NCBI RefSeq assembly: GCF_024502345.1
Contig: NZ_JALDNN010000001.1
Length of the DNA stretch: 64,000 nt
DNA from: Escherichia coli
GTDB taxonomy: Bacteria; Pseudomonadota; Gammaproteobacteria; Enterobacterales; Enterobacteriaceae
Reading direction: 5' to 3' (one strand)
The notes below the pieces were generated by a model. It was not told the DNA's origin. It ran no database searches and worked only from the letters and a program-made list of their open reading frames with translations. Made by a program: the position numbers and the translations under genes. Of the stretch, positions 1-64,000 are shown piece by piece (positions within the stretch are counted from its first letter, which is position 1; the number at the start of each line of letters is the position of its first letter).

Positions 1-9503: not shown

Positions 9504-10432
9504 CTTTCACCACTTCTGCTCCTGGCGATTTTCTTCTTTTGGTAGTGTCTCCTGGCTGCGGATATCAGATACTTTTCCGTCATTTTGTTGCAGAACTCTT
9601 CAATGTAGTTAATCATTTTCTGGTGTGCTTTCAGCTTTTCTTCCCCGGGGGACGCTTTCAGATAAATGTCCTCCTTTTCCACAAGCGCATTGACAAACTC
9701 CCCTAAACATCCCTGGTTATAAAGCGACGTGAAAAACAACACATCCCCCAGTCTCTCCAGTAACTGTGGTTTATCCCCGAAATGTTTTTTTATACTTTCA
9801 AAAGGTTTTCTATTTTCCGGATCAAAAAAAACACTTAATCCCAGTCGCTTATATTCCTGGTAAAAAAGTTCAAACGTCGGGGATGCTGAACGGCAAATAA
9901 ACGAAGACTGCGCCCATGGATTAAAATCTGTGACACGCCTCCCCTCCCGCACTTCCTGTCGTGTCAGCGGTGGTTCAGCAAACCAGGCGTCCAGCTCAGC
10001 CGAATCGTTATCCCTGCTCAAAACCTCATACAAACTGCCCGTGAACGGTTGAGCCGTTTGTTTTGTTGCTTCGCCTTCTGATTGTCTGAATCCATCCACT
10101 TTTCTCCGGATATTACGCGGAATCAGCATAAAAGGCGGGACATTAAGTGATAAACGTTTACCCGTCATGCGATACCATTGACCTACCTCAACCTTAATCC
10201 GTGTATCTGACCTTAGCTCAAGTGCCATTATGCTAAGCAGGTACAGATAACGCACCGTATAACGATTAAAATGTTTCTCCGGATCAAACGATTCGGACCG
10301 TTCTCCTCTGTACACGACTCTGCTGCGCTTCAGTATTCGCAGAGTATATTTCCAGGCCGGACTTTTACAAATGGCGGTAACTCTGGCCTTATTAACAATG
10401 TCGCGTAATGCATCAATCTGTTGTGCAGTCAT
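9500..10432 (-). CDS. Hypothetical protein, unknown function
   Basis: 310-aa ORF from ATG at 10432 with GGAGG 7 nt upstream; convergent with the preceding CDS and divergent from the GTPase gene. Confidence 0.4.
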   Translation of the reverse strand: MTAQQIDALRDIVNKARVTAICKSPAWKYTLRILKRSRVVYRGERSESFDPEKHFNRYTVRYLYLLSIMALELRSDTRIKVEVGQWYRMTGKRLSLNVPPFMLIPRNIRRKVDGFRQSEGEATKQTAQPFTGSLYEVLSRDNDSAELDAWFAEPPLTRQEVREGRRVTDFNPWAQSSFICRSASPTFELFYQEYKRLGLSVFFDPENRKPFESIKKHFGDKPQLLERLGDVLFFTSLYNQGCLGEFVNALVEKEDIYLKASPGEEKLKAHQKMINYIEEFCNKMTEKYLISAARRHYQKKKIARSRSGES

Positions 10433-10538
10433 CTCTTCCCTCCACACTTTGCCACTCCAGATTTTTTCACGCCCATATTACCTGAATGATAAACCGGATT
10501 AGTGTGATCCGGTTCAGTGAAATCAACAGGATACCGGT

Positions 10539-11423
10539 ATGTCATTCAGCCATTCTTCCCTCTCCGCACAAGTGAAATCATATCTGACGTTTCTTCCTGA
10601 AGAAATTCGCCAGAAAATCCTTGAACATCTCCACGGTGTTATTCATTACGAGCCCGTAATTGGCATTATGGGTAAATCCGGCACCGGCAAAAGCAGTCTG
10701 TGTAATGCCATTTTTCAGTCCCGTATCTGCGCCACGCATCCCCTGAACGGCTGCACCCGCCAGGCTCATCGTCTTACCCTGCAGCTCGGTGAACGCAGAA
10801 TGACGCTGGTCGATATGCCCGGCATTGGTGAGACACCGCAGCATGATCAGGAATACCGGGAGCTTTACCGTCAGTTACTGCCGGAACTGGATCTGATTAT
10901 CTGGATCCTGCGGGCTGATGAACGTGCGTATGCTGCTGATATTGCCATGCATCAGTTTTTACTGAATGAAGGTGCAGATCCCTCGCGTTTTCTGTTTGTT
11001 CTCAGCCATGCCGATCGCGTGTTTCCTGCTGAAGAATGGAACGACACAGAAAAATGCCCGTCCCGTCAGCAGGCGCTCTCACTGGCGACGGTGACAGCCC
11101 GGGTGGCAACCCTGTTCCCTTCATCATTTCCGGTACTCTCCGTTGCCGCACCTGTCGGCTGGAACCTTCCGGCGTTTGTGTCGCTGATGATCCACGCACT
11201 GCCACCACAGGCAACCAGTGCGGTTTATTCACATATCCGGGGGGAAAACCGCTCTGAACAGGCCCGGAAACACGCACAACAGACTTTTGGTGAAACCATC
11301 GGGAAAAGTTTTGACGACGCCGTTGCCCGTTTCAGTTTTCCGGCCTGGATGTTACAGCTTCTGCGCAAAACCCGGGACCGCATTATCCACCTGCTGGTCA
11401 CGCTGTGGGATCACCTGTTCTGA
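10539..11423 (+). CDS. YfjP/YkfA/YeeP-family GTPase (prophage-island GTP-binding protein)
   Basis: 294-aa ORF with P-loop GKSGTGKSS and switch motif DMPG; resembles CP4-type island GTPases. Confidence 0.8.
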   Translation: MSFSHSSLSAQVKSYLTFLPEEIRQKILEHLHGVIHYEPVIGIMGKSGTGKSSLCNAIFQSRICATHPLNGCTRQAHRLTLQLGERRMTLVDMPGIGETPQHDQEYRELYRQLLPELDLIIWILRADERAYAADIAMHQFLLNEGADPSRFLFVLSHADRVFPAEEWNDTEKCPSRQQALSLATVTARVATLFPSSFPVLSVAAPVGWNLPAFVSLMIHALPPQATSAVYSHIRGENRSEQARKHAQQTFGETIGKSFDDAVARFSFPAWMLQLLRKTRDRIIHLLVTLWDHLF

Positions 11424-11541
11424 ACGCCCCGGAGTCCCCCGTGGCAACCGTATACCTTTACACGACAACGGATTACGGTAACCACTGCCGTATACCGTCT
11501 GTCATTATCAATAACACGCTCTTTAATTTCAGAGGTCAGTC

Positions 11542-12219
11542 ATGAATACCAGAATTCTTTTTCCCCTGCTGTTCACTGTGGCATCATTCTCCGCCTCCGC
11601 CGGCAACTGGGCTGTCAAAAACGGCTGGTGTCAGACCATGACGGAAGATGGTCAGGCGCTGGTAATGCTGAAAAATGGCACGATTGGTATTACCGGCCTG
11701 ATGCAGGGATGCCCGAATAGCGTACAGACGCTCCTGGGCAACCGTATCAGTATTAACGGTAACCTGATCCCCACATCACAAATGTGTAATCAGCAGACAG
11801 GATTCAGGGCTGTTGAGGTGGAAGTCGGACAGGCGCCGGAAATGGTCAAAAAAGCCGTTCACTCCATAGCAGAGCGTGATGTGTCAGTTTTACAGGCATT
11901 TGGTGTACGAATGGAATTCACCCGCGGTGATATGCTGAAGGTCTGTCCGAAATTTGTCACATCACTTGCCGGTTTTTCCCCGAAACAGACACCCGCCATT
12001 AATAAAGATTCCGTCCTGCAGGCTGCCCGGCAGGCATACGCCCGGGAATATGACGAGGAAACAACAGAAACCGCTGATTTTGGCTCTTACGAAGTAAAAG
12101 GCAATAAGGTTGAGTTTGAAGTATTCAATCCTGAAGACCGTGCGTACGACAAAGTGACCGTCACGGTTGGTGCTGACGGTAATGCCACCGGCGCCAGCGT
12201 TGAATTTATCGGAAAATAG
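11542..12219 (+). CDS. Predicted secreted/periplasmic protein of unknown function
   Basis: 225-aa ORF with N-terminal signal peptide [20 protein letters not shown]; sits where CP4-type islands carry surface or lipoprotein genes. Confidence 0.5.
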
Positions 12220-12224
12220 CCGGT

Positions 12225-12458
12225 ATGTCGGACTGCCACCCTGTTTTATTGCCCGAAGGCCCTTTCTCACGCGAACAGGCGATGGCTGTCACAACAGCTT
12301 ACCACAATGTGCTTATTGAAGATGATCAGGGAACGCATTTCCGGCTGGTTATCCGCAATGCTGAAGGGCAGCTACGCTGGCGGTGCTGGAATTTTGAACC
12401 TGATGCCGGAAAACAGCTAAATCCGTATCTCGCCAGTGAGGGAATTCTCAGGCAATAA
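12225..12458 (+). CDS. DUF905-family protein (YkfF/YpjK-like)
   Basis: 77-aa [37 protein letters not shown]...WNFEPDAG matches the YkfF family. Confidence 0.7.
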
Positions 12459-12556
12459 ACGTCTTCATTTCATCCATCAGGCCACGTCTTCTCCGGGAGA
12501 CGTGGCTTTTTCATTTATTACACCAGTAAATCTTAATCACCAATAAGGAGCAAATC

Positions 12557-13375
12557 ATGCGATTAGCAAGTCGTTTTGGTTATGCGAACCAGATACGCCG
12601 TGACCGCCCCTTAACTCGCGAAGAACTGATGCAGGTCGTCCCCAGCGTATTCGGGGAAAATAAGCACACATCCAGAAGCGAGAACTATACCTGGATCCCC
12701 ACCATCACCGTGCTGGAAAGCCTGCAGCGGGAAGGCTTTCAGCCCTTCTTTGCCTGCCAGACCCGCGTACGTGACCCGGGCCGCCGGGGGTATACCAAAC
12801 ACATGCTGCGTCTGCGCCATGACGGGGAGATAAACGGACAACATGTCCCTGAAATCATCCTACTGAACTCCCATGACGGTACCTCCAGCTACCAGATGCT
12901 GCCGGGTTACTTCAGGTTCGTCTGCCAGAACGGCTGCGTCTGTGGTCAGTCTCTGGGGGAAGTGCGTGTTCCACACCGGGGAAATGTGGTGGACAGAGTC
13001 ATTGAAGGGGCTTACGAGGTGGTGGGCGTGTTTGACCGGATTGAGGAAAAGCGTGATGCCATGCAGTCGCTGGTCCTGCCGCCACCGGCACGCCAGGCGC
13101 TGGCACAGGCGGCGCTGACTTACCGTTATGGTGACGAACATCAGCCCGTCACCACCGCTGACATTCTGACACCACGACGCAGGGAGGATTACGGTAAGGA
13201 CCTGTGGAGTGCTTATCAGACCATCCAGGAGAATATGCTGAAAGGCGGGATTTCCGGGCGCAGCGCAAAAGGAAAACGTATCCATACCCGGGCCATTCAC
13301 AGCATCGGTACCGACATTAAGCTCAATCGCGCATTGTGGGTGATGGCAGAAACGCTGCTGGAGAGCATGCGCTGA
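12557..13375 (+). CDS. DUF932-family protein (YafZ/YfjQ-like)
   Basis: 272-aa ORF; size and position after DUF905 match YafZ/YfjQ of CP4-type islands. Confidence 0.65.
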   Translation: MRLASRFGYANQIRRDRPLTREELMQVVPSVFGENKHTSRSENYTWIPTITVLESLQREGFQPFFACQTRVRDPGRRGYTKHMLRLRHDGEINGQHVPEIILLNSHDGTSSYQMLPGYFRFVCQNGCVCGQSLGEVRVPHRGNVVDRVIEGAYEVVGVFDRIEEKRDAMQSLVLPPPARQALAQAALTYRYGDEHQPVTTADILTPRRREDYGKDLWSAYQTIQENMLKGGISGRSAKGKRIHTRAIHSIGTDIKLNRALWVMAETLLESMR

Positions 13376-13466
13376 TGCTGTTTCCCTGAAAGTACAGCCC
13401 TGACTCACGGCTGTACCAGTCTCCGGGCATTCTTCCATTCATTTACTTTTTATAAGGAATAACCTC

Positions 13467-13952
13467 ATGACAACCGTTTCGCATAATTCCACCACACCTT
13501 CTGTTTCCGTAACCGCTGCATCAGGGAATAACCCACCTCAGCTGGTTGCCACTCCCGTCCCTGATGAACAGTGCATCAGCTTCTGGCCGCAGCACTTTGG
13601 CCTCATTCCACAGTGGGTGACCCTGGAGCCCCGTATCTTCGGCTGGATGGACCGTCTGTGTGAAGACTACTGCGGTGGTATCTGGAATCTGTACACCCTG
13701 AACAACGGTGGGGCATTTATGGCACCCGAACCGGATGACGATGATGACGAAACATGGGTACTGTTCAATGCCATGAACGGTAACCGCGCTGAAATGAGTC
13801 CGGAAGCCGCCGGCATTGCTGCCTGTCTGATGACGTACAGTCATCATGCCTGTCGAACGGAGTGTTATGCCATGACGGTCCACTATTACCGGCTGCGGGA
13901 TTACGCCCTACAGCATCCGGAATGCAGCGCCATTATGCGCATCATCGACTGA
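13467..13952 (+). CDS. Antirestriction protein (KlcA/ArdB-like, YfjX/YafX family)
   Basis: 161-aa ORF; position and sequence resemble CP4 antirestriction proteins. Confidence 0.7.
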   Translation: MTTVSHNSTTPSVSVTAASGNNPPQLVATPVPDEQCISFWPQHFGLIPQWVTLEPRIFGWMDRLCEDYCGGIWNLYTLNNGGAFMAPEPDDDDDETWVLFNAMNGNRAEMSPEAAGIAACLMTYSHHACRTECYAMTVHYYRLRDYALQHPECSAIMRIID

Positions 13953-14444
13953 ATGGAGACAGGGACAATGCAGCAGCTTTCCTTTCTGCCCGGAGAGATG
14001 ACGCCCGGCGAGCGCAGTCTCATTCTGCGGGCCCTGAAAACCCTGGACCGCCATCTTCATGAACCCGGCGTGGCCTTCACCTCCACCCGTGCGGCACGGG
14101 AATGGCTGATTCTGAACATGGCGGGACTGGAGCGTGAAGAATTCCGGGTGCTGTATCTGAATAACCAGAATCAGCTGATTGCCGGTGAGACCCTCTTCAC
14201 AGGCACCATCAACCGCACGGAAGTCCATCCCCGGGAAGTGATTAAACGCGCCCTGTATCACAATGCCGCAGCCGTGGTGCTGGCACACAATCACCCGTCA
14301 GGTGAAGTCACACCCAGTAAGGCTGACCGCCTTATTACGGAACGTCTGGTACAGGCACTGGCCCTGGTGGATATCCGGGTGCCGGACCATCTGATAATCG
14401 GTGGCAGCCAGGTTTTCTCCTTTGCTGAACACGGTCTGCTTTAA
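13953..14444 (+). CDS. RadC-like JAB-domain protein (YeeS/YfjY/YkfG family)
   Basis: 163-aa ORF with JAMM-like motif HNHPSGEVTPSKAD. Confidence 0.8.
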   Translation: METGTMQQLSFLPGEMTPGERSLILRALKTLDRHLHEPGVAFTSTRAAREWLILNMAGLEREEFRVLYLNNQNQLIAGETLFTGTINRTEVHPREVIKRALYHNAAAVVLAHNHPSGEVTPSKADRLITERLVQALALVDIRVPDHLIIGGSQVFSFAEHGLL

Positions 14445-14512
14445 CCCGTCACCATCACAACCACATCACACTTGTTTTCACTTTTATCTTCTGTCTTCAG
14501 AGGTATCCCATC

Positions 14513-14734
14513 ATGAAAATTATCACCCGTGGTGAAGCCATGCGTATTCACCAACAGAATCCTGCATCCCGTCTTTTTCCGTTCTGTACCGGTAAGTACC
14601 GCTGGCACGGCAGTGCTGAAACGTATACCGGTCGTGAAGTGCAGGATATTCCCGGTGTGCTGGCCGTGTTTGCTGAACGCCGTAAGGACAGTTTTGGCCC
14701 GTATGTCCGGTTGATGAGCGTCACTCTGAACTGA
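14513..14734 (+). CDS. DUF987-family protein (YeeT/YpjJ-like)
   Basis: 73-aa ORF immediately upstream of the antitoxin, as in CP4-44 yeeT-yeeU. Confidence 0.7.
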   Translation: MKIITRGEAMRIHQQNPASRLFPFCTGKYRWHGSAETYTGREVQDIPGVLAVFAERRKDSFGPYVRLMSVTLN

Positions 14735-14752
14735 GTCAGAAAGGGGATTCTG

Positions 14753-15784
14753 ATGAGCAGCATTATCACCACCACAGTGTATACGCTGGATGAACTTTCC
14801 TGCCCTTCTGCACGGGAAAAAGCCCGCGACTGGTACCGTGTGCACCATTCTGACAGCAACTGGTATGAAAACGTGTACGAGGACTTCAGGGCGGTCTGTG
14901 GCATTTTCGGAATTGACCTCCGCCAGCGCGTTTTCCGGCTCAGCAACGGCAGGTTTATGGAAGAGCCGTGCATCTGGTTCAGCGGATTCTGCAGCCAGGG
15001 GGACGGAGCCTGTTTTGAAGGACGCTGGCACTGGCAGTCAGCAACAGCCAGGAGGCTCCGGGAGTATGCCACACAGGACCATGAACTCCATCGTATCGCG
15101 GATGCCCTGCAGGCGGTGCAGAAACGTAACTTCTGGCAACTGCAGGCTGAAATCCACCACCGGGGACGTTACTGCCATCCGTACAGCATGGATATCACTG
15201 TTACCCGGAACAGTCCGACTGGTCAGGCTATGACAGCCGATGCGGAAGCCGCTGTCAGCGAAGCCCTGCGCGACCTGGCCTTCTGGTTGTACCGTCAGCT
15301 GGAAAACGAGTACGACAGGCTGACCTCTGATGCCGCTGTTGATGAGGCCCTTCTCATCAACGAATACACCTTCACCGAAGCCGGTCTGCGCGCCGGCTTA
15401 CCTGAGGACTTTATCGTGTCAGACAAACTCCATGAGACAAATTATCCCGACGACCATAACGACCGCCTCTGGTGGGGACTGCTCTGCACCGTGACGCCCT
15501 GTTTCGGGGCACGTCTGGTGCAGGAGGGTAACCGGTTGCATTACCTTGTCGACCGCGCCGGCATCAGAGGCCTGTTCAGCGATGCAGATGCGTACCACCT
15601 GGACCAGGCCTTTCCGCTGCTGATGAAACAACTGGAGCTCATGCTCACCAGCGGTGAACTGAATCCCCGCCATCAGCATACCGTGACACTGTATGCGAAG
15701 GGGCTGACCTGTGAAGCCGACACCCTCGGCTCCTGTGGTTACGTTTATCTGGCTGTTTATCCGACGCCCGAAACGAAAAAGTAA
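14753..15784 (+). CDS. CbeA/YeeU/YfjZ-type antitoxin (core 15416-15784 from an internal GTG) read in frame with an upstream ~220-aa domain of unknown function
   Basis: C-terminal 122 aa (VSDKLHETNYPDDHNDRLWWGLLCTVTPCFGARLVQEGNRLHY...) match the CbeA antitoxin; there is no stop codon between the 14753 start and the antitoxin core. Confidence 0.6.
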   Translation: MSSIITTTVYTLDELSCPSAREKARDWYRVHHSDSNWYENVYEDFRAVCGIFGIDLRQRVFRLSNGRFMEEPCIWFSGFCSQGDGACFEGRWHWQSATARRLREYATQDHELHRIADALQAVQKRNFWQLQAEIHHRGRYCHPYSMDITVTRNSPTGQAMTADAEAAVSEALRDLAFWLYRQLENEYDRLTSDAAVDEALLINEYTFTEAGLRAGLPEDFIVSDKLHETNYPDDHNDRLWWGLLCTVTPCFGARLVQEGNRLHYLVDRAGIRGLFSDADAYHLDQAFPLLMKQLELMLTSGELNPRHQHTVTLYAKGLTCEADTLGSCGYVYLAVYPTPETKK

Positions 15785-15873
15785 CTCTCCAGAATAACCT
15801 TCTACTCCGGCCTGGTGCTTTCACCACGCCACTTTTCCATTTTTCATCTCTGCATATCAGGAAAATCTTCAGT

Positions 15874-16251
15874 ATGAAAACATTACCTGTATTACCCGGG
15901 CAGGCGGCCAGTTCACGCCCGTCTCCGGTTGAAATCTGGCAGACACTGCTCACCCGACTGCTGGATCAGCACTACGGCCTTACGCTGAATGACACACCGT
16001 TCGCTGATGAACGTGTGATTGAGCAGCATATTGAGGCAGGCATTTCACTGTGCGATGCGGTGAACTTTCTCGTTGAAAAATACGCACTGGTACGTACCGA
16101 CCAGCCGGGATTCAGCGCCTGTACCCGTTCTCAGTTAATAAACAGTATTGATATCCTCCGGGCACGCCGGGCAACCGGCCTGATGACACGCGACAACTAC
16201 AGAACGGTAAATAACATTACCCTGGGTAAACATCCGGGGGCGAAACAATGA
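15874..16251 (+). CDS. CbtA/YeeV/YkfI-family toxin (cytoskeleton-targeting type IV TA toxin)
   Basis: 125-aa ORF beginning MKTLPVLPGQAAS...; immediately downstream of the antitoxin. Confidence 0.8.
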   Translation: MKTLPVLPGQAASSRPSPVEIWQTLLTRLLDQHYGLTLNDTPFADERVIEQHIEAGISLCDAVNFLVEKYALVRTDQPGFSACTRSQLINSIDILRARRATGLMTRDNYRTVNNITLGKHPGAKQ

Positions 16252-16670
16252 AACTGGCCCTGACGCTGGAAGCCGACAGCATTAATGCGCAGGCGCTGAA
16301 CATGGGGCGCATTGTCGTTGACGTCGATGGTATTGAGCTCGCTGAACTGATTAACAAAGTCGCTGAAAACGGTTATTCACTCCGCGTGGTGGATGAACGT
16401 GACGCTACCGAAACACCGGCGACTTCTGCCAGCCCTCATCAGTTGCCGGAAGACAATACAGTGATACAGAGCGTGATGCCATTAACCACTGAAACAGCGC
16501 TGGATATCCTCATTGCGTGGCTGCAGGACAATATTGACTGCGAATCGGAAATTATCTTTGACAACAATGAGGACAAAACGGATTCGGCAGCACTGTTGCC
16601 CTGTATTGAACAGGCCAGGGAGGATATCCGTACCCTGCGCCAACTGCAGCTTCTGTACCAGAACCAGTGA
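16248..16670 (+). CDS. YeeW-like protein
   Basis: 140-aa acidic ORF overlapping the toxin stop by 4 bp, the position YeeW takes after yeeV. Confidence 0.55.
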   Translation: MKLALTLEADSINAQALNMGRIVVDVDGIELAELINKVAENGYSLRVVDERDATETPATSASPHQLPEDNTVIQSVMPLTTETALDILIAWLQDNIDCESEIIFDNNEDKTDSAALLPCIEQAREDIRTLRQLQLLYQNQ

Positions 16671-16754
16671 GTCTTACTCACCAGACTTCATTCCACTGAC
16701 GCCAGCCTGAACAGGGCTGGCGTTTTCATTTATCTGCAAAAAGGAATATCGATT

Positions 16755-17597
16755 ATGTCTGAAATCACAGCCCCCCGTCCGGAAGTGGTCAACGGGCATA
16801 CGGACGTTATCTGTTCAACCAGTATCCGCCACATTCTGGCTGTACGAAAGAGTACGCTGCTGCAAATCGACACACTTACCCGGCAACTGGCAGAAATCTC
16901 AGCAATGACAGAAAGTATTGGCGGTAAAACCGCACTGGACTGGGCGATGAAACAGGATTTTCGCTGTGGTTGCTGGCTGATGGAAAAACCTGAAACGGCA
17001 ATGAAAGCCATCACCCGCAATCTCGATCGCGAAATCTGGCGTGACCTGATGCAACGTTCCGGGATGCTGTCATTAATGGATGCGCAGGCCCGTGAGACAT
17101 GGTACCGGTCACTGGAGCACGATAATTTTCCGGAAATCAGTGAAGCGAACATTCTGAGCACATTTGAACAACTACACCAGAATAAGGATGAGGTGTTTGA
17201 GCGAGGGGTGATCAACGTCTTCAGGGGACTGAACTGGAATTACAAAACCAATTGCCCCTGCAAATTTGGCAGTAAAATTATCGTCAACAACCTAGTGAGG
17301 TGGGACCGGTGGGGGTTTCATCTTATCACCGGGCAACAGACTGACCGACTCGTCGACCTGGAAAGAATGCTACATCTGTTCAGCGGCAAACCGATCCCCG
17401 ACAACCGGGAAAACATCACTATTCGTCTGGATGGTCACATCCAGTCCGTTCAGGGTAAAGAGCGCTATGAAGACGAGATGTTCATCATTAAATACTTTAA
17501 GAAGGGATCTGCACACATCACTTTCAAAAGGCTGGAACTGATTGACAGAATTAACGATATAATAGCCAGGTACTTTCCTTCTGTACTCTCAGCCTGA
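16755..17597 (+). CDS. Hypothetical protein (conserved island-end protein, function unknown)
   Basis: 280-aa ORF with clean start context; last gene before IS1. Confidence 0.4.
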   Translation: MSEITAPRPEVVNGHTDVICSTSIRHILAVRKSTLLQIDTLTRQLAEISAMTESIGGKTALDWAMKQDFRCGCWLMEKPETAMKAITRNLDREIWRDLMQRSGMLSLMDAQARETWYRSLEHDNFPEISEANILSTFEQLHQNKDEVFERGVINVFRGLNWNYKTNCPCKFGSKIIVNNLVRWDRWGFHLITGQQTDRLVDLERMLHLFSGKPIPDNRENITIRLDGHIQSVQGKERYEDEMFIIKYFKKGSAHITFKRLELIDRINDIIARYFPSVLSA

Positions 17598-17876
17598 TCC
17601 CAAGTGTGATTCCCTTTCGATATCAAAAGGGACTGCGGGTATAATTGAGGGTACATTTTTAATCAAACCAAGTAAATTATATTAATATCAATATGATAAA
17701 AGAAATTTTCGATTCCGAGTCCGGCACCAAATTCATATAAACGGACCTCCACGGAGGTCCGTTTTTCGTTTCAGGACGCCACGATTTAAGCGTTCTGCCG
17801 CCAAATCAATTCTACCGAACTCAACCAGATTCTCCCCACATCACCAGCAATTTGCGGGCATGGTAATGACTCCAAC

Positions 17877-18380
17877 TTATTGATAGTGTTTTATGTTCAG
17901 ATAATGCCCGATGACTTTGTCATGCAGCTCCACCGATTTTGAGAACGACAGCGACTTCCGTCCCAGCCGTGCCAGGTGCTGCCTCAGATTCAGGTTATGC
18001 CGCTCAATTCGCTGCGTATATCGCTTGCTGATTACGTGCAGCTTTCCCTTCAGGCGGGATTCATACAGCGGCCAGCCATCCGTCATCCATATCACCACGT
18101 CAAAGGGTGACAGCAGGCTCATAAGACGCCCCAGCGTCGCCATAGTGCGTTCACCGAATACGTGCGCAACAACCGTCTTCCGGAGCCTGTCATACGCGTA
18201 AAACAGCCAGCGCTGGCGCGATTTAGCCCCGACGTATCCCCACTGTTCGTCCATTTCCGCGCAGACGATGACGTCACTGCCCGGCTGTATGCGCGAGGTT
18301 ACCGACTGCGGCCTGAGTTTTTTAAATGGCGGAAAATCGTGTTGAGGCCAACGCCCATAATGCGGGCGGTTGCCCGGCAT
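17877..18380 (-). CDS. insB: IS1 InsB (normally expressed as an InsAB' frameshift product)
   Basis: 167-aa ORF ending ...[15 protein letters not shown], with stop 15 nt from the IS end. Confidence 0.9.
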
Positions 18381-18574
18381 CCAACGCCATTCATGGCCAT
18401 ATCAATGATTTTCTGGTGCGTACCGGGTTGAGAAGCGGTGTAAGTGAACTGCAGTTGCCATGTTTTACGGCAGTGAGAGCAGAGATAGCGCTGATGTCCG
18501 GCGGTGCTTTTGCCGTTACGCACCACCCCGTCAGTAGCTGAACAGGAGGGACAGCTGATAGAAACAGAAGCCAC
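18299..18574 (-). CDS. insA: IS1 InsA
   Basis: 91-aa [46 protein letters not shown]... Confidence 0.9.
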
Positions 18575-18704
18575 TGGAGCACCTCAAAAACACCATCATA
18601 CACTAAATCAGTAAGTTGGCAGCATCACCAATCATTCTTACTCCCTTTGAATTACCCGCCTCATCAGAGATAATGCTTAAGAAATTTGTCACACAAGGAA
18701 GCTG

Positions 18705-20336
18705 ATGAGACATTCATTGCCCTACCGCATGTTACGCAAACGTCCGATGAAATTGAGTACCACTGTGATCTTAATGGTCAGCGCGGTACTGTTCTCGGTG
18801 CTATTGGTGGTGCATCTGATTTACTTCTCGCAAATCAGTGATATGACGCGAGACGGGCTAGCCAACAAGGCACTGGCAGTGGCGCGTACTCTCGCCGACT
18901 CGCCGGAAATCCGTCAGGGCTTGCAGAAAAAACCGCAGGAGAGTGGCATCCAGGCCATCGCGGAAGCCGTGCGCAAACGCAACGATCTGCTGTTTATTGT
19001 CGTTACCGATATGCAAAGTCTTCGCTACTCGCATCCTGAAGCCCAGCGTATTGGTCAGCCATTTAAAGGTGATGACATCCTTAAAGCGCTGAATGGCGAA
19101 GAAAATGTCGCTATCAATCGCGGTTTTCTGGCGCAAGCTTTACGCGTATTTACTCCCATCTACGATGAAAATCATAAACAAATTGGCGTGGTGGCGATCG
19201 GCCTTGAGTTAAGCCGCGTGACCCAACAGATCAATGACAGTCGCTGGAGCATTATCTGGTCAGTATTATTTGGCATGCTGGTCGGACTGATTGGCACCTG
19301 CATTCTGGTTAAAGTACTGAAAAAAATCCTTTTCGGCCTGGAACCCTACGAAATCTCCACGCTGTTTGAGCAACGCCAGGCCATGTTGCAGTCTATCAAA
19401 GAAGGCGTCGTTGCCGTGGACGATCGCGGCGAGGTCACGCTGATCAACGATGCCGCACAAGAATTGCTGAATTACCGTAAGTCGCAGGACGATGAGAAAC
19501 TGTCGACGCTCAGCCACTCATGGTCACAGGTGGTAGATGTCTCGGAAGTGTTACGCGACGGTACGCCGCGCCGCGACGAAGAGATTACGATTAAAGACCG
19601 GCTATTACTGATCAACACCGTTCCGGTGCGCAGTAATGGCGTTATCATCGGTGCCATTTCAACCTTCAGGGACAAAACTGAAGTTCGTAAACTGATGCAG
19701 CGACTCGACGGTCTGGTCAACTATGCTGATGCACTTCGTGAACGATCCCACGAATTTATGAATAAATTGCATGTGATTCTCGGATTATTGCATCTGAAGA
19801 GTTATAAGCAGTTGGAAGATTACATTCTCAAAACAGCCAATAACTATCAGGAAGAGATTGGCTCTATGCTGGGTAAGATCAAATCTCCGGTTATCGCTGG
19901 TTTTTTAATCAGCAAGATTAACCGCGCGACCGATTTAGGCCATACGCTGATTTTAAACAGTGAAAGCCAGCTGCCAGACAGCGGCAGTGAGGACCAGGTC
20001 GCGACGCTGATTACCACATTGGGAAATCTGATAGAAAACGCGCTGGAAGCATTAGGGCCGGAACCCGGTGGCGAAATTAGCGTAACATTGCACTACCGTC
20101 ACGGCTGGCTGCACTGCGAAGTTAACGATGATGGACCGGGGATCGCACCCGACAAAATCGATCACATTTTTGACAAAGGTGTCTCGACAAAAGGAAGCGA
20201 GCGAGGCGTCGGTTTAGCACTTGTCAAACAACAGGTAGAAAATCTCGGCGGCAGCATCGCCGTGGAATCGGAACCCGGGATTTTCACACAATTTTTTGTC
20301 CAGATACCCTGGGACGGGGAGAGGTCGAACAGATGA
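18705..20336 (+). CDS. dcuS: C4-dicarboxylate sensor histidine kinase DcuS
   Basis: 543-aa ORF recognised as DcuS; 4-bp overlap with dcuR. Confidence 0.95.
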   Translation: MRHSLPYRMLRKRPMKLSTTVILMVSAVLFSVLLVVHLIYFSQISDMTRDGLANKALAVARTLADSPEIRQGLQKKPQESGIQAIAEAVRKRNDLLFIVVTDMQSLRYSHPEAQRIGQPFKGDDILKALNGEENVAINRGFLAQALRVFTPIYDENHKQIGVVAIGLELSRVTQQINDSRWSIIWSVLFGMLVGLIGTCILVKVLKKILFGLEPYEISTLFEQRQAMLQSIKEGVVAVDDRGEVTLINDAAQELLNYRKSQDDEKLSTLSHSWSQVVDVSEVLRDGTPRRDEEITIKDRLLLINTVPVRSNGVIIGAISTFRDKTEVRKLMQRLDGLVNYADALRERSHEFMNKLHVILGLLHLKSYKQLEDYILKTANNYQEEIGSMLGKIKSPVIAGFLISKINRATDLGHTLILNSESQLPDSGSEDQVATLITTLGNLIENALEALGPEPGGEISVTLHYRHGWLHCEVNDDGPGIAPDKIDHIFDKGVSTKGSERGVGLALVKQQVENLGGSIAVESEPGIFTQFFVQIPWDGERSNR

Positions 20337-21052
20337 TCAATGTATTAATTATCGATGACGACGCAATGGTCGCGGAGCTGAATCGCCGATACGTAGCACA
20401 AATCCCAGGCTTTCAATGCTGTGGAACAGCCTCGACGCTGGAGAAAGCCAAAGAGATTATCTTCAATAGCGATACGCCTATCGACCTGATATTGCTCGAT
20501 ATCTATATGCAAAAAGAGAACGGGCTCGATTTACTGCCTGTCCTGCATAACGCGCGTTGCAAAAGTGATGTGATTGTCATCTCCTCCGCAGCCGATGCGG
20601 CAACCATTAAAGATTCGCTGCATTACGGTGTCGTGGATTACCTGATCAAACCCTTCCAGGCTTCCCGCTTTGAAGAGGCGCTCACCGGCTGGCGGCAAAA
20701 GAAAATGGCGCTGGAAAAACATCAGTATTATGACCAGGCCGAGCTTGATCAGTTAATCCACGGCAGCAGCTCCAACGAGCAGGATCCTCGTCGCTTGCCA
20801 AAAGGCTTAACGCCGCAGACGTTACGCACGCTGTGCCAGTGGATTGACGCGCATCAGGACTATGAGTTTTCAACCGACGAGCTGGCTAACGAGGTTAACA
20901 TCTCGCGTGTTTCCTGCCGTAAATACCTCATCTGGCTGGTCAACTGCCACATCTTGTTCACCAGTATCCATTATGGCGTCACGGGGCGTCCGGTTTACCG
21001 TTACCGTATTCAGGCAGAACACTACTCACTGCTGAAACAATATTGCCAATAA
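20333..21052 (+). CDS. dcuR: Response regulator DcuR
   Basis: 239-aa receiver + HTH protein, translationally coupled to dcuS. Confidence 0.95.
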   Translation: MINVLIIDDDAMVAELNRRYVAQIPGFQCCGTASTLEKAKEIIFNSDTPIDLILLDIYMQKENGLDLLPVLHNARCKSDVIVISSAADAATIKDSLHYGVVDYLIKPFQASRFEEALTGWRQKKMALEKHQYYDQAELDQLIHGSSSNEQDPRRLPKGLTPQTLRTLCQWIDAHQDYEFSTDELANEVNISRVSCRKYLIWLVNCHILFTSIHYGVTGRPVYRYRIQAEHYSLLKQYCQ

Positions 21053-21622
21053 CGGATCGCTGGTTATCTGTAAGTAATAATTATTACCGTAATGCAAAAT
21101 ATCCCTGGCACAAGTTACATCCTTCATCAGTAAAACTTGTGCCAGATCAAATATAATTATCCCTCCATCATCGTTAAAAATTAATATCTCTTCAGATGAA
21201 CGGTGTTTTTAATTTCAAAACGCTAACAAAAGTTAATTAACTATTATGTCACCCGCATTATGTGTATTTTTACCCACAAATGGGTAGATCAGATTAATCT
21301 TTAAACCTAATGATATCTGCCCTGAGAACAAAAAATAGACCGATAAATATCAATAAGATAACAGCAAACAAAACATTAACATCTGCGCAGTACAAACTAT
21401 AAACCCATCGCCAGAGAGTTTTTCTCTCTGAAAAAGCCGCTTATCACAGTGCATAAATTTGCCGCTGCTTTAATCAGCCAATATTTACTGTGAGGTATTT
21501 GCTAAAGCCGGTAACGACCAAACGGATATTTAGTCAGGCTCTGAAAACAGTTCATACAAAACAGAACGTGACTGTGATCTATTCAGCAAAAATTTAAATA
21601 GGATTATCGCGAGGGTTCACAC

Positions 21623-22963
21623 ATGTTATTTACTATCCAACTTATCATAATACTGATATGTCTGTTTTATGGTGCCAGAAAGGGTGGTATCGCGCTGGGT
21701 TTATTAGGCGGTATCGGTCTGGTCATTCTGGTCTTCGTCTTCCACCTTCAGCCAGGTAAACCACCGGTTGATGTCATGCTGGTTATCATTGCGGTGGTGG
21801 CGGCATCGGCGACCTTGCAAGCTTCGGGCGGTCTTGATGTCATGCTGCAAATTGCCGAGAAGTTGCTGCGCCGCAACCCGAAATATGTCTCAATTGTCGC
21901 GCCGTTTGTGACCTGTACGCTGACCATTCTTTGCGGTACGGGTCATGTGGTTTACACCATTCTGCCGATCATCTACGACGTCGCCATTAAGAACAACATC
22001 CGTCCGGAACGTCCGATGGCGGCAAGTTCTATCGGTGCACAGATGGGGATTATCGCCAGTCCGGTGTCGGTTGCGGTCGTGTCTCTGGTTGCAATGCTGG
22101 GTAATGTCACCTTTGATGGTCGCCATCTTGAGTTCCTCGACCTGCTGGCAATCACCATTCCATCGACGTTAATCGGTATCCTGGCGATCGGTATCTTCAG
22201 CTGGTTCCGCGGTAAAGATCTGGATAAAGACGAAGAGTTCCAGAAATTCATCTCAGTACCGGAAAACCGTGAGTATGTTTACGGTGATACCGCGACGCTG
22301 CTCGATAAAAAACTGCCGAAAAGCAACTGGCTGGCAATGTGGATTTTCCTCGGTGCAATCGCTGTAGTCGCACTTCTTGGTGCTGATTCGGACCTGCGTC
22401 CATCCTTCGGCGGCAAACCGCTGTCGATGGTACTGGTTATTCAGATGTTTATGCTGCTGACCGGGGCGCTGATTATTATCCTGACCAAAACCAATCCCGC
22501 GTCTATCTCAAAAAACGAAGTCTTCCGTTCCGGTATGATCGCCATCGTGGCGGTGTACGGTATCGCATGGATGGCAGAAACCATGTTCGGTGCGCATATG
22601 TCTGAAATTCAGGGCGTACTGGGTGAAATGGTGAAAGAGTATCCGTGGGCCTATGCCATTGTTCTGCTGCTGGTTTCCAAGTTTGTAAACTCTCAGGCTG
22701 CGGCGCTGGCGGCGATTGTTCCGGTCGCGCTGGCGATCGGCGTTGATCCGGCATACATCGTGGCTTCAGCACCGGCTTGCTACGGTTATTACATCCTGCC
22801 GACTTATCCGAGCGATCTGGCAGCGATTCAGTTTGACCGTTCCGGCACCACCCACATCGGTCGCTTCGTCATCAACCACAGTTTTATTCTGCCGGGGTTG
22901 ATTGGTGTGAGCGTATCGTGCGTCTTCGGCTGGATCTTCGCCGCGATGTACGGGTTCTTATAA
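21623..22963 (+). CDS. dcuB: Anaerobic C4-dicarboxylate transporter DcuB
   Basis: 446-aa polytopic membrane ORF downstream of dcuSR. Confidence 0.95.
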
Positions 22964-23040
22964 ATGCACTTTGCGTGCCGCCCGTGACTACGCGGCACGC
23001 CATTTTCGAATAACAAATACAGAGTTACAGGCTGGAAGCT

Positions 23041-24687
23041 ATGTCAAACAAACCCTTTATCTACCAGGCACCTTTCCCGATGGGGAAAGACAATACCGAA
23101 TACTATCTACTCACTTCCGATTACGTTAGCGTTGCCGACTTCAACGGCGAAACAATCCTGAAAGTGGAACCAGAAGCCCTGACTCTGCTGGCGCAGCAAG
23201 CCTTTCACGACGCTTCTTTCATGCTCCGCCCGGCACACCAGAAACAGGTTGCGGCTATTCTTCACGATCCAGAAGCCAGCGAAAACGACAAGTACGTGGC
23301 GCTGCAATTCTTAAGAAACTCCGAAATCGCCGCCAAAGGCGTGCTGCCGACCTGCCAGGATACCGGCACCGCGATCATCGTCGGTAAAAAAGGCCAGCGC
23401 GTGTGGACCGGTGGCGGTGATGAAGAAGCGCTGTCGAAAGGCGTCTATAACACCTATATCGAGGATAACCTGCGCTACTCGCAAAACGCGGCGCTGGACA
23501 TGTACAAAGAGGTCAACACCGGCACTAACCTGCCTGCACAAATCGACCTGTACGCGGTAGATGGCGATGAGTACAAATTCCTTTGCGTTGCGAAAGGCGG
23601 CGGCTCTGCCAACAAAACCTATCTCTACCAGGAAACCAAAGCCCTGCTGACTCCCGGCAAACTGAAAAACTTCCTCGTCGAGAAAATGCGTACCCTCGGT
23701 ACTGCAGCCTGCCCGCCGTACCATATCGCGTTTGTGATTGGCGGTACGTCTGCGGAAACCAACCTGAAAACCGTTAAGTTAGCAAGCGCTCACTATTACG
23801 ATGAACTGCCGACGGAAGGGAACGAACATGGTCAGGCGTTCCGCGATGTCCAGCTGGAACAGGAACTGCTGGAAGAGGCCCAGAAACTCGGTCTTGGCGC
23901 GCAGTTTGGCGGTAAATACTTCGCGCACGACATTCGCGTTATCCGTCTGCCACGTCACGGCGCATCCTGCCCGGTCGGCATGGGCGTCTCCTGCTCCGCT
24001 GACCGTAACATTAAGGCGAAAATCAACCGCGAAGGTATCTGGATCGAAAAACTGGAACACAATCCAGGTCAGTACATTCCACAAGAACTGCGCCAGGCCG
24101 GTGAAGGCGAAGCGGTGAAGGTCGACCTTAACCGCCCGATGAAAGAGATCCTCGCCCAGCTTTCGCAATATCCGGTTTCCACTCGTTTGTCGCTCACCGG
24201 CACCATTATTGTGGGTCGAGATATTGCACACGCCAAGCTGAAAGAGCTGATTGACGCCGGTAAAGAACTTCCGCAGTACATCAAAGATCACCCGATCTAC
24301 TACGCGGGTCCGGCGAAAACGCCTGCCGGTTATCCATCAGGTTCACTTGGCCCAACCACCGCAGGTCGTATGGACTCCTATGTGGATCTGCTGCAATCCC
24401 ACGGCGGCAGCATGATCATGCTAGCGAAAGGTAACCGCAGTCAGCAGGTTACCGACGCGTGTCATAAACACGGCGGCTTCTACCTCGGTAGCATCGGCGG
24501 TCCGGCGGCGGTACTGGCGCAGCAGAGCATCAAGCATCTGGAATGCGTCGCTTATCCGGAGCTGGGTATGGAAGCTATCTGGAAAATCGAAGTAGAAGAT
24601 TTCCCGGCGTTTATCCTGGTCGATGACAAAGGTAACGACTTCTTCCAGCAAATCGTCAACAAACAGTGCGCGAACTGCACTAAGTAA
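23041..24687 (+). CDS. fumB: Fumarate hydratase class I, anaerobic (FumB)
   Basis: 548-aa ORF beginning [31 protein letters not shown]; position after dcuB. Confidence 0.95.
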
Positions 24688-24809
24688 CCTCTTCGGCCCA
24701 GCGCCTGGCAGCATGCTGCCAGGTGATCCCCCTGGGCCACCTCTTTTGCGATTGTAATTTCACGCTTGCTGGTGAATAGTCAGTATTTTCCCTGACTTGC
24801 GAACTCACC

Positions 24810-25439
24810 ATGACCCGCACACTCAAGCCGTTAATTCTTAACACCGGCGCACTGGCGCTAACGTTAATCCTCATTTATACCGGCATTTCGGCCCATGACA
24901 AACTCACCTGGCTGATGGAAGTGACACCGGTGATTATTGTCATGCCGCTACTGCTTGCCACCGCGAAACGTTATCCGTTAACGCCGCTGCTCTATACGCT
25001 CATTTTCTTTCACGCCATCATCCTGATGGTCGGCGGACAATACACCTACGCGAAAGTCCCCGTTGGTTTTGAGGTGCAGGAATGGCTGGGGTTGAGCCGT
25101 AATCCGTATGACAAGCTGGGGCATTTTTTCCAGGGGCTGGTGCCTGCACTGGTGGCACGAGAGATCCTTGTGCGCGGGATGTACGTGCGCGGACGTAAAA
25201 TGGTGGCGTTTCTGGTCTGCTGCGTGGCGCTGGCGATAAGCGCGATGTATGAATTAATCGAGTGGTGGGCGGCGCTGGCAATGGGCCAGGGAGCGGATGA
25301 TTTTCTCGGCACCCAGGGCGACCAGTGGGACACGCAATCCGATATGTTCTGCGCGCTACTTGGCGCATTAACGACGGTGATATTCCTCGCTCGCTTTCAT
25401 TGCCGCCAGCTACGGCGCTTTGGCTTAATAACCGGATAA
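24810..25439 (+). CDS. yjdF: Inner membrane protein YjdF
   Basis: 209-aa multi-TM ORF between fumB and melB, as in K-12. Confidence 0.85.
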   Translation: MTRTLKPLILNTGALALTLILIYTGISAHDKLTWLMEVTPVIIVMPLLLATAKRYPLTPLLYTLIFFHAIILMVGGQYTYAKVPVGFEVQEWLGLSRNPYDKLGHFFQGLVPALVAREILVRGMYVRGRKMVAFLVCCVALAISAMYELIEWWAALAMGQGADDFLGTQGDQWDTQSDMFCALLGALTTVIFLARFHCRQLRRFGLITG

Positions 25440-25454
25440 CAACGTGCACTTTGT

Positions 25455-25557
25455 TGATGCCGGATGCGGCGTGAATTCCTTATCCGGTCTACAAAATTTG
25501 CAAATCCAAAGCATTCCATTAAGACGTGGCCTGATAAACATATCGCATCAGGCCATT
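25455..25557. repeat. REP (repetitive extragenic palindromic) elements
   Basis: gatgccggatgcggcgtgaa...ttatccggtctac and gacgtggcctgataaacatatcgcatcaggcc motifs between convergent yjdF and melB. Confidence 0.7.
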
Positions 25558-25577
25558 TTCGTTAGCTATTGTCCACG

Positions 25578-26999
25578 TCAGGCTTTCACATCACTCACTG
25601 CACCGACCGGAATATCAGCATGAACAAGCTCGGGCGGTACTTTGCGATATTTATCCAGCAGATGAATCTGGATCCTGCGCAGCGTGTCGCCATTGAGGCG
25701 ATAGAAACGGAAGTAGAGAATCAGCGTTACCATGAAAAACAGAGTCGGTAGAGCAATCATAATAAACTGCATACCTAATAGGGCTTGCGTAGACTGTTCA
25801 ACATTCGGTACATAGCCAATCATCCCTAACACAACCGCAATGAAAAAAGCCGCAAAGGCTGAACCGCCCTTCACCACCATAGTCTGCACGGAGTAAGCGA
25901 TGCTTTCACAGCGTACGTGCAGTTTATATTCACCGTAATCAACGGTATCTGCCACCATGATGACCTGTAATACCCAGAAAAGCGCCGTTCCCACATTCAG
26001 CAAAATACCCGCAATCACAATGAGGACGACGTTGTGATAGCTCATTAATGCCATTAACAGGAGAACACCACAGCTTAACACCGGAAGAATAGATGCTCCG
26101 GCCCATAAAATGCGTCGGGATAATGATTTAACTAAGCGTGGGAAGAATACTAACGTCACCAGGTTAGCAGCTCCCGCATACGACAGATAATAGGGGAACA
26201 AATCCGCATCACCGATAACATATGAGAAATAATAGATAGCAAAGCCGGTAATAATGTTGCTGGCTACATTATAAGCAAGAGCCATACCCAAGAGGCATGA
26301 AAGCTGATCGTTTTTATAAATAAGCGCAACGATGGCTTTAAGTGTCAGATGGCTTCCTTCAGCAGACGGTTGATTGTCTGACGAAAAGACTTCATGCACA
26401 TTGCGCAGAGTGATGATGGTTGAAACAATAAAAAAGGCGATCAGTACCAGTGTGAACATCTGAAAGCCAAATCCCCGATCGCCACCGCCGACATAATTAA
26501 CAAATGGTAGCGTCACACCTGCCGTAACAAAGCCCGCCAGACTGGCAAAAAAACGCGGATAAGGAACCAGTTGTTCACGCTCACGTTTATCGAGCGTGAT
26601 GGTTGGAACCAGCGACCAGAAGGGAATATCCATAATGGTGTAAGTCATGCCCCAGAGGATGTAGGTCACGCAAACAAAGACAATCTGAGTAGTACCTTCA
26701 AACAGATGCGCACTAAAGAGGAGAAATAAGATTACAGAGTTTGCCAACGTACCGATCAGGATCCAGGGTTTGAACTTACCCCATCGCGATCGCGTAGCAT
26801 TTACAATCCATCCCATAATCGGATCGTTAATAGCATCCCAGATCCTCGCCACCAGAAACAAAGTACCGACCAAACCCACAGACAGCCCGACGACATCGGT
26901 GTAGTAATACATGAGGTACATATACACAATGCCGATCGCAAAATCCTTCCCGAACGCTCCAAATCCATAACTGAGTTTTGTAGTCATTGAAATGCTCAT
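25578..26999 (-). CDS. melB: Melibiose:Na+ symporter MelB
   Basis: ORF recognised as MelB from [35 protein letters not shown]; start placed at that Met. Confidence 0.95.
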
Positions 27000-27101
27000 A
27001 GGGTATCGGGTCGCTGTTACCAACGCCCGCCTTCTGTTATTGGTATCGTCAGAGGTGTGCGCCGGAATAAATCCCCCGGCGCAGTAGCGTTTAGTCGCGT
27101 T

Positions 27102-28457
27102 TTAACGGTGCAACCAGCCTGGCAGCCAGTCGCCGTGGGCGGCAATCAGGTCGTCAACAAGAGCATATATTTCGTCAATGCCCAGCACGGCGGCAGTATG
27201 CGGGTCCATCATCGCGGCGTGGTAAACACGGTCGCGATTTTCCGTAAGAATAGCTTCGGTCAGCAGCGTCTGTACGTTAATGTTGGTTTGCATCAGGGCG
27301 GCCAGATGCGAAGGTAGCGTACCGACTTTGGTCGGCTGAATGCCATTAGCATCAACCAGACAGGCTACTTCCACGCAACATCCTTGTGGCAGGTTATCAA
27401 TCAAACCATCGTTACGGACGTTGCCGTAAATCACACTCGGCTCGCCCGTCCAGATAGCGTTCATGATTGTGCTGGCATATTCCCGTGACGGTTTAATATC
27501 AATCCGGGAGGCGTTTTTATACTCCTCCAGCTCTTTATGCCAGTTCGCCAGCTGCTCGACGCAGCGTTTCGGGTACTCATCCAGCGGTACTTTATAACGC
27601 TCAATCAAATCCTCACGACCTGGCTTAATAAACCACGGTGTGTACTCAGCAAAATGTTCTGACGATTCCGTGACGAAATAGCCCAGCTTTTTGAACATTT
27701 CGTAGCGCACAATATTCTGGCAGCGAGTATTGCCATGAATATTCGGCTTCGGTGCCTGCCCTGCGTCATAAGCCGCCAGCAGTTCCGGGTAGAGATTCAC
27801 GTAACTGCCGTCGGCGGTTTTGCGCTCCAGCTCCAGGTAAAACGCCATATGGTTGATACCTGCGCAACGGTAACGCAGCGTAGCCGGGTCGATATTGAGG
27901 TCACGCGCCAGCTCTTCCGCCGTTCCCTGCACCGAATGGCACAGCCCGACCTGTTTGATATGCGGATAGCGGGCATACATCGCCCAGGTATTCATCGCCA
28001 TTGGGTTAACATAGTTGAGCATGGTGGCATCGGGGCAGACTTCCGTCATGTCCTCGCAAATTTGCCACAGATGCGGAATGGTACGTAGCGCGCGCATAAT
28101 ACCGCCCGGCCCCAACGTATCGGCAATGGTTTGTTCCAGACCATGCCGCTTACAGACCTCGAAATCAGTCACCGTGCAAGGTTCATAACCGCCAATCTGA
28201 AATGCCACCACGACAAAATCGGCATCCTCTAAGGCTTCTTTCTGTTGGGTGTGGCAGGTGATTTTGCCGCTGGCCCCTGCTGAATCCATCAGCTTACGCA
28301 CCACAATATGCGACTCTTCCAGGCGGGTGGGGTCAATGTCCATCAGGGCAATATGCGCCGTTTTCAGCGCCTCGCGATGGAACACATCACCAAGAATATT
28401 TTTAACGAAAATCGTCGAACCAGCGCCGATAAATGTAATTTTGGGTGCAGACATCAT
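27102..28457 (-). CDS. melA: Alpha-galactosidase MelA
   Basis: 451-aa ORF with N-terminal Rossmann motif FIGAGSTIF; upstream of melB. Confidence 0.95.
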   Translation of the reverse strand: MMSAPKITFIGAGSTIFVKNILGDVFHREALKTAHIALMDIDPTRLEESHIVVRKLMDSAGASGKITCHTQQKEALEDADFVVVAFQIGGYEPCTVTDFEVCKRHGLEQTIADTLGPGGIMRALRTIPHLWQICEDMTEVCPDATMLNYVNPMAMNTWAMYARYPHIKQVGLCHSVQGTAEELARDLNIDPATLRYRCAGINHMAFYLELERKTADGSYVNLYPELLAAYDAGQAPKPNIHGNTRCQNIVRYEMFKKLGYFVTESSEHFAEYTPWFIKPGREDLIERYKVPLDEYPKRCVEQLANWHKELEEYKNASRIDIKPSREYASTIMNAIWTGEPSVIYGNVRNDGLIDNLPQGCCVEVACLVDANGIQPTKVGTLPSHLAALMQTNINVQTLLTEAILTENRDRVYHAAMMDPHTAAVLGIDEIYALVDDLIAAHGDWLPGWLHR

Positions 28458-28739
28458 GCAGATCTCCTGGCTTGCTTGAATAACTTCATCATGGCAGGCG
28501 AATCTGCAGAAAACCTCCGGCTTCCAGGTTGAGCATTCCCATAAACTCAGATCCTGCGTGAAGCAGCAGTAAATCTGAGTTTATGGGAATAATTTACCTG
28601 AAAAGCAGAGTTTTCGGCCTCATGATGCTCGGACACTCCCCTCGCCCCTCTGGGAAGAGGGTGAAAACCGTGCTCCCACTCGCAGTCATCCTCCCTCACT
28701 CCTGCCATAATTCTGATATTCCAGGAAAGAGAGCCATCC

Positions 28740-29648
28740 ATGAATACAGATACGTTTATGTGCAGCAGCGACGAAAAACAGACCCGCAGCCCGCTGTCGC
28801 TGTATTCGGAATACCAGCGGATGGAGATTGAGTTTCGCGCACCGCATATCATGCCCACCAGCCACTGGCATGGTCAGGTCGAAGTGAATGTGCCTTTCGA
28901 TGGCGATGTGGAATACCTGATCAACAATGAAAAAGTGAATATCAATCAGGGTCATATCACGCTGTTCTGGGCCTGTACACCGCACCAACTAACAGATACC
29001 GGAACCTGTCAGAGCATGGCGATTTTTAATCTGCCGATGCATCTGTTTCTCTCCTGGCCGCTGGATAAAGACCTGATTAACCACGTCACTCACGGCATGG
29101 TGATCAAATCACTGGCCACACAGCAACTTAGCCCGTTTGAAGTGCGCCGCTGGCAGCAGGAATTAAACAGTCCGAACGAGCAAATTCGCCAGCTCGCCAT
29201 TGATGAAATTGGCCTGATGCTCAAGCGATTTAGCCTCTCTGGCTGGGAACCGATTCTGGTCAATAAAACCTCGCGCACACACAAAAACAGCGTCTCGCGC
29301 CATGCGCAATTTTATGTTAGCCAGATGCTGGGCTTTATTGCCGAAAACTATGATCAGGCGCTGACCATCAACGATGTGGCTGAGCACGTCAAACTTAACG
29401 CCAACTATGCAATGGGGATATTCCAGCGGGTCATGCAATTGACGATGAAACAGTACATTACCGCGATGCGCATCAACCACGTTCGCGCGTTACTGAGCGA
29501 TACCGATAAAAGTATTCTCGATATTGCCCTGACGGCAGGCTTTCGTTCAAGTAGTCGTTTTTACAGCACGTTCGGCAAATATGTCGGCATGTCGCCGCAA
29601 CAATACCGCAAACTTAGCCAACAGCGCCGCCAGACGTTTCCCGGCTAA
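28740..29648 (+). CDS. melR: Melibiose operon regulator MelR (AraC family)
   Basis: 302-aa ORF with C-terminal AraC-type HTH, divergent from melAB. Confidence 0.95.
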   Translation: MNTDTFMCSSDEKQTRSPLSLYSEYQRMEIEFRAPHIMPTSHWHGQVEVNVPFDGDVEYLINNEKVNINQGHITLFWACTPHQLTDTGTCQSMAIFNLPMHLFLSWPLDKDLINHVTHGMVIKSLATQQLSPFEVRRWQQELNSPNEQIRQLAIDEIGLMLKRFSLSGWEPILVNKTSRTHKNSVSRHAQFYVSQMLGFIAENYDQALTINDVAEHVKLNANYAMGIFQRVMQLTMKQYITAMRINHVRALLSDTDKSILDIALTAGFRSSSRFYSTFGKYVGMSPQQYRKLSQQRRQTFPG

Positions 29649-29846
29649 AGACGATATCAGTATCAGCCAAAAAAATAGTTTAGCCGTCGATAATAAGCAG
29701 TGAAAATAATTTAAAATAATCACATAACGCATTGTTTATAAAAATAAATATTTCAAAAATGTTTGTTTTTCACGCGCTTTACAGCCCGAAAAGGCCGGAA
29801 GATACTTGCCCGCAACGAAGATTCCTTCATAACCGGGTAAGCAATG

Positions 29847-41008: not shown

Positions 41009-43233
41009 TATCGTTCTGCCGTGAAAAGTGTTTGAATATCATCGCGTAACAGCTGAGCGTCGGTGTAAATCCAGCCGTGAGTCATCACAGTCTGCTGCAA
41101 TTGCTGTTGCATCAGCCTGACCACCGATTCATTTTGTTGACGCAGAGCCAGACTTTCGCGTAAACGCGTCTGTAATTCCGTCAAACATGAAGCGAACTCA
41201 GCGAAAAAAGTATTCATGCCTGCCGTAACAGATTCATCGACCTGCTCTGCCAGAACTTTAGCCATTTGTTGGCAATAGAGATCGACTTCTGCGCTTAATG
41301 CTCGTTGCAACACACTGTAATCAACCGTTTCTGTCGGGGATTTCTCATTTCCCCGTCCCCAGTCGGGCTGATTCAACCAGCGCGAAAAAGTCTCACGCAC
41401 AACGCCTAAACGCGTGCTCTGCTCGTCCGTTGCTTCCTGGCGCGAAATGACTTCACTGAACAGCTGGCGAGTGTTGAAGTGGGGAACTACGCCGTGAAAA
41501 ACAGGAAAATGAAACCCAGGACGAAACCCTGACTCGCTCAATTCTATTTTGATTTGTTGCTCAATGGGGCGAATAACATCGGTTAACACCCGGCAAAGGG
41601 TGGATTCCAGCTCGGCAAAACGCAGCGTAAAGTCGCGACTGATGGTGTTCTGCGCCGTCTGTAACAGTGTCTCACAGCGGGTACGAATCTCGCTTAATGA
41701 CCCCGAATCATCCTGAAACAAGGCGGCAAACTGCGCATTCAGCGCATCTTGCTGTTGACGCAGAAAGTGGTTGGCGGAGGTCAGGGCCAGCTCGATTTCA
41801 TGTTTAATCTCGCCGCTCACCTGCGCCTGATTGAGTTGCAATAGCTGCAAACTTTCTTCGACCTGATGGATATTTTGCCGCAATTGTTCACAAGCGACGT
41901 TTAACCCGTGCGCACGAAAATCCAGGTATTCCCGCGCCTGCTGCGCGTAATTCAACAGTTTATGCGCGGCAGATCGCAGAGCATACAACGAGGCGTTAGC
42001 GTAAGCGGCATGAAGCAACGCCTGAATTGGCTGGGCGAACAGCGAATCTTCCCACAACTGATCGGCAGCATGACGAATATGTTCGAGGTCCGCCAGATCG
42101 GCATGACGCCAGCGCCTGCCGAGCGCGGCATGGGCAAAATCTTCCACCCAGCGTTGTTGCTCTGGCGGTGGTAACTTACCGTTGTTGGCTAACTCATGGC
42201 GCGCCCGATTCGCCAGGTAGCCCCACATCGACGACACCGGAAATATCTGCTGTGGCGTAATACAGCCTTTCATCAGCGTCCCGGAAATCAGTGCCCGCAC
42301 CTGGTCGGCGTCGTCACTGTTACGATCCTGTTGATCGAACTTATTGACCAGCACATACAGCGGCACCGATTGCCCCACCGCCAAAATCGCCTCACGGACC
42401 TCTTCATCGGAGATCGATTTCAGTTGCGTATAATCCAGCACCGCCAGTACCGCCGAGGCGCGAGCCATCTGCTGGTTAAGCATTTTTTGCAGATGCGGTT
42501 GCCCGGCTTCATTTGGCCCGGGGGTATCCAGTAACGTCAACTGACCGGGATAACTCTCCAGCCCCGCCAGATGGACAAACTCCACTTCAATCACGGGAAT
42601 ATGCTCAATGGCGGCGTAAGCAGAAAAAGGAAAATCGACGTCCAGCGCCTTCGCCAGTCGCACTAAATCATTCAAACTTTTCAGACAATGAAAAATAGGC
42701 TGGGCACCCAGATAATATTTTTCGAAAGCGACGCCATTTTCGATCCGCTGCATAAGCGCACGCATATCTTTATCTATTTCCAGCACATCGGTCAGATGCT
42801 TAATATCGCAATCACGCAGGCGCTGTTGTAATTGTTGAATTAAACAATCGATTGGCGCGACATGTGAAAAATGCAGTACCGGTTCCTTTTGCCCGGGCGT
42901 ATGGCGAATAAGCGTTGGCAGCGCAGTCATAGGGCGATTGCGATTAGGCAGAACCTCCGTACCAACAATGGCATTAATGGTGGTTGATTTCCCTGCTTTC
43001 ATAGTACCGACAATCGCCAGCACCATTTCCAGTTGGGAAATTTTACGCAACTCATTATTCAGCATCGCGTGACGCTCGGCGATATTAGGCTGACTCCAGG
43101 GTAAAGCCAGTTGTGGCGCATCATCTCCGGGTACAGAGAGAGGCATTTTTTCCAGTAACTGCAACTGTTGGCGAGAAAGCTGTAACAGGCGTTCAGCCTC
43201 CTGACTTAACTCATACAGGGTCTGTGTGTACAT
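41005..43233 (-). CDS. crfC: Dynamin-like GTPase CrfC (YjdA)
   Basis: 742-aa ORF with N-terminal P-loop GTMKAGKSTTINAIVG. Confidence 0.85.
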   Translation of the reverse strand: MYTQTLYELSQEAERLLQLSRQQLQLLEKMPLSVPGDDAPQLALPWSQPNIAERHAMLNNELRKISQLEMVLAIVGTMKAGKSTTINAIVGTEVLPNRNRPMTALPTLIRHTPGQKEPVLHFSHVAPIDCLIQQLQQRLRDCDIKHLTDVLEIDKDMRALMQRIENGVAFEKYYLGAQPIFHCLKSLNDLVRLAKALDVDFPFSAYAAIEHIPVIEVEFVHLAGLESYPGQLTLLDTPGPNEAGQPHLQKMLNQQMARASAVLAVLDYTQLKSISDEEVREAILAVGQSVPLYVLVNKFDQQDRNSDDADQVRALISGTLMKGCITPQQIFPVSSMWGYLANRARHELANNGKLPPPEQQRWVEDFAHAALGRRWRHADLADLEHIRHAADQLWEDSLFAQPIQALLHAAYANASLYALRSAAHKLLNYAQQAREYLDFRAHGLNVACEQLRQNIHQVEESLQLLQLNQAQVSGEIKHEIELALTSANHFLRQQQDALNAQFAALFQDDSGSLSEIRTRCETLLQTAQNTISRDFTLRFAELESTLCRVLTDVIRPIEQQIKIELSESGFRPGFHFPVFHGVVPHFNTRQLFSEVISRQEATDEQSTRLGVVRETFSRWLNQPDWGRGNEKSPTETVDYSVLQRALSAEVDLYCQQMAKVLAEQVDESVTAGMNTFFAEFASCLTELQTRLRESLALRQQNESVVRLMQQQLQQTVMTHGWIYTDAQLLRDDIQTLFTAERY

Positions 43234-43634
43234 AGAAAATTCTTCCTTAAAGCAAATTTTGTTACTTTTATTTAGCCAGATTGTTTTTGAGTTCTGTTTT
43301 CGGCTTTTATAATTACTGCAAGAAATAATTTTATATTTAGCGTGTTGTTTTTTATTATAATAAATAACGTCTTCCGATACGTTTAAAACGTCAGAAAGAT
43401 AAAAATATCATGTGAATTAAAAAAAGAACAAGTAGAGCATTAACATTATCTTAAATAATAAATAGAGGCAAAAAGATTATTTTCTTTTTGCGTTCCCTTT
43501 CAAATGAAAACGATCGTCGTCTAAAATCAGCAGTACCCCCGACAAACTCAGGGATTTTGTGTATAATTGCGGCCTTTTTCGGCAATCTGCCGTTTTTTGG
43601 CGCTTTTGCCCTGCTGACTTTTGAGGAAATCCAC

Positions 43635-43970
43635 ATGTCATTACCACACTGCCCAAAATGCAACTCCGAATACACCTACGAAGATAACGGCATGTACATC
43701 TGCCCGGAATGTGCCTACGAATGGAACGACGCAGAACCTGCACAGGAAAGCGACGAGCTGATCGTTAAAGATGCTAACGGCAATCTGCTGGCTGACGGCG
43801 ACAGCGTTACCATCATTAAAGATCTGAAGGTGAAAGGTAGCTCTTCGATGCTGAAAATTGGCACCAAAGTGAAAAACATCCGCCTGGTTGAAGGCGACCA
43901 TAACATCGATTGCAAAATCGACGGTTTTGGTCCGATGAAACTGAAATCTGAGTTTGTGAAAAAGAACTGA
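43635..43970 (+). CDS. phnA: Zinc-ribbon protein PhnA (YjdM)
   Basis: 111-aa [35 protein letters not shown]... Confidence 0.9.
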
Positions 43971-43985
43971 TTGTATTGTGATCGG

Positions 43986-44163
<178 letters not shown>

Positions 44164-44227
44164 AGCCTCTCATCTGTATAAATTTCGAACTACACTTAAC
44201 TGGCTTCTCTTAACTGAGGTCACCATC

Positions 44228-44671
44228 ATGCCGTTAAGTCCCTACCTCTCTTTTGCCGGTAACTGTGCCGACGCAATTGCTTATTATCAACGTACGTTGG
44301 GCGCTGAACTGCTCTATAAAATCAGCTTCGGCGAAATGCCAAAATCAGCGCAGGACAGCGCCGAGAACTGCCCTTCCGGAATGCAATTTCCCGATACCGC
44401 CATCGCCCACGCCAATGTGCGCATTGCCGGAAGCGACATCATGATGAGCGATGCCATGCCGTCAGGAAAAGCCAGCTACTCCGGCTTTACGCTGGTGCTC
44501 GATTCGCAACAGGTCGAAGAAGGAAAACGCTGGTTTGACAATCTTGCCGCTAACGGAAAAATCGAAATGGCCTGGCAGGAAACTTTCTGGGCGCATGGCT
44601 TTGGCAAAGTCACCGATAAATTTGGCGTACCGTGGATGATTAATGTCGTCAAACAACAACCAACGCAATAA
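44228..44671 (+). CDS. yjdN: YjdN (PhnB), glyoxalase-fold protein
   Basis: 147-aa ORF between phnA and phnC. Confidence 0.85.
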   Translation: MPLSPYLSFAGNCADAIAYYQRTLGAELLYKISFGEMPKSAQDSAENCPSGMQFPDTAIAHANVRIAGSDIMMSDAMPSGKASYSGFTLVLDSQQVEEGKRWFDNLAANGKIEMAWQETFWAHGFGKVTDKFGVPWMINVVKQQPTQ

Positions 44672-44726
44672 TCCGCCGGGAGGCCCGCCCTCCCGCACTG
44701 TCATCGAATTCCCGTTAACTCTTCAT

Positions 44727-44763
44727 CTGTTAGTCACTTTTAATTAACCAAATCGTCACAATA
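44727..44763 (+). promoter_or_regulatory. Probable Pho box (PhoB binding site) of the phnC promoter
   Basis: ctgttagtcac...aatcgtcacaat direct-repeat motif about 40-80 bp upstream of phnC, followed by RBS gggagg. Confidence 0.5.
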
Positions 44764-44803
44764 ATCCGCCACGATGGAGCCACTTTTTTAGGGAGGCTGC
44801 ATC

Positions 44804-45592
44804 ATGCAAACGATTATCCGTGTCGAGAAGCTCGCCAAAACCTTCAATCAGCATCAGGCGCTGCATGCGGTTGATCTGAACATTCATCACGGTGAAATGG
44901 TGGCTCTGCTTGGGCCGTCGGGTTCCGGCAAATCCACCCTTTTACGTCATTTAAGCGGTTTGATTACCGGCGATAAATCCGCCGGTAGCCATATCGAGCT
45001 ACTGGGCCGCACTGTCCAGCGCGAAGGCCGCCTGGCCCGCGATATCCGCAAAAGCCGCGCCAACACCGGCTACATCTTCCAACAATTCAACCTGGTGAAC
45101 CGCCTGAGCGTACTGGAGAACGTGCTGATTGGCGCGCTCGGCAGCACGCCGTTCTGGCGCACCTGTTTTAGCTGGTTCACCGGCGAGCAGAAACAGCGCG
45201 CGTTACAGGCGCTGACCCGCGTTGGCATGGTGCATTTTACCCATCAGCGCGTTTCCACCCTCTCCGGCGGCCAGCAGCAGCGTGTGGCGATTGCCCGCGC
45301 GCTGATGCAGCAGGCGAAGGTGATTCTGGCCGATGAACCGATCGCCTCGCTGGACCCGGAATCGGCGCGCATCGTGATGGACACCCTGCGCGACATAAAC
45401 CAGAACGACGGCATCACCGTGGTCGTCACGCTGCATCAGGTGGATTACGCCCTGCGCTACTGCGAGCGCATCGTCGCCCTGCGTCAGGGGCACGTCTTCT
45501 ACGACGGCAGCAGCCAACAGTTTGATAACGAACGTTTTGACCATCTCTACCGCAGCATTAACCGCGTCGAAGAGAACGCGAAAGCTGCCTGA
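44804..45592 (+). CDS. phnC: Phosphonate ABC transporter ATP-binding protein PhnC
   Basis: 262-aa ABC ATPase ORF with Walker [10 protein letters not shown]. Confidence 0.95.
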
Positions 45593-45616
45593 CATCCCCA
45601 TCATTGAGGAAAACGA

Positions 45617-46633
45617 ATGAACGCTAAGATAATTGCCTCGCTGGCCTTCACCAGCATGTTCAGCCTCAGCACCCTGTTAACCCCGGCGCATGCCGAAGAG
45701 CAGGAAAAGGCGCTGAATTTCGGCATTATTTCAACGGAATCACAGCAAAACCTGAAACCGCAATGGACGCCGTTTTTACAGGATATGGAGAAGAAGCTGG
45801 GCGTGAAGGTCAACGCCTTCTTTGCCCCGGATTACGCGGGCATTATCCAGGGAATGCGCTTCAACAAAGTGGATATCGCCTGGTACGGCAACCTGTCGGC
45901 GATGGAAGCGGTGGATCGCGCCAACGGTCAGGTCTTCGCTCAGACCGTAGCGGCGGACGGATCGCCGGGTTACTGGAGCGTGTTGATCGTCAACAAAGAT
46001 AGCCCGATCAACAACCTGAACGATCTGCTGGCGAAGCGGAAAGATCTCACCTTCGGCAATGGCGATCCTAACTCCACCTCTGGCTTCCTCGTCCCCGGTT
46101 ACTACGTCTTTGCCAAAAACAATATCTCCGCTAACGACTTTAAGCGCACCGTCAACGCCGGGCATGAAACCAACGCGCTGGCCGTCGCCAACAAGCAGGT
46201 GGATGTTGCCACCAACAACACCGAAAACCTCGACAAGCTGAAAACCTCCGCGCCGGAGAAGTTGAAAGAACTGAAAGTGATCTGGAAGTCGCCGCTGATC
46301 CCAGGCGATCCGATCGTCTGGCGCAAAAATCTTTCCGAAACCACCAAAGACAAGATCTACGACTTCTTTATGAACTACGGCAAAACGCCGGAAGAAAAAG
46401 CGGTGCTGGAACGCCTGGGCTGGGCACCGTTTCGCGCTTCCAGCGACCTGCAACTGGTGCCGATTCGCCAGCTCGCGCTGTTTAAAGAGATGCAGGGCGT
46501 GAAAAGCAATAAAGGACTGAATGAGCAGGACAAGCTGGCAAAAACCACCGAGATTCAGGCGCAGCTGGATGACCTGGACCGCCTGAACAACGCGCTAAGC
46601 GCGATGAGTTCGGTGAGTAAAGCGGTGCAGTAA
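45617..46633 (+). CDS. phnD: Phosphonate ABC transporter periplasmic binding protein PhnD
   Basis: 338-aa ORF with signal peptide. Confidence 0.95.
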   Translation: MNAKIIASLAFTSMFSLSTLLTPAHAEEQEKALNFGIISTESQQNLKPQWTPFLQDMEKKLGVKVNAFFAPDYAGIIQGMRFNKVDIAWYGNLSAMEAVDRANGQVFAQTVAADGSPGYWSVLIVNKDSPINNLNDLLAKRKDLTFGNGDPNSTSGFLVPGYYVFAKNNISANDFKRTVNAGHETNALAVANKQVDVATNNTENLDKLKTSAPEKLKELKVIWKSPLIPGDPIVWRKNLSETTKDKIYDFFMNYGKTPEEKAVLERLGWAPFRASSDLQLVPIRQLALFKEMQGVKSNKGLNEQDKLAKTTEIQAQLDDLDRLNNALSAMSSVSKAVQ

Positions 46634-46635
46634 AT

Positions 46636-46726
46636 CGTAGGTCGGATAAGACGCCCCGGCGTCGCATCCGACAATGTGCAGGCGTTGATGCCGGATGCGG
46701 TGCAAGCACCTTATCCGGCCTACAGA
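46636..46726. repeat. REP elements between phnD and phnE
   Basis: gtaggtcggataagacg...gcgtcgcatccgaca and gatgccggatgcgg...ttatccggcctaca motifs. Confidence 0.75.
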
Positions 46727-46738
46727 CCGGAGCCAAAC

Positions 46739-47518
46739 ATGCAAACCATCACCATCGCCCCACCCAAGCGCAGCTGGTTCTCGCTTCTGAGCTGGGCCGT
46801 TGTACTCGCCGTGCTGGTCGTCTCGTGGCAGGGCGCGGAAATGGCCCCGCTCACGCTGATTAAAGACGGCGGCAACATGGCGACTTTCGCCGCCGACTTC
46901 TTCCCGCCTGATTACAGCCAGTGGCAGGATTACCTCACCGAAATGCTCGTCACGCTGCAAATCGCCGTCTGGGGCACGGCGCTGGCGGTGGTGCTCTCCA
47001 TCCCCTTCGGCCTGATGAGCGCCGAAAACCTGGTGCCGTGGTGGGTTTACCAGCCCGTTCGCCGCCTGATGGACGCCTGCCGCGCCATTAACGAAATGGT
47101 CTTCGCCATGCTGTTCGTGGTCGCCGTCGGCCTCGGCCCGTTCGCTGGCGTGTTGGCGCTGTTTATCCACACCACCGGCGTGCTCTCCAAACTGCTTTCC
47201 GAAGCGGTGGAAGCGATTGAACCCGGCCCGGTGGAAGGCATTCGCGCCACCGGCGCCAACAAGCTGGAAGAGATCCTTTACGGCGTGCTGCCACAGGTAA
47301 TGCCGCTGCTGATCTCCTACTCCCTCTATCGCTTCGAATCCAACGTCCGCTCGGCGACCGTCGTCGGCATGGTCGGTGCAGGCGGGATCGGCGTCACCCT
47401 GTGGGAAGCGATTCGCGGTTTCCAGTTCCAACAAACCTGCGCCCTGATGGTGCTTATCATCGTCACGGTCAGCCTGCTGGATTTCCTCTCTCAACGGTTG
47501 CGTAAGCACTTTATCTGA
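46739..47518 (+). CDS. phnE: Phosphonate ABC transporter permease PhnE (single continuous reading frame)
   Basis: 259-aa continuous [28 protein letters not shown]...; no frameshift visible. Confidence 0.9.
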
Positions 47519-47538
47519 TAAGCGAGGCATTGATATCT

Positions 47539-48264
47539 ATGCACTTGTCTACACATCCGACCAGCTACCCAACACGCTATCAGGAGATAGCCGCAAAACT
47601 TGAGCAGGAGCTTCGTCAACACTACCGCTGCGGCGACTATCTTCCCGCCGAGCAGCAACTGGCGGCGCGCTTTGAGGTGAACCGCCACACCCTGCGCCGC
47701 GCCATCGACCAACTGGTGGAAAAAGGCTGGGTACAGCGCCGTCAGGGCGTCGGCGTGCTGGTGCTGATGCGCCCGTTCGATTACCCGCTCAACGCCCAGG
47801 CGCGTTTTAGCCAGAACCTGCTGGATCAGGGCAGCCATCCCACCAGCGAAAAACTGCTGTCAGTATTGCGCCCGGCCTCCGGTCACGTCGCTGACGCGCT
47901 GGGGATCAAGGAGGGCGAGAACGTTATCCACCTGCGCACCCTGCGCCGGGTCAACGGCATCGCGCTCTGTTTAATCGACCACTACTTCGCGGACCTCACC
48001 CTCTGGCCGACGCTGCAACGCTTCGACAGCGGCTCGCTGCACGATTTTCTGCGCGAGCAAACCGGGATTGCACTGCGCCGCAGCCAGACACGGATCAGCG
48101 CCCGCCGCGCCCAGGCCAAAGAGTGCCAGCGTCTTGAAATCCCGAATATGTCGCCGCTGCTGTGCGTGCGCACCCTTAACCACCGTGACGGTGAAAGCAG
48201 CCCGGCGGAGTACTCCGTCAGCCTGACGCGCGCCGACATGATTGAATTCACTATGGAGCACTGA
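47539..48264 (+). CDS. phnF: GntR-family regulator PhnF
   Basis: 241-aa ORF with N-terminal GntR HTH. Confidence 0.9.
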   Translation: MHLSTHPTSYPTRYQEIAAKLEQELRQHYRCGDYLPAEQQLAARFEVNRHTLRRAIDQLVEKGWVQRRQGVGVLVLMRPFDYPLNAQARFSQNLLDQGSHPTSEKLLSVLRPASGHVADALGIKEGENVIHLRTLRRVNGIALCLIDHYFADLTLWPTLQRFDSGSLHDFLREQTGIALRRSQTRISARRAQAKECQRLEIPNMSPLLCVRTLNHRDGESSPAEYSVSLTRADMIEFTMEH

Positions 48265-48717
48265 ATGCACGCAGATACCGCGACCCGCCAGCACTGGATG
48301 TCCGTACTGGCACACAGCCAACCGGCAGAACTGGCAGCCCGCCTGAACGCGCTGAACATCACCGCCGACTATGAGGTGATCCGCGCCGCCGAAACCGGCC
48401 TGGTGCAGATTCAGGCGCGAATGGGCGGCACCGGCGAACGCTTTTTTGCCGGCGACGCCACGCTCACCCGCGCCGCCGTACGCCTGACTGACGGCACGCT
48501 CGGCTACAGCTGGGTGCTGGGGCGCGACAAACAGCACGCCGAACGCTGCGCGCTGATTGACGCGCTGATGCAGCAATCTCGCCACTTTCAAAACTTATCA
48601 GAAACGCTTATTGCCCCGCTGGACGCTGACCGTATGGCACGCATTGCCGCACGCCAGGCCGAAGTGAACGCCAGCCGGGTCGACTTCTTTACGATGGTTC
48701 GCGGAGACAACGCATGA
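48265..48717 (+). CDS. phnG: C-P lyase complex subunit PhnG
   Basis: 150-aa ORF; operon position. Confidence 0.9.
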
Positions 48718-49298
48718 CCCTGGAAACCGCTTTTATGCTTCCCGTGCAGGATGCCCAGCACAGTTTTCGTCGCCTGTTAAAGGCCATGAGCGAGCCGGGC
48801 GTGATTGTCGCCCTGCATCAGCTTAAACGCGGCTGGCAGCCGCTGAATATCGCCACCACCAGCGTGCTGCTGACGCTGGCCGATAACGACACGCCGGTGT
48901 GGCTTTCTGCCCCATTAAGTAACGATATAGTCAGCCAGAGCCTGCGTTTTCATACCAACGCGCCGCTGGTCAGCCAGCCGGAACAGGCGACCTTCGCGGT
49001 AACGGATGAGGCGATTTCCAGCGAACAGCTTAACGCCCTTTCAACCGGCACCGCCGTTGCGCCGGAAGCGGGCGCGACGCTGATTTTACAGGTCGCCAGC
49101 CTGAGCGGCGGGCGCATGTTGCGCCTCACCGGCGCGGGCATTGCCGAAGAACGAATGATCGCCCCGCTGCTGCCGGAGTGCATTCTGCACGAACTCACCG
49201 AGCGCCCGCACCCGTTCCCGCTCGGCATCGACCTGATCCTGACCTGCGGCGAGCGCCTGCTGGCTATTCCGCGAACCACTCATGTGGAGGTGTGCTGA
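48714..49298 (+). CDS. phnH: C-P lyase complex subunit PhnH
   Basis: 194-aa ORF overlapping phnG stop. Confidence 0.9.
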
Positions 49299-50362
49299 TG
49301 TACGTTGCCGTGAAAGGGGGCGAAAAGGCGATCGATGCCGCACACGCCCTGCAAGAGAGCCGACGCCGGGGCGATACCGATTTGCCTGAACTGAGCGTCG
49401 CCCAGATTGAACAGCAGCTTAATCTTGCGGTGGATCGCGTGATGACCGAAGGCGGCATTGCCGACCGCGAACTGGCGGCGCTGGCGCTGAAACAGGCCAG
49501 CGGCGATAACGTCGAAGCAATTTTCCTGCTGCGCGCCTACCGCACCACGCTGGCGAAGCTGGCGGTGAGCGAACCGCTCGACACCACCGAGATGCGTCTC
49601 GAACGGCGTATCTCCGCTGTTTATAAAGATATTCCCGGCGGCCAACTGCTTGGCCCAACCTACGACTACACCCATCGCCTGCTCGATTTCACCCTGCTGG
49701 CAAACGGCGAAGCGCCGACGCTGACCACCGCCGACAGCGAACAACAGCCGTCGCCGCACATTTTCAGCCTGCTGGCGCGTCAGGGGCTGGCGAAGTTTGA
49801 AGAGGATAGCGGCGCACAGCCGGATGACATCACCCGCACGCCGCCGGTTTACCCCTGCTCACGTTCTTCCCGTTTGCAGCAGTTGATGCGCGGCGACGAA
49901 GGCTATTTGCTGGCGCTGGCCTACTCCACCCAACGCGGTTACGGGCGCAACCACCCGTTCGCGGGTGAAATCCGCAGTGGTTACATCGACGTGTCGATTG
50001 TGCCGGAAGAGCTGGGATTTGCGGTGAACGTCGGCGAATTGCTGATGACTGAGTGTGAAATGATCAACGGTTTTATCGACCCGCCGGGTGAGCCGCCGCA
50101 CTTCACGCGCGGCTACGGGCTGGTGTTCGGCATGAGCGAGCGCAAAGCGATGGCGATGGCGCTGGTCGATCGTGCGTTGCAGGCTCCGGAGTACGGCGAG
50201 CACGCGACAGGCCCGGCGCAGGATGAAGAGTTCGTGCTGGCGCATGCCGACAACGTCGAAGCCGCAGGCTTTGTCTCGCACCTCAAACTCCCGCACTACG
50301 TCGATTTCCAGGCCGAACTGGAGCTACTCAAACGTCTGCAACAGGAGCAGAACCATGGCTAA
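49298..50362 (+). CDS. phnI: C-P lyase complex subunit PhnI
   Basis: 354-aa ORF from ATG at 49298 ([16 protein letters not shown]...). Confidence 0.9.
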   Translation: MYVAVKGGEKAIDAAHALQESRRRGDTDLPELSVAQIEQQLNLAVDRVMTEGGIADRELAALALKQASGDNVEAIFLLRAYRTTLAKLAVSEPLDTTEMRLERRISAVYKDIPGGQLLGPTYDYTHRLLDFTLLANGEAPTLTTADSEQQPSPHIFSLLARQGLAKFEEDSGAQPDDITRTPPVYPCSRSSRLQQLMRGDEGYLLALAYSTQRGYGRNHPFAGEIRSGYIDVSIVPEELGFAVNVGELLMTECEMINGFIDPPGEPPHFTRGYGLVFGMSERKAMAMALVDRALQAPEYGEHATGPAQDEEFVLAHADNVEAAGFVSHLKLPHYVDFQAELELLKRLQQEQNHG

Positions 50363-51200
50363 TCTGAGCGGCTACAACTTTGCCTACCTCGACGAGCAGA
50401 CCAAACGCATGATCCGCCGCGCCATCTTAAAAGCGGTGGCGATCCCCGGTTATCAGGTGCCGTTTGGCGGGCGTGAGATGCCGATGCCGTACGGCTGGGG
50501 AACCGGCGGTATTCAGCTTACCGCCAGCGTGATTGGCGAAAGCGACGTGTTGAAGGTGATTGACCAGGGCGCGGATGACACCACCAACGCCGTGTCGATT
50601 CGCAACTTTTTCAAGCGCGTGACCGGGGTAAACACCACCGAGCGCACGGACGATGCAACGGTCATCCAGACGCGTCACCGCATCCCCGAAACGCCGCTGA
50701 CCGAAGATCAGATAATTATTTTCCAGGTGCCGATCCCGGAACCACTGCGCTTTATCGAGCCGCGCGAAACGGAAACCCGCACCATGCACGCGCTGGAGGA
50801 GTACGGCGTGATGCAGGTGAAACTGTATGAAGATATCGCCCGCTTCGGTCATATCGCCACTACCTACGCCTATCCGGTGAAGGTGAACGGGCGCTACGTA
50901 ATGGACCCATCGCCGATCCCGAAATTCGATAACCCGAAAATGGACATGATGCCCGCCCTGCAACTGTTCGGCGCCGGGCGTGAGAAGCGCATCTATGCGG
51001 TGCCGCCGTTTACCCGCGTGGAAAGCCTCGATTTCGACGATCACCCGTTCACCGTTCAGCAGTGGGATGAGCCATGCGCCATCTGCGGATCGACCCACAG
51101 CTATCTTGATGAAGTGGTGCTGGATGACGCCGGAAACCGCATGTTTGTCTGCTCCGATACCGATTATTGCCGCCAACAGAGCGAGGCAAAAAGCCAATGA
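50355..51200 (+). CDS. phnJ: C-P lyase PhnJ (radical SAM-like Fe-S enzyme)
   Basis: 281-aa ORF from MANLSGYNFAYLDEQTKRMIRRA; C-terminal Cys cluster CAICGS...CSDTDYC. Confidence 0.9.
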   Translation: MANLSGYNFAYLDEQTKRMIRRAILKAVAIPGYQVPFGGREMPMPYGWGTGGIQLTASVIGESDVLKVIDQGADDTTNAVSIRNFFKRVTGVNTTERTDDATVIQTRHRIPETPLTEDQIIIFQVPIPEPLRFIEPRETETRTMHALEEYGVMQVKLYEDIARFGHIATTYAYPVKVNGRYVMDPSPIPKFDNPKMDMMPALQLFGAGREKRIYAVPPFTRVESLDFDDHPFTVQQWDEPCAICGSTHSYLDEVVLDDAGNRMFVCSDTDYCRQQSEAKSQ

Positions 51201-51955
51201 ATCAACCGTTACTTTCGGTCAATAACCTGACCCACCTTTACGCGCCGGGCAAAGGCTTTAGCGATGTCTCTTTTGATTTATGGCCGGGGGAAGTGCTGGG
51301 CATTGTCGGGGAATCCGGTTCCGGGAAGACCACGCTGCTGAAATCAATTTCCGCGCGTCTGACGCCGCAGCAGGGGGAGATTCACTATGAAAACCGTTCC
51401 CTCTATGGCATGAGCGAGGCCGACCGCCGTCGCCTGCTGCGCACCGAATGGGGCGTGGTGCATCAGCATCCGCTCGACGGCCTGCGCCGCCAGGTGTCGG
51501 CAGGCGGCAATATCGGCGAGCGGCTGATGGCGACCGGGGCACGTCATTACGGCGATATTCGCGCCACCGCGCAGAAGTGGCTGGAAGAGGTGGAAATTCC
51601 CGCCAACCGGATCGACGACCTGCCGACCACCTTTTCCGGCGGCATGCAGCAGCGTTTGCAGATTGCCCGCAACCTGGTGACGCATCCGAAGCTGGTGTTT
51701 ATGGATGAACCGACCGGCGGGCTGGATGTGTCGGTGCAGGCGCGCCTGCTCGACCTGCTGCGCGGCCTGGTGGTGGAGCTGAATCTGGCGGTGGTGATTG
51801 TCACCCACGATTTAGGCGTCGCCCGCCTGCTGGCGGACCGTTTGCTGGTGATGAAGCAGGGGCAAGTGGTGGAGAGTGGGTTAACCGACCGCGTGCTCGA
51901 CGACCCGCACCATCCGTATACACAACTGCTGGTGTCATCGGTTTTGCAGAATTGA
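51197..51955 (+). CDS. phnK: ATP-binding protein PhnK
   Basis: 252-aa ABC-type ATPase (GESGSGKTT). Confidence 0.9.
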
Positions 51956-51960
51956 GCCGG

Positions 51961-52045
<85 letters not shown>

Positions 52046-52065
52046 CCCGAACCACGAGGCGAAAA

Positions 52066-52746
52066 ATGATTAACGTACAAAACGTCAGTAAAACCTTCAT
52101 CCTGCACCAGCAAAACGGCGTGCGCCTGCCCGTCCTCAACCGCGCCTCGCTCACCGTCAACGCGGGCGAATGCGTGGTGCTCCACGGCCATTCCGGCAGC
52201 GGAAAATCAACCCTGCTACGCTCGCTGTACGCCAACTATCTGCCCGACGAAGGGCAAATCCAGATCAAACACGGTGACGAATGGGTCGATCTGGTCACCG
52301 CGCCAGCGCGCAAAGTGGTGGAAATCCGCAAAACCACCGTTGGCTGGGTGAGCCAGTTTCTGCGCGTCATCCCGCGTATTTCAGCACTGGAAGTGGTAAT
52401 GCAGCCGCTGCTCGATACCGGCGTACCGCGTGAAGCCTGCGCCGCTAAAGCCGCGCGTCTGCTCACCCGCCTGAACGTGCCGGAACGCCTGTGGCATCTG
52501 GCGCCATCGACCTTCTCCGGCGGCGAACAGCAGCGCGTCAACATCGCCCGCGGCTTTATCGTCGACTACCCGATTCTGCTGCTCGACGAACCTACCGCCT
52601 CGCTGGACGCTAAAAACAGCGCCGCCGTAGTGGAACTGATCCGCGAAGCCAAAGCCCGTGGCGCAGCCATCGTCGGCATCTTCCATGACGAAGCCGTACG
52701 TAATGACGTCGCCGACCGCCTGCACCCAATGGGAGCCTCTTCATGA
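52066..52746 (+). CDS. phnL: ATP-binding protein PhnL
   Basis: 226-aa ABC-type ATPase from [11 protein letters not shown]... Confidence 0.9.

Positions 52747-64000: not shown

Follow-up and report, generated by a model that had tools for sequence, protein, structure and literature searches.

The gene at positions 11542..12219 (+ strand) of the window, the 64,000-nucleotide stretch of Escherichia coli DNA analysed here, belongs, as its founding E. coli member, to an unnamed family that is modular, diverges fast and is carried on integrative genomic islands. The gene and its product are both referred to as X. X is almost certainly real, exported and periplasmic, and it is very probably one of the alternative exported-protein cassettes of a defined island slot. 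The best explanation as a whole, in which this exported periplasmic family member acts through the protective mechanism proposed below, is given a probability of about 0.35. In databases X appears solely as a hypothetical protein, unnamed and without a family, and its kind, an exported accessory protein of a CP4-type island, is a well-known category. Our analysis supplies a family definition, domain boundaries, invariant residues and a predicted compartment for X.

The gene and its predicted product

The features of X, all on the + strand, are as follows.

11531..11535, +: Shine-Dalgarno-like AGAGG, 6 nt 5' of the ATG of X, read from the sequence and kept in CFT073
11542..12219, +: ORF of X, 225 codons (225 aa), ATG start, 678 bp
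11542..11601, +: signal peptide, residues 1-20, with a predicted SPase I cut after ASA, the top hydropathy and no lipobox
11602..11961, +: N-terminal domain, residues 21-140, a predicted beta-sandwich with one helix
11962..12003, +: variable linker, residues 141-154, the least conserved stretch of the alignment (mean pLDDT 72 for residues 141-150)
12004..12216, +: C-terminal domain, residues 155-225, a predicted helix on a 4-stranded antiparallel sheet with a cystatin/PepSY-like fold

X was detected in 1841 of 5426 complete E. coli genomes at 95-100% identity, with up to five copies per genome, and it was full length in 1833 of these carriers, which include the reference pathogens CFT073 and 042. 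The carriers make up about a third of the complete E. coli genomes, and the gene has neither a name nor a family. The ORF in the window is 100% identical to the copy in E. coli NMBU_W05E18. Across six alleles the dN/dS of X was 0.30 (0.13-0.41 for neighbouring genes), strongly implying that purifying selection acts on X within one family type, and outside the signal peptide most of the substitutions within E. coli fell in the linker or in loops. In addition, full-length homologues with 60-65% identity were found in Klebsiella, Citrobacter, Enterobacter and Lelliottia. Because of its presence in 1841 genomes, its dN/dS and these homologues in other genera, the comparisons indicate that X is a real gene and no chance ORF. 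No match was obtained among 50,697 phage records, while one IMG/VR contig carries X and only 5 plasmid records matched, some of them chromosome-sized. The PGAP label of X in E. coli genomes is always 'hypothetical protein', as it is in other sources; no description of X was found in the literature, where island papers name it only among 'hypothetical proteins'.

The signal peptide was called by rule only (n-region, h-region, -3/-1). X shows the features of a Sec (SPase I) substrate, namely a positive n-region formed by R4, an h-region within the 10-15-residue range, small residues at -3/-1 and no lipobox Cys. The 12-residue hydrophobic core has a Kyte-Doolittle value of 2.6, the maximum of the whole protein, and A18-S-A20|G21 satisfies the -3/-1 rule. 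In homologues the N-terminal sequence varies while its hydrophobicity is kept, and an AxA-type motif precedes a conserved (G)NW. No lipobox of the form [LVI][ASTG][GA]C was present at the end of the signal peptide of X, in which the first Cys, at position 30, belongs to the folded domain. The clear signal peptide reported in a preliminary description of this DNA thus agrees with the rule-based call, which assigns it to the SPase I type. Export of X is supported by these signal-peptide features and by the confinement of four invariant Cys to the exported part. The computed mature protein has 205 aa, a mass of 22.2 kDa and a pI of 5.2.

Fold prediction for X was confident and gave a compact two-domain protein. 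The AlphaFold2 model, built from a 32-sequence alignment, had a mean pLDDT of 84.6, with values below 50 at residues 1-17 only, and the N-domain modelled alone reached a pLDDT of 88.3 and a pTM of 0.83. In the full model the beta-rich domain with its helix spans residues 24-135, and residues 155-224 consist of a single long helix packed against the antiparallel sheet. The alignment shows W23, C30, C57, N72, C82 and C135 unchanged in relatives as distant as 19% identity. For an exported protein such as X, the four invariant cysteines among them imply two disulfides, which very probably stabilise it. The modelled C-domain resembles cystatin, PepSY and propeptide-inhibitor folds and that of the colicin M immunity protein, with the following values in the C-domain structural comparison.

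Designed cystatin fold: 8.2
YpeB: 6.7
M36 protease propeptide: 6.3
YpmB: 6.1
M4 protease propeptide: 5.7
Colicin M immunity protein (Cmi): 5.5

X differs from these PepSY/cystatin-like proteins (YpeB, YpmB, the M4/M36 propeptides and Cmi) in that the identity within fold superpositions is 8-16%, in a fold class that is very common, and in that the Pfam PepSY model (PF03413, gathering score 24 bits) gave no match to X at E<=10. The relative P0060 alone approaches this model, with 15 bits (E=0.03) against the cut-off of 24. Of the two structural checks proposed in the preliminary description, structure prediction yielded the confident two-domain model, whereas Foldseek against the PDB returned nothing significant.

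Neither the whole protein nor either domain matched Pfam at E<=10, no match was obtained in NCBIfam or PHROGs, and none of the 5027 defence-system HMMs of PADLOC-DB v2 matched X at E<=0.01. Single-sequence and profile searches of the PDB by sequence gave chance matches only (E>0.1). A profile search with the N-domain alignment returned solely 'hypothetical protein' entries of Enterobacterales. X was also compared with IalB (invasion-associated locus B; PF06776, PDB 3DTD), to which it showed neither a Pfam match nor a close structural match.

A modular, fast-diverging family

Searching 1.84 billion representatives exhaustively with phmmer gave 57 matches to X, many of them fragments. The full-length distant relatives reveal a modular family, whose modules and architectures are listed below.

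Module N: cysteine-rich N-domain, in every family member
Module L: linker motif MGYxxxxDGxWxKKS, optional
Module P: PepSY-like domain
Module T: third domain of ~130 residues with two invariant Cys, optional
Architecture N-P: X and four others of 230-237 aa
Architecture N-L-P: 271-336 aa
Architecture N-L-T: 377-428 aa
Architecture N-(L)-P-T: 410-491 aa
Architecture N-L alone: also observed

Profile searches of Pfam and the PDB with the T domain of the long relatives found no match, and hence no hint of, for example, a lysozyme-inhibitor family. All named family members belong to Enterobacterales. At least three of the types (225, 237 and 336 aa) occur within E. coli, those other than X being 19-38% identical to it.

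In seven long relatives (P0094, P0095, P0097, P0099, P0102, P0105 and P0106) a lipobox of the form L-T-G-C, L-T-A-C, M-S-G-C or L-S-G-C replaces the SPase I site. Six of these seven carry Asp at +2 (...LTGC-DYFxDNW...), the exception being P0106 with Gly, and in all seven the conserved N-domain Trp lies 6-7 residues after the lipidated Cys. Asp at +2 is an established Lol-avoidance signal that retains lipoproteins in the inner membrane of Enterobacteriaceae. Retention of these relatives in the inner membrane, together with the Trp spacing, therefore suggests that the N-domain works in the periplasm near the surface of the inner membrane. The lipoprotein relatives are the strongest clue to the site of action of X.

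Relatives occupying the same slot in islands of other Enterobacterales share 19-43% identity with X (18-40% in one alignment, A2). Between distant islands, X shares 26-28% identity along part of its length, compared with 71-75% for DUF932, 49-61% for the GTPase, 53-55% for RadC and 49-58% for the WYL regulator. These comparisons, together with the architectures above, strongly imply that X is the fastest-diverging gene of the island module and that its domains are shuffled between types. Two relatives were found in other settings. The 237-aa member (19% identical to X; 7001-7714 of locus L028, also in L027/L029) ends a small island with the order integrase-311 aa-RadC-resolvase-112 aa-X-like, and one genome has this small island next to cadC, where the island in the window also lies. 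The relative P0071 (230 aa, 36% identical; locus L004 8001-8693) lies on a 49-kb contig of co-oriented small ORFs, which is phage-like and probably a phage because it contains an endolysin-like gene, the sole confirmed phage feature, and a giant DUF7941 protein.

The island slot and the probable local transcription unit

The neighbours of X in the window, all on the + strand, are as follows.

10539..11423, +: YfjP/YeeP-type GTPase gene, 294 aa (Pfam MMR_HSR1, E=5e-15; PGAP 'GTPase family protein'), the upstream neighbour of X
11424..11541, +: intergenic region of 118 nt, from which the YfjR-like WYL regulator gene is absent
12225..12458, +: DUF905 gene, 77 aa (PF06006, E=1.2e-31), starting 5 nt past the stop of X
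12479..12508, +: intrinsic terminator with a 13-bp G+C-rich stem, a 4-nt loop and a U-run, found by terminator scan
12557..13375, +: DUF932 gene, 272 aa (PF06067, E=9e-51), the downstream boundary of the slot

Past the DUF932 gene, the window contains antirestriction, RadC, DUF987 and CbeA/CbtA genes. The window contains the end of a CP4/P4-type island, which lies beside cadCBA, and then core genes as far as phn. Five further E. coli islands have the order inovirus-Gp2-like ... GTPase-WYL/HTH regulator-X-DUF905-DUF932-antirestriction-RadC-DUF987-CbeA/CbtA. The slot is also kept by distant relatives in E. kobei, other Enterobacterales and metagenomes. With few exceptions, family members lie at this single position of CP4/P4-type islands of Enterobacterales, 3' of the YfjP-type GTPase gene, mostly behind a YfjR-like WYL regulator, and 5' of the DUF905 gene, the DUF932 gene or both. 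The 336-aa form in E. kobei and other Enterobacterales lies in the order GTPase-WYL-X-DUF932, the 393-aa form in X-(223 aa)-DUF905-DUF932-RadC-CbeA-CbtA, the 491-aa form in GTPase-(227 aa)-X-(DUF4234 membrane protein)-DUF932-RadC-CbeA-CbtA, and the 234-aa form of Serratia fonticola in GTPase ... X-DUF932 ....

The preliminary description had placed X in the position that carries flu (Ag43) in CP4-44 of K-12, and the comparison of the slot across CP4-type islands agrees with this. CP4-44 has the order yeeP(GTPase)-isrC-flu-yeeR, whereas islands with X read GTPase-(WYL)-X-DUF905-DUF932. Fuller flu islands carry GTPase-Ag43-YeeR(838 aa)-IrmA-DUF905-DUF932, and one island has GTPase-Ag43-DUF932. 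The genes flu, yeeR and irmA (aec69) form a single transcription unit ahead of aec70 and aec71 (PMC6480617). The interval between the GTPase and DUF905 genes thus holds either flu-yeeR-irmA or a YfjR-like regulator and X. In the K-12 islands CP4-57 (locus L010) and CP4-6 (locus L031), the genes just 5' of the DUF905 gene are ypjK-yfjS-yfjT and yafY-ykfB, respectively; both sets follow a YfjR-type regulator or its pseudogene, and their products are inner-membrane lipoproteins and signal-peptide proteins. The position 5' of DUF905 was occupied by exported proteins in every island variant seen, with at least three unrelated alternatives. A slot shared with the adhesin Ag43 and the vaccine candidate IrmA makes X a further exported product of an envelope-shaping locus.

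Several of these alternative products are similar to X in general character. IrmA (c1275/aec69; PDB 5EK5), a secreted interleukin-receptor mimic of UPEC, is likewise a small protein with a Sec signal and a beta-rich exported part, and its gene lies directly 5' of the DUF905 gene (aec70), between the GTPase and DUF932 genes (PMC6480617). The payloads of the YfjR-type operons (YpjK-YfjS-YfjT and YafY-YkfB) are also encoded by exported-protein or lipoprotein genes after a YfjR-type WYL regulator and before DUF905, and YfjS and YafY are annotated as inner-membrane lipoproteins, in parallel with the Asp+2 relatives of X. However, the K-12 YfjR-type cassette sits after DUF932 while X sits before it, the sizes and folds of the payloads differ from those of X, and in hhalign comparisons with the YfjS/YafY and YfjT/YkfB families (probabilities of 1.8% and 0.3%) the signal peptides alone aligned. 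IrmA showed no sequence or profile similarity to X by hhalign. Homology of X to YfjS, YfjT, IrmA, Ag43 or YeeR was rejected on the basis of hhalign, tblastn and blastn.

The identity of X as the remnant of a decayed autotransporter (flu) is practically eliminated. No autotransporter signature (PF03797 barrel, Ag43 similarity) was detected in X by Pfam, tblastn or blastn; against three flu and two K-12 islands the best tblastn match had E=1.3 and the blastn match was a 34-nt chance match. The predicted compact two-domain fold also argues against such a remnant. A characterised lipoprotein is just as poorly compatible with the data, as X has no lipobox and no Pfam, NCBIfam or PDB family match. 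For both identities the sole favourable point is the positional equivalence with flu. X is accordingly neither an autotransporter fragment nor a known lipoprotein, which upholds the earlier suggestion of a distinct protein. Its description as cargo was only half right, because distant relatives occupy this position in distant islands as well. On these comparisons, X is better described as a semi-conserved component of the module, which diverges fast and alternates with cassettes for other exported proteins.

Within the window, X likely forms a transcription unit with its two flanking genes (GTPase-X-DUF905), because the scan revealed no terminator-like site between the GTPase gene and X, the gap to DUF905 is 5 nt and a strong terminator follows. 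The DUF905 gene is likely the bicistronic partner of X. The 5-nt spacing was found in four of five other E. coli islands; the exception is C1, with an annotated DUF905 start 29 nt downstream. The terminator has a folding energy of -23.6 kcal/mol (z=-7.2; 0 of 200 shuffles equal) and separates the X-DUF905 unit from the remaining module genes, beginning with DUF932. CFT073, 042, C1 and GmF052 each have a YfjR-like WYL regulator gene 3' of the GTPase gene and 5' of X, and the CFT073 regulator is 43% identical to K-12 YfjR. Compared with CFT073 (locus L002 6971-8000), ~910 bp comprising the regulator gene and the promoter region are missing in the window. Among the 5426 complete E. coli genomes, 393 have this regulator-less junction. 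With the regulator gene lost, X in the window is probably transcribed by read-through out of the upstream GTPase gene. In addition, CCGTATACC occurs twice 5' of X, at 11448-11456 and 11488-11496, 40 nt apart. These are the only copies in the 64 kb window, where 0.3 are expected by chance, and the second lies inside a hairpin at ~11464-11503 with a fold z-score of -2.0. The repeats are a candidate operator or RNA element.

Possible functions of X

X is almost certainly a Sec-exported, soluble periplasmic protein of ~22 kDa with two domains. In the proposed mechanism, its cysteine-rich N-domain would dock on a target that faces the periplasm at the inner membrane, while the PepSY/cystatin-like C-domain would serve as a binding or inhibitory module. 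X would thereby protect the island-bearing cell by keeping out incoming phage or conjugative DNA (superinfection or entry exclusion), or alternatively through immunity to a periplasm-acting toxin or hydrolase. We infer only tentatively that X binds or inhibits a target as an immunity- or exclusion-type protein. This reading is suggested by its topology, its polymorphism, its fold class and the defence and anti-defence genes near it in the window (BREX, antirestriction, RadC and CbtA/CbeA). It is opposed by the lack of a functionally known homologue and of a PADLOC match, by the absence of X from the phage genomes searched and by the commonness of the fold. The sister cassettes, namely Ag43, IrmA and the YfjR operon, suggest surface or host roles instead.

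Exclusion proteins such as TrbK, TraS/Eex, T4 Imm/Sp and HK97 gp15 are small, highly variable, encoded by mobile elements and located at the periplasmic face of the inner membrane, and several entry or superinfection exclusion proteins are inner-membrane lipoproteins. The likeness of X to them is purely functional and topological, as no sequence or fold relationship was found, and the island of X encodes no transfer apparatus or virion. A more far-reaching version of the proposal, which we regard as speculative and improbable, is that the whole family might serve CP4/P4-type islands as a hitherto unrecognised, polymorphic determinant of exclusion or immunity in the periplasm. Its three Pfam-less domains (the cysteine-rich N-sandwich, the PepSY-like domain and the two-Cys C-terminal domain) would be shuffled in an arms race, with the YfjR-like WYL regulator switching it on upon attack. 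If the exclusion or immunity reading is true, it would offer an initial lead to the function of the conserved yet enigmatic GTPase-DUF905-DUF932-RadC module that CP4-type islands carry; if it is false, X would be an ordinary conserved hypothetical protein.

The main rival is that X might be a surface, biofilm or host-interaction factor, released or displayed by the cell, which affects aggregation or biofilm formation or binds a host molecule. The other payloads of the slot point in this direction, since Ag43 is an adhesin, IrmA is secreted and the YfjR operon has been listed under 'biofilm formation' (PMC8249747). The relatives of X anchored in the inner membrane and the absence of a secretion module speak against it, and we consider such a role unlikely. 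The preliminary description had left the location as periplasmic or surface; judged from the Asp+2 lipoprotein relatives, a periplasmic location is much likelier than a surface one.

X could also serve the island itself, as a periplasmic sensor or partner of the DUF905 protein, the GTPase or the WYL regulator, perhaps by relaying the envelope status or by aiding transfer or establishment. Its conserved position in the island backbone across distant islands, its tight coupling to the DUF905 gene under a common terminator and its frequent pairing with a WYL regulator are consistent with this. However, DUF905 is missing beside the family member in loci L006 and L017, the regulator is dispensable in the window and in the 393 genomes with the same junction, and a soluble periplasmic protein has no evident signalling route to cytoplasmic partners. 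Moreover, many islands exchange the whole cassette for flu-yeeR-irmA with the backbone otherwise kept, so X is not essential to the element. A role in the biology of the island therefore seems improbable.

Finally, it is very improbable that X is a functionally neutral or decaying hitch-hiker maintained by the spread of the island alone: X has no known function, expression data or partner and many truncated or frameshifted copies occur in metagenome and draft assemblies, but it is full length in nearly all complete carrier genomes with a dN/dS of 0.30, its four Cys and several other residues are invariant among distant relatives, its predicted fold is confident and its family is kept in the same slot across genera.

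In addition to the genes of the slot, several features were observed elsewhere in the window. Its first part (~1-7000; locus L001 1-7423) opens with the BREX genes brxC, DUF1788 and DUF1819 and a WYL-domain BrxR-like regulator; next come an IS3 element, gene fragments and an inovirus-Gp2-family gene. The ORFs at 8616-9503 (+) and 9500-10447 (-) had no Pfam or PADLOC match. The GTPase at 10539-11423 gave weak PADLOC matches to LeoBC (E=3e-7) and LeoA (E=2e-3), which are dynamin-like GTPases of the Eleos defence system. The ORF at 14753-15784 (343 aa) consists of a truncated 'antitoxin of toxin-antitoxin stability system' gene fused in frame to the YeeU/CbeA antitoxin, and PGAP annotates this region as a pseudogene and a separate cbeA-like CDS.

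Follow-up and report, generated by a model that had tools for sequence, protein, structure and literature searches.

Background

Toxin-antitoxin (TA) modules of the CbtA/CbeA kind (YeeV/YeeU in the CP4-44-type module, with the paralogous pairs YkfI/YafW and YpjF/YfjZ) lie in a series of genes in which an antirestriction gene, RadC, DUF987, the antitoxin, the toxin and YeeW follow one another. As summarised in PMC5371832 (citing Masuda et al. 2012), YeeU/CbeA counters CbtA without binding the toxin, by helping FtsZ and MreB to form bundles. The same paper describes co-transcription of upstream genes with the TA pair, and in the CbeA/CbtA-type modules of K-12 those upstream genes of the operon that were assayed fail to neutralise the toxin (PMC5371832).

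A second protein family of relevance here is DUF8835 (e.g. WP_000086752 from ST131; phrog_5162), the members of which are encoded by stand-alone genes with a stop codon of their own. To our knowledge, no DUF8835 gene is present in Escherichia coli K-12. Reading frames that give rise to a long and a short product by in-frame internal initiation are well known from infB (IF2 alpha/beta), clpB and cheA (long and short form).

In this paper we examine a TA locus in a stretch of 64,000 nucleotides of E. coli (contig NZ_JALDNN010000001.1 of assembly GCF_024502345.1), in the following referred to as the window. A preliminary description of this DNA had reported that the frame of a CbeA-type antitoxin is open back to ATG 14753, right after a DUF987 gene, and had offered three readings: an N-terminally extended fusion antitoxin, an upstream gene that has lost its stop codon, or an antitoxin that starts from an internal GTG. 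The open frame holds true, as a single ORF of 343 codons. With a probability of about 0.79, we regard the locus as an ordinary 215-codon island gene that has lost its stop, i.e. as a recent, lineage-specific read-through allele produced by neutral stop loss rather than an evolved fusion antitoxin.

Results and discussion

Organization of the locus

The gene order of the window (Table 1) is that of the CP4-44-type module. Its antitoxin matches YeeU and PF06154, its toxin gene is intact, and the antitoxin has the same GTG and Shine-Dalgarno sequence as in alleles where it forms a separate gene. It differs from the CP4-44-type module in an extra DUF8835 gene between DUF987 and the antitoxin, and in that the antitoxin ORF is at the same time the C-terminal part of the 343-codon ORF. 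The locus is thus no new kind of system, being a type IV CbtA/CbeA TA module in a CP4-44-like island with a common additional DUF8835 gene; the stop-loss allele is its sole peculiarity, and one that RefSeq already recognises as a pseudogene plus YeeU.

The fused ORF is separated by 18 nt from the 73-aa DUF987 gene on its 5' side and by 89 nt from the CbtA-type toxin gene on its 3' side. The 18-nt spacer (14735-14752), which holds the Shine-Dalgarno-like sequence of the DUF8835 frame, is identical to that of the closest stop-bearing allele (L014, see below). The DUF987 gene lies upstream of the fused ORF in the same transcription unit. On the + strand, no strong terminator-like site was found between 12508 and 16698, and no sigma-70-like promoter match within the fused ORF or in the gap that separates this ORF from the toxin gene.

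Table 1. Features of the CbtA/CbeA locus in the window (positions refer to the 64,000-nt stretch)
Feature	Position	Strand	Basis or remark
DUF987 (YeeT-like) gene, 73 aa	14513..14734	+	ORF; PGAP 'DUF987 domain-containing protein' at identical locus; phrog_14887 match
Shine-Dalgarno-like AGGGGA, 5 nt 5' of ATG 14753, serving the DUF8835 frame	14742..14747	+	sequence
Fused ORF, 343 aa, ATG start, TAA stop 15782-15784	14753..15784	+	ORF listing
DUF8835 gene body, codons 1-215	14753..15397	+	separate CDS in L002-L005; homologue clusters; AlphaFold2; dN/dS
Former stop codon, now TTA (Leu216); T at 15399 in place of the ancestral G of TGA	15398..15400	+	alignments A1, A2; base-by-base comparison with L014
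15-nt spacer formerly between the genes, now read as 5 in-frame codons (PEDFI)	15401..15415	+	alignment A1; sequence
YeeU/CbeA-family type IV antitoxin gene, 122 aa from GTG, TAA stop 15782-15784	15416..15784	+	PF06154; YeeU 2H28; PGAP CDS WP_032216526.1
CbtA-family toxin gene, 125 aa, intact	15874..16251	+	ORF; PGAP 'type IV toxin-antitoxin system cytoskeleton-binding toxin CbtA', WP_000854821.1
Second in-frame ORF fusion, first ~59 codons of DUF5983 (YeeW) + DUF957	16248..16670	+	Nissle 1917 comparison; PGAP
Terminator-like hairpin closing the transcription unit	16698..16724	+	previous equally strong stem on the + strand at 12479-12508

Loss of the stop codon and origin of the fused reading frame

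The comparison with homologous islands, which had been proposed as a check, revealed that the upstream gene normally ends with a TGA of its own before the antitoxin gene. In four inspected loci, ST131 O25b:H4 (L002), GF60 (L003), Nissle 1917 (L004) and WCHEC025943 (L005), the upstream part stands as a CDS by itself between the DUF987 and YeeU genes, closed by a stop of its own and encoding 214 aa (227 aa in L005). The upstream ORF is therefore a separate known gene, the stop of which normally lies exactly at 15398-15400; this is essentially the finding that the preliminary description had named as refuting its proposal. In the alignment, the junction of ST131 reads GCC GGC TGA CC TGAGGACTTTATC GTG and that of the window GCC GGC TTA CCT GAG GAC TTT ATC GTG. 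Among the retrieved alleles that retain the stop, the closest is L014, which encodes the 215-aa protein P0018 and runs colinear with the window along the entire 1,032 nt. In the upstream gene the two differ at three positions, one of them 15399. Both L014 and ST131 have GGC TGA CCT GAG GAC TTT ATC GTG where the window has GGC TTA at the same place, so that a change of G to T at 15399 turns the TGA stop into a leucine codon. The comparison thus bears out the second reading, in which the stop codon of an upstream gene was lost.

In the window and in ST131 the spacer is 15 nt long, in frame with the GTG and free of stops, and translation consequently continues into the antitoxin gene once the stop is lost. 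The common alleles L003-L005 possess a spacer of 49 nt, i.e. 34 nt longer, with an in-frame TGA behind the first stop. Because the long spacer holds this back-up stop, the fusion needed two events, a spacer deletion and then the stop loss. Both can be read from the sequence comparisons: a 34-nt deletion first shortened the spacer from 49 to 15 nt, removing the back-up TGA and bringing the DUF8835 and YeeU genes into one frame, and the substitution at 15399 then converted the DUF8835 stop from TGA to TTA. The locus thus offers a clean case of adjacent genes becoming one ORF by deletion in the spacer followed by a point mutation in the stop codon, although its import for biology at large is small.

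Mutations of this stop are not confined to the window. In L005 (NZ_CP027205.2, 2143-2184) the same stop is lost (TGC); since the long spacer with its in-frame TGA is retained there, the product (P0022, 227 aa) ends 13 codons later, with a 13-residue tail and without fusion. Proteins of this 227-aa type form a cluster of 501 member sequences, and together with the loss in L005 this indicates that the DUF8835 stop has mutated repeatedly and that short C-terminal extensions persist. Within the short-spacer lineage, P0013 (L006) carries TGC (Cys) at the former stop, an independent stop loss, and P0015 (L007) carries TTA on a different background of the upstream gene. Judged from these alleles, the full-length fusion arose at least twice, with TTA and with TGC.

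A TGA followed by C is a weak termination context in E. coli. As the stop of the short-spacer alleles is a TGA followed by C, low-level read-through is possible in them, and it can be imagined that the approximately 430 records with an in-frame 15-nt spacer already produce some fusion protein in this way, so that a fusion that is biologically used would merely have become constitutive in the alleles with TTA and TGC. If true, the fusion would tether an uncharacterised protein of conjugative elements to a cytoskeleton-binding antitoxin and alter the neutralisation of CbtA; we see only a slim chance of this.

The antitoxin part and the toxin gene

The only Pfam match of the fused ORF is CbeA_antitoxin (PF06154), at residues 240-338 with an E-value of 3e-52. 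The stretch translated from GTG 15416 aligns with its residues 1-121 to residues 1-121 of the crystallised E. coli YeeU 2H28 (E 9e-72) and also matches the solved structures 2INW, 2JN7 and 2EA9. GTG 15416 is accordingly the canonical antitoxin start, because its product matches 2H28 from residue 1 to residue 1. The 122-aa antitoxin core of the preliminary description is thus correct, whereas the upstream extension, given there as 220 aa, amounts to 221 codons before the GTG, namely the 215 codons of 14753-15397, the former stop TTA and five codons of the former spacer. As expected for a member of the CbeA family, the antitoxin lies directly 5' of a CbtA-family toxin gene, in one transcription unit with it.

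The signals for independent translation of the antitoxin are preserved. Its Shine-Dalgarno sequence GAGGA (15404-15408) lies 7 nt 5' of the GTG, inside the former spacer, and the whole GAGGA-N7-GTG element (15404-15418) is unchanged relative to alleles with YeeU as a separate gene, while the frame is also open for 221 codons upstream. The third reading, a start of the antitoxin at the internal GTG, is hence probably right, as the initiation site agrees with that of the separate-gene alleles and the product matches crystallised YeeU from its first residue. RNA folding around the junction was indistinguishable from that of shuffled sequence (z -0.93), and a scan of 12000-18800 against Rfam returned no RNA family.

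Two products can thus be envisaged. Ribosomes that start at ATG 14753 would make a two-domain polypeptide consisting of the DUF8835 fold, a flexible linker of about 30 residues and the YeeU fold. In an AlphaFold2 model of the fusion the N-terminal domain is still predicted with high confidence and residues 219-249 fall below pLDDT 50, consistent with a flexible linker made up of the old spacer and the N-terminal tail of YeeU. The internal GTG, its initiation site being unchanged, probably still yields the ordinary 122-aa YeeU, perhaps at a lower rate because elongating ribosomes cross the internal site. This YeeU would counter CbtA in the type IV manner, acting on FtsZ and MreB filaments and not on the toxin. 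The arrangement is analogous to infB, clpB and cheA in that a Shine-Dalgarno sequence and a start codon are kept within a longer ORF, which would yield a full-length and a C-terminal product. Those cases, however, are conserved and functional, whereas the window presents what looks like a recent stop-loss accident with two predicted products.

The upstream DUF8835 family

Residues 1-215 of the window's ORF correspond to a full-length member of DUF8835. It shares 90-99% identity with members from E. coli and about 60% with those from Salmonella, Klebsiella and alphaproteobacteria. The family is large: an exhaustive search gave homologues in 3,207 clusters at 50% identity, and among the 150 listed nearly all are 200-225 aa long; the sole long member among the matches listed (P0138, 374 aa) has no CbeA-like C-terminus. 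The ratio dN/dS is 0.16-0.45 against other E. coli alleles and 0.16 against a Klebsiella member, and DUF8835 is on these comparisons a genuine protein-coding family under purifying selection. An alignment of 61 sequences displays the conserved motif FSGFxSQGDGACFEG together with E14, Q82, D84, D109, Y140, H142 and N203, and near the C-terminal end F207 and G211 do not vary. Among the conserved residues, the polar cluster Q82/D84/D109/Y140/H142 points to a putative active or binding site. The copy in the window shows the full-length homology and the motif, but instead of ending just past G211, as stand-alone members do, its ORF runs on for 128 codons beyond the mutated stop.

Attempts to connect the family to proteins of known function gave little. 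A domain search of the upstream residues, likewise proposed in the preliminary description, was unproductive, no family in the local Pfam-A library being found for residues 1-215 with either the single sequence or the 61 aligned homologues. NCBIfam and PADLOC gave no match for the upstream part, and in PHROGs it matches only families of unknown function, including phrog_5162. The AlphaFold2 model of the DUF8835 part is nonetheless confident (pLDDT 96.5, pTM 0.89) and superimposes on AFDB members with a TM-score of 0.97. Foldseek searches of AFDB50 with this model recovered only family members with the same propagated name, those of the PDB no match at E <= 0.001, and sequence searches of the PDB with residues 1-215, as a single sequence and as a profile, nothing below E of about 1. 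A literature search on 'DUF8835' and on the product name found no experimental paper on the family.

NCBI names the upstream gene 'antitoxin of toxin-antitoxin stability system' or, in recent PGAP runs, DUF8835. The former name appears to be unfounded and carried over from neighbouring genes. In Tistrella and Methylosinus, DUF8835 occurs in regions resembling integrative and conjugative elements (ICEs), with genes for ParB_N, DUF736, DUF2958 and a relaxase/coupling protein or helicase/Toprim, and in neither of these two alphaproteobacterial contexts is it accompanied by a CbeA/CbtA pair; in Klebsiella michiganensis it stands between CbeA and CbtA, an order unlike that of E. coli (loci of the family: L008, L009, L010 and L011). 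Our best guess from context is that DUF8835 is a putative accessory gene of integrative and conjugative elements, of an establishment or anti-defence type. Being widespread in Proteobacteria and typical of ICE regions, under purifying selection and with a confidently predicted fold that has no solved relative, the family is the more interesting by-product of the present analysis.

The conservation of its C-terminal end bears on the fate of the upstream frame. PGAP annotates 14753-15397, in every identical genome that was inspected, as a pseudogene 'antitoxin of toxin-antitoxin stability system; incomplete; missing C-terminus', followed in the same frame by an intact 'type IV toxin-antitoxin system YeeU family antitoxin' from the GTG. 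On the RefSeq/PGAP view the upstream frame is dead and the 122-aa antitoxin is the sole functional product, with the long form misfolded or degraded or the DUF8835 function lost. Indeed, with F207 and G211 invariant among the last residues of the family, an appendage of 128 residues at the C-terminus might interfere. Nevertheless, the upstream frame keeps its ATG, its Shine-Dalgarno sequence and the full run of 215 codons intact, with only two further differences from the stop-bearing allele. Testing 14753-15397 for pseudogene lesions revealed no frameshift, premature stop or truncation, the sole lesion being the stop loss. The N-terminal domain is modelled inside the fusion with unchanged high confidence, and a C-terminal extension of 13 residues persists in the 501-member cluster. 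We therefore hold a dead upstream frame to be unlikely.

Opposite the DUF987 and DUF8835 genes, and overlapping them, the - strand has two long ORFs of 196 aa (14441-15031) and 174 aa (14548-15072), which are most likely mechanical by-products of the coding strand.

Frequency and distribution of the allele

Of 5,426 complete E. coli genomes, 2,045 (~38%) contain DNA with homology to the upstream part. The exact 61-nt junction of the window was found in 24 complete-genome records, which come from several countries and from sources such as chicken, duck, pig, cat, dog, cattle, humans and surface water. A further ~430 records share the 15-nt spacer and have one mismatch to the window junction; among the matches listed (36 of ~430), 34 are annotated as separate 'hypothetical protein' and cbeA genes. 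Going by these records, the fusion allele is rare and derived within E. coli.

That the fused frame could be an error of sequencing or assembly, with a real stop or frameshift lying between the genes, had been raised in the preliminary description. It is contradicted by the identical junction in the 24 independent records from different laboratories, hosts and countries, and by the recurrence of the 343-aa protein in many independent assemblies (NCBI, ENA, Logan). We give such an error next to no credence. In addition, a region of 1.9 kb is 100% identical to several complete E. coli chromosomes.

The allele occupies two chromosomal sites, one beside cadC and one beside yghD/gsp, which we take to be the pheU and pheV neighbourhoods. 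The module with both of its ORF fusions (for the second see below) was observed in L015 (NZ_CP025048.1) on the one hand and in L001 and L016 on the other, at the two different sites. The presence of one module at two sites implies transfer or recombination between sites or strains.

An alternative is an adaptive explanation, in which a DUF8835 tether would alter the manner, place or timing of the action against CbtA, or would link the DUF8835 activity to the cytoskeleton, and the stop loss would have been selected. Within the short-spacer lineage, this one codon has lost its stop at least twice (TTA and TGC), and TTA occurs with two backgrounds of the upstream gene and at both chromosomal sites. 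This repeated loss at one codon counts against a neutral reading, and positive selection for the fusion could give the same pattern of recurrence as drift. Moreover, DUF8835 neighbours CbeA/CbtA in E. coli as well as in Klebsiella, with a gene order that differs between the two, and the predicted linker is long and flexible, so that both domains could fold. Yet the protein search recovered fusions of 343 or 342 aa only at >=94% identity to the query, all of them from E. coli, and the fused architecture was not found across diverged homologues; an evolved fusion antitoxin, in an upstream family that otherwise stands alone, thus finds no support. The exact junction is present in 24 of ~454 short-spacer records and absent from the other ~1,500 genomes that bear the gene. 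The same stop was also lost in the 227-aa type represented by L005, where no fusion results, which points to mutation and drift. Furthermore, DUF8835 is widespread without CbeA/CbtA, the CbeA/CbtA pairs of K-12 work without DUF8835 (PMC5371832), and a neighbouring gene pair in the same operon has been joined by an obviously degenerative deletion. Taken together, selection for a two-domain antitoxin seems very unlikely to us. Most likely the stop loss reflects drift, either neutral or mildly deleterious, within an integrative island in decay and introduces no new mechanism of neutralisation. The fused ORF carries no secondary disabling mutation, and the allele is too young for such mutations to be expected. 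For annotation, the consequence is that one should not present the 343-aa ORF as a fusion antitoxin of a new kind.

Other fusions involving these genes were encountered as well. In P0017 (280 aa) an internal deletion joins a truncated DUF8835 through the long spacer to YeeU, P0016 (283 aa) reflects an internal tandem duplication of the DUF8835 gene, and P0036 (285 aa) is a fusion of antirestriction protein and DUF8835. All three are sporadic products of rearrangement in single assemblies. Such sporadic, shallow fusion events look like mutational noise in a rearranging island and not like a conserved architecture, as far as the sequences tell.

Island context and decay

A second in-frame fusion, of DUF5983 and DUF957, lies 460 nt downstream of the DUF8835-YeeU fusion, and the two travel together. 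Relative to Nissle 1917, in which DUF5983 and DUF957 are separate (162 aa and 65 aa), the join involves two gaps of together about 280 nt; in the identical genomes PGAP annotates a DUF5983 pseudogene plus DUF957.

The surroundings of the island are rearranged too. Between the end of the island and dcuS, and adjoining both, lies an IS1 copy (about 17861-18628), beyond which dcuS, dcuR and dcuB follow at 18705-22963. In H1 and H3, where an identical island occupies this site, an integrase remnant and cadC-cadB come next instead of IS1 and dcuS, and the missing cad region at this position of the window suggests an IS1-associated deletion. In Shigella and EIEC, loss of cad counts as a classic pathoadaptive change. 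Fragments of IS21-family and IS2-type transposases are located upstream of the island genes, at 1752-2426 and 3646-4125, consistent with an island that is riddled with IS elements and decaying.

Follow-up and report, generated by a model that had tools for sequence, protein, structure and literature searches.

Lysine decarboxylase is a trait by which diagnostic tests tell E. coli and Shigella apart, and the literature associates the cadaverine-free state with higher virulence in invasive and some Shiga-toxin-producing lineages. Insertion sequences such as IS1 leave recognizable traces: a simple IS1 insertion creates a 9-bp direct duplication of its target (occasionally 8-14 bp), and the two open reading frames of the element are joined by a -1 frameshift at an A6C motif. 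Adjacent deletions made by IS1 (in the gal region) and intramolecular transposition of IS1 were reportedly described by Reif and Saedler in 1975 and by Turlan and Chandler in 1995.

Loss or inactivation of the cad locus is convergent and repeated, and often associated with insertion sequences, in Shigella, enteroinvasive E. coli (EIEC) and Shiga toxin-producing E. coli (STEC) O117:K1:H7 (PMC5723341, PMC4156367, PMC3739510, PMC7373316). The lesions themselves are varied: cadA was lost via inversion-associated deletions in Sf301 and Sb227, is affected by a frameshift in Sd197 and by an IS insertion in Ss046, and most EIEC carry lesions in cadC (PMC5723341, PMC4156367, PMC3739510, PMC7373316). 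STEC O117:K1:H7 (ST504) retains cadA, and an aerobactin-bearing insertion has removed its cadC 5' end (PMC3739510).

The window analyzed here is a 64-kb stretch of E. coli DNA that contains the right arm of a genomic island, an IS1 element and dcuS. Our main reading, to which we assign a probability of roughly 0.55, is that the IS1 marks a 10,681-bp deletion that arose most likely via one-step intramolecular transposition.

Structure of the IS1 joint

The IS1 element (Table 1) begins with ggtaatgactcc and ends with gttggcagcatcacc. It was aligned over positions 1-768 with four copies annotated as IS1A or IS1B in complete E. coli genomes, with 0 indels and 99.1-99.5% identity. Its length (~768 bp), its inverted repeats (~23 bp) and its insA/insB' genes with an A6C motif are those of the IS1 family, and the 91-aa and 167-aa ORFs correspond to positions 1-81 and 76-199, respectively, of NF033558 (the NCBIfam IS1 transposase model, 199 positions). 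The left inverted repeat (IRL) is oriented toward dcuS and the transposase reading direction is away from it. This is the only IS1 copy in the 64-kb window. The 9-mers that border it (tgcgggcat and aatcattct) are unequal, and a repeat check around 17862-18629 found no displaced target duplication adjoining either end. At a rearrangement joint no target duplication would be expected, and its absence is no argument against the identity of the element as IS1.

Table 1. Features at and around the IS1 joint (positions in the window)
Feature	Position	Strand	Details
Right arm of tRNA-Phe-integrated genomic island	1-17707	.	CP4-like module; window begins inside island
attR, 22-nt partial tRNA-Phe (pheU) 3' end	17708-17729	+	blastn, L001 17574-17552
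Native pheU-downstream backbone, 132 bp	17730-17861	+	Ends at left breakpoint
pheU terminator hairpin	17739-17764		Within 132-bp backbone piece
IS1, complete, 768 bp	17862-18629	-	Intact insA/insB'
IS1 imperfect terminal inverted repeats	17861-17884 / 18607-18630		IRR = 17862-17884, IRL = 18607-18629
insB'	17877-18380	-	167 aa
insA	18299-18574	-	91 aa
A6C frameshift motif	18323-18317	-	AAAAAAC
insA promoter-like site	18622-18595	-	
Retained dcuS-upstream DNA, 75 bp	18630-18704	+	Begins at right breakpoint, K-12 4351737
dcuS predicted promoter core	-35 TTGAAT 18647-18652; -10 GATAAT 18669-18674	+	Consensus scan and conservation
dcuS, intact	18705-20336	+	543 aa, 99.8% to K-12
dcuR, intact	20333-21052	+	239 aa, 100% to K-12

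The window was compared by blastn with the corresponding locus of K-12 MG1655 (NC_000913.3 4345000-4366000, referred to here as L001). Window positions 17708-17861 match the last 23 nt of K-12 pheU and the 132 bp downstream of it (98.7% identity), while the window from 18628 on matches the 75 bp upstream of dcuS followed by dcuS, dcuR, dcuB, fumB and yjdF (98.6% identity). Both flanks match the K-12 minus strand, so that their ancestral relative orientation is retained, and because they are collinear an inversion is excluded. At the left breakpoint, the last kept base is K-12 4362419 (L001 17420) and the ancestral sequence is ...caatttgcgggcat/atcccaattcggg (with the stroke at the breakpoint); K-12 and two relatives (L027 and L029) read atcccaattcggg... 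at the position where the window has IS1. At the right breakpoint, the first kept base is K-12 4351737 (L001 6738) and the ancestral sequence is ...cctatatagcc/aatcattcttactcc. The ancestral sequences at both breakpoints were seen in K-12 and in the same two relatives.

The missing interval is 10,681 bp in length (K-12 4351738-4362418) and carries the yjdQ integrase remnant, cadC, cadB, cadA, dtpC, lysU, ghoT, ghoS, yjdJ and yjdI. No copy of yjdI, yjdJ, ghoST, lysU or cadCBA was found within the whole 64-kb window. The single match to the missing K-12 segment is 83 bp at 73% identity inside adiA, which is read as probable paralogy with cadA. Because each breakpoint falls, to the base, on a terminus of the full-length IS1, the element made the joint and did not insert into a deletion that was already there. 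The locus thus has separated collinear ancestral flanks, exact breakpoints and an undeleted arrangement in close relatives, as is typical of an IS-bounded deletion, and judged by this alignment the IS1 is a backbone-to-backbone deletion joint of ~10.7 kb.

An earlier note on this DNA had described a complete IS1 with unequal flanking 9-mers, ending 75 bp upstream of dcuS (ATG at 18705), and had regarded it as more likely a recombination or deletion endpoint than a simple insertion; it had also listed yjdI, yjdJ, ghoST, lysU and the cad genes as absent. These observations are borne out, as in K-12 the two flanks share one orientation and are separated by 10,681 bp, and the genes are missing by blastn over all 64 kb. 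The alignment to K-12 that the note had asked for placed both breakpoints exactly (4362419 and 4351737), and the displaced 9-bp duplication that it had named beforehand as evidence against its reading was searched for and is absent. An ordinary simple insertion whose duplication has been displaced or has decayed was considered and ruled out: nothing speaks for it except the presence of IS1, and with flanks that are ancestrally 10.7 kb apart and no adjacent repeat its probability is negligible.

The same note went too far in having the IS1 form the island-backbone junction and island DNA abut dcuS directly. Positions 17708-17861 are the pheU end and native downstream DNA (98.7% to K-12), such that attR and 132 bp of backbone separate the IS1 from the island. 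The true island-backbone junction lies at ~17729/17730, with backbone on both sides of the IS1. As in other islands integrated at tRNA-Phe genes, a 22-nt direct repeat of the tRNA 3' end is followed by native tRNA-downstream DNA; the attR copy is one G shorter than the pheU gene end (22 vs 23 nt). The window contains no complete tRNA, and the integrase end of the island lies outside it. The island module encodes a GTPase, DUF932, antirestriction, RadC, CbeA/CbtA and DUF4942 proteins.

Related islands are found at both pheU and pheV. E. coli M159-1 carries an island at pheU that is 95% identical over 98% of positions 1-17707 (17.8 kb) and is followed by yjdQ'-cadC-cadB-cadA. CP068807 has the same layout (the island, then intact yjdQ'-cadCBA) and is 99.8% identical over the last 5.1 kb. 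Window positions 12755-17729 (4,975 bp) are 100% identical, with 0 mismatches, to islands at pheV in GCA_048688155.1 and GCA_020774035.1, which adjoin gsp type II secretion genes; the matches to pheV-located islands end at 17729. The closest backbone relative (L027) carries a different pheU island that is only ~90% identical. A look-up with the DUF4942 protein of the island matched many unrelated pheV and pheU islands. The product of a 343-aa ORF (14753-15784) matches the CbeA antitoxin family; in many islands CbeA is 122 aa in length, sometimes with a separate upstream ORF, and the long 343-aa form is also present in two other loci (L008 and L010).

The dcuS promoter and the right-hand neighborhood

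A consensus scan of the dcuS strand gave one sigma-70-like site, TTGAAT-16-GATAAT (18647-18674). The 200 bp upstream of dcuS were aligned for ten taxa (an E. coli relative, E. albertii, E. whittamii, four Citrobacter, Salmonella arizonae, Trabulsiella and Intestinirhabdus). The sole block conserved across genera is CCTTTGAATTAC..CATCAGrGATAAT, corresponding to window positions 18644-18674, and alignment between genera is impossible further upstream. This block begins 15 bp past the IS1 end and lies entirely within the retained 75 bp. As no usable mapped dcuS transcription start was found in the literature, the promoter call rests on the consensus scan and on cross-genus conservation.

Based on these results, dcuSR is predicted to keep its own conserved core promoter. 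The claim of the earlier note that the IS1 replaces the native dcuS promoter was not upheld, since the only conserved block (18644-18674) is inside the retained 75 bp. The DNA upstream of ~17 bp before the dcuS -35 is now the IRL of IS1, an end known to carry an IHF site, and any effect of the joint on dcuSR would be at most quantitative. A hybrid outward promoter, composed of TTGGCA in the IRL and a -10 in the flank, was also considered; the -10 partners (tactcc) are poor by eye and the scan reports none. The reading of the locus is corrected accordingly: island and dcuS are not fused, and no regulatory effect on C4-dicarboxylate sensing is to be assumed.

To the right of the IS1, all of the K-12 genes compared are full length (38/38), with no stops or frameshifts. 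An exact-protein look-up with the DcuS of the window returned no record. Two further differences from K-12 were observed in the window. The D-allose operon (neither alsK nor alsR gave a match) and most of rpiB (K-12 4306822-4313662) are missing, with ~200 bp in their place (window about 56299-56508) and no IS found there. A ~100-bp tandem repeat between yjdM and yjdN (window 43981-44163) has fewer copies than in K-12 (~five units). In the upstream region of dcuS in Citrobacter, draft contigs of many species (L040, L042-L047, L049, L055 and L080) end 245-480 bp before the gene, which suggests a repeat or another assembly-breaking element in this genus.

Close relatives and the origin of the deletion

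Among complete E. coli genomes, the best matches over the 24 kb on the dcuS side of the IS1 belong to the O157:H7/O55:H7 group of phylogroup E (99.3-99.4%). When FumB and LysU were looked up as exact proteins, closer draft and metagenome assemblies emerged. In the 7.1 kb common to them and the window, 2 SNPs separate L019 from the window and 3 SNPs separate L020/L027 (GCA_019583735.1) from it. L020/L027 keeps the whole cadC-cadB-cadA-dtpC-lysU-ghoTS-yjdJI segment, and no IS1 was found in its cadC-to-yjdI segment; L019, as far as it was fetched, contains part of dtpC through yjdI. Because relatives only 2-3 SNPs away keep the segment without IS1, the loss is recent and strain-level.

Other close assemblies, relatives of window positions 18630-32687, have different structures in this region. 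The contig of L025, which is 1 SNP from the window, opens with the IS1 IRL at a joint (L025 1-60) that lies 68 bp upstream of dcuS, 7 bp nearer to the gene than the joint of the window, and the contig of L026 (10 SNPs; L026 1-20) begins at the same base without attached IS1 sequence. The contig of L035 begins with the same IS1 end (IRL) joined inside cadB (L035 1-175); over 7.1 kb L022 shows no difference from L035, and its contig seems to begin near the same point. In L032 and L034 (3-5 SNPs over 7.1 kb), the first 525 bp of cadC are replaced (L032 2344-4321, L034 829-2806). In all three IS1 joints (window, L025 and L035) the IRL faces dcuS, and in contigs of the L025/L035 type the flank beyond the IS1 is not contained in the contig. 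This tight group of assemblies (0-5 SNPs in 7.1 kb) has at least four cad-region states, the states seen being an intact segment, the 10.7-kb IS1 deletion, IS1 at -68, IS1 inside cadB and a replaced cadC 5' end. It is conceivable, though we consider it unlikely, that these are nested deletions from one resident IS1 near the pheU island, under ongoing selection against lysine decarboxylase in an undecayed non-Shigella clone.

With respect to the joint in the window, IS1 would first have inserted at one of two sites, either downstream of pheU or upstream of dcuS. One IS1 end would then have attacked the remaining site within the same molecule, an intramolecular transposition producing an "adjacent deletion". 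The intervening 10,681 bp would have left as a non-replicating circle, with a single IS1 staying behind without a target duplication. Among the 5,426 complete E. coli genomes there was no intermediate with IS1 and a duplication at either exact site. Scans of JGI metagenomes for the junctions gave 0 matches to the left junction and 0 to either variant of the right junction.

The same joint could have been made by two direct IS1 copies, at the pheU-downstream and the dcuS-upstream site and each with its own duplication, between which RecA-dependent recombination deleted 10.7 kb and left half of each duplication. The product predicted for this route is identical to the observed joint; intramolecular transposition and IS1 x IS1 recombination cannot be separated by the window. 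Suitable insertions do occur: IS1 is present within ~630 bp downstream of pheU in 51 genomes and upstream of dcuS in 17. In CUWW10, which served as a positive control, a simple IS1 insertion interrupts the yjdI-dcuS spacer and is flanked by the 9-bp duplication cggaatctt, and in L025/L026 the IS1 end is just 7 bp away, at -68 (with IS1 sequence attached in L025 only). However, this route requires three events since the split from relatives that are 2-3 SNPs off and have no IS1 at the sites checked, the 64-kb window contains only one IS1, and IS1 at either exact site was found in no genome (complete genomes and JGI metagenomes). Recombination between two copies is thus possible but, on balance, doubtful to us. 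One-step intramolecular transposition is modestly preferred, because it needs two events compared with three for the two-copy route, given that the nearest intact relative is without IS1.

Two explanations would leave the cad genes in the genome. If IS1 were present at both sites, an assembler may have collapsed the repeat and skipped the cad segment; the IS1 repeat lies beside a 132-bp unique piece bounded by a multi-copy island arm, which is difficult for short reads, and the contigs of draft relatives break exactly at IS1 ends. An artefact of this kind is nevertheless very improbable, as the window crosses the whole IS1 and continues unbroken for 64 kb, and closed complete E. coli genomes have the same architecture. 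Alternatively, the cad segment may have been relocated by IS1-flanked transposition or inversion, with cadBA functional elsewhere, since our view is limited to 64 kb of the genome. We give even less credence to relocation: the ancestral relative orientation of the flanks leaves no place for a simple inversion, cad sequence is absent from the 64 kb, and cadA is plainly missing in 4% of complete E. coli genomes.

Comparison with other losses of the cad region

Of 5,426 complete E. coli genomes, 215 (~4%) have no cadA. In eight complete genomes pheU and dcuS are no more than 1.4 kb apart (≤1.4 kb), and in all of these (8/8) an IS1 lies between them. B-1109, MDK6L1 and LR-33 resemble the window in that pheU (or the attR of an island) is joined to dcuS via one IS1 without a duplication. 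Their breakpoints in L001 coordinates are 17229/6869, 17261/7001 and 16950/6984, respectively, compared with 17420/6738 for the window, and in these three strains the region was deleted independently, each time with IS1 at the boundary. By their annotation and span, YJ6, PT62/LP5-1, PO06101, O157:H16 Res13, ET245 and 300709 have the same arrangement; in 300709, a cadC stub and then an oppositely oriented IS1 lie between the island and dcuS. The exact junction of the window occurs in 0/5,426 complete genomes, and the other IS1-bounded pheU-dcuS deletions mostly differ from it in their breakpoints. No contiguous match to the junction was found in the 5,426 complete E. coli genomes, and those matches that covered the query fully were split in two by additional DNA. 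That breakpoints cluster close to pheU and dcuS in the complete genomes is partly a product of query design. A shared IS1 orientation was considered as evidence and rejected, as the search joins only pieces on the same strand and 300709 has the opposite orientation.

A further group of about ten complete genomes (the Iso00270 group; e.g. NZ_CP095125.1 4184548-4187634), from humans and a frog, has a common span of 3,087 bp. According to the features under the match, the arrangement in this group is pheU, integrase remnant, IS1, yjdJ, yjdI and dcuS. This suggests either that a cad-deleted clone is circulating or that these genomes share a hot spot.

The predicted consequences for the strain in the window follow from gene content. 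It would be expected to be lysine-decarboxylase-negative and cadaverine-free, and to be without the inducible LysRS and the GhoTS module. The locus adds one more precisely mapped case of a recurrent event, in which several cadA-less genomes have IS1 at the joint. Beyond the predicted phenotype and the mapping, it is an ordinary strain-level structural variant of a known event type.

As in the "black holes" of Shigella and EIEC, an insertion sequence is involved; cadA is missing here from its native site and from the 64-kb window. In contrast to those genomes, the window has a clean 10.7-kb deletion bounded by IS1, 38/38 genes intact and a single IS1 in its 64 kb, and its near-identical relatives retain cadCBA. 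Within the window there is no sign of IS expansion or gene decay of the Shigella/EIEC type, and its best matches among complete genomes are ordinary phylogroup-E strains. The resemblance to Shigella/EIEC cad loss proposed in the earlier note is therefore fair as an analogy (PMC5723341, PMC4156367, PMC3739510), but with 38/38 genes intact and one IS1 a Shigella/EIEC setting is not indicated. An origin from Shigella dysenteriae 1, considered given the O157/O55:H7 matches, was rejected: there is one IS1 in 64 kb, no pseudogenes were found, near-identical relatives have intact cadCBA, and Sd197 keeps a frameshifted cadA (PMC3739510).

STEC O117 and SHI-3 at pheU are similar to this locus in that foreign DNA lies at pheU or in cadC and is associated with a lysine-decarboxylase-negative state. 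They are not equivalent in extent, as O117 keeps cadA, whereas the window has lost the whole locus through yjdI. We would guess that the assemblies with a replaced cadC 5' end (L032/L034) are O117.

The closest parallel is with the classical adjacent deletions of IS1. The window differs from these in coming from a natural isolate and in that an intermediate with IS1 at its resident site was not seen. It shares with them a single full-length IS1, a deletion that starts from the terminus of the element, the absence of a target duplication and collinear flanks.

Follow-up and report, generated by a model that had tools for sequence, protein, structure and literature searches.

The 282 bp that separate the divergent genes melA and melR in the E. 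coli DNA analysed here form, with a probability of about 0.9, the standard melAB-melR control region, in which a perfect 18-bp inverted repeat corresponds to MelR sites 2 and 1 together with the CRP site CRP1, and a GC-rich 24-mer is a decayed, truncated copy of the BoxC repeat that acts as spacer only. The analysis centred on a window of 64,000 nucleotides, meaning the whole stretch of DNA that was studied, with an E. coli O157:H7 background and a mel spacer that is 100% identical to that of O157:H7 strains. Both the inverted repeat, a textbook operator arrangement, and the BoxC family are already known, and both features are present in K-12. What is modestly new is comparative, namely an Escherichia-specific BoxC relic in the mel spacer and a distance between the upstream MelR sites and site R that differs from genus to genus by increments of roughly one helical turn.

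The inverted repeat and the MelR operator map

A first-pass annotation of the window had described a 282-bp melA/melR intergenic region that contains a perfect 18-bp inverted repeat with a 20-nt spacer (28535-28590), and both descriptions are accurate. The ORF list leaves 282 bp between the divergent genes (28458-28739; gene names per the K-12 annotation), and both arms were located exactly, with 20 nt between ATTCCCATAAACTCAGAT and its exact reverse complement (Table 1). None of 100 shuffles of the window gave at least two matches to the arm, and no other matches to the inverted repeat were found within the window. Folded as single-stranded DNA, the arm pair reaches -19.1 kcal/mol (z = -8.1). 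Beyond the perfect core, an imperfect symmetry reaches outward to give 42-nt arms (28511-28552 and 28573-28614) that are 79% complementary.

The corresponding region of K-12 has been mapped in detail and features five 18-bp MelR sites, named 2', 2, 1, 1' and R (Samarasinghe et al., 2008; PMC2377442). In that map, CRP1 is placed between sites 1 and 2, site 2 has its centre at -174.5 relative to the melR start, and the melR start is itself 237 bp upstream of the melAB start (PMC2377442). The melR promoter has the -10 hexamer CATAAT and a second CRP site, CRP2, about 41 bp upstream of the start and overlapping the -35 region, while the MelR site consensus is marked by G5 and G13 (PMC2377442). Site R, which has G5 but a non-consensus A13, overlaps the melR start, and MelR bound there is oriented opposite to that at site 2; site 2' is weak and is occupied with melibiose only (PMC2377442).

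These published features fit the window coordinates exactly (Table 1). The inverted repeat lies between divergent genes, consists of two opposed consensus 18-mers with G5 and G13, stands at the published distances, and is the same base for base in K-12 MG1655 across both arms and the 20-nt spacer. The frames of the remaining upstream sites were placed relative to the melAB start, from which we take site 2' to be at -42.5 (28515-28532), site 1' at -120.5 (28593-28610) and CRP1, with its centre at 28562.5, at -81.5. The underlying numbering of sites at the melAB promoter (-42.5, -62.5, -81.5, -100.5 and -120.5) reportedly comes from Belyaeva et al. in 2000. With these frames, the outer and imperfect parts of the 42-nt arms would correspond to the weaker sites 2' and 1'. 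Judging from the K-12 experiments, MelR presumably occupies the mapped sites in the window strain as well (PMC2377442).

Table 1. Genes, regulatory sites and BoxC-family elements, in window positions (a dot stands where no strand is assigned).
Feature	Coordinates	Strand	Sequence	Basis and remarks
melA (alpha-galactosidase), first gene of melAB	27102-28457	-		ORF list; K-12 and Nissle annotations flank the homologous spacer
melAB transcription start	28481	-		inferred: 237 bp from the melR start at 28718 (PMC2377442)
MelR site 2'	28515-28532	.		inferred position; outer part of the extended 42-nt imperfect repeat
MelR site 2 (left arm)	28535-28552	+	ATTCCCATAAACTCAGAT	centre 28543.5, at -174.5 from the melR start; identical in K-12
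CRP1, weak CRP site	28552-28573	.		on the dyad, centre 28562.5; putative 22-bp frame set around that centre
MelR site 1 (right arm)	28573-28590	+	ATCTGAGTTTATGGGAAT	G5 and G13; identical in K-12
MelR site 1'	28593-28610	.	AAAAGCAGAG (core)	putative position; mirrors site 2' in the extended repeat; core kept across genera
Truncated BoxC (PIT/TMECO) relic, mel	28629-28662	-		nhmmer E=4.6e-7; -89 to -56 from the melR start
CRP2 of the melR promoter	28666-28687	.	cGTGCtcccacTCGCA	centre 28676.5, at -41.5 from the melR start
melR -10 hexamer	28706-28711	+	CATAAT	sequence per PMC2377442, read at these coordinates
MelR site R (autorepression)	28711-28728	+	TTCTGATATTCCAGGAAA	G5 and A13; oriented like site 1 and opposite to site 2; includes the start
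melR start	28718	+		derived from site 2 at -174.5; agrees with the CATAAT -10 hexamer
melR (AraC-family regulator)	28740-29648	+		ORF list, K-12 annotation, 80 orthologous loci
Full-length BoxC, phnP-yjdP	55641-55686	+		eco:21_BoxC, TMECO #22; G-rich triplex-motif strand -, 55642-55676
Second two-block BoxC-like palindrome	55715-55740	.	CCCTCTCCCCATTGGGGTGAGGGG	about 30 bp from the full element, in the phnP-yjdP gap

The alignment with K-12 bears directly on the earlier suggestions, since identity to K-12 had been named as the outcome that would speak against them. The MG1655 spacer is likewise 282 bp and agrees with the window at 278 of 282 positions; the four mismatches are at 28593, 28627, 28634 and 28636, and neither the inverted repeat nor the 24-mer is altered. 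Across the species, the full-length mel spacer is present at constant length in 5398 of 5426 complete E. coli genomes, and the 56-mer that comprises the inverted repeat matches a median of one place per E. coli genome.

Several further observations were made within E. coli. One of the four O157/K-12 differences (28593) is at the edge of MelR site 1', while the other three (28627, 28634 and 28636) cluster within 10 bp, in or near the tail of the BoxC relic, a clustering that fits the hypervariability reported around BoxC/TMECO elements. About 1000 E. coli genomes, including Nissle 1917, carry a spacer allele that is 80-90% identical to that of the window. In Nissle 1917 (L002:301-582, compared with 28458-28739 of the window) the changes are concentrated in the CRP1 loop and the BoxC relic, and a single mismatch in site 2 makes the inverted repeat imperfect in that strain. 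A match in E. coli AQ15 that covers half of the spacer was left out of the comparison. In this genome (L004, NZ_CP043487.1 4466187-4471316), 5 kb are annotated as more than 20 tiny pseudogene fragments, which derive from genes that normally extend across tens of kb (cadC, melR, pmrB, proP, phnF, phnO and als). The mosaic lies beside an IS4-like element and is probably an assembly artefact, the alternative being a heavily deleted region.

Conservation of the arms and other readings of the repeat

A MelR scan of species-representative genomes returned 80 loci, and in most of the 60-odd loci from other species an 18-mer like site 2 and one like site 1 were found 77-79 nt from the melA ATG; where melA adjoins melR, nearly all loci have the pair. 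The spacing of the two arms, 38 bp start to start (rarely 39), has been preserved across about 50 species of Enterobacteriaceae and relatives, and the conserved pair spans Escherichia, Salmonella, Citrobacter, Kluyvera, Klebsiella, Raoultella, Pantoea and Serratia. In a multi-species alignment of 19 spacers, the bases of the arms form invariant columns while the 20-nt loop varies freely, a pattern that indicates protein-binding sites as opposed to a base-paired structure or a mobile element. Conservation extends to the melR side of the spacer, where site R is strongly conserved across genera and the GTG...TCGCA of CRP2 is kept in Salmonella, Citrobacter and Kluyvera.

An earlier proposal saw in the inverted repeat and its 20-nt loop a small mobile or MITE-like element that had inserted into the mel promoter and might disturb regulation by MelR or CRP. 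The palindrome is indeed perfect and statistically striking, but its sequence is the same in K-12, it occurs at a median of one place per genome, and no length polymorphism is seen among the 5398 genomes. It is thus neither multi-copy nor polymorphic for presence and absence, and no target duplications flank it in the window sequence. Moreover, its position and 38-bp arm spacing are shared by most sampled Enterobacteriaceae and relatives, with the same site and spacing recurring across about 50 species, and the arms coincide exactly with the published MelR sites 2 and 1 (PMC2377442). We therefore regard a MITE-like origin as practically negligible: the inverted repeat is a conserved operator and not a MITE, and what had been taken for a possible disturbance of regulation is the MelR operator pair itself, with CRP1 on its dyad (PMC2377442). 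A different reading assigns the repeat a role as folded nucleic acid (an RNA hairpin, a terminator or a DNA cruciform, for instance) and not as a pair of protein sites. The strong single-strand fold given above favours it, and several Rfam microRNA-precursor models match weakly. Against this, the repeat is upstream of both published starts (minus-strand 28481 and plus-strand 28718) and is thus transcribed from neither known promoter, and its arm sequences are conserved across species instead of co-varying, with a free loop; a structural role is accordingly extremely improbable. No terminator-like site (a stem-loop followed by a T-run) was found in the inverted-repeat region. The promoter and terminator consensus scan behind this result found nothing at all, which is uninformative given that both promoters are activator-dependent.

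Two candidates were tried and rejected in this part of the work. The Rfam microRNA matches, obtained at a permissive E-value in 28300-28900, score 20-28 bits against gathering scores of 65-135 and represent hairpin noise. A terminator or attenuator role of the inverted repeat was rejected because of its location upstream of both starts. The operator reading carries a more general lesson, which is that two transcription-factor sites can be all there is to a striking perfect palindrome in a divergent promoter.

The scan of other species also brought up a number of unusual loci. The melA-melR region, usually about 260-290 bp, is enlarged to 541 bp in Citrobacter amalonaticus (L044), 1364 bp in Raoultella terrigena (L079) and 1251 bp in Kluyvera sichuanensis (L084); all three keep the MelR site pair on the melA side, and the insertion is presumed to be in the melR-proximal part. 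Several species, among them Citrobacter spp. (L061-L069) and Superficieibacter (L057 and L065), have a second melR-like gene of 73-80% identity; no melA was detected in the 1.5 kb ahead of it, which makes it a paralogous regulator at a separate locus. Finally, a record titled Chryseobacterium sp. 18061 (L054, CACSKA010000008.1) features an enterobacterial-type melR-melA arrangement with 81% MelR identity and a Buttiauxella-like spacer, and it is probably a mislabelled or contaminated assembly.

A BoxC relic in the mel spacer

The BoxC repeat family was described in the 1990s, and its copy number has been reported as 22-32. BoxC elements are the same as the PIT elements of Maher's laboratory, and their TMECO motif has the form CCCTCNCCC-N3-6-GGGNGAGGG-N3-GGGNGAGGG (PMC4666352). 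For TMECO, triplex formation was observed in vitro and raised local sequence variability was found, while a regulatory role was not found; E. coli and Shigella carry the motif in abundance, and Salmonella lacks it (PMC4666352).

The 24-mer CCCCTCGCCCCTCTGGGAAGAGGG (28638-28661, plus strand) had been reported to recur in reverse orientation with one mismatch 3' of phnP, and this is borne out by a minus-strand copy at 55654-55677 (chance expectation 0.00). The latter lies 18 nt past the phnP stop, between the convergent genes phnP and yjdP, and both copies are intergenic. A BoxC profile HMM was built from the 22 published K-12 members (PMC2267715 supplement; 51-position model) and used with nhmmer to search 128 kb. 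It recovers the phnP copy over model positions 5-50 (E=7.6e-16), and the window around 55639-55689 is an exact match to the published eco:21_BoxC (PMC2267715), which is TMECO #22 of MG1655 (PMC4666352). At the mel locus, the match is limited to model positions 17-50 of 51, that is, to 34 aligned low-complexity G/C-rich bases, in which a C-block, a loop, one G-block with an extra mismatch and a non-palindromic tail can be distinguished.

The mel copy is therefore best described as a relic. The three-block TMECO regular expression matches the window only at 55642-55676 (minus strand), and the mel copy has CCCTCGCCC-CTCT-GGGAAGAGG with no third block. Lacking this block, the mel copy falls outside the definition of the triplex motif and a triplex is not expected there; the full motif, considered at one stage for the mel GC-rich element, was rejected for the same reason. 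The mel copy is also absent from the published list of 23 MG1655 TMECOs (PMC4666352), and as a single strand it shows no significant fold (-6.5 kcal/mol, z = -1.0). Genome-wide counts fit a dispersed family: a 55-mer of the phnP copy is matched at a median of 19 places per E. coli genome (maximum 34), in agreement with the 22-32 BoxC copies reported, and a 43-mer around the mel 24-mer, for which such a count had been proposed, matches a median of 14.

The phnP-yjdP gap holds, in addition, the second palindrome of Table 1. It is detected by the profile on both strands (E=5e-4 and 1e-3, model positions 18-42) and also by the two-block regular expression, and it resembles the degraded partners seen at paired TMECO sites (PMC4666352).

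It might be argued that the GC-rich 24-mer does not derive from BoxC and instead arose in place, its likeness being due to chance or convergence, for example as the binding site of an unknown factor. The failure of the mel copy to satisfy the TMECO definition, its omission from the MG1655 list, the low-complexity G/C nature of the matched sequence and the insignificant fold all favour this view. However, the profile match (E=4.6e-7 in 128 kb) does not stop at the palindrome but includes the non-palindromic tail of BoxC (GGGGA.TGTCCGA), the 24-mer has one difference in 24 bases from a canonical BoxC member, and the segment is absent from all non-Escherichia spacers, just as BoxC is reported absent from Salmonella (PMC4666352). 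An origin in place is accordingly quite unlikely, and on sequence likeness the mel 24-mer is assigned to the BoxC/PIT/TMECO dispersed repeat family as a fragment. The practical consequence is that any short GC-rich palindrome from the intergenic DNA of E. coli should be compared with BoxC, REP and ERIC before novelty is claimed.

The history of the segment can be read from the comparison of species. In the 19-spacer alignment, the GC-rich segment is found in Escherichia spacers only (O157, K-12, the B2 strain Nissle, E. whittamii and Escherichia sp. E1V33), while other genera have unrelated, AT-richer sequence and a 12-column gap at this position. When the BoxC profile was run on the 80 melR loci, only an Escherichia spacer matched and no non-Escherichia locus did; two more diverged Escherichia spacers (L006 and L007) are below the profile threshold. 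The relic is fixed within E. coli and, at the mel locus, was found only in Escherichia. Together with the absence of BoxC from Salmonella (PMC4666352), this restriction suggests that the BoxC segment was most likely acquired in the ancestor of Escherichia, either as an insertion followed by loss of a block or as the insertion of a partial copy, and that it has most likely decayed since, more so in B2 strains and in L007. The earlier proposal of a mobile-type insertion thus survives in part for the 24-mer, which is a fragment of a dispersed repeat family restricted to Escherichia at this locus; as an event it is ancient, with the segment fixed and present in K-12.

Spacing, proposed mechanism and comparison with known systems

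Sites 1 and R are separated by distances of five classes: 138 bp in four Escherichia sequences, 125-127 bp in 33 loci including Salmonella, Citrobacter, Kluyvera, Cedecea and Pantoea, and 114-116, 106 or 93-94 bp in other genera; the Escherichia value is about one helical turn longer than the 126 bp of Salmonella, Citrobacter and Kluyvera. A period of about 10.75 bp describes the five classes (R=0.94, p ~0.01 against a uniform distribution), a fit that is to be read as one of five classes with phylogeny ignored. This suggests that the spacer between sites 1 and R changes by whole helical turns across genera. In K-12, MelR autorepression is weakened when 5 bp are inserted into or deleted from the spacer, and it is restored by a 10-bp deletion or by insertions of 41 or 91 bp (PMC2377442), and the ladder agrees with this published phase-dependence.

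Taken together, the map and the comparison are consistent with the following mechanism. Each 18-bp arm would bind one MelR monomer, the two in opposite orientation, with the weak CRP1 on the dyad between them. In the presence of melibiose, four MelR subunits (at sites 2', 2, 1 and 1') and one CRP dimer would activate melAB, and in its absence, MelR at sites 2, 1 and 1' together with site R would form the complex that represses melR. The BoxC relic, which lies between site 1' and CRP2 of the melR promoter and is transcribed from neither known start, most likely entered in the Escherichia ancestor. On the best reading it now has no function beyond that of phase-keeping spacer DNA, whose length would place site R and the upstream MelR sites on one side of the double helix. 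The published K-12 mel promoter experiments already covered the spacer that contains the relic, and a literature search for a link of melR to triplexes or BoxC found nothing relevant.

A specific regulatory effect of the relic is nevertheless possible. Capture of a BoxC copy between site 1' and CRP2 by the Escherichia ancestor would have moved sites 1 and R one helical turn further apart, from 126 to 138 bp, and put G/C-rich in place of AT-richer DNA just upstream of the class II CRP site, in the stretch that the RNA polymerase alpha C-terminal domain would occupy. This may have retuned the autoregulation or CRP dependence of melR relative to Salmonella and Citrobacter, with the ladder of 94, 106, 115, 126 and 138 bp pointing to evolution by whole turns. 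We offer this scenario as a speculative one and consider it unlikely as a whole.

The closest known system is the K-12 melAB promoter studied in the Busby laboratory, with its MelR sites 1 and 2 and CRP1 (PMC2377442). The window shares with it the 18-bp inverted arms with G5 and G13 at 38 bp centre to centre, the position of site 2 at -174.5, and the expected distances of site R, CRP2 and CATAAT; it differs at no base within sites 1, 2 and CRP1, and the four spacer bases that differ are outside them. With the BoxC/PIT/TMECO family (PMC2267715, PMC4666352), the mel copy has in common the C-block, loop, first G-block and tail as well as the intergenic location, and the family is represented by roughly 14-34 BLAST-detectable places per genome; the mel copy differs in the absence of the third block (GGGTGAGGG) and in the extra mismatch in its remaining G-block (GGGAAGAGG). 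A more distant parallel is the O2-I1 loop of araC/araBAD, which likewise features an AraC-family regulator, distant sites in a divergent promoter region and repression that depends on helical phase (for mel, PMC2377442). The comparative mel spacing ladder agrees with such distant-site, phase-dependent repression, although the published mel model is a four-MelR repression complex and not a simple loop (PMC2377442).

Follow-up and report, generated by a model that had tools for sequence, protein, structure and literature searches.

We consider it very probable that phnE in the 64-kb stretch of Escherichia coli DNA analysed here (64,000 nucleotides; referred to below as the window) is an intact ON allele situated within a whole phn operon, and the strain is accordingly predicted, with the same high confidence, to use phosphonates without a prior slippage mutation. 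At the level of the sequence this prediction is well supported, since the phnE frame is open, the 13 other phn genes are whole, and the promoter is identical to that of E. coli K-12.

The phnE coding sequence occupies positions 46739 to 47518 on the + strand, and both the ORF list and the sequence itself give it as a single frame that opens with ATG and, after 259 codons, closes with the stop codon TGA (780 bp), and whose product is the predicted membrane permease of the PhnCDE ABC importer. A GGAG Shine-Dalgarno motif, read from the sequence at 46729 to 46732 (+), lies 6 nt 5' of this ATG, and the RefSeq annotation of the phnE ortholog of strain KL53 has the same start and length. The ORF list runs the frame further upstream to a GTG codon at 46676, from which a protein of 280 aa would result. 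Since this GTG is located inside a REP element and is not preceded by a ribosome-binding site of the Shine-Dalgarno type, we favor the 259-aa reading and regard the longer one as unlikely.

When compared with the NCBIfam equivalog model for PhnE (TIGR01097), the 259-aa product reaches 312 bits, with the cutoff set at 216.7, and the match extends from end to end (residues 16-258 correspond to model positions 8-251 of 252). The protein also contains a full PF00528 (BPD_transp_1) domain (residues 88-258; 91.8 bits), covering positions 2-178 of the 184 positions of this model, and an EAA-type coupling loop that is conserved in the orthologs can be read in its translation. The genes phnC, phnD, and phnF are immediately adjacent to phnE, and phnG to phnP follow, which is the setting of the phn C-P lyase operon. 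By every criterion open to sequence analysis, the phnE gene of the window thus belongs to the PhnE family, and its product is predicted to be the transmembrane component of a type I ABC importer that is encoded together with the ATPase PhnC and the binding protein PhnD.

Alignment and tract extraction revealed a tract of two 8-bp repeat units, GCTGGCGT GTTGGCGC, at positions 47144 to 47159 (+) of the window; these two units are imperfect copies that have 6 of 8 positions in common. In phnE of the K-12 strain MG1655, a gene listed in RefSeq as a frameshifted pseudogene, three tandem units (GCTGGCGT GCTGGCGT GCTGGCGC) are found after gene position 405, and the sole indel in the alignment of the two genes corresponds to one 8-bp unit, GCTGGCGT. 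The sequence-only reading had stated that phnE of K-12 is broken by a short insertion; this insertion is indeed present, it is 8 bp in length, and it shifts the frame after approximately residue 137. The shifted K-12 frame comes to its end after 189 aa; its product matches only positions 2-58 of the 184 positions of PF00528 (21 bits; cutoff 26.4), so that the EAA coupling loop and the C-terminal helices are missing. Among the two-, three-, and four-unit states, the frame is open only with two units. The phnE gene of the window carries two units, the three-unit tract is absent, and it does not belong to the cryptic (OFF) class represented by K-12. Over the repeat tract, a weak hairpin was called at 47143-47158; this call is a pattern match that includes G-T pairs, and we do not accept it as real.

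The other components of the importer are encoded directly upstream of phnE. The gene for the ATP-binding subunit, phnC (44804 to 45592, +; NF007438, 605 bits), specifies a protein with 98.9% amino acid identity to that of K-12 over its full length and without gaps, and the gene for the periplasmic phosphonate-binding protein, phnD (45617 to 46633, +; TIGR03431, 376 bits), specifies a full-length product with 99.4% identity. Downstream of phnE follow phnF, encoding a GntR-family regulator (47539 to 48264, +; NF007486, 518 bits; 99.2% amino acid identity to K-12), and the ten genes phnGHIJKLMNOP of the C-P lyase pathway (48265 to 55617, +), which are full-length and ungapped in comparison with K-12. 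The scores of PhnC, PhnD, and PhnF are far above the curated cutoffs. In tblastn searches with the K-12 proteins, each of the 13 phn genes other than phnE was recovered at full length with 0 gaps and 0 internal stops, at identities between 97.9 and 100%. With phnC and phnD intact and phnE continuous, the earlier statement that the PhnCDE transporter is complete holds, and all 14 genes of the phnCDEFGHIJKLMNOP cluster are present and uninterrupted. The only oddity is the first codon of phnN, where the annotated ATG is changed to ATA at positions 53879-53881 (ATGATG in K-12; ATAATG in the window); translation of phnN probably starts at the next codon, the ATG at 53882, which would yield a protein of 184 instead of 185 aa.

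By comparison with K-12, a promoter region with Pho-box-like repeats (CTGTTAGTCAC...TCGTCAC) can be placed in front of phnC at positions 44727 to 44803 (+), and every base of the yjdN-phnC intergenic region from 44673 to the phnC start codon is the same as in K-12. A consensus promoter scan detected no sigma-70 consensus in the phnC promoter region, a finding that fits an activator-dependent (PhoB-dependent) promoter. On the basis of the literature and of general knowledge, we take the repeats to be Pho boxes and the same K-12 sequence to be under PhoB control. The spacer between phnD and phnE is filled by a REP pair with inverted repeats (46640 to 46720, − strand), which is recognized by the Rfam model naRNA4 (RF02564) with 69.1 bits at a gathering score of 59.5. 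Stabilization of messages by REP hairpins has been proposed for other ABC operons, and the hairpin located after phnD could likewise make the phnCD message upstream of it more stable than that of phnE. Two additional REP/BIME copies (RF02564) are present between yjdM and yjdN, at 43988-44064 and 44088-44164.

Three other explanations have to be weighed against the reading of phnE as a functional ON allele. The continuity of the gene might be an artefact, if the ORF arose by chance or if one frameshift is compensated by a second indel. Chance long ORFs are certainly possible in this GC-rich stretch, as is illustrated by an antisense ORF of 311 aa (46595-47530, − strand) that overlaps phnE. For this antisense frame, no Pfam match was found at E ≤ 1, while the frame on the + strand is matched from end to end by TIGR01097; the score of this match rules out a chance origin of phnE, and it is the antisense ORF that represents the shadow. 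A compensated frameshift is excluded as well, since no indel separates the window from the six intact alleles of KL53, CFT073, SE15, O157, O145, and FDAARGOS_944, and the encoded proteins differ at only 0-3 amino acid positions. We therefore regard an artefact as extremely improbable. Alignment with K-12 phnE, proposed in the sequence-only reading as the way to recognize a compensated frameshift, yielded nothing beyond the single 8-bp indel, and the ORF list, the TIGR01097 match, and the alignments agree with its description of phnE as a continuous 259-aa frame free of frameshifts.

A permease encoded by an open frame could still be impaired by an amino acid substitution, in which case the strain would be Phn-minus or leaky. 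PhnE of the window differs from that of the K-12 8-bp-deletion revertant at just two positions, F59Y and A70L. The leucine at position 70, where most E. coli have alanine, falls into a column that is variable in the ortholog panel. Codon 59 (TAC, Tyr; 46913 to 46915, +) deserves closer attention: Tyr59 is private to the haplotype of the window, the remaining E. coli alleles that we examined all have phenylalanine here, as do 16 of the 18 sequences of the ortholog panel, and the residue is part of the conserved N-terminal motif ADFFPPDF, where it adjoins the invariant segment A52-P57. Set against this conservation, the change from Phe to Tyr is conservative, the ortholog from Endozoicomonas has leucine at this position, the identical PhnE protein is encoded by no fewer than 24 contigs, which derive from independent isolates and from gut metagenomes, and it recurs without other change, and the remainder of the phn operon is without any sign of decay. 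An effect of F59Y on function is unlikely, and we consider a strain impaired through this substitution to be quite improbable. It is also conceivable that phnE is functional and that phosphonates nevertheless are not used, either as a consequence of the altered phnN start or of a lesion elsewhere, for instance in phoBR. The loss of the first phnN ATG is in line with such a defect, and phoB, phoR, and other trans-acting requirements are located outside the 64-kb window to which our analysis pertains. The in-frame ATG at 53882, on the other hand, costs PhnN a single residue, all other phn genes are intact behind a promoter identical to that of K-12, and the Pho regulon belongs to the core of E. 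coli and is present in nearly all strains. A defect of this kind appears to us as improbable as an impairment by F59Y.

Following the reading of phnE as a functional ON allele, the gene would provide the permease of a PhnC-PhnD-PhnE importer whose genes open the phn (C-P lyase) operon of 14 genes. With two 8-bp units, the frame would remain open and the 259-aa permease would be made; with three or four units, the frame would shift after approximately residue 137, the protein would lose its C-terminal membrane helices together with the cytoplasmic EAA coupling loop, and phosphonates could not enter the cell via the truncated PhnE protein. When phosphate becomes limiting, the phn operon would be expressed from its presumed PhoB-dependent promoter, PhnCDE would import phosphonates (and phosphate), and the C-P lyase would cleave the imported phosphonates, with the predicted transport and growth requiring no prior slippage mutation.

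The phnE+ allele and the 8-bp-deletion revertants of K-12 are reportedly the subject of work by Makino in 1991 and by Iqbal in 2004. In experiments, the phnE gene of a K-12 8-bp-deletion revertant re-established transport (Stasi et al., 2019; PMC6469041). Slippage from three to two units is highly frequent, and it is selected for when phosphate is limiting or phosphonates are the only phosphorus source; PhnCDE takes up orthophosphate as well, and its loss may be favored in the presence of fosfomycin (PMC6469041; PMC4759930; 2019 bioRxiv preprint).

We assessed the distribution of the tract alleles with a K-12 query of 104 bp that has the repeat tract at its centre and for which an 8-bp gap in the match separates the alleles; 5,337 complete E. 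coli records were matched. Two units (a 96-bp span) were present in 4,328 of these records (81%), and three units (K-12 type, at least 95% identity) in the other 1,009 (19%). The intact two-unit phnE gene is hence the ordinary majority state, and it is less special than the sequence-only reading had implied; most E. coli isolates have also been described as phnE+ (PMC6469041). The insertion had been ascribed to K-12 laboratory strains. It is indeed found in K-12, but it is not confined there: about 19% of the complete records carry it, and the carriers include human and clinical, cattle, pig, dog, wastewater, and seawater isolates. A search with the whole K-12 phnE gene returned 999 records that are at least 99% identical over 788 bp, which places 999 of the approximately 1,009 three-unit alleles on one K-12-like haplotype. 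Two-unit copies of this haplotype number at most about 100, as estimated from the match ranking, and roughly 10 three-unit alleles are found outside of it in more than 4,000 records. The OFF state looks as if it were clonally inherited in a natural clade, more than frequently switched.

Strain SW07163 (wastewater, Galapagos; NZ_CM129852.1) possesses a phnE gene with four units, (GCTGGCGT)x3 followed by GCTGGCGC; it spans positions 51-846 of the extracted locus (796 bp) and is annotated as frameshifted. This allele shows that the tract is able to expand past the K-12 state, and the unit copy number of phnE across E. coli is thus 2, 3, and 4. No copy-number variants of the window's own phnE haplotype were seen. 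Five phnE matches are located on records labelled as plasmids, for example NZ_CP083871.1 (H179; 18,002 bp), and one of the five, on a record of 18 kb, is a three-unit phnE gene of the K-12 type. These records may be mislabelled chromosomal fragments.

The second repeat unit of the window contains a silent C-to-T substitution at position 47153 (+), which converts a CTG into a TTG leucine codon. In the common ON allele, GCTGGCG is perfectly repeated with a period of 8, while the window has GCTGGCG...GTTGGCG; the substitution thereby reduces the longest perfectly repeated stretch from 7 to 5 bp (TGGCG). An exact 45-mer with the T variant was found in 59 of 2,887 E. coli records, the latter being the number of records that can be seeded by so short a query. 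Among them are the O145:H28 STEC lineage, KL53, E. coli C with the strains derived from it (C, C122, NCTC122, WG5), and a scatter of other isolates. The tract of O157 has a different interruption, GCTGGTGT, in its first unit. Since slippage depends on the identity of the repeats, silent variants of the tract may be more stably ON. It is possible, though rather doubtful, that the T variant constitutes a "locked-ON" phnE allele with a much lower rate of slippage to the OFF state than that of the common two-unit allele; the pair of tracts at issue is GCTGGCGTGCTGGCGC versus GCTGGCGTGTTGGCGC. With 59 T-variant records and about 10 three-unit alleles outside the K-12 haplotype, the population data are without power on this point. 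If true, phnE would represent a naturally occurring contingency locus, with silent substitutions tuning the rate at which it switches, and such a view would join the locked-ON variant with the three-unit OFF clade and the four-unit allele.

Variation in the length of PhnE is also found apart from the 8-bp tract. E. coli proteins of 284, 241, 234, and 229 aa (P0003, P0030, P0049, and P0056) are on record; the first contains an in-frame duplication of 25 aa, and the others result from in-frame deletions of 18, 25, and 30 aa, respectively. The boundaries of the 25-aa variants coincide with the direct repeat CCACCGGCG, whose copies are found at positions 47172 and 47247 of the window (75 bp apart), and those of the 18-aa variant with the direct repeat GCCTGATG at 47010 and 47064 (54 bp apart). 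The 234-aa protein is recorded on more than 100 contigs. It seems that phnE has been rearranged repeatedly in nature via repeats, with the boundary repeats matched for the 25-aa and 18-aa variants.

The chromosomal surroundings of the operon are those of E. coli. Positions 18,628-44,084 are collinear with strain FDAARGOS_944 from dcuS to yjdM (99.0% identity), and positions 56,700-64,000 (yjcS, mdtNOP) are up to 99.3% identical to other E. coli. The phn operon is only 97.5-98.0% identical to its nearest complete genome. From these values, we conclude that the strain is an E. coli with a phn haplotype that is uncommon among complete genomes. An origin from an Escherichia other than E. coli, which the best operon identity of 98.0% might have indicated, was rejected in view of the flanking identities of 99.0-99.3% and of a contig of GCA_050022275.1 that is 100% identical to the operon over 6.8 kb. 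The greater divergence of the operon (44,000-56,500) than of its flanks suggests a mosaic, recombinant history. The phnE gene by itself is 99.0% identical to that of KL53, a strain different from the nearest genome for the operon.

Downstream of phnP (55,700-56,720), the homology to K-12 ends within rpiB, at position 56299. Missing here are the als (allose) operon and the 5' portion of rpiB, and a 105-aa RpiB-like ORF (56162-56479, − strand) is directly followed by yjcS; FDAARGOS_944 is organized in the same way. At the other end of the window, approximately 18.6 kb (1-18,628) with a boundary just beyond dcuS are absent at this site from FDAARGOS_944. The best matches of this segment carry genes for GTPase-family, DUF4942, and DUF932 proteins and for restriction endonucleases, together with IS66, a gene content typically seen in integrative islands of the CP4-like kind. 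Nowhere in the 64-kb window was a tRNA gene found.

The 8-bp slippage switch and the class of functional phnE alleles are already known, and our finding is nothing new in kind; on its own it has little weight, as the gene is broken in the K-12 reference and the strain simply has its normal, wild-type form. What is added is small: allele frequencies, a natural OFF clade, a four-unit allele, and silent variants that interrupt the tract. The population figures provide a modest correction to the notion that the defect is a peculiarity of laboratory strains. The intact state of phnE in the strain is of use for annotation, where the pseudogene status of K-12 phnE should not be transferred by homology, and in metabolic models of the strain, the uptake of phosphonate, phosphite, and phosphate via PhnCDE should be switched on.

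A sequence search of the PDB found no PhnE structure, and the nearest solved relatives are MetI permeases. MetI of the MetNI system (PDB 3DHW/6CVL) resembles PhnE in the region of the BPD_transp_1 fold (residues 125-254; E = 5e-6), but it is a distant relative and has no counterpart of the N-terminal part of PhnE with its ADFFPPD motif. The cryptic phnE gene of K-12 is much closer, with approximately 97.6% identity outside the indel and with the same flanking genes and promoter; it is set apart from the window by the additional GCTGGCGT unit, the end of its frame at 189 aa, and the loss of the permease domain. The closest correspondence is to the functional phnE+ class of E. coli B, most natural isolates, and K-12 revertants (PMC6469041), with which the gene of the window shares its position in the operon, its length of 780 bp and 259 aa, and its two repeat units, and from which it is distinguished by the C-to-T substitution at 47153, the private F59Y exchange, and the leucine at position 70.
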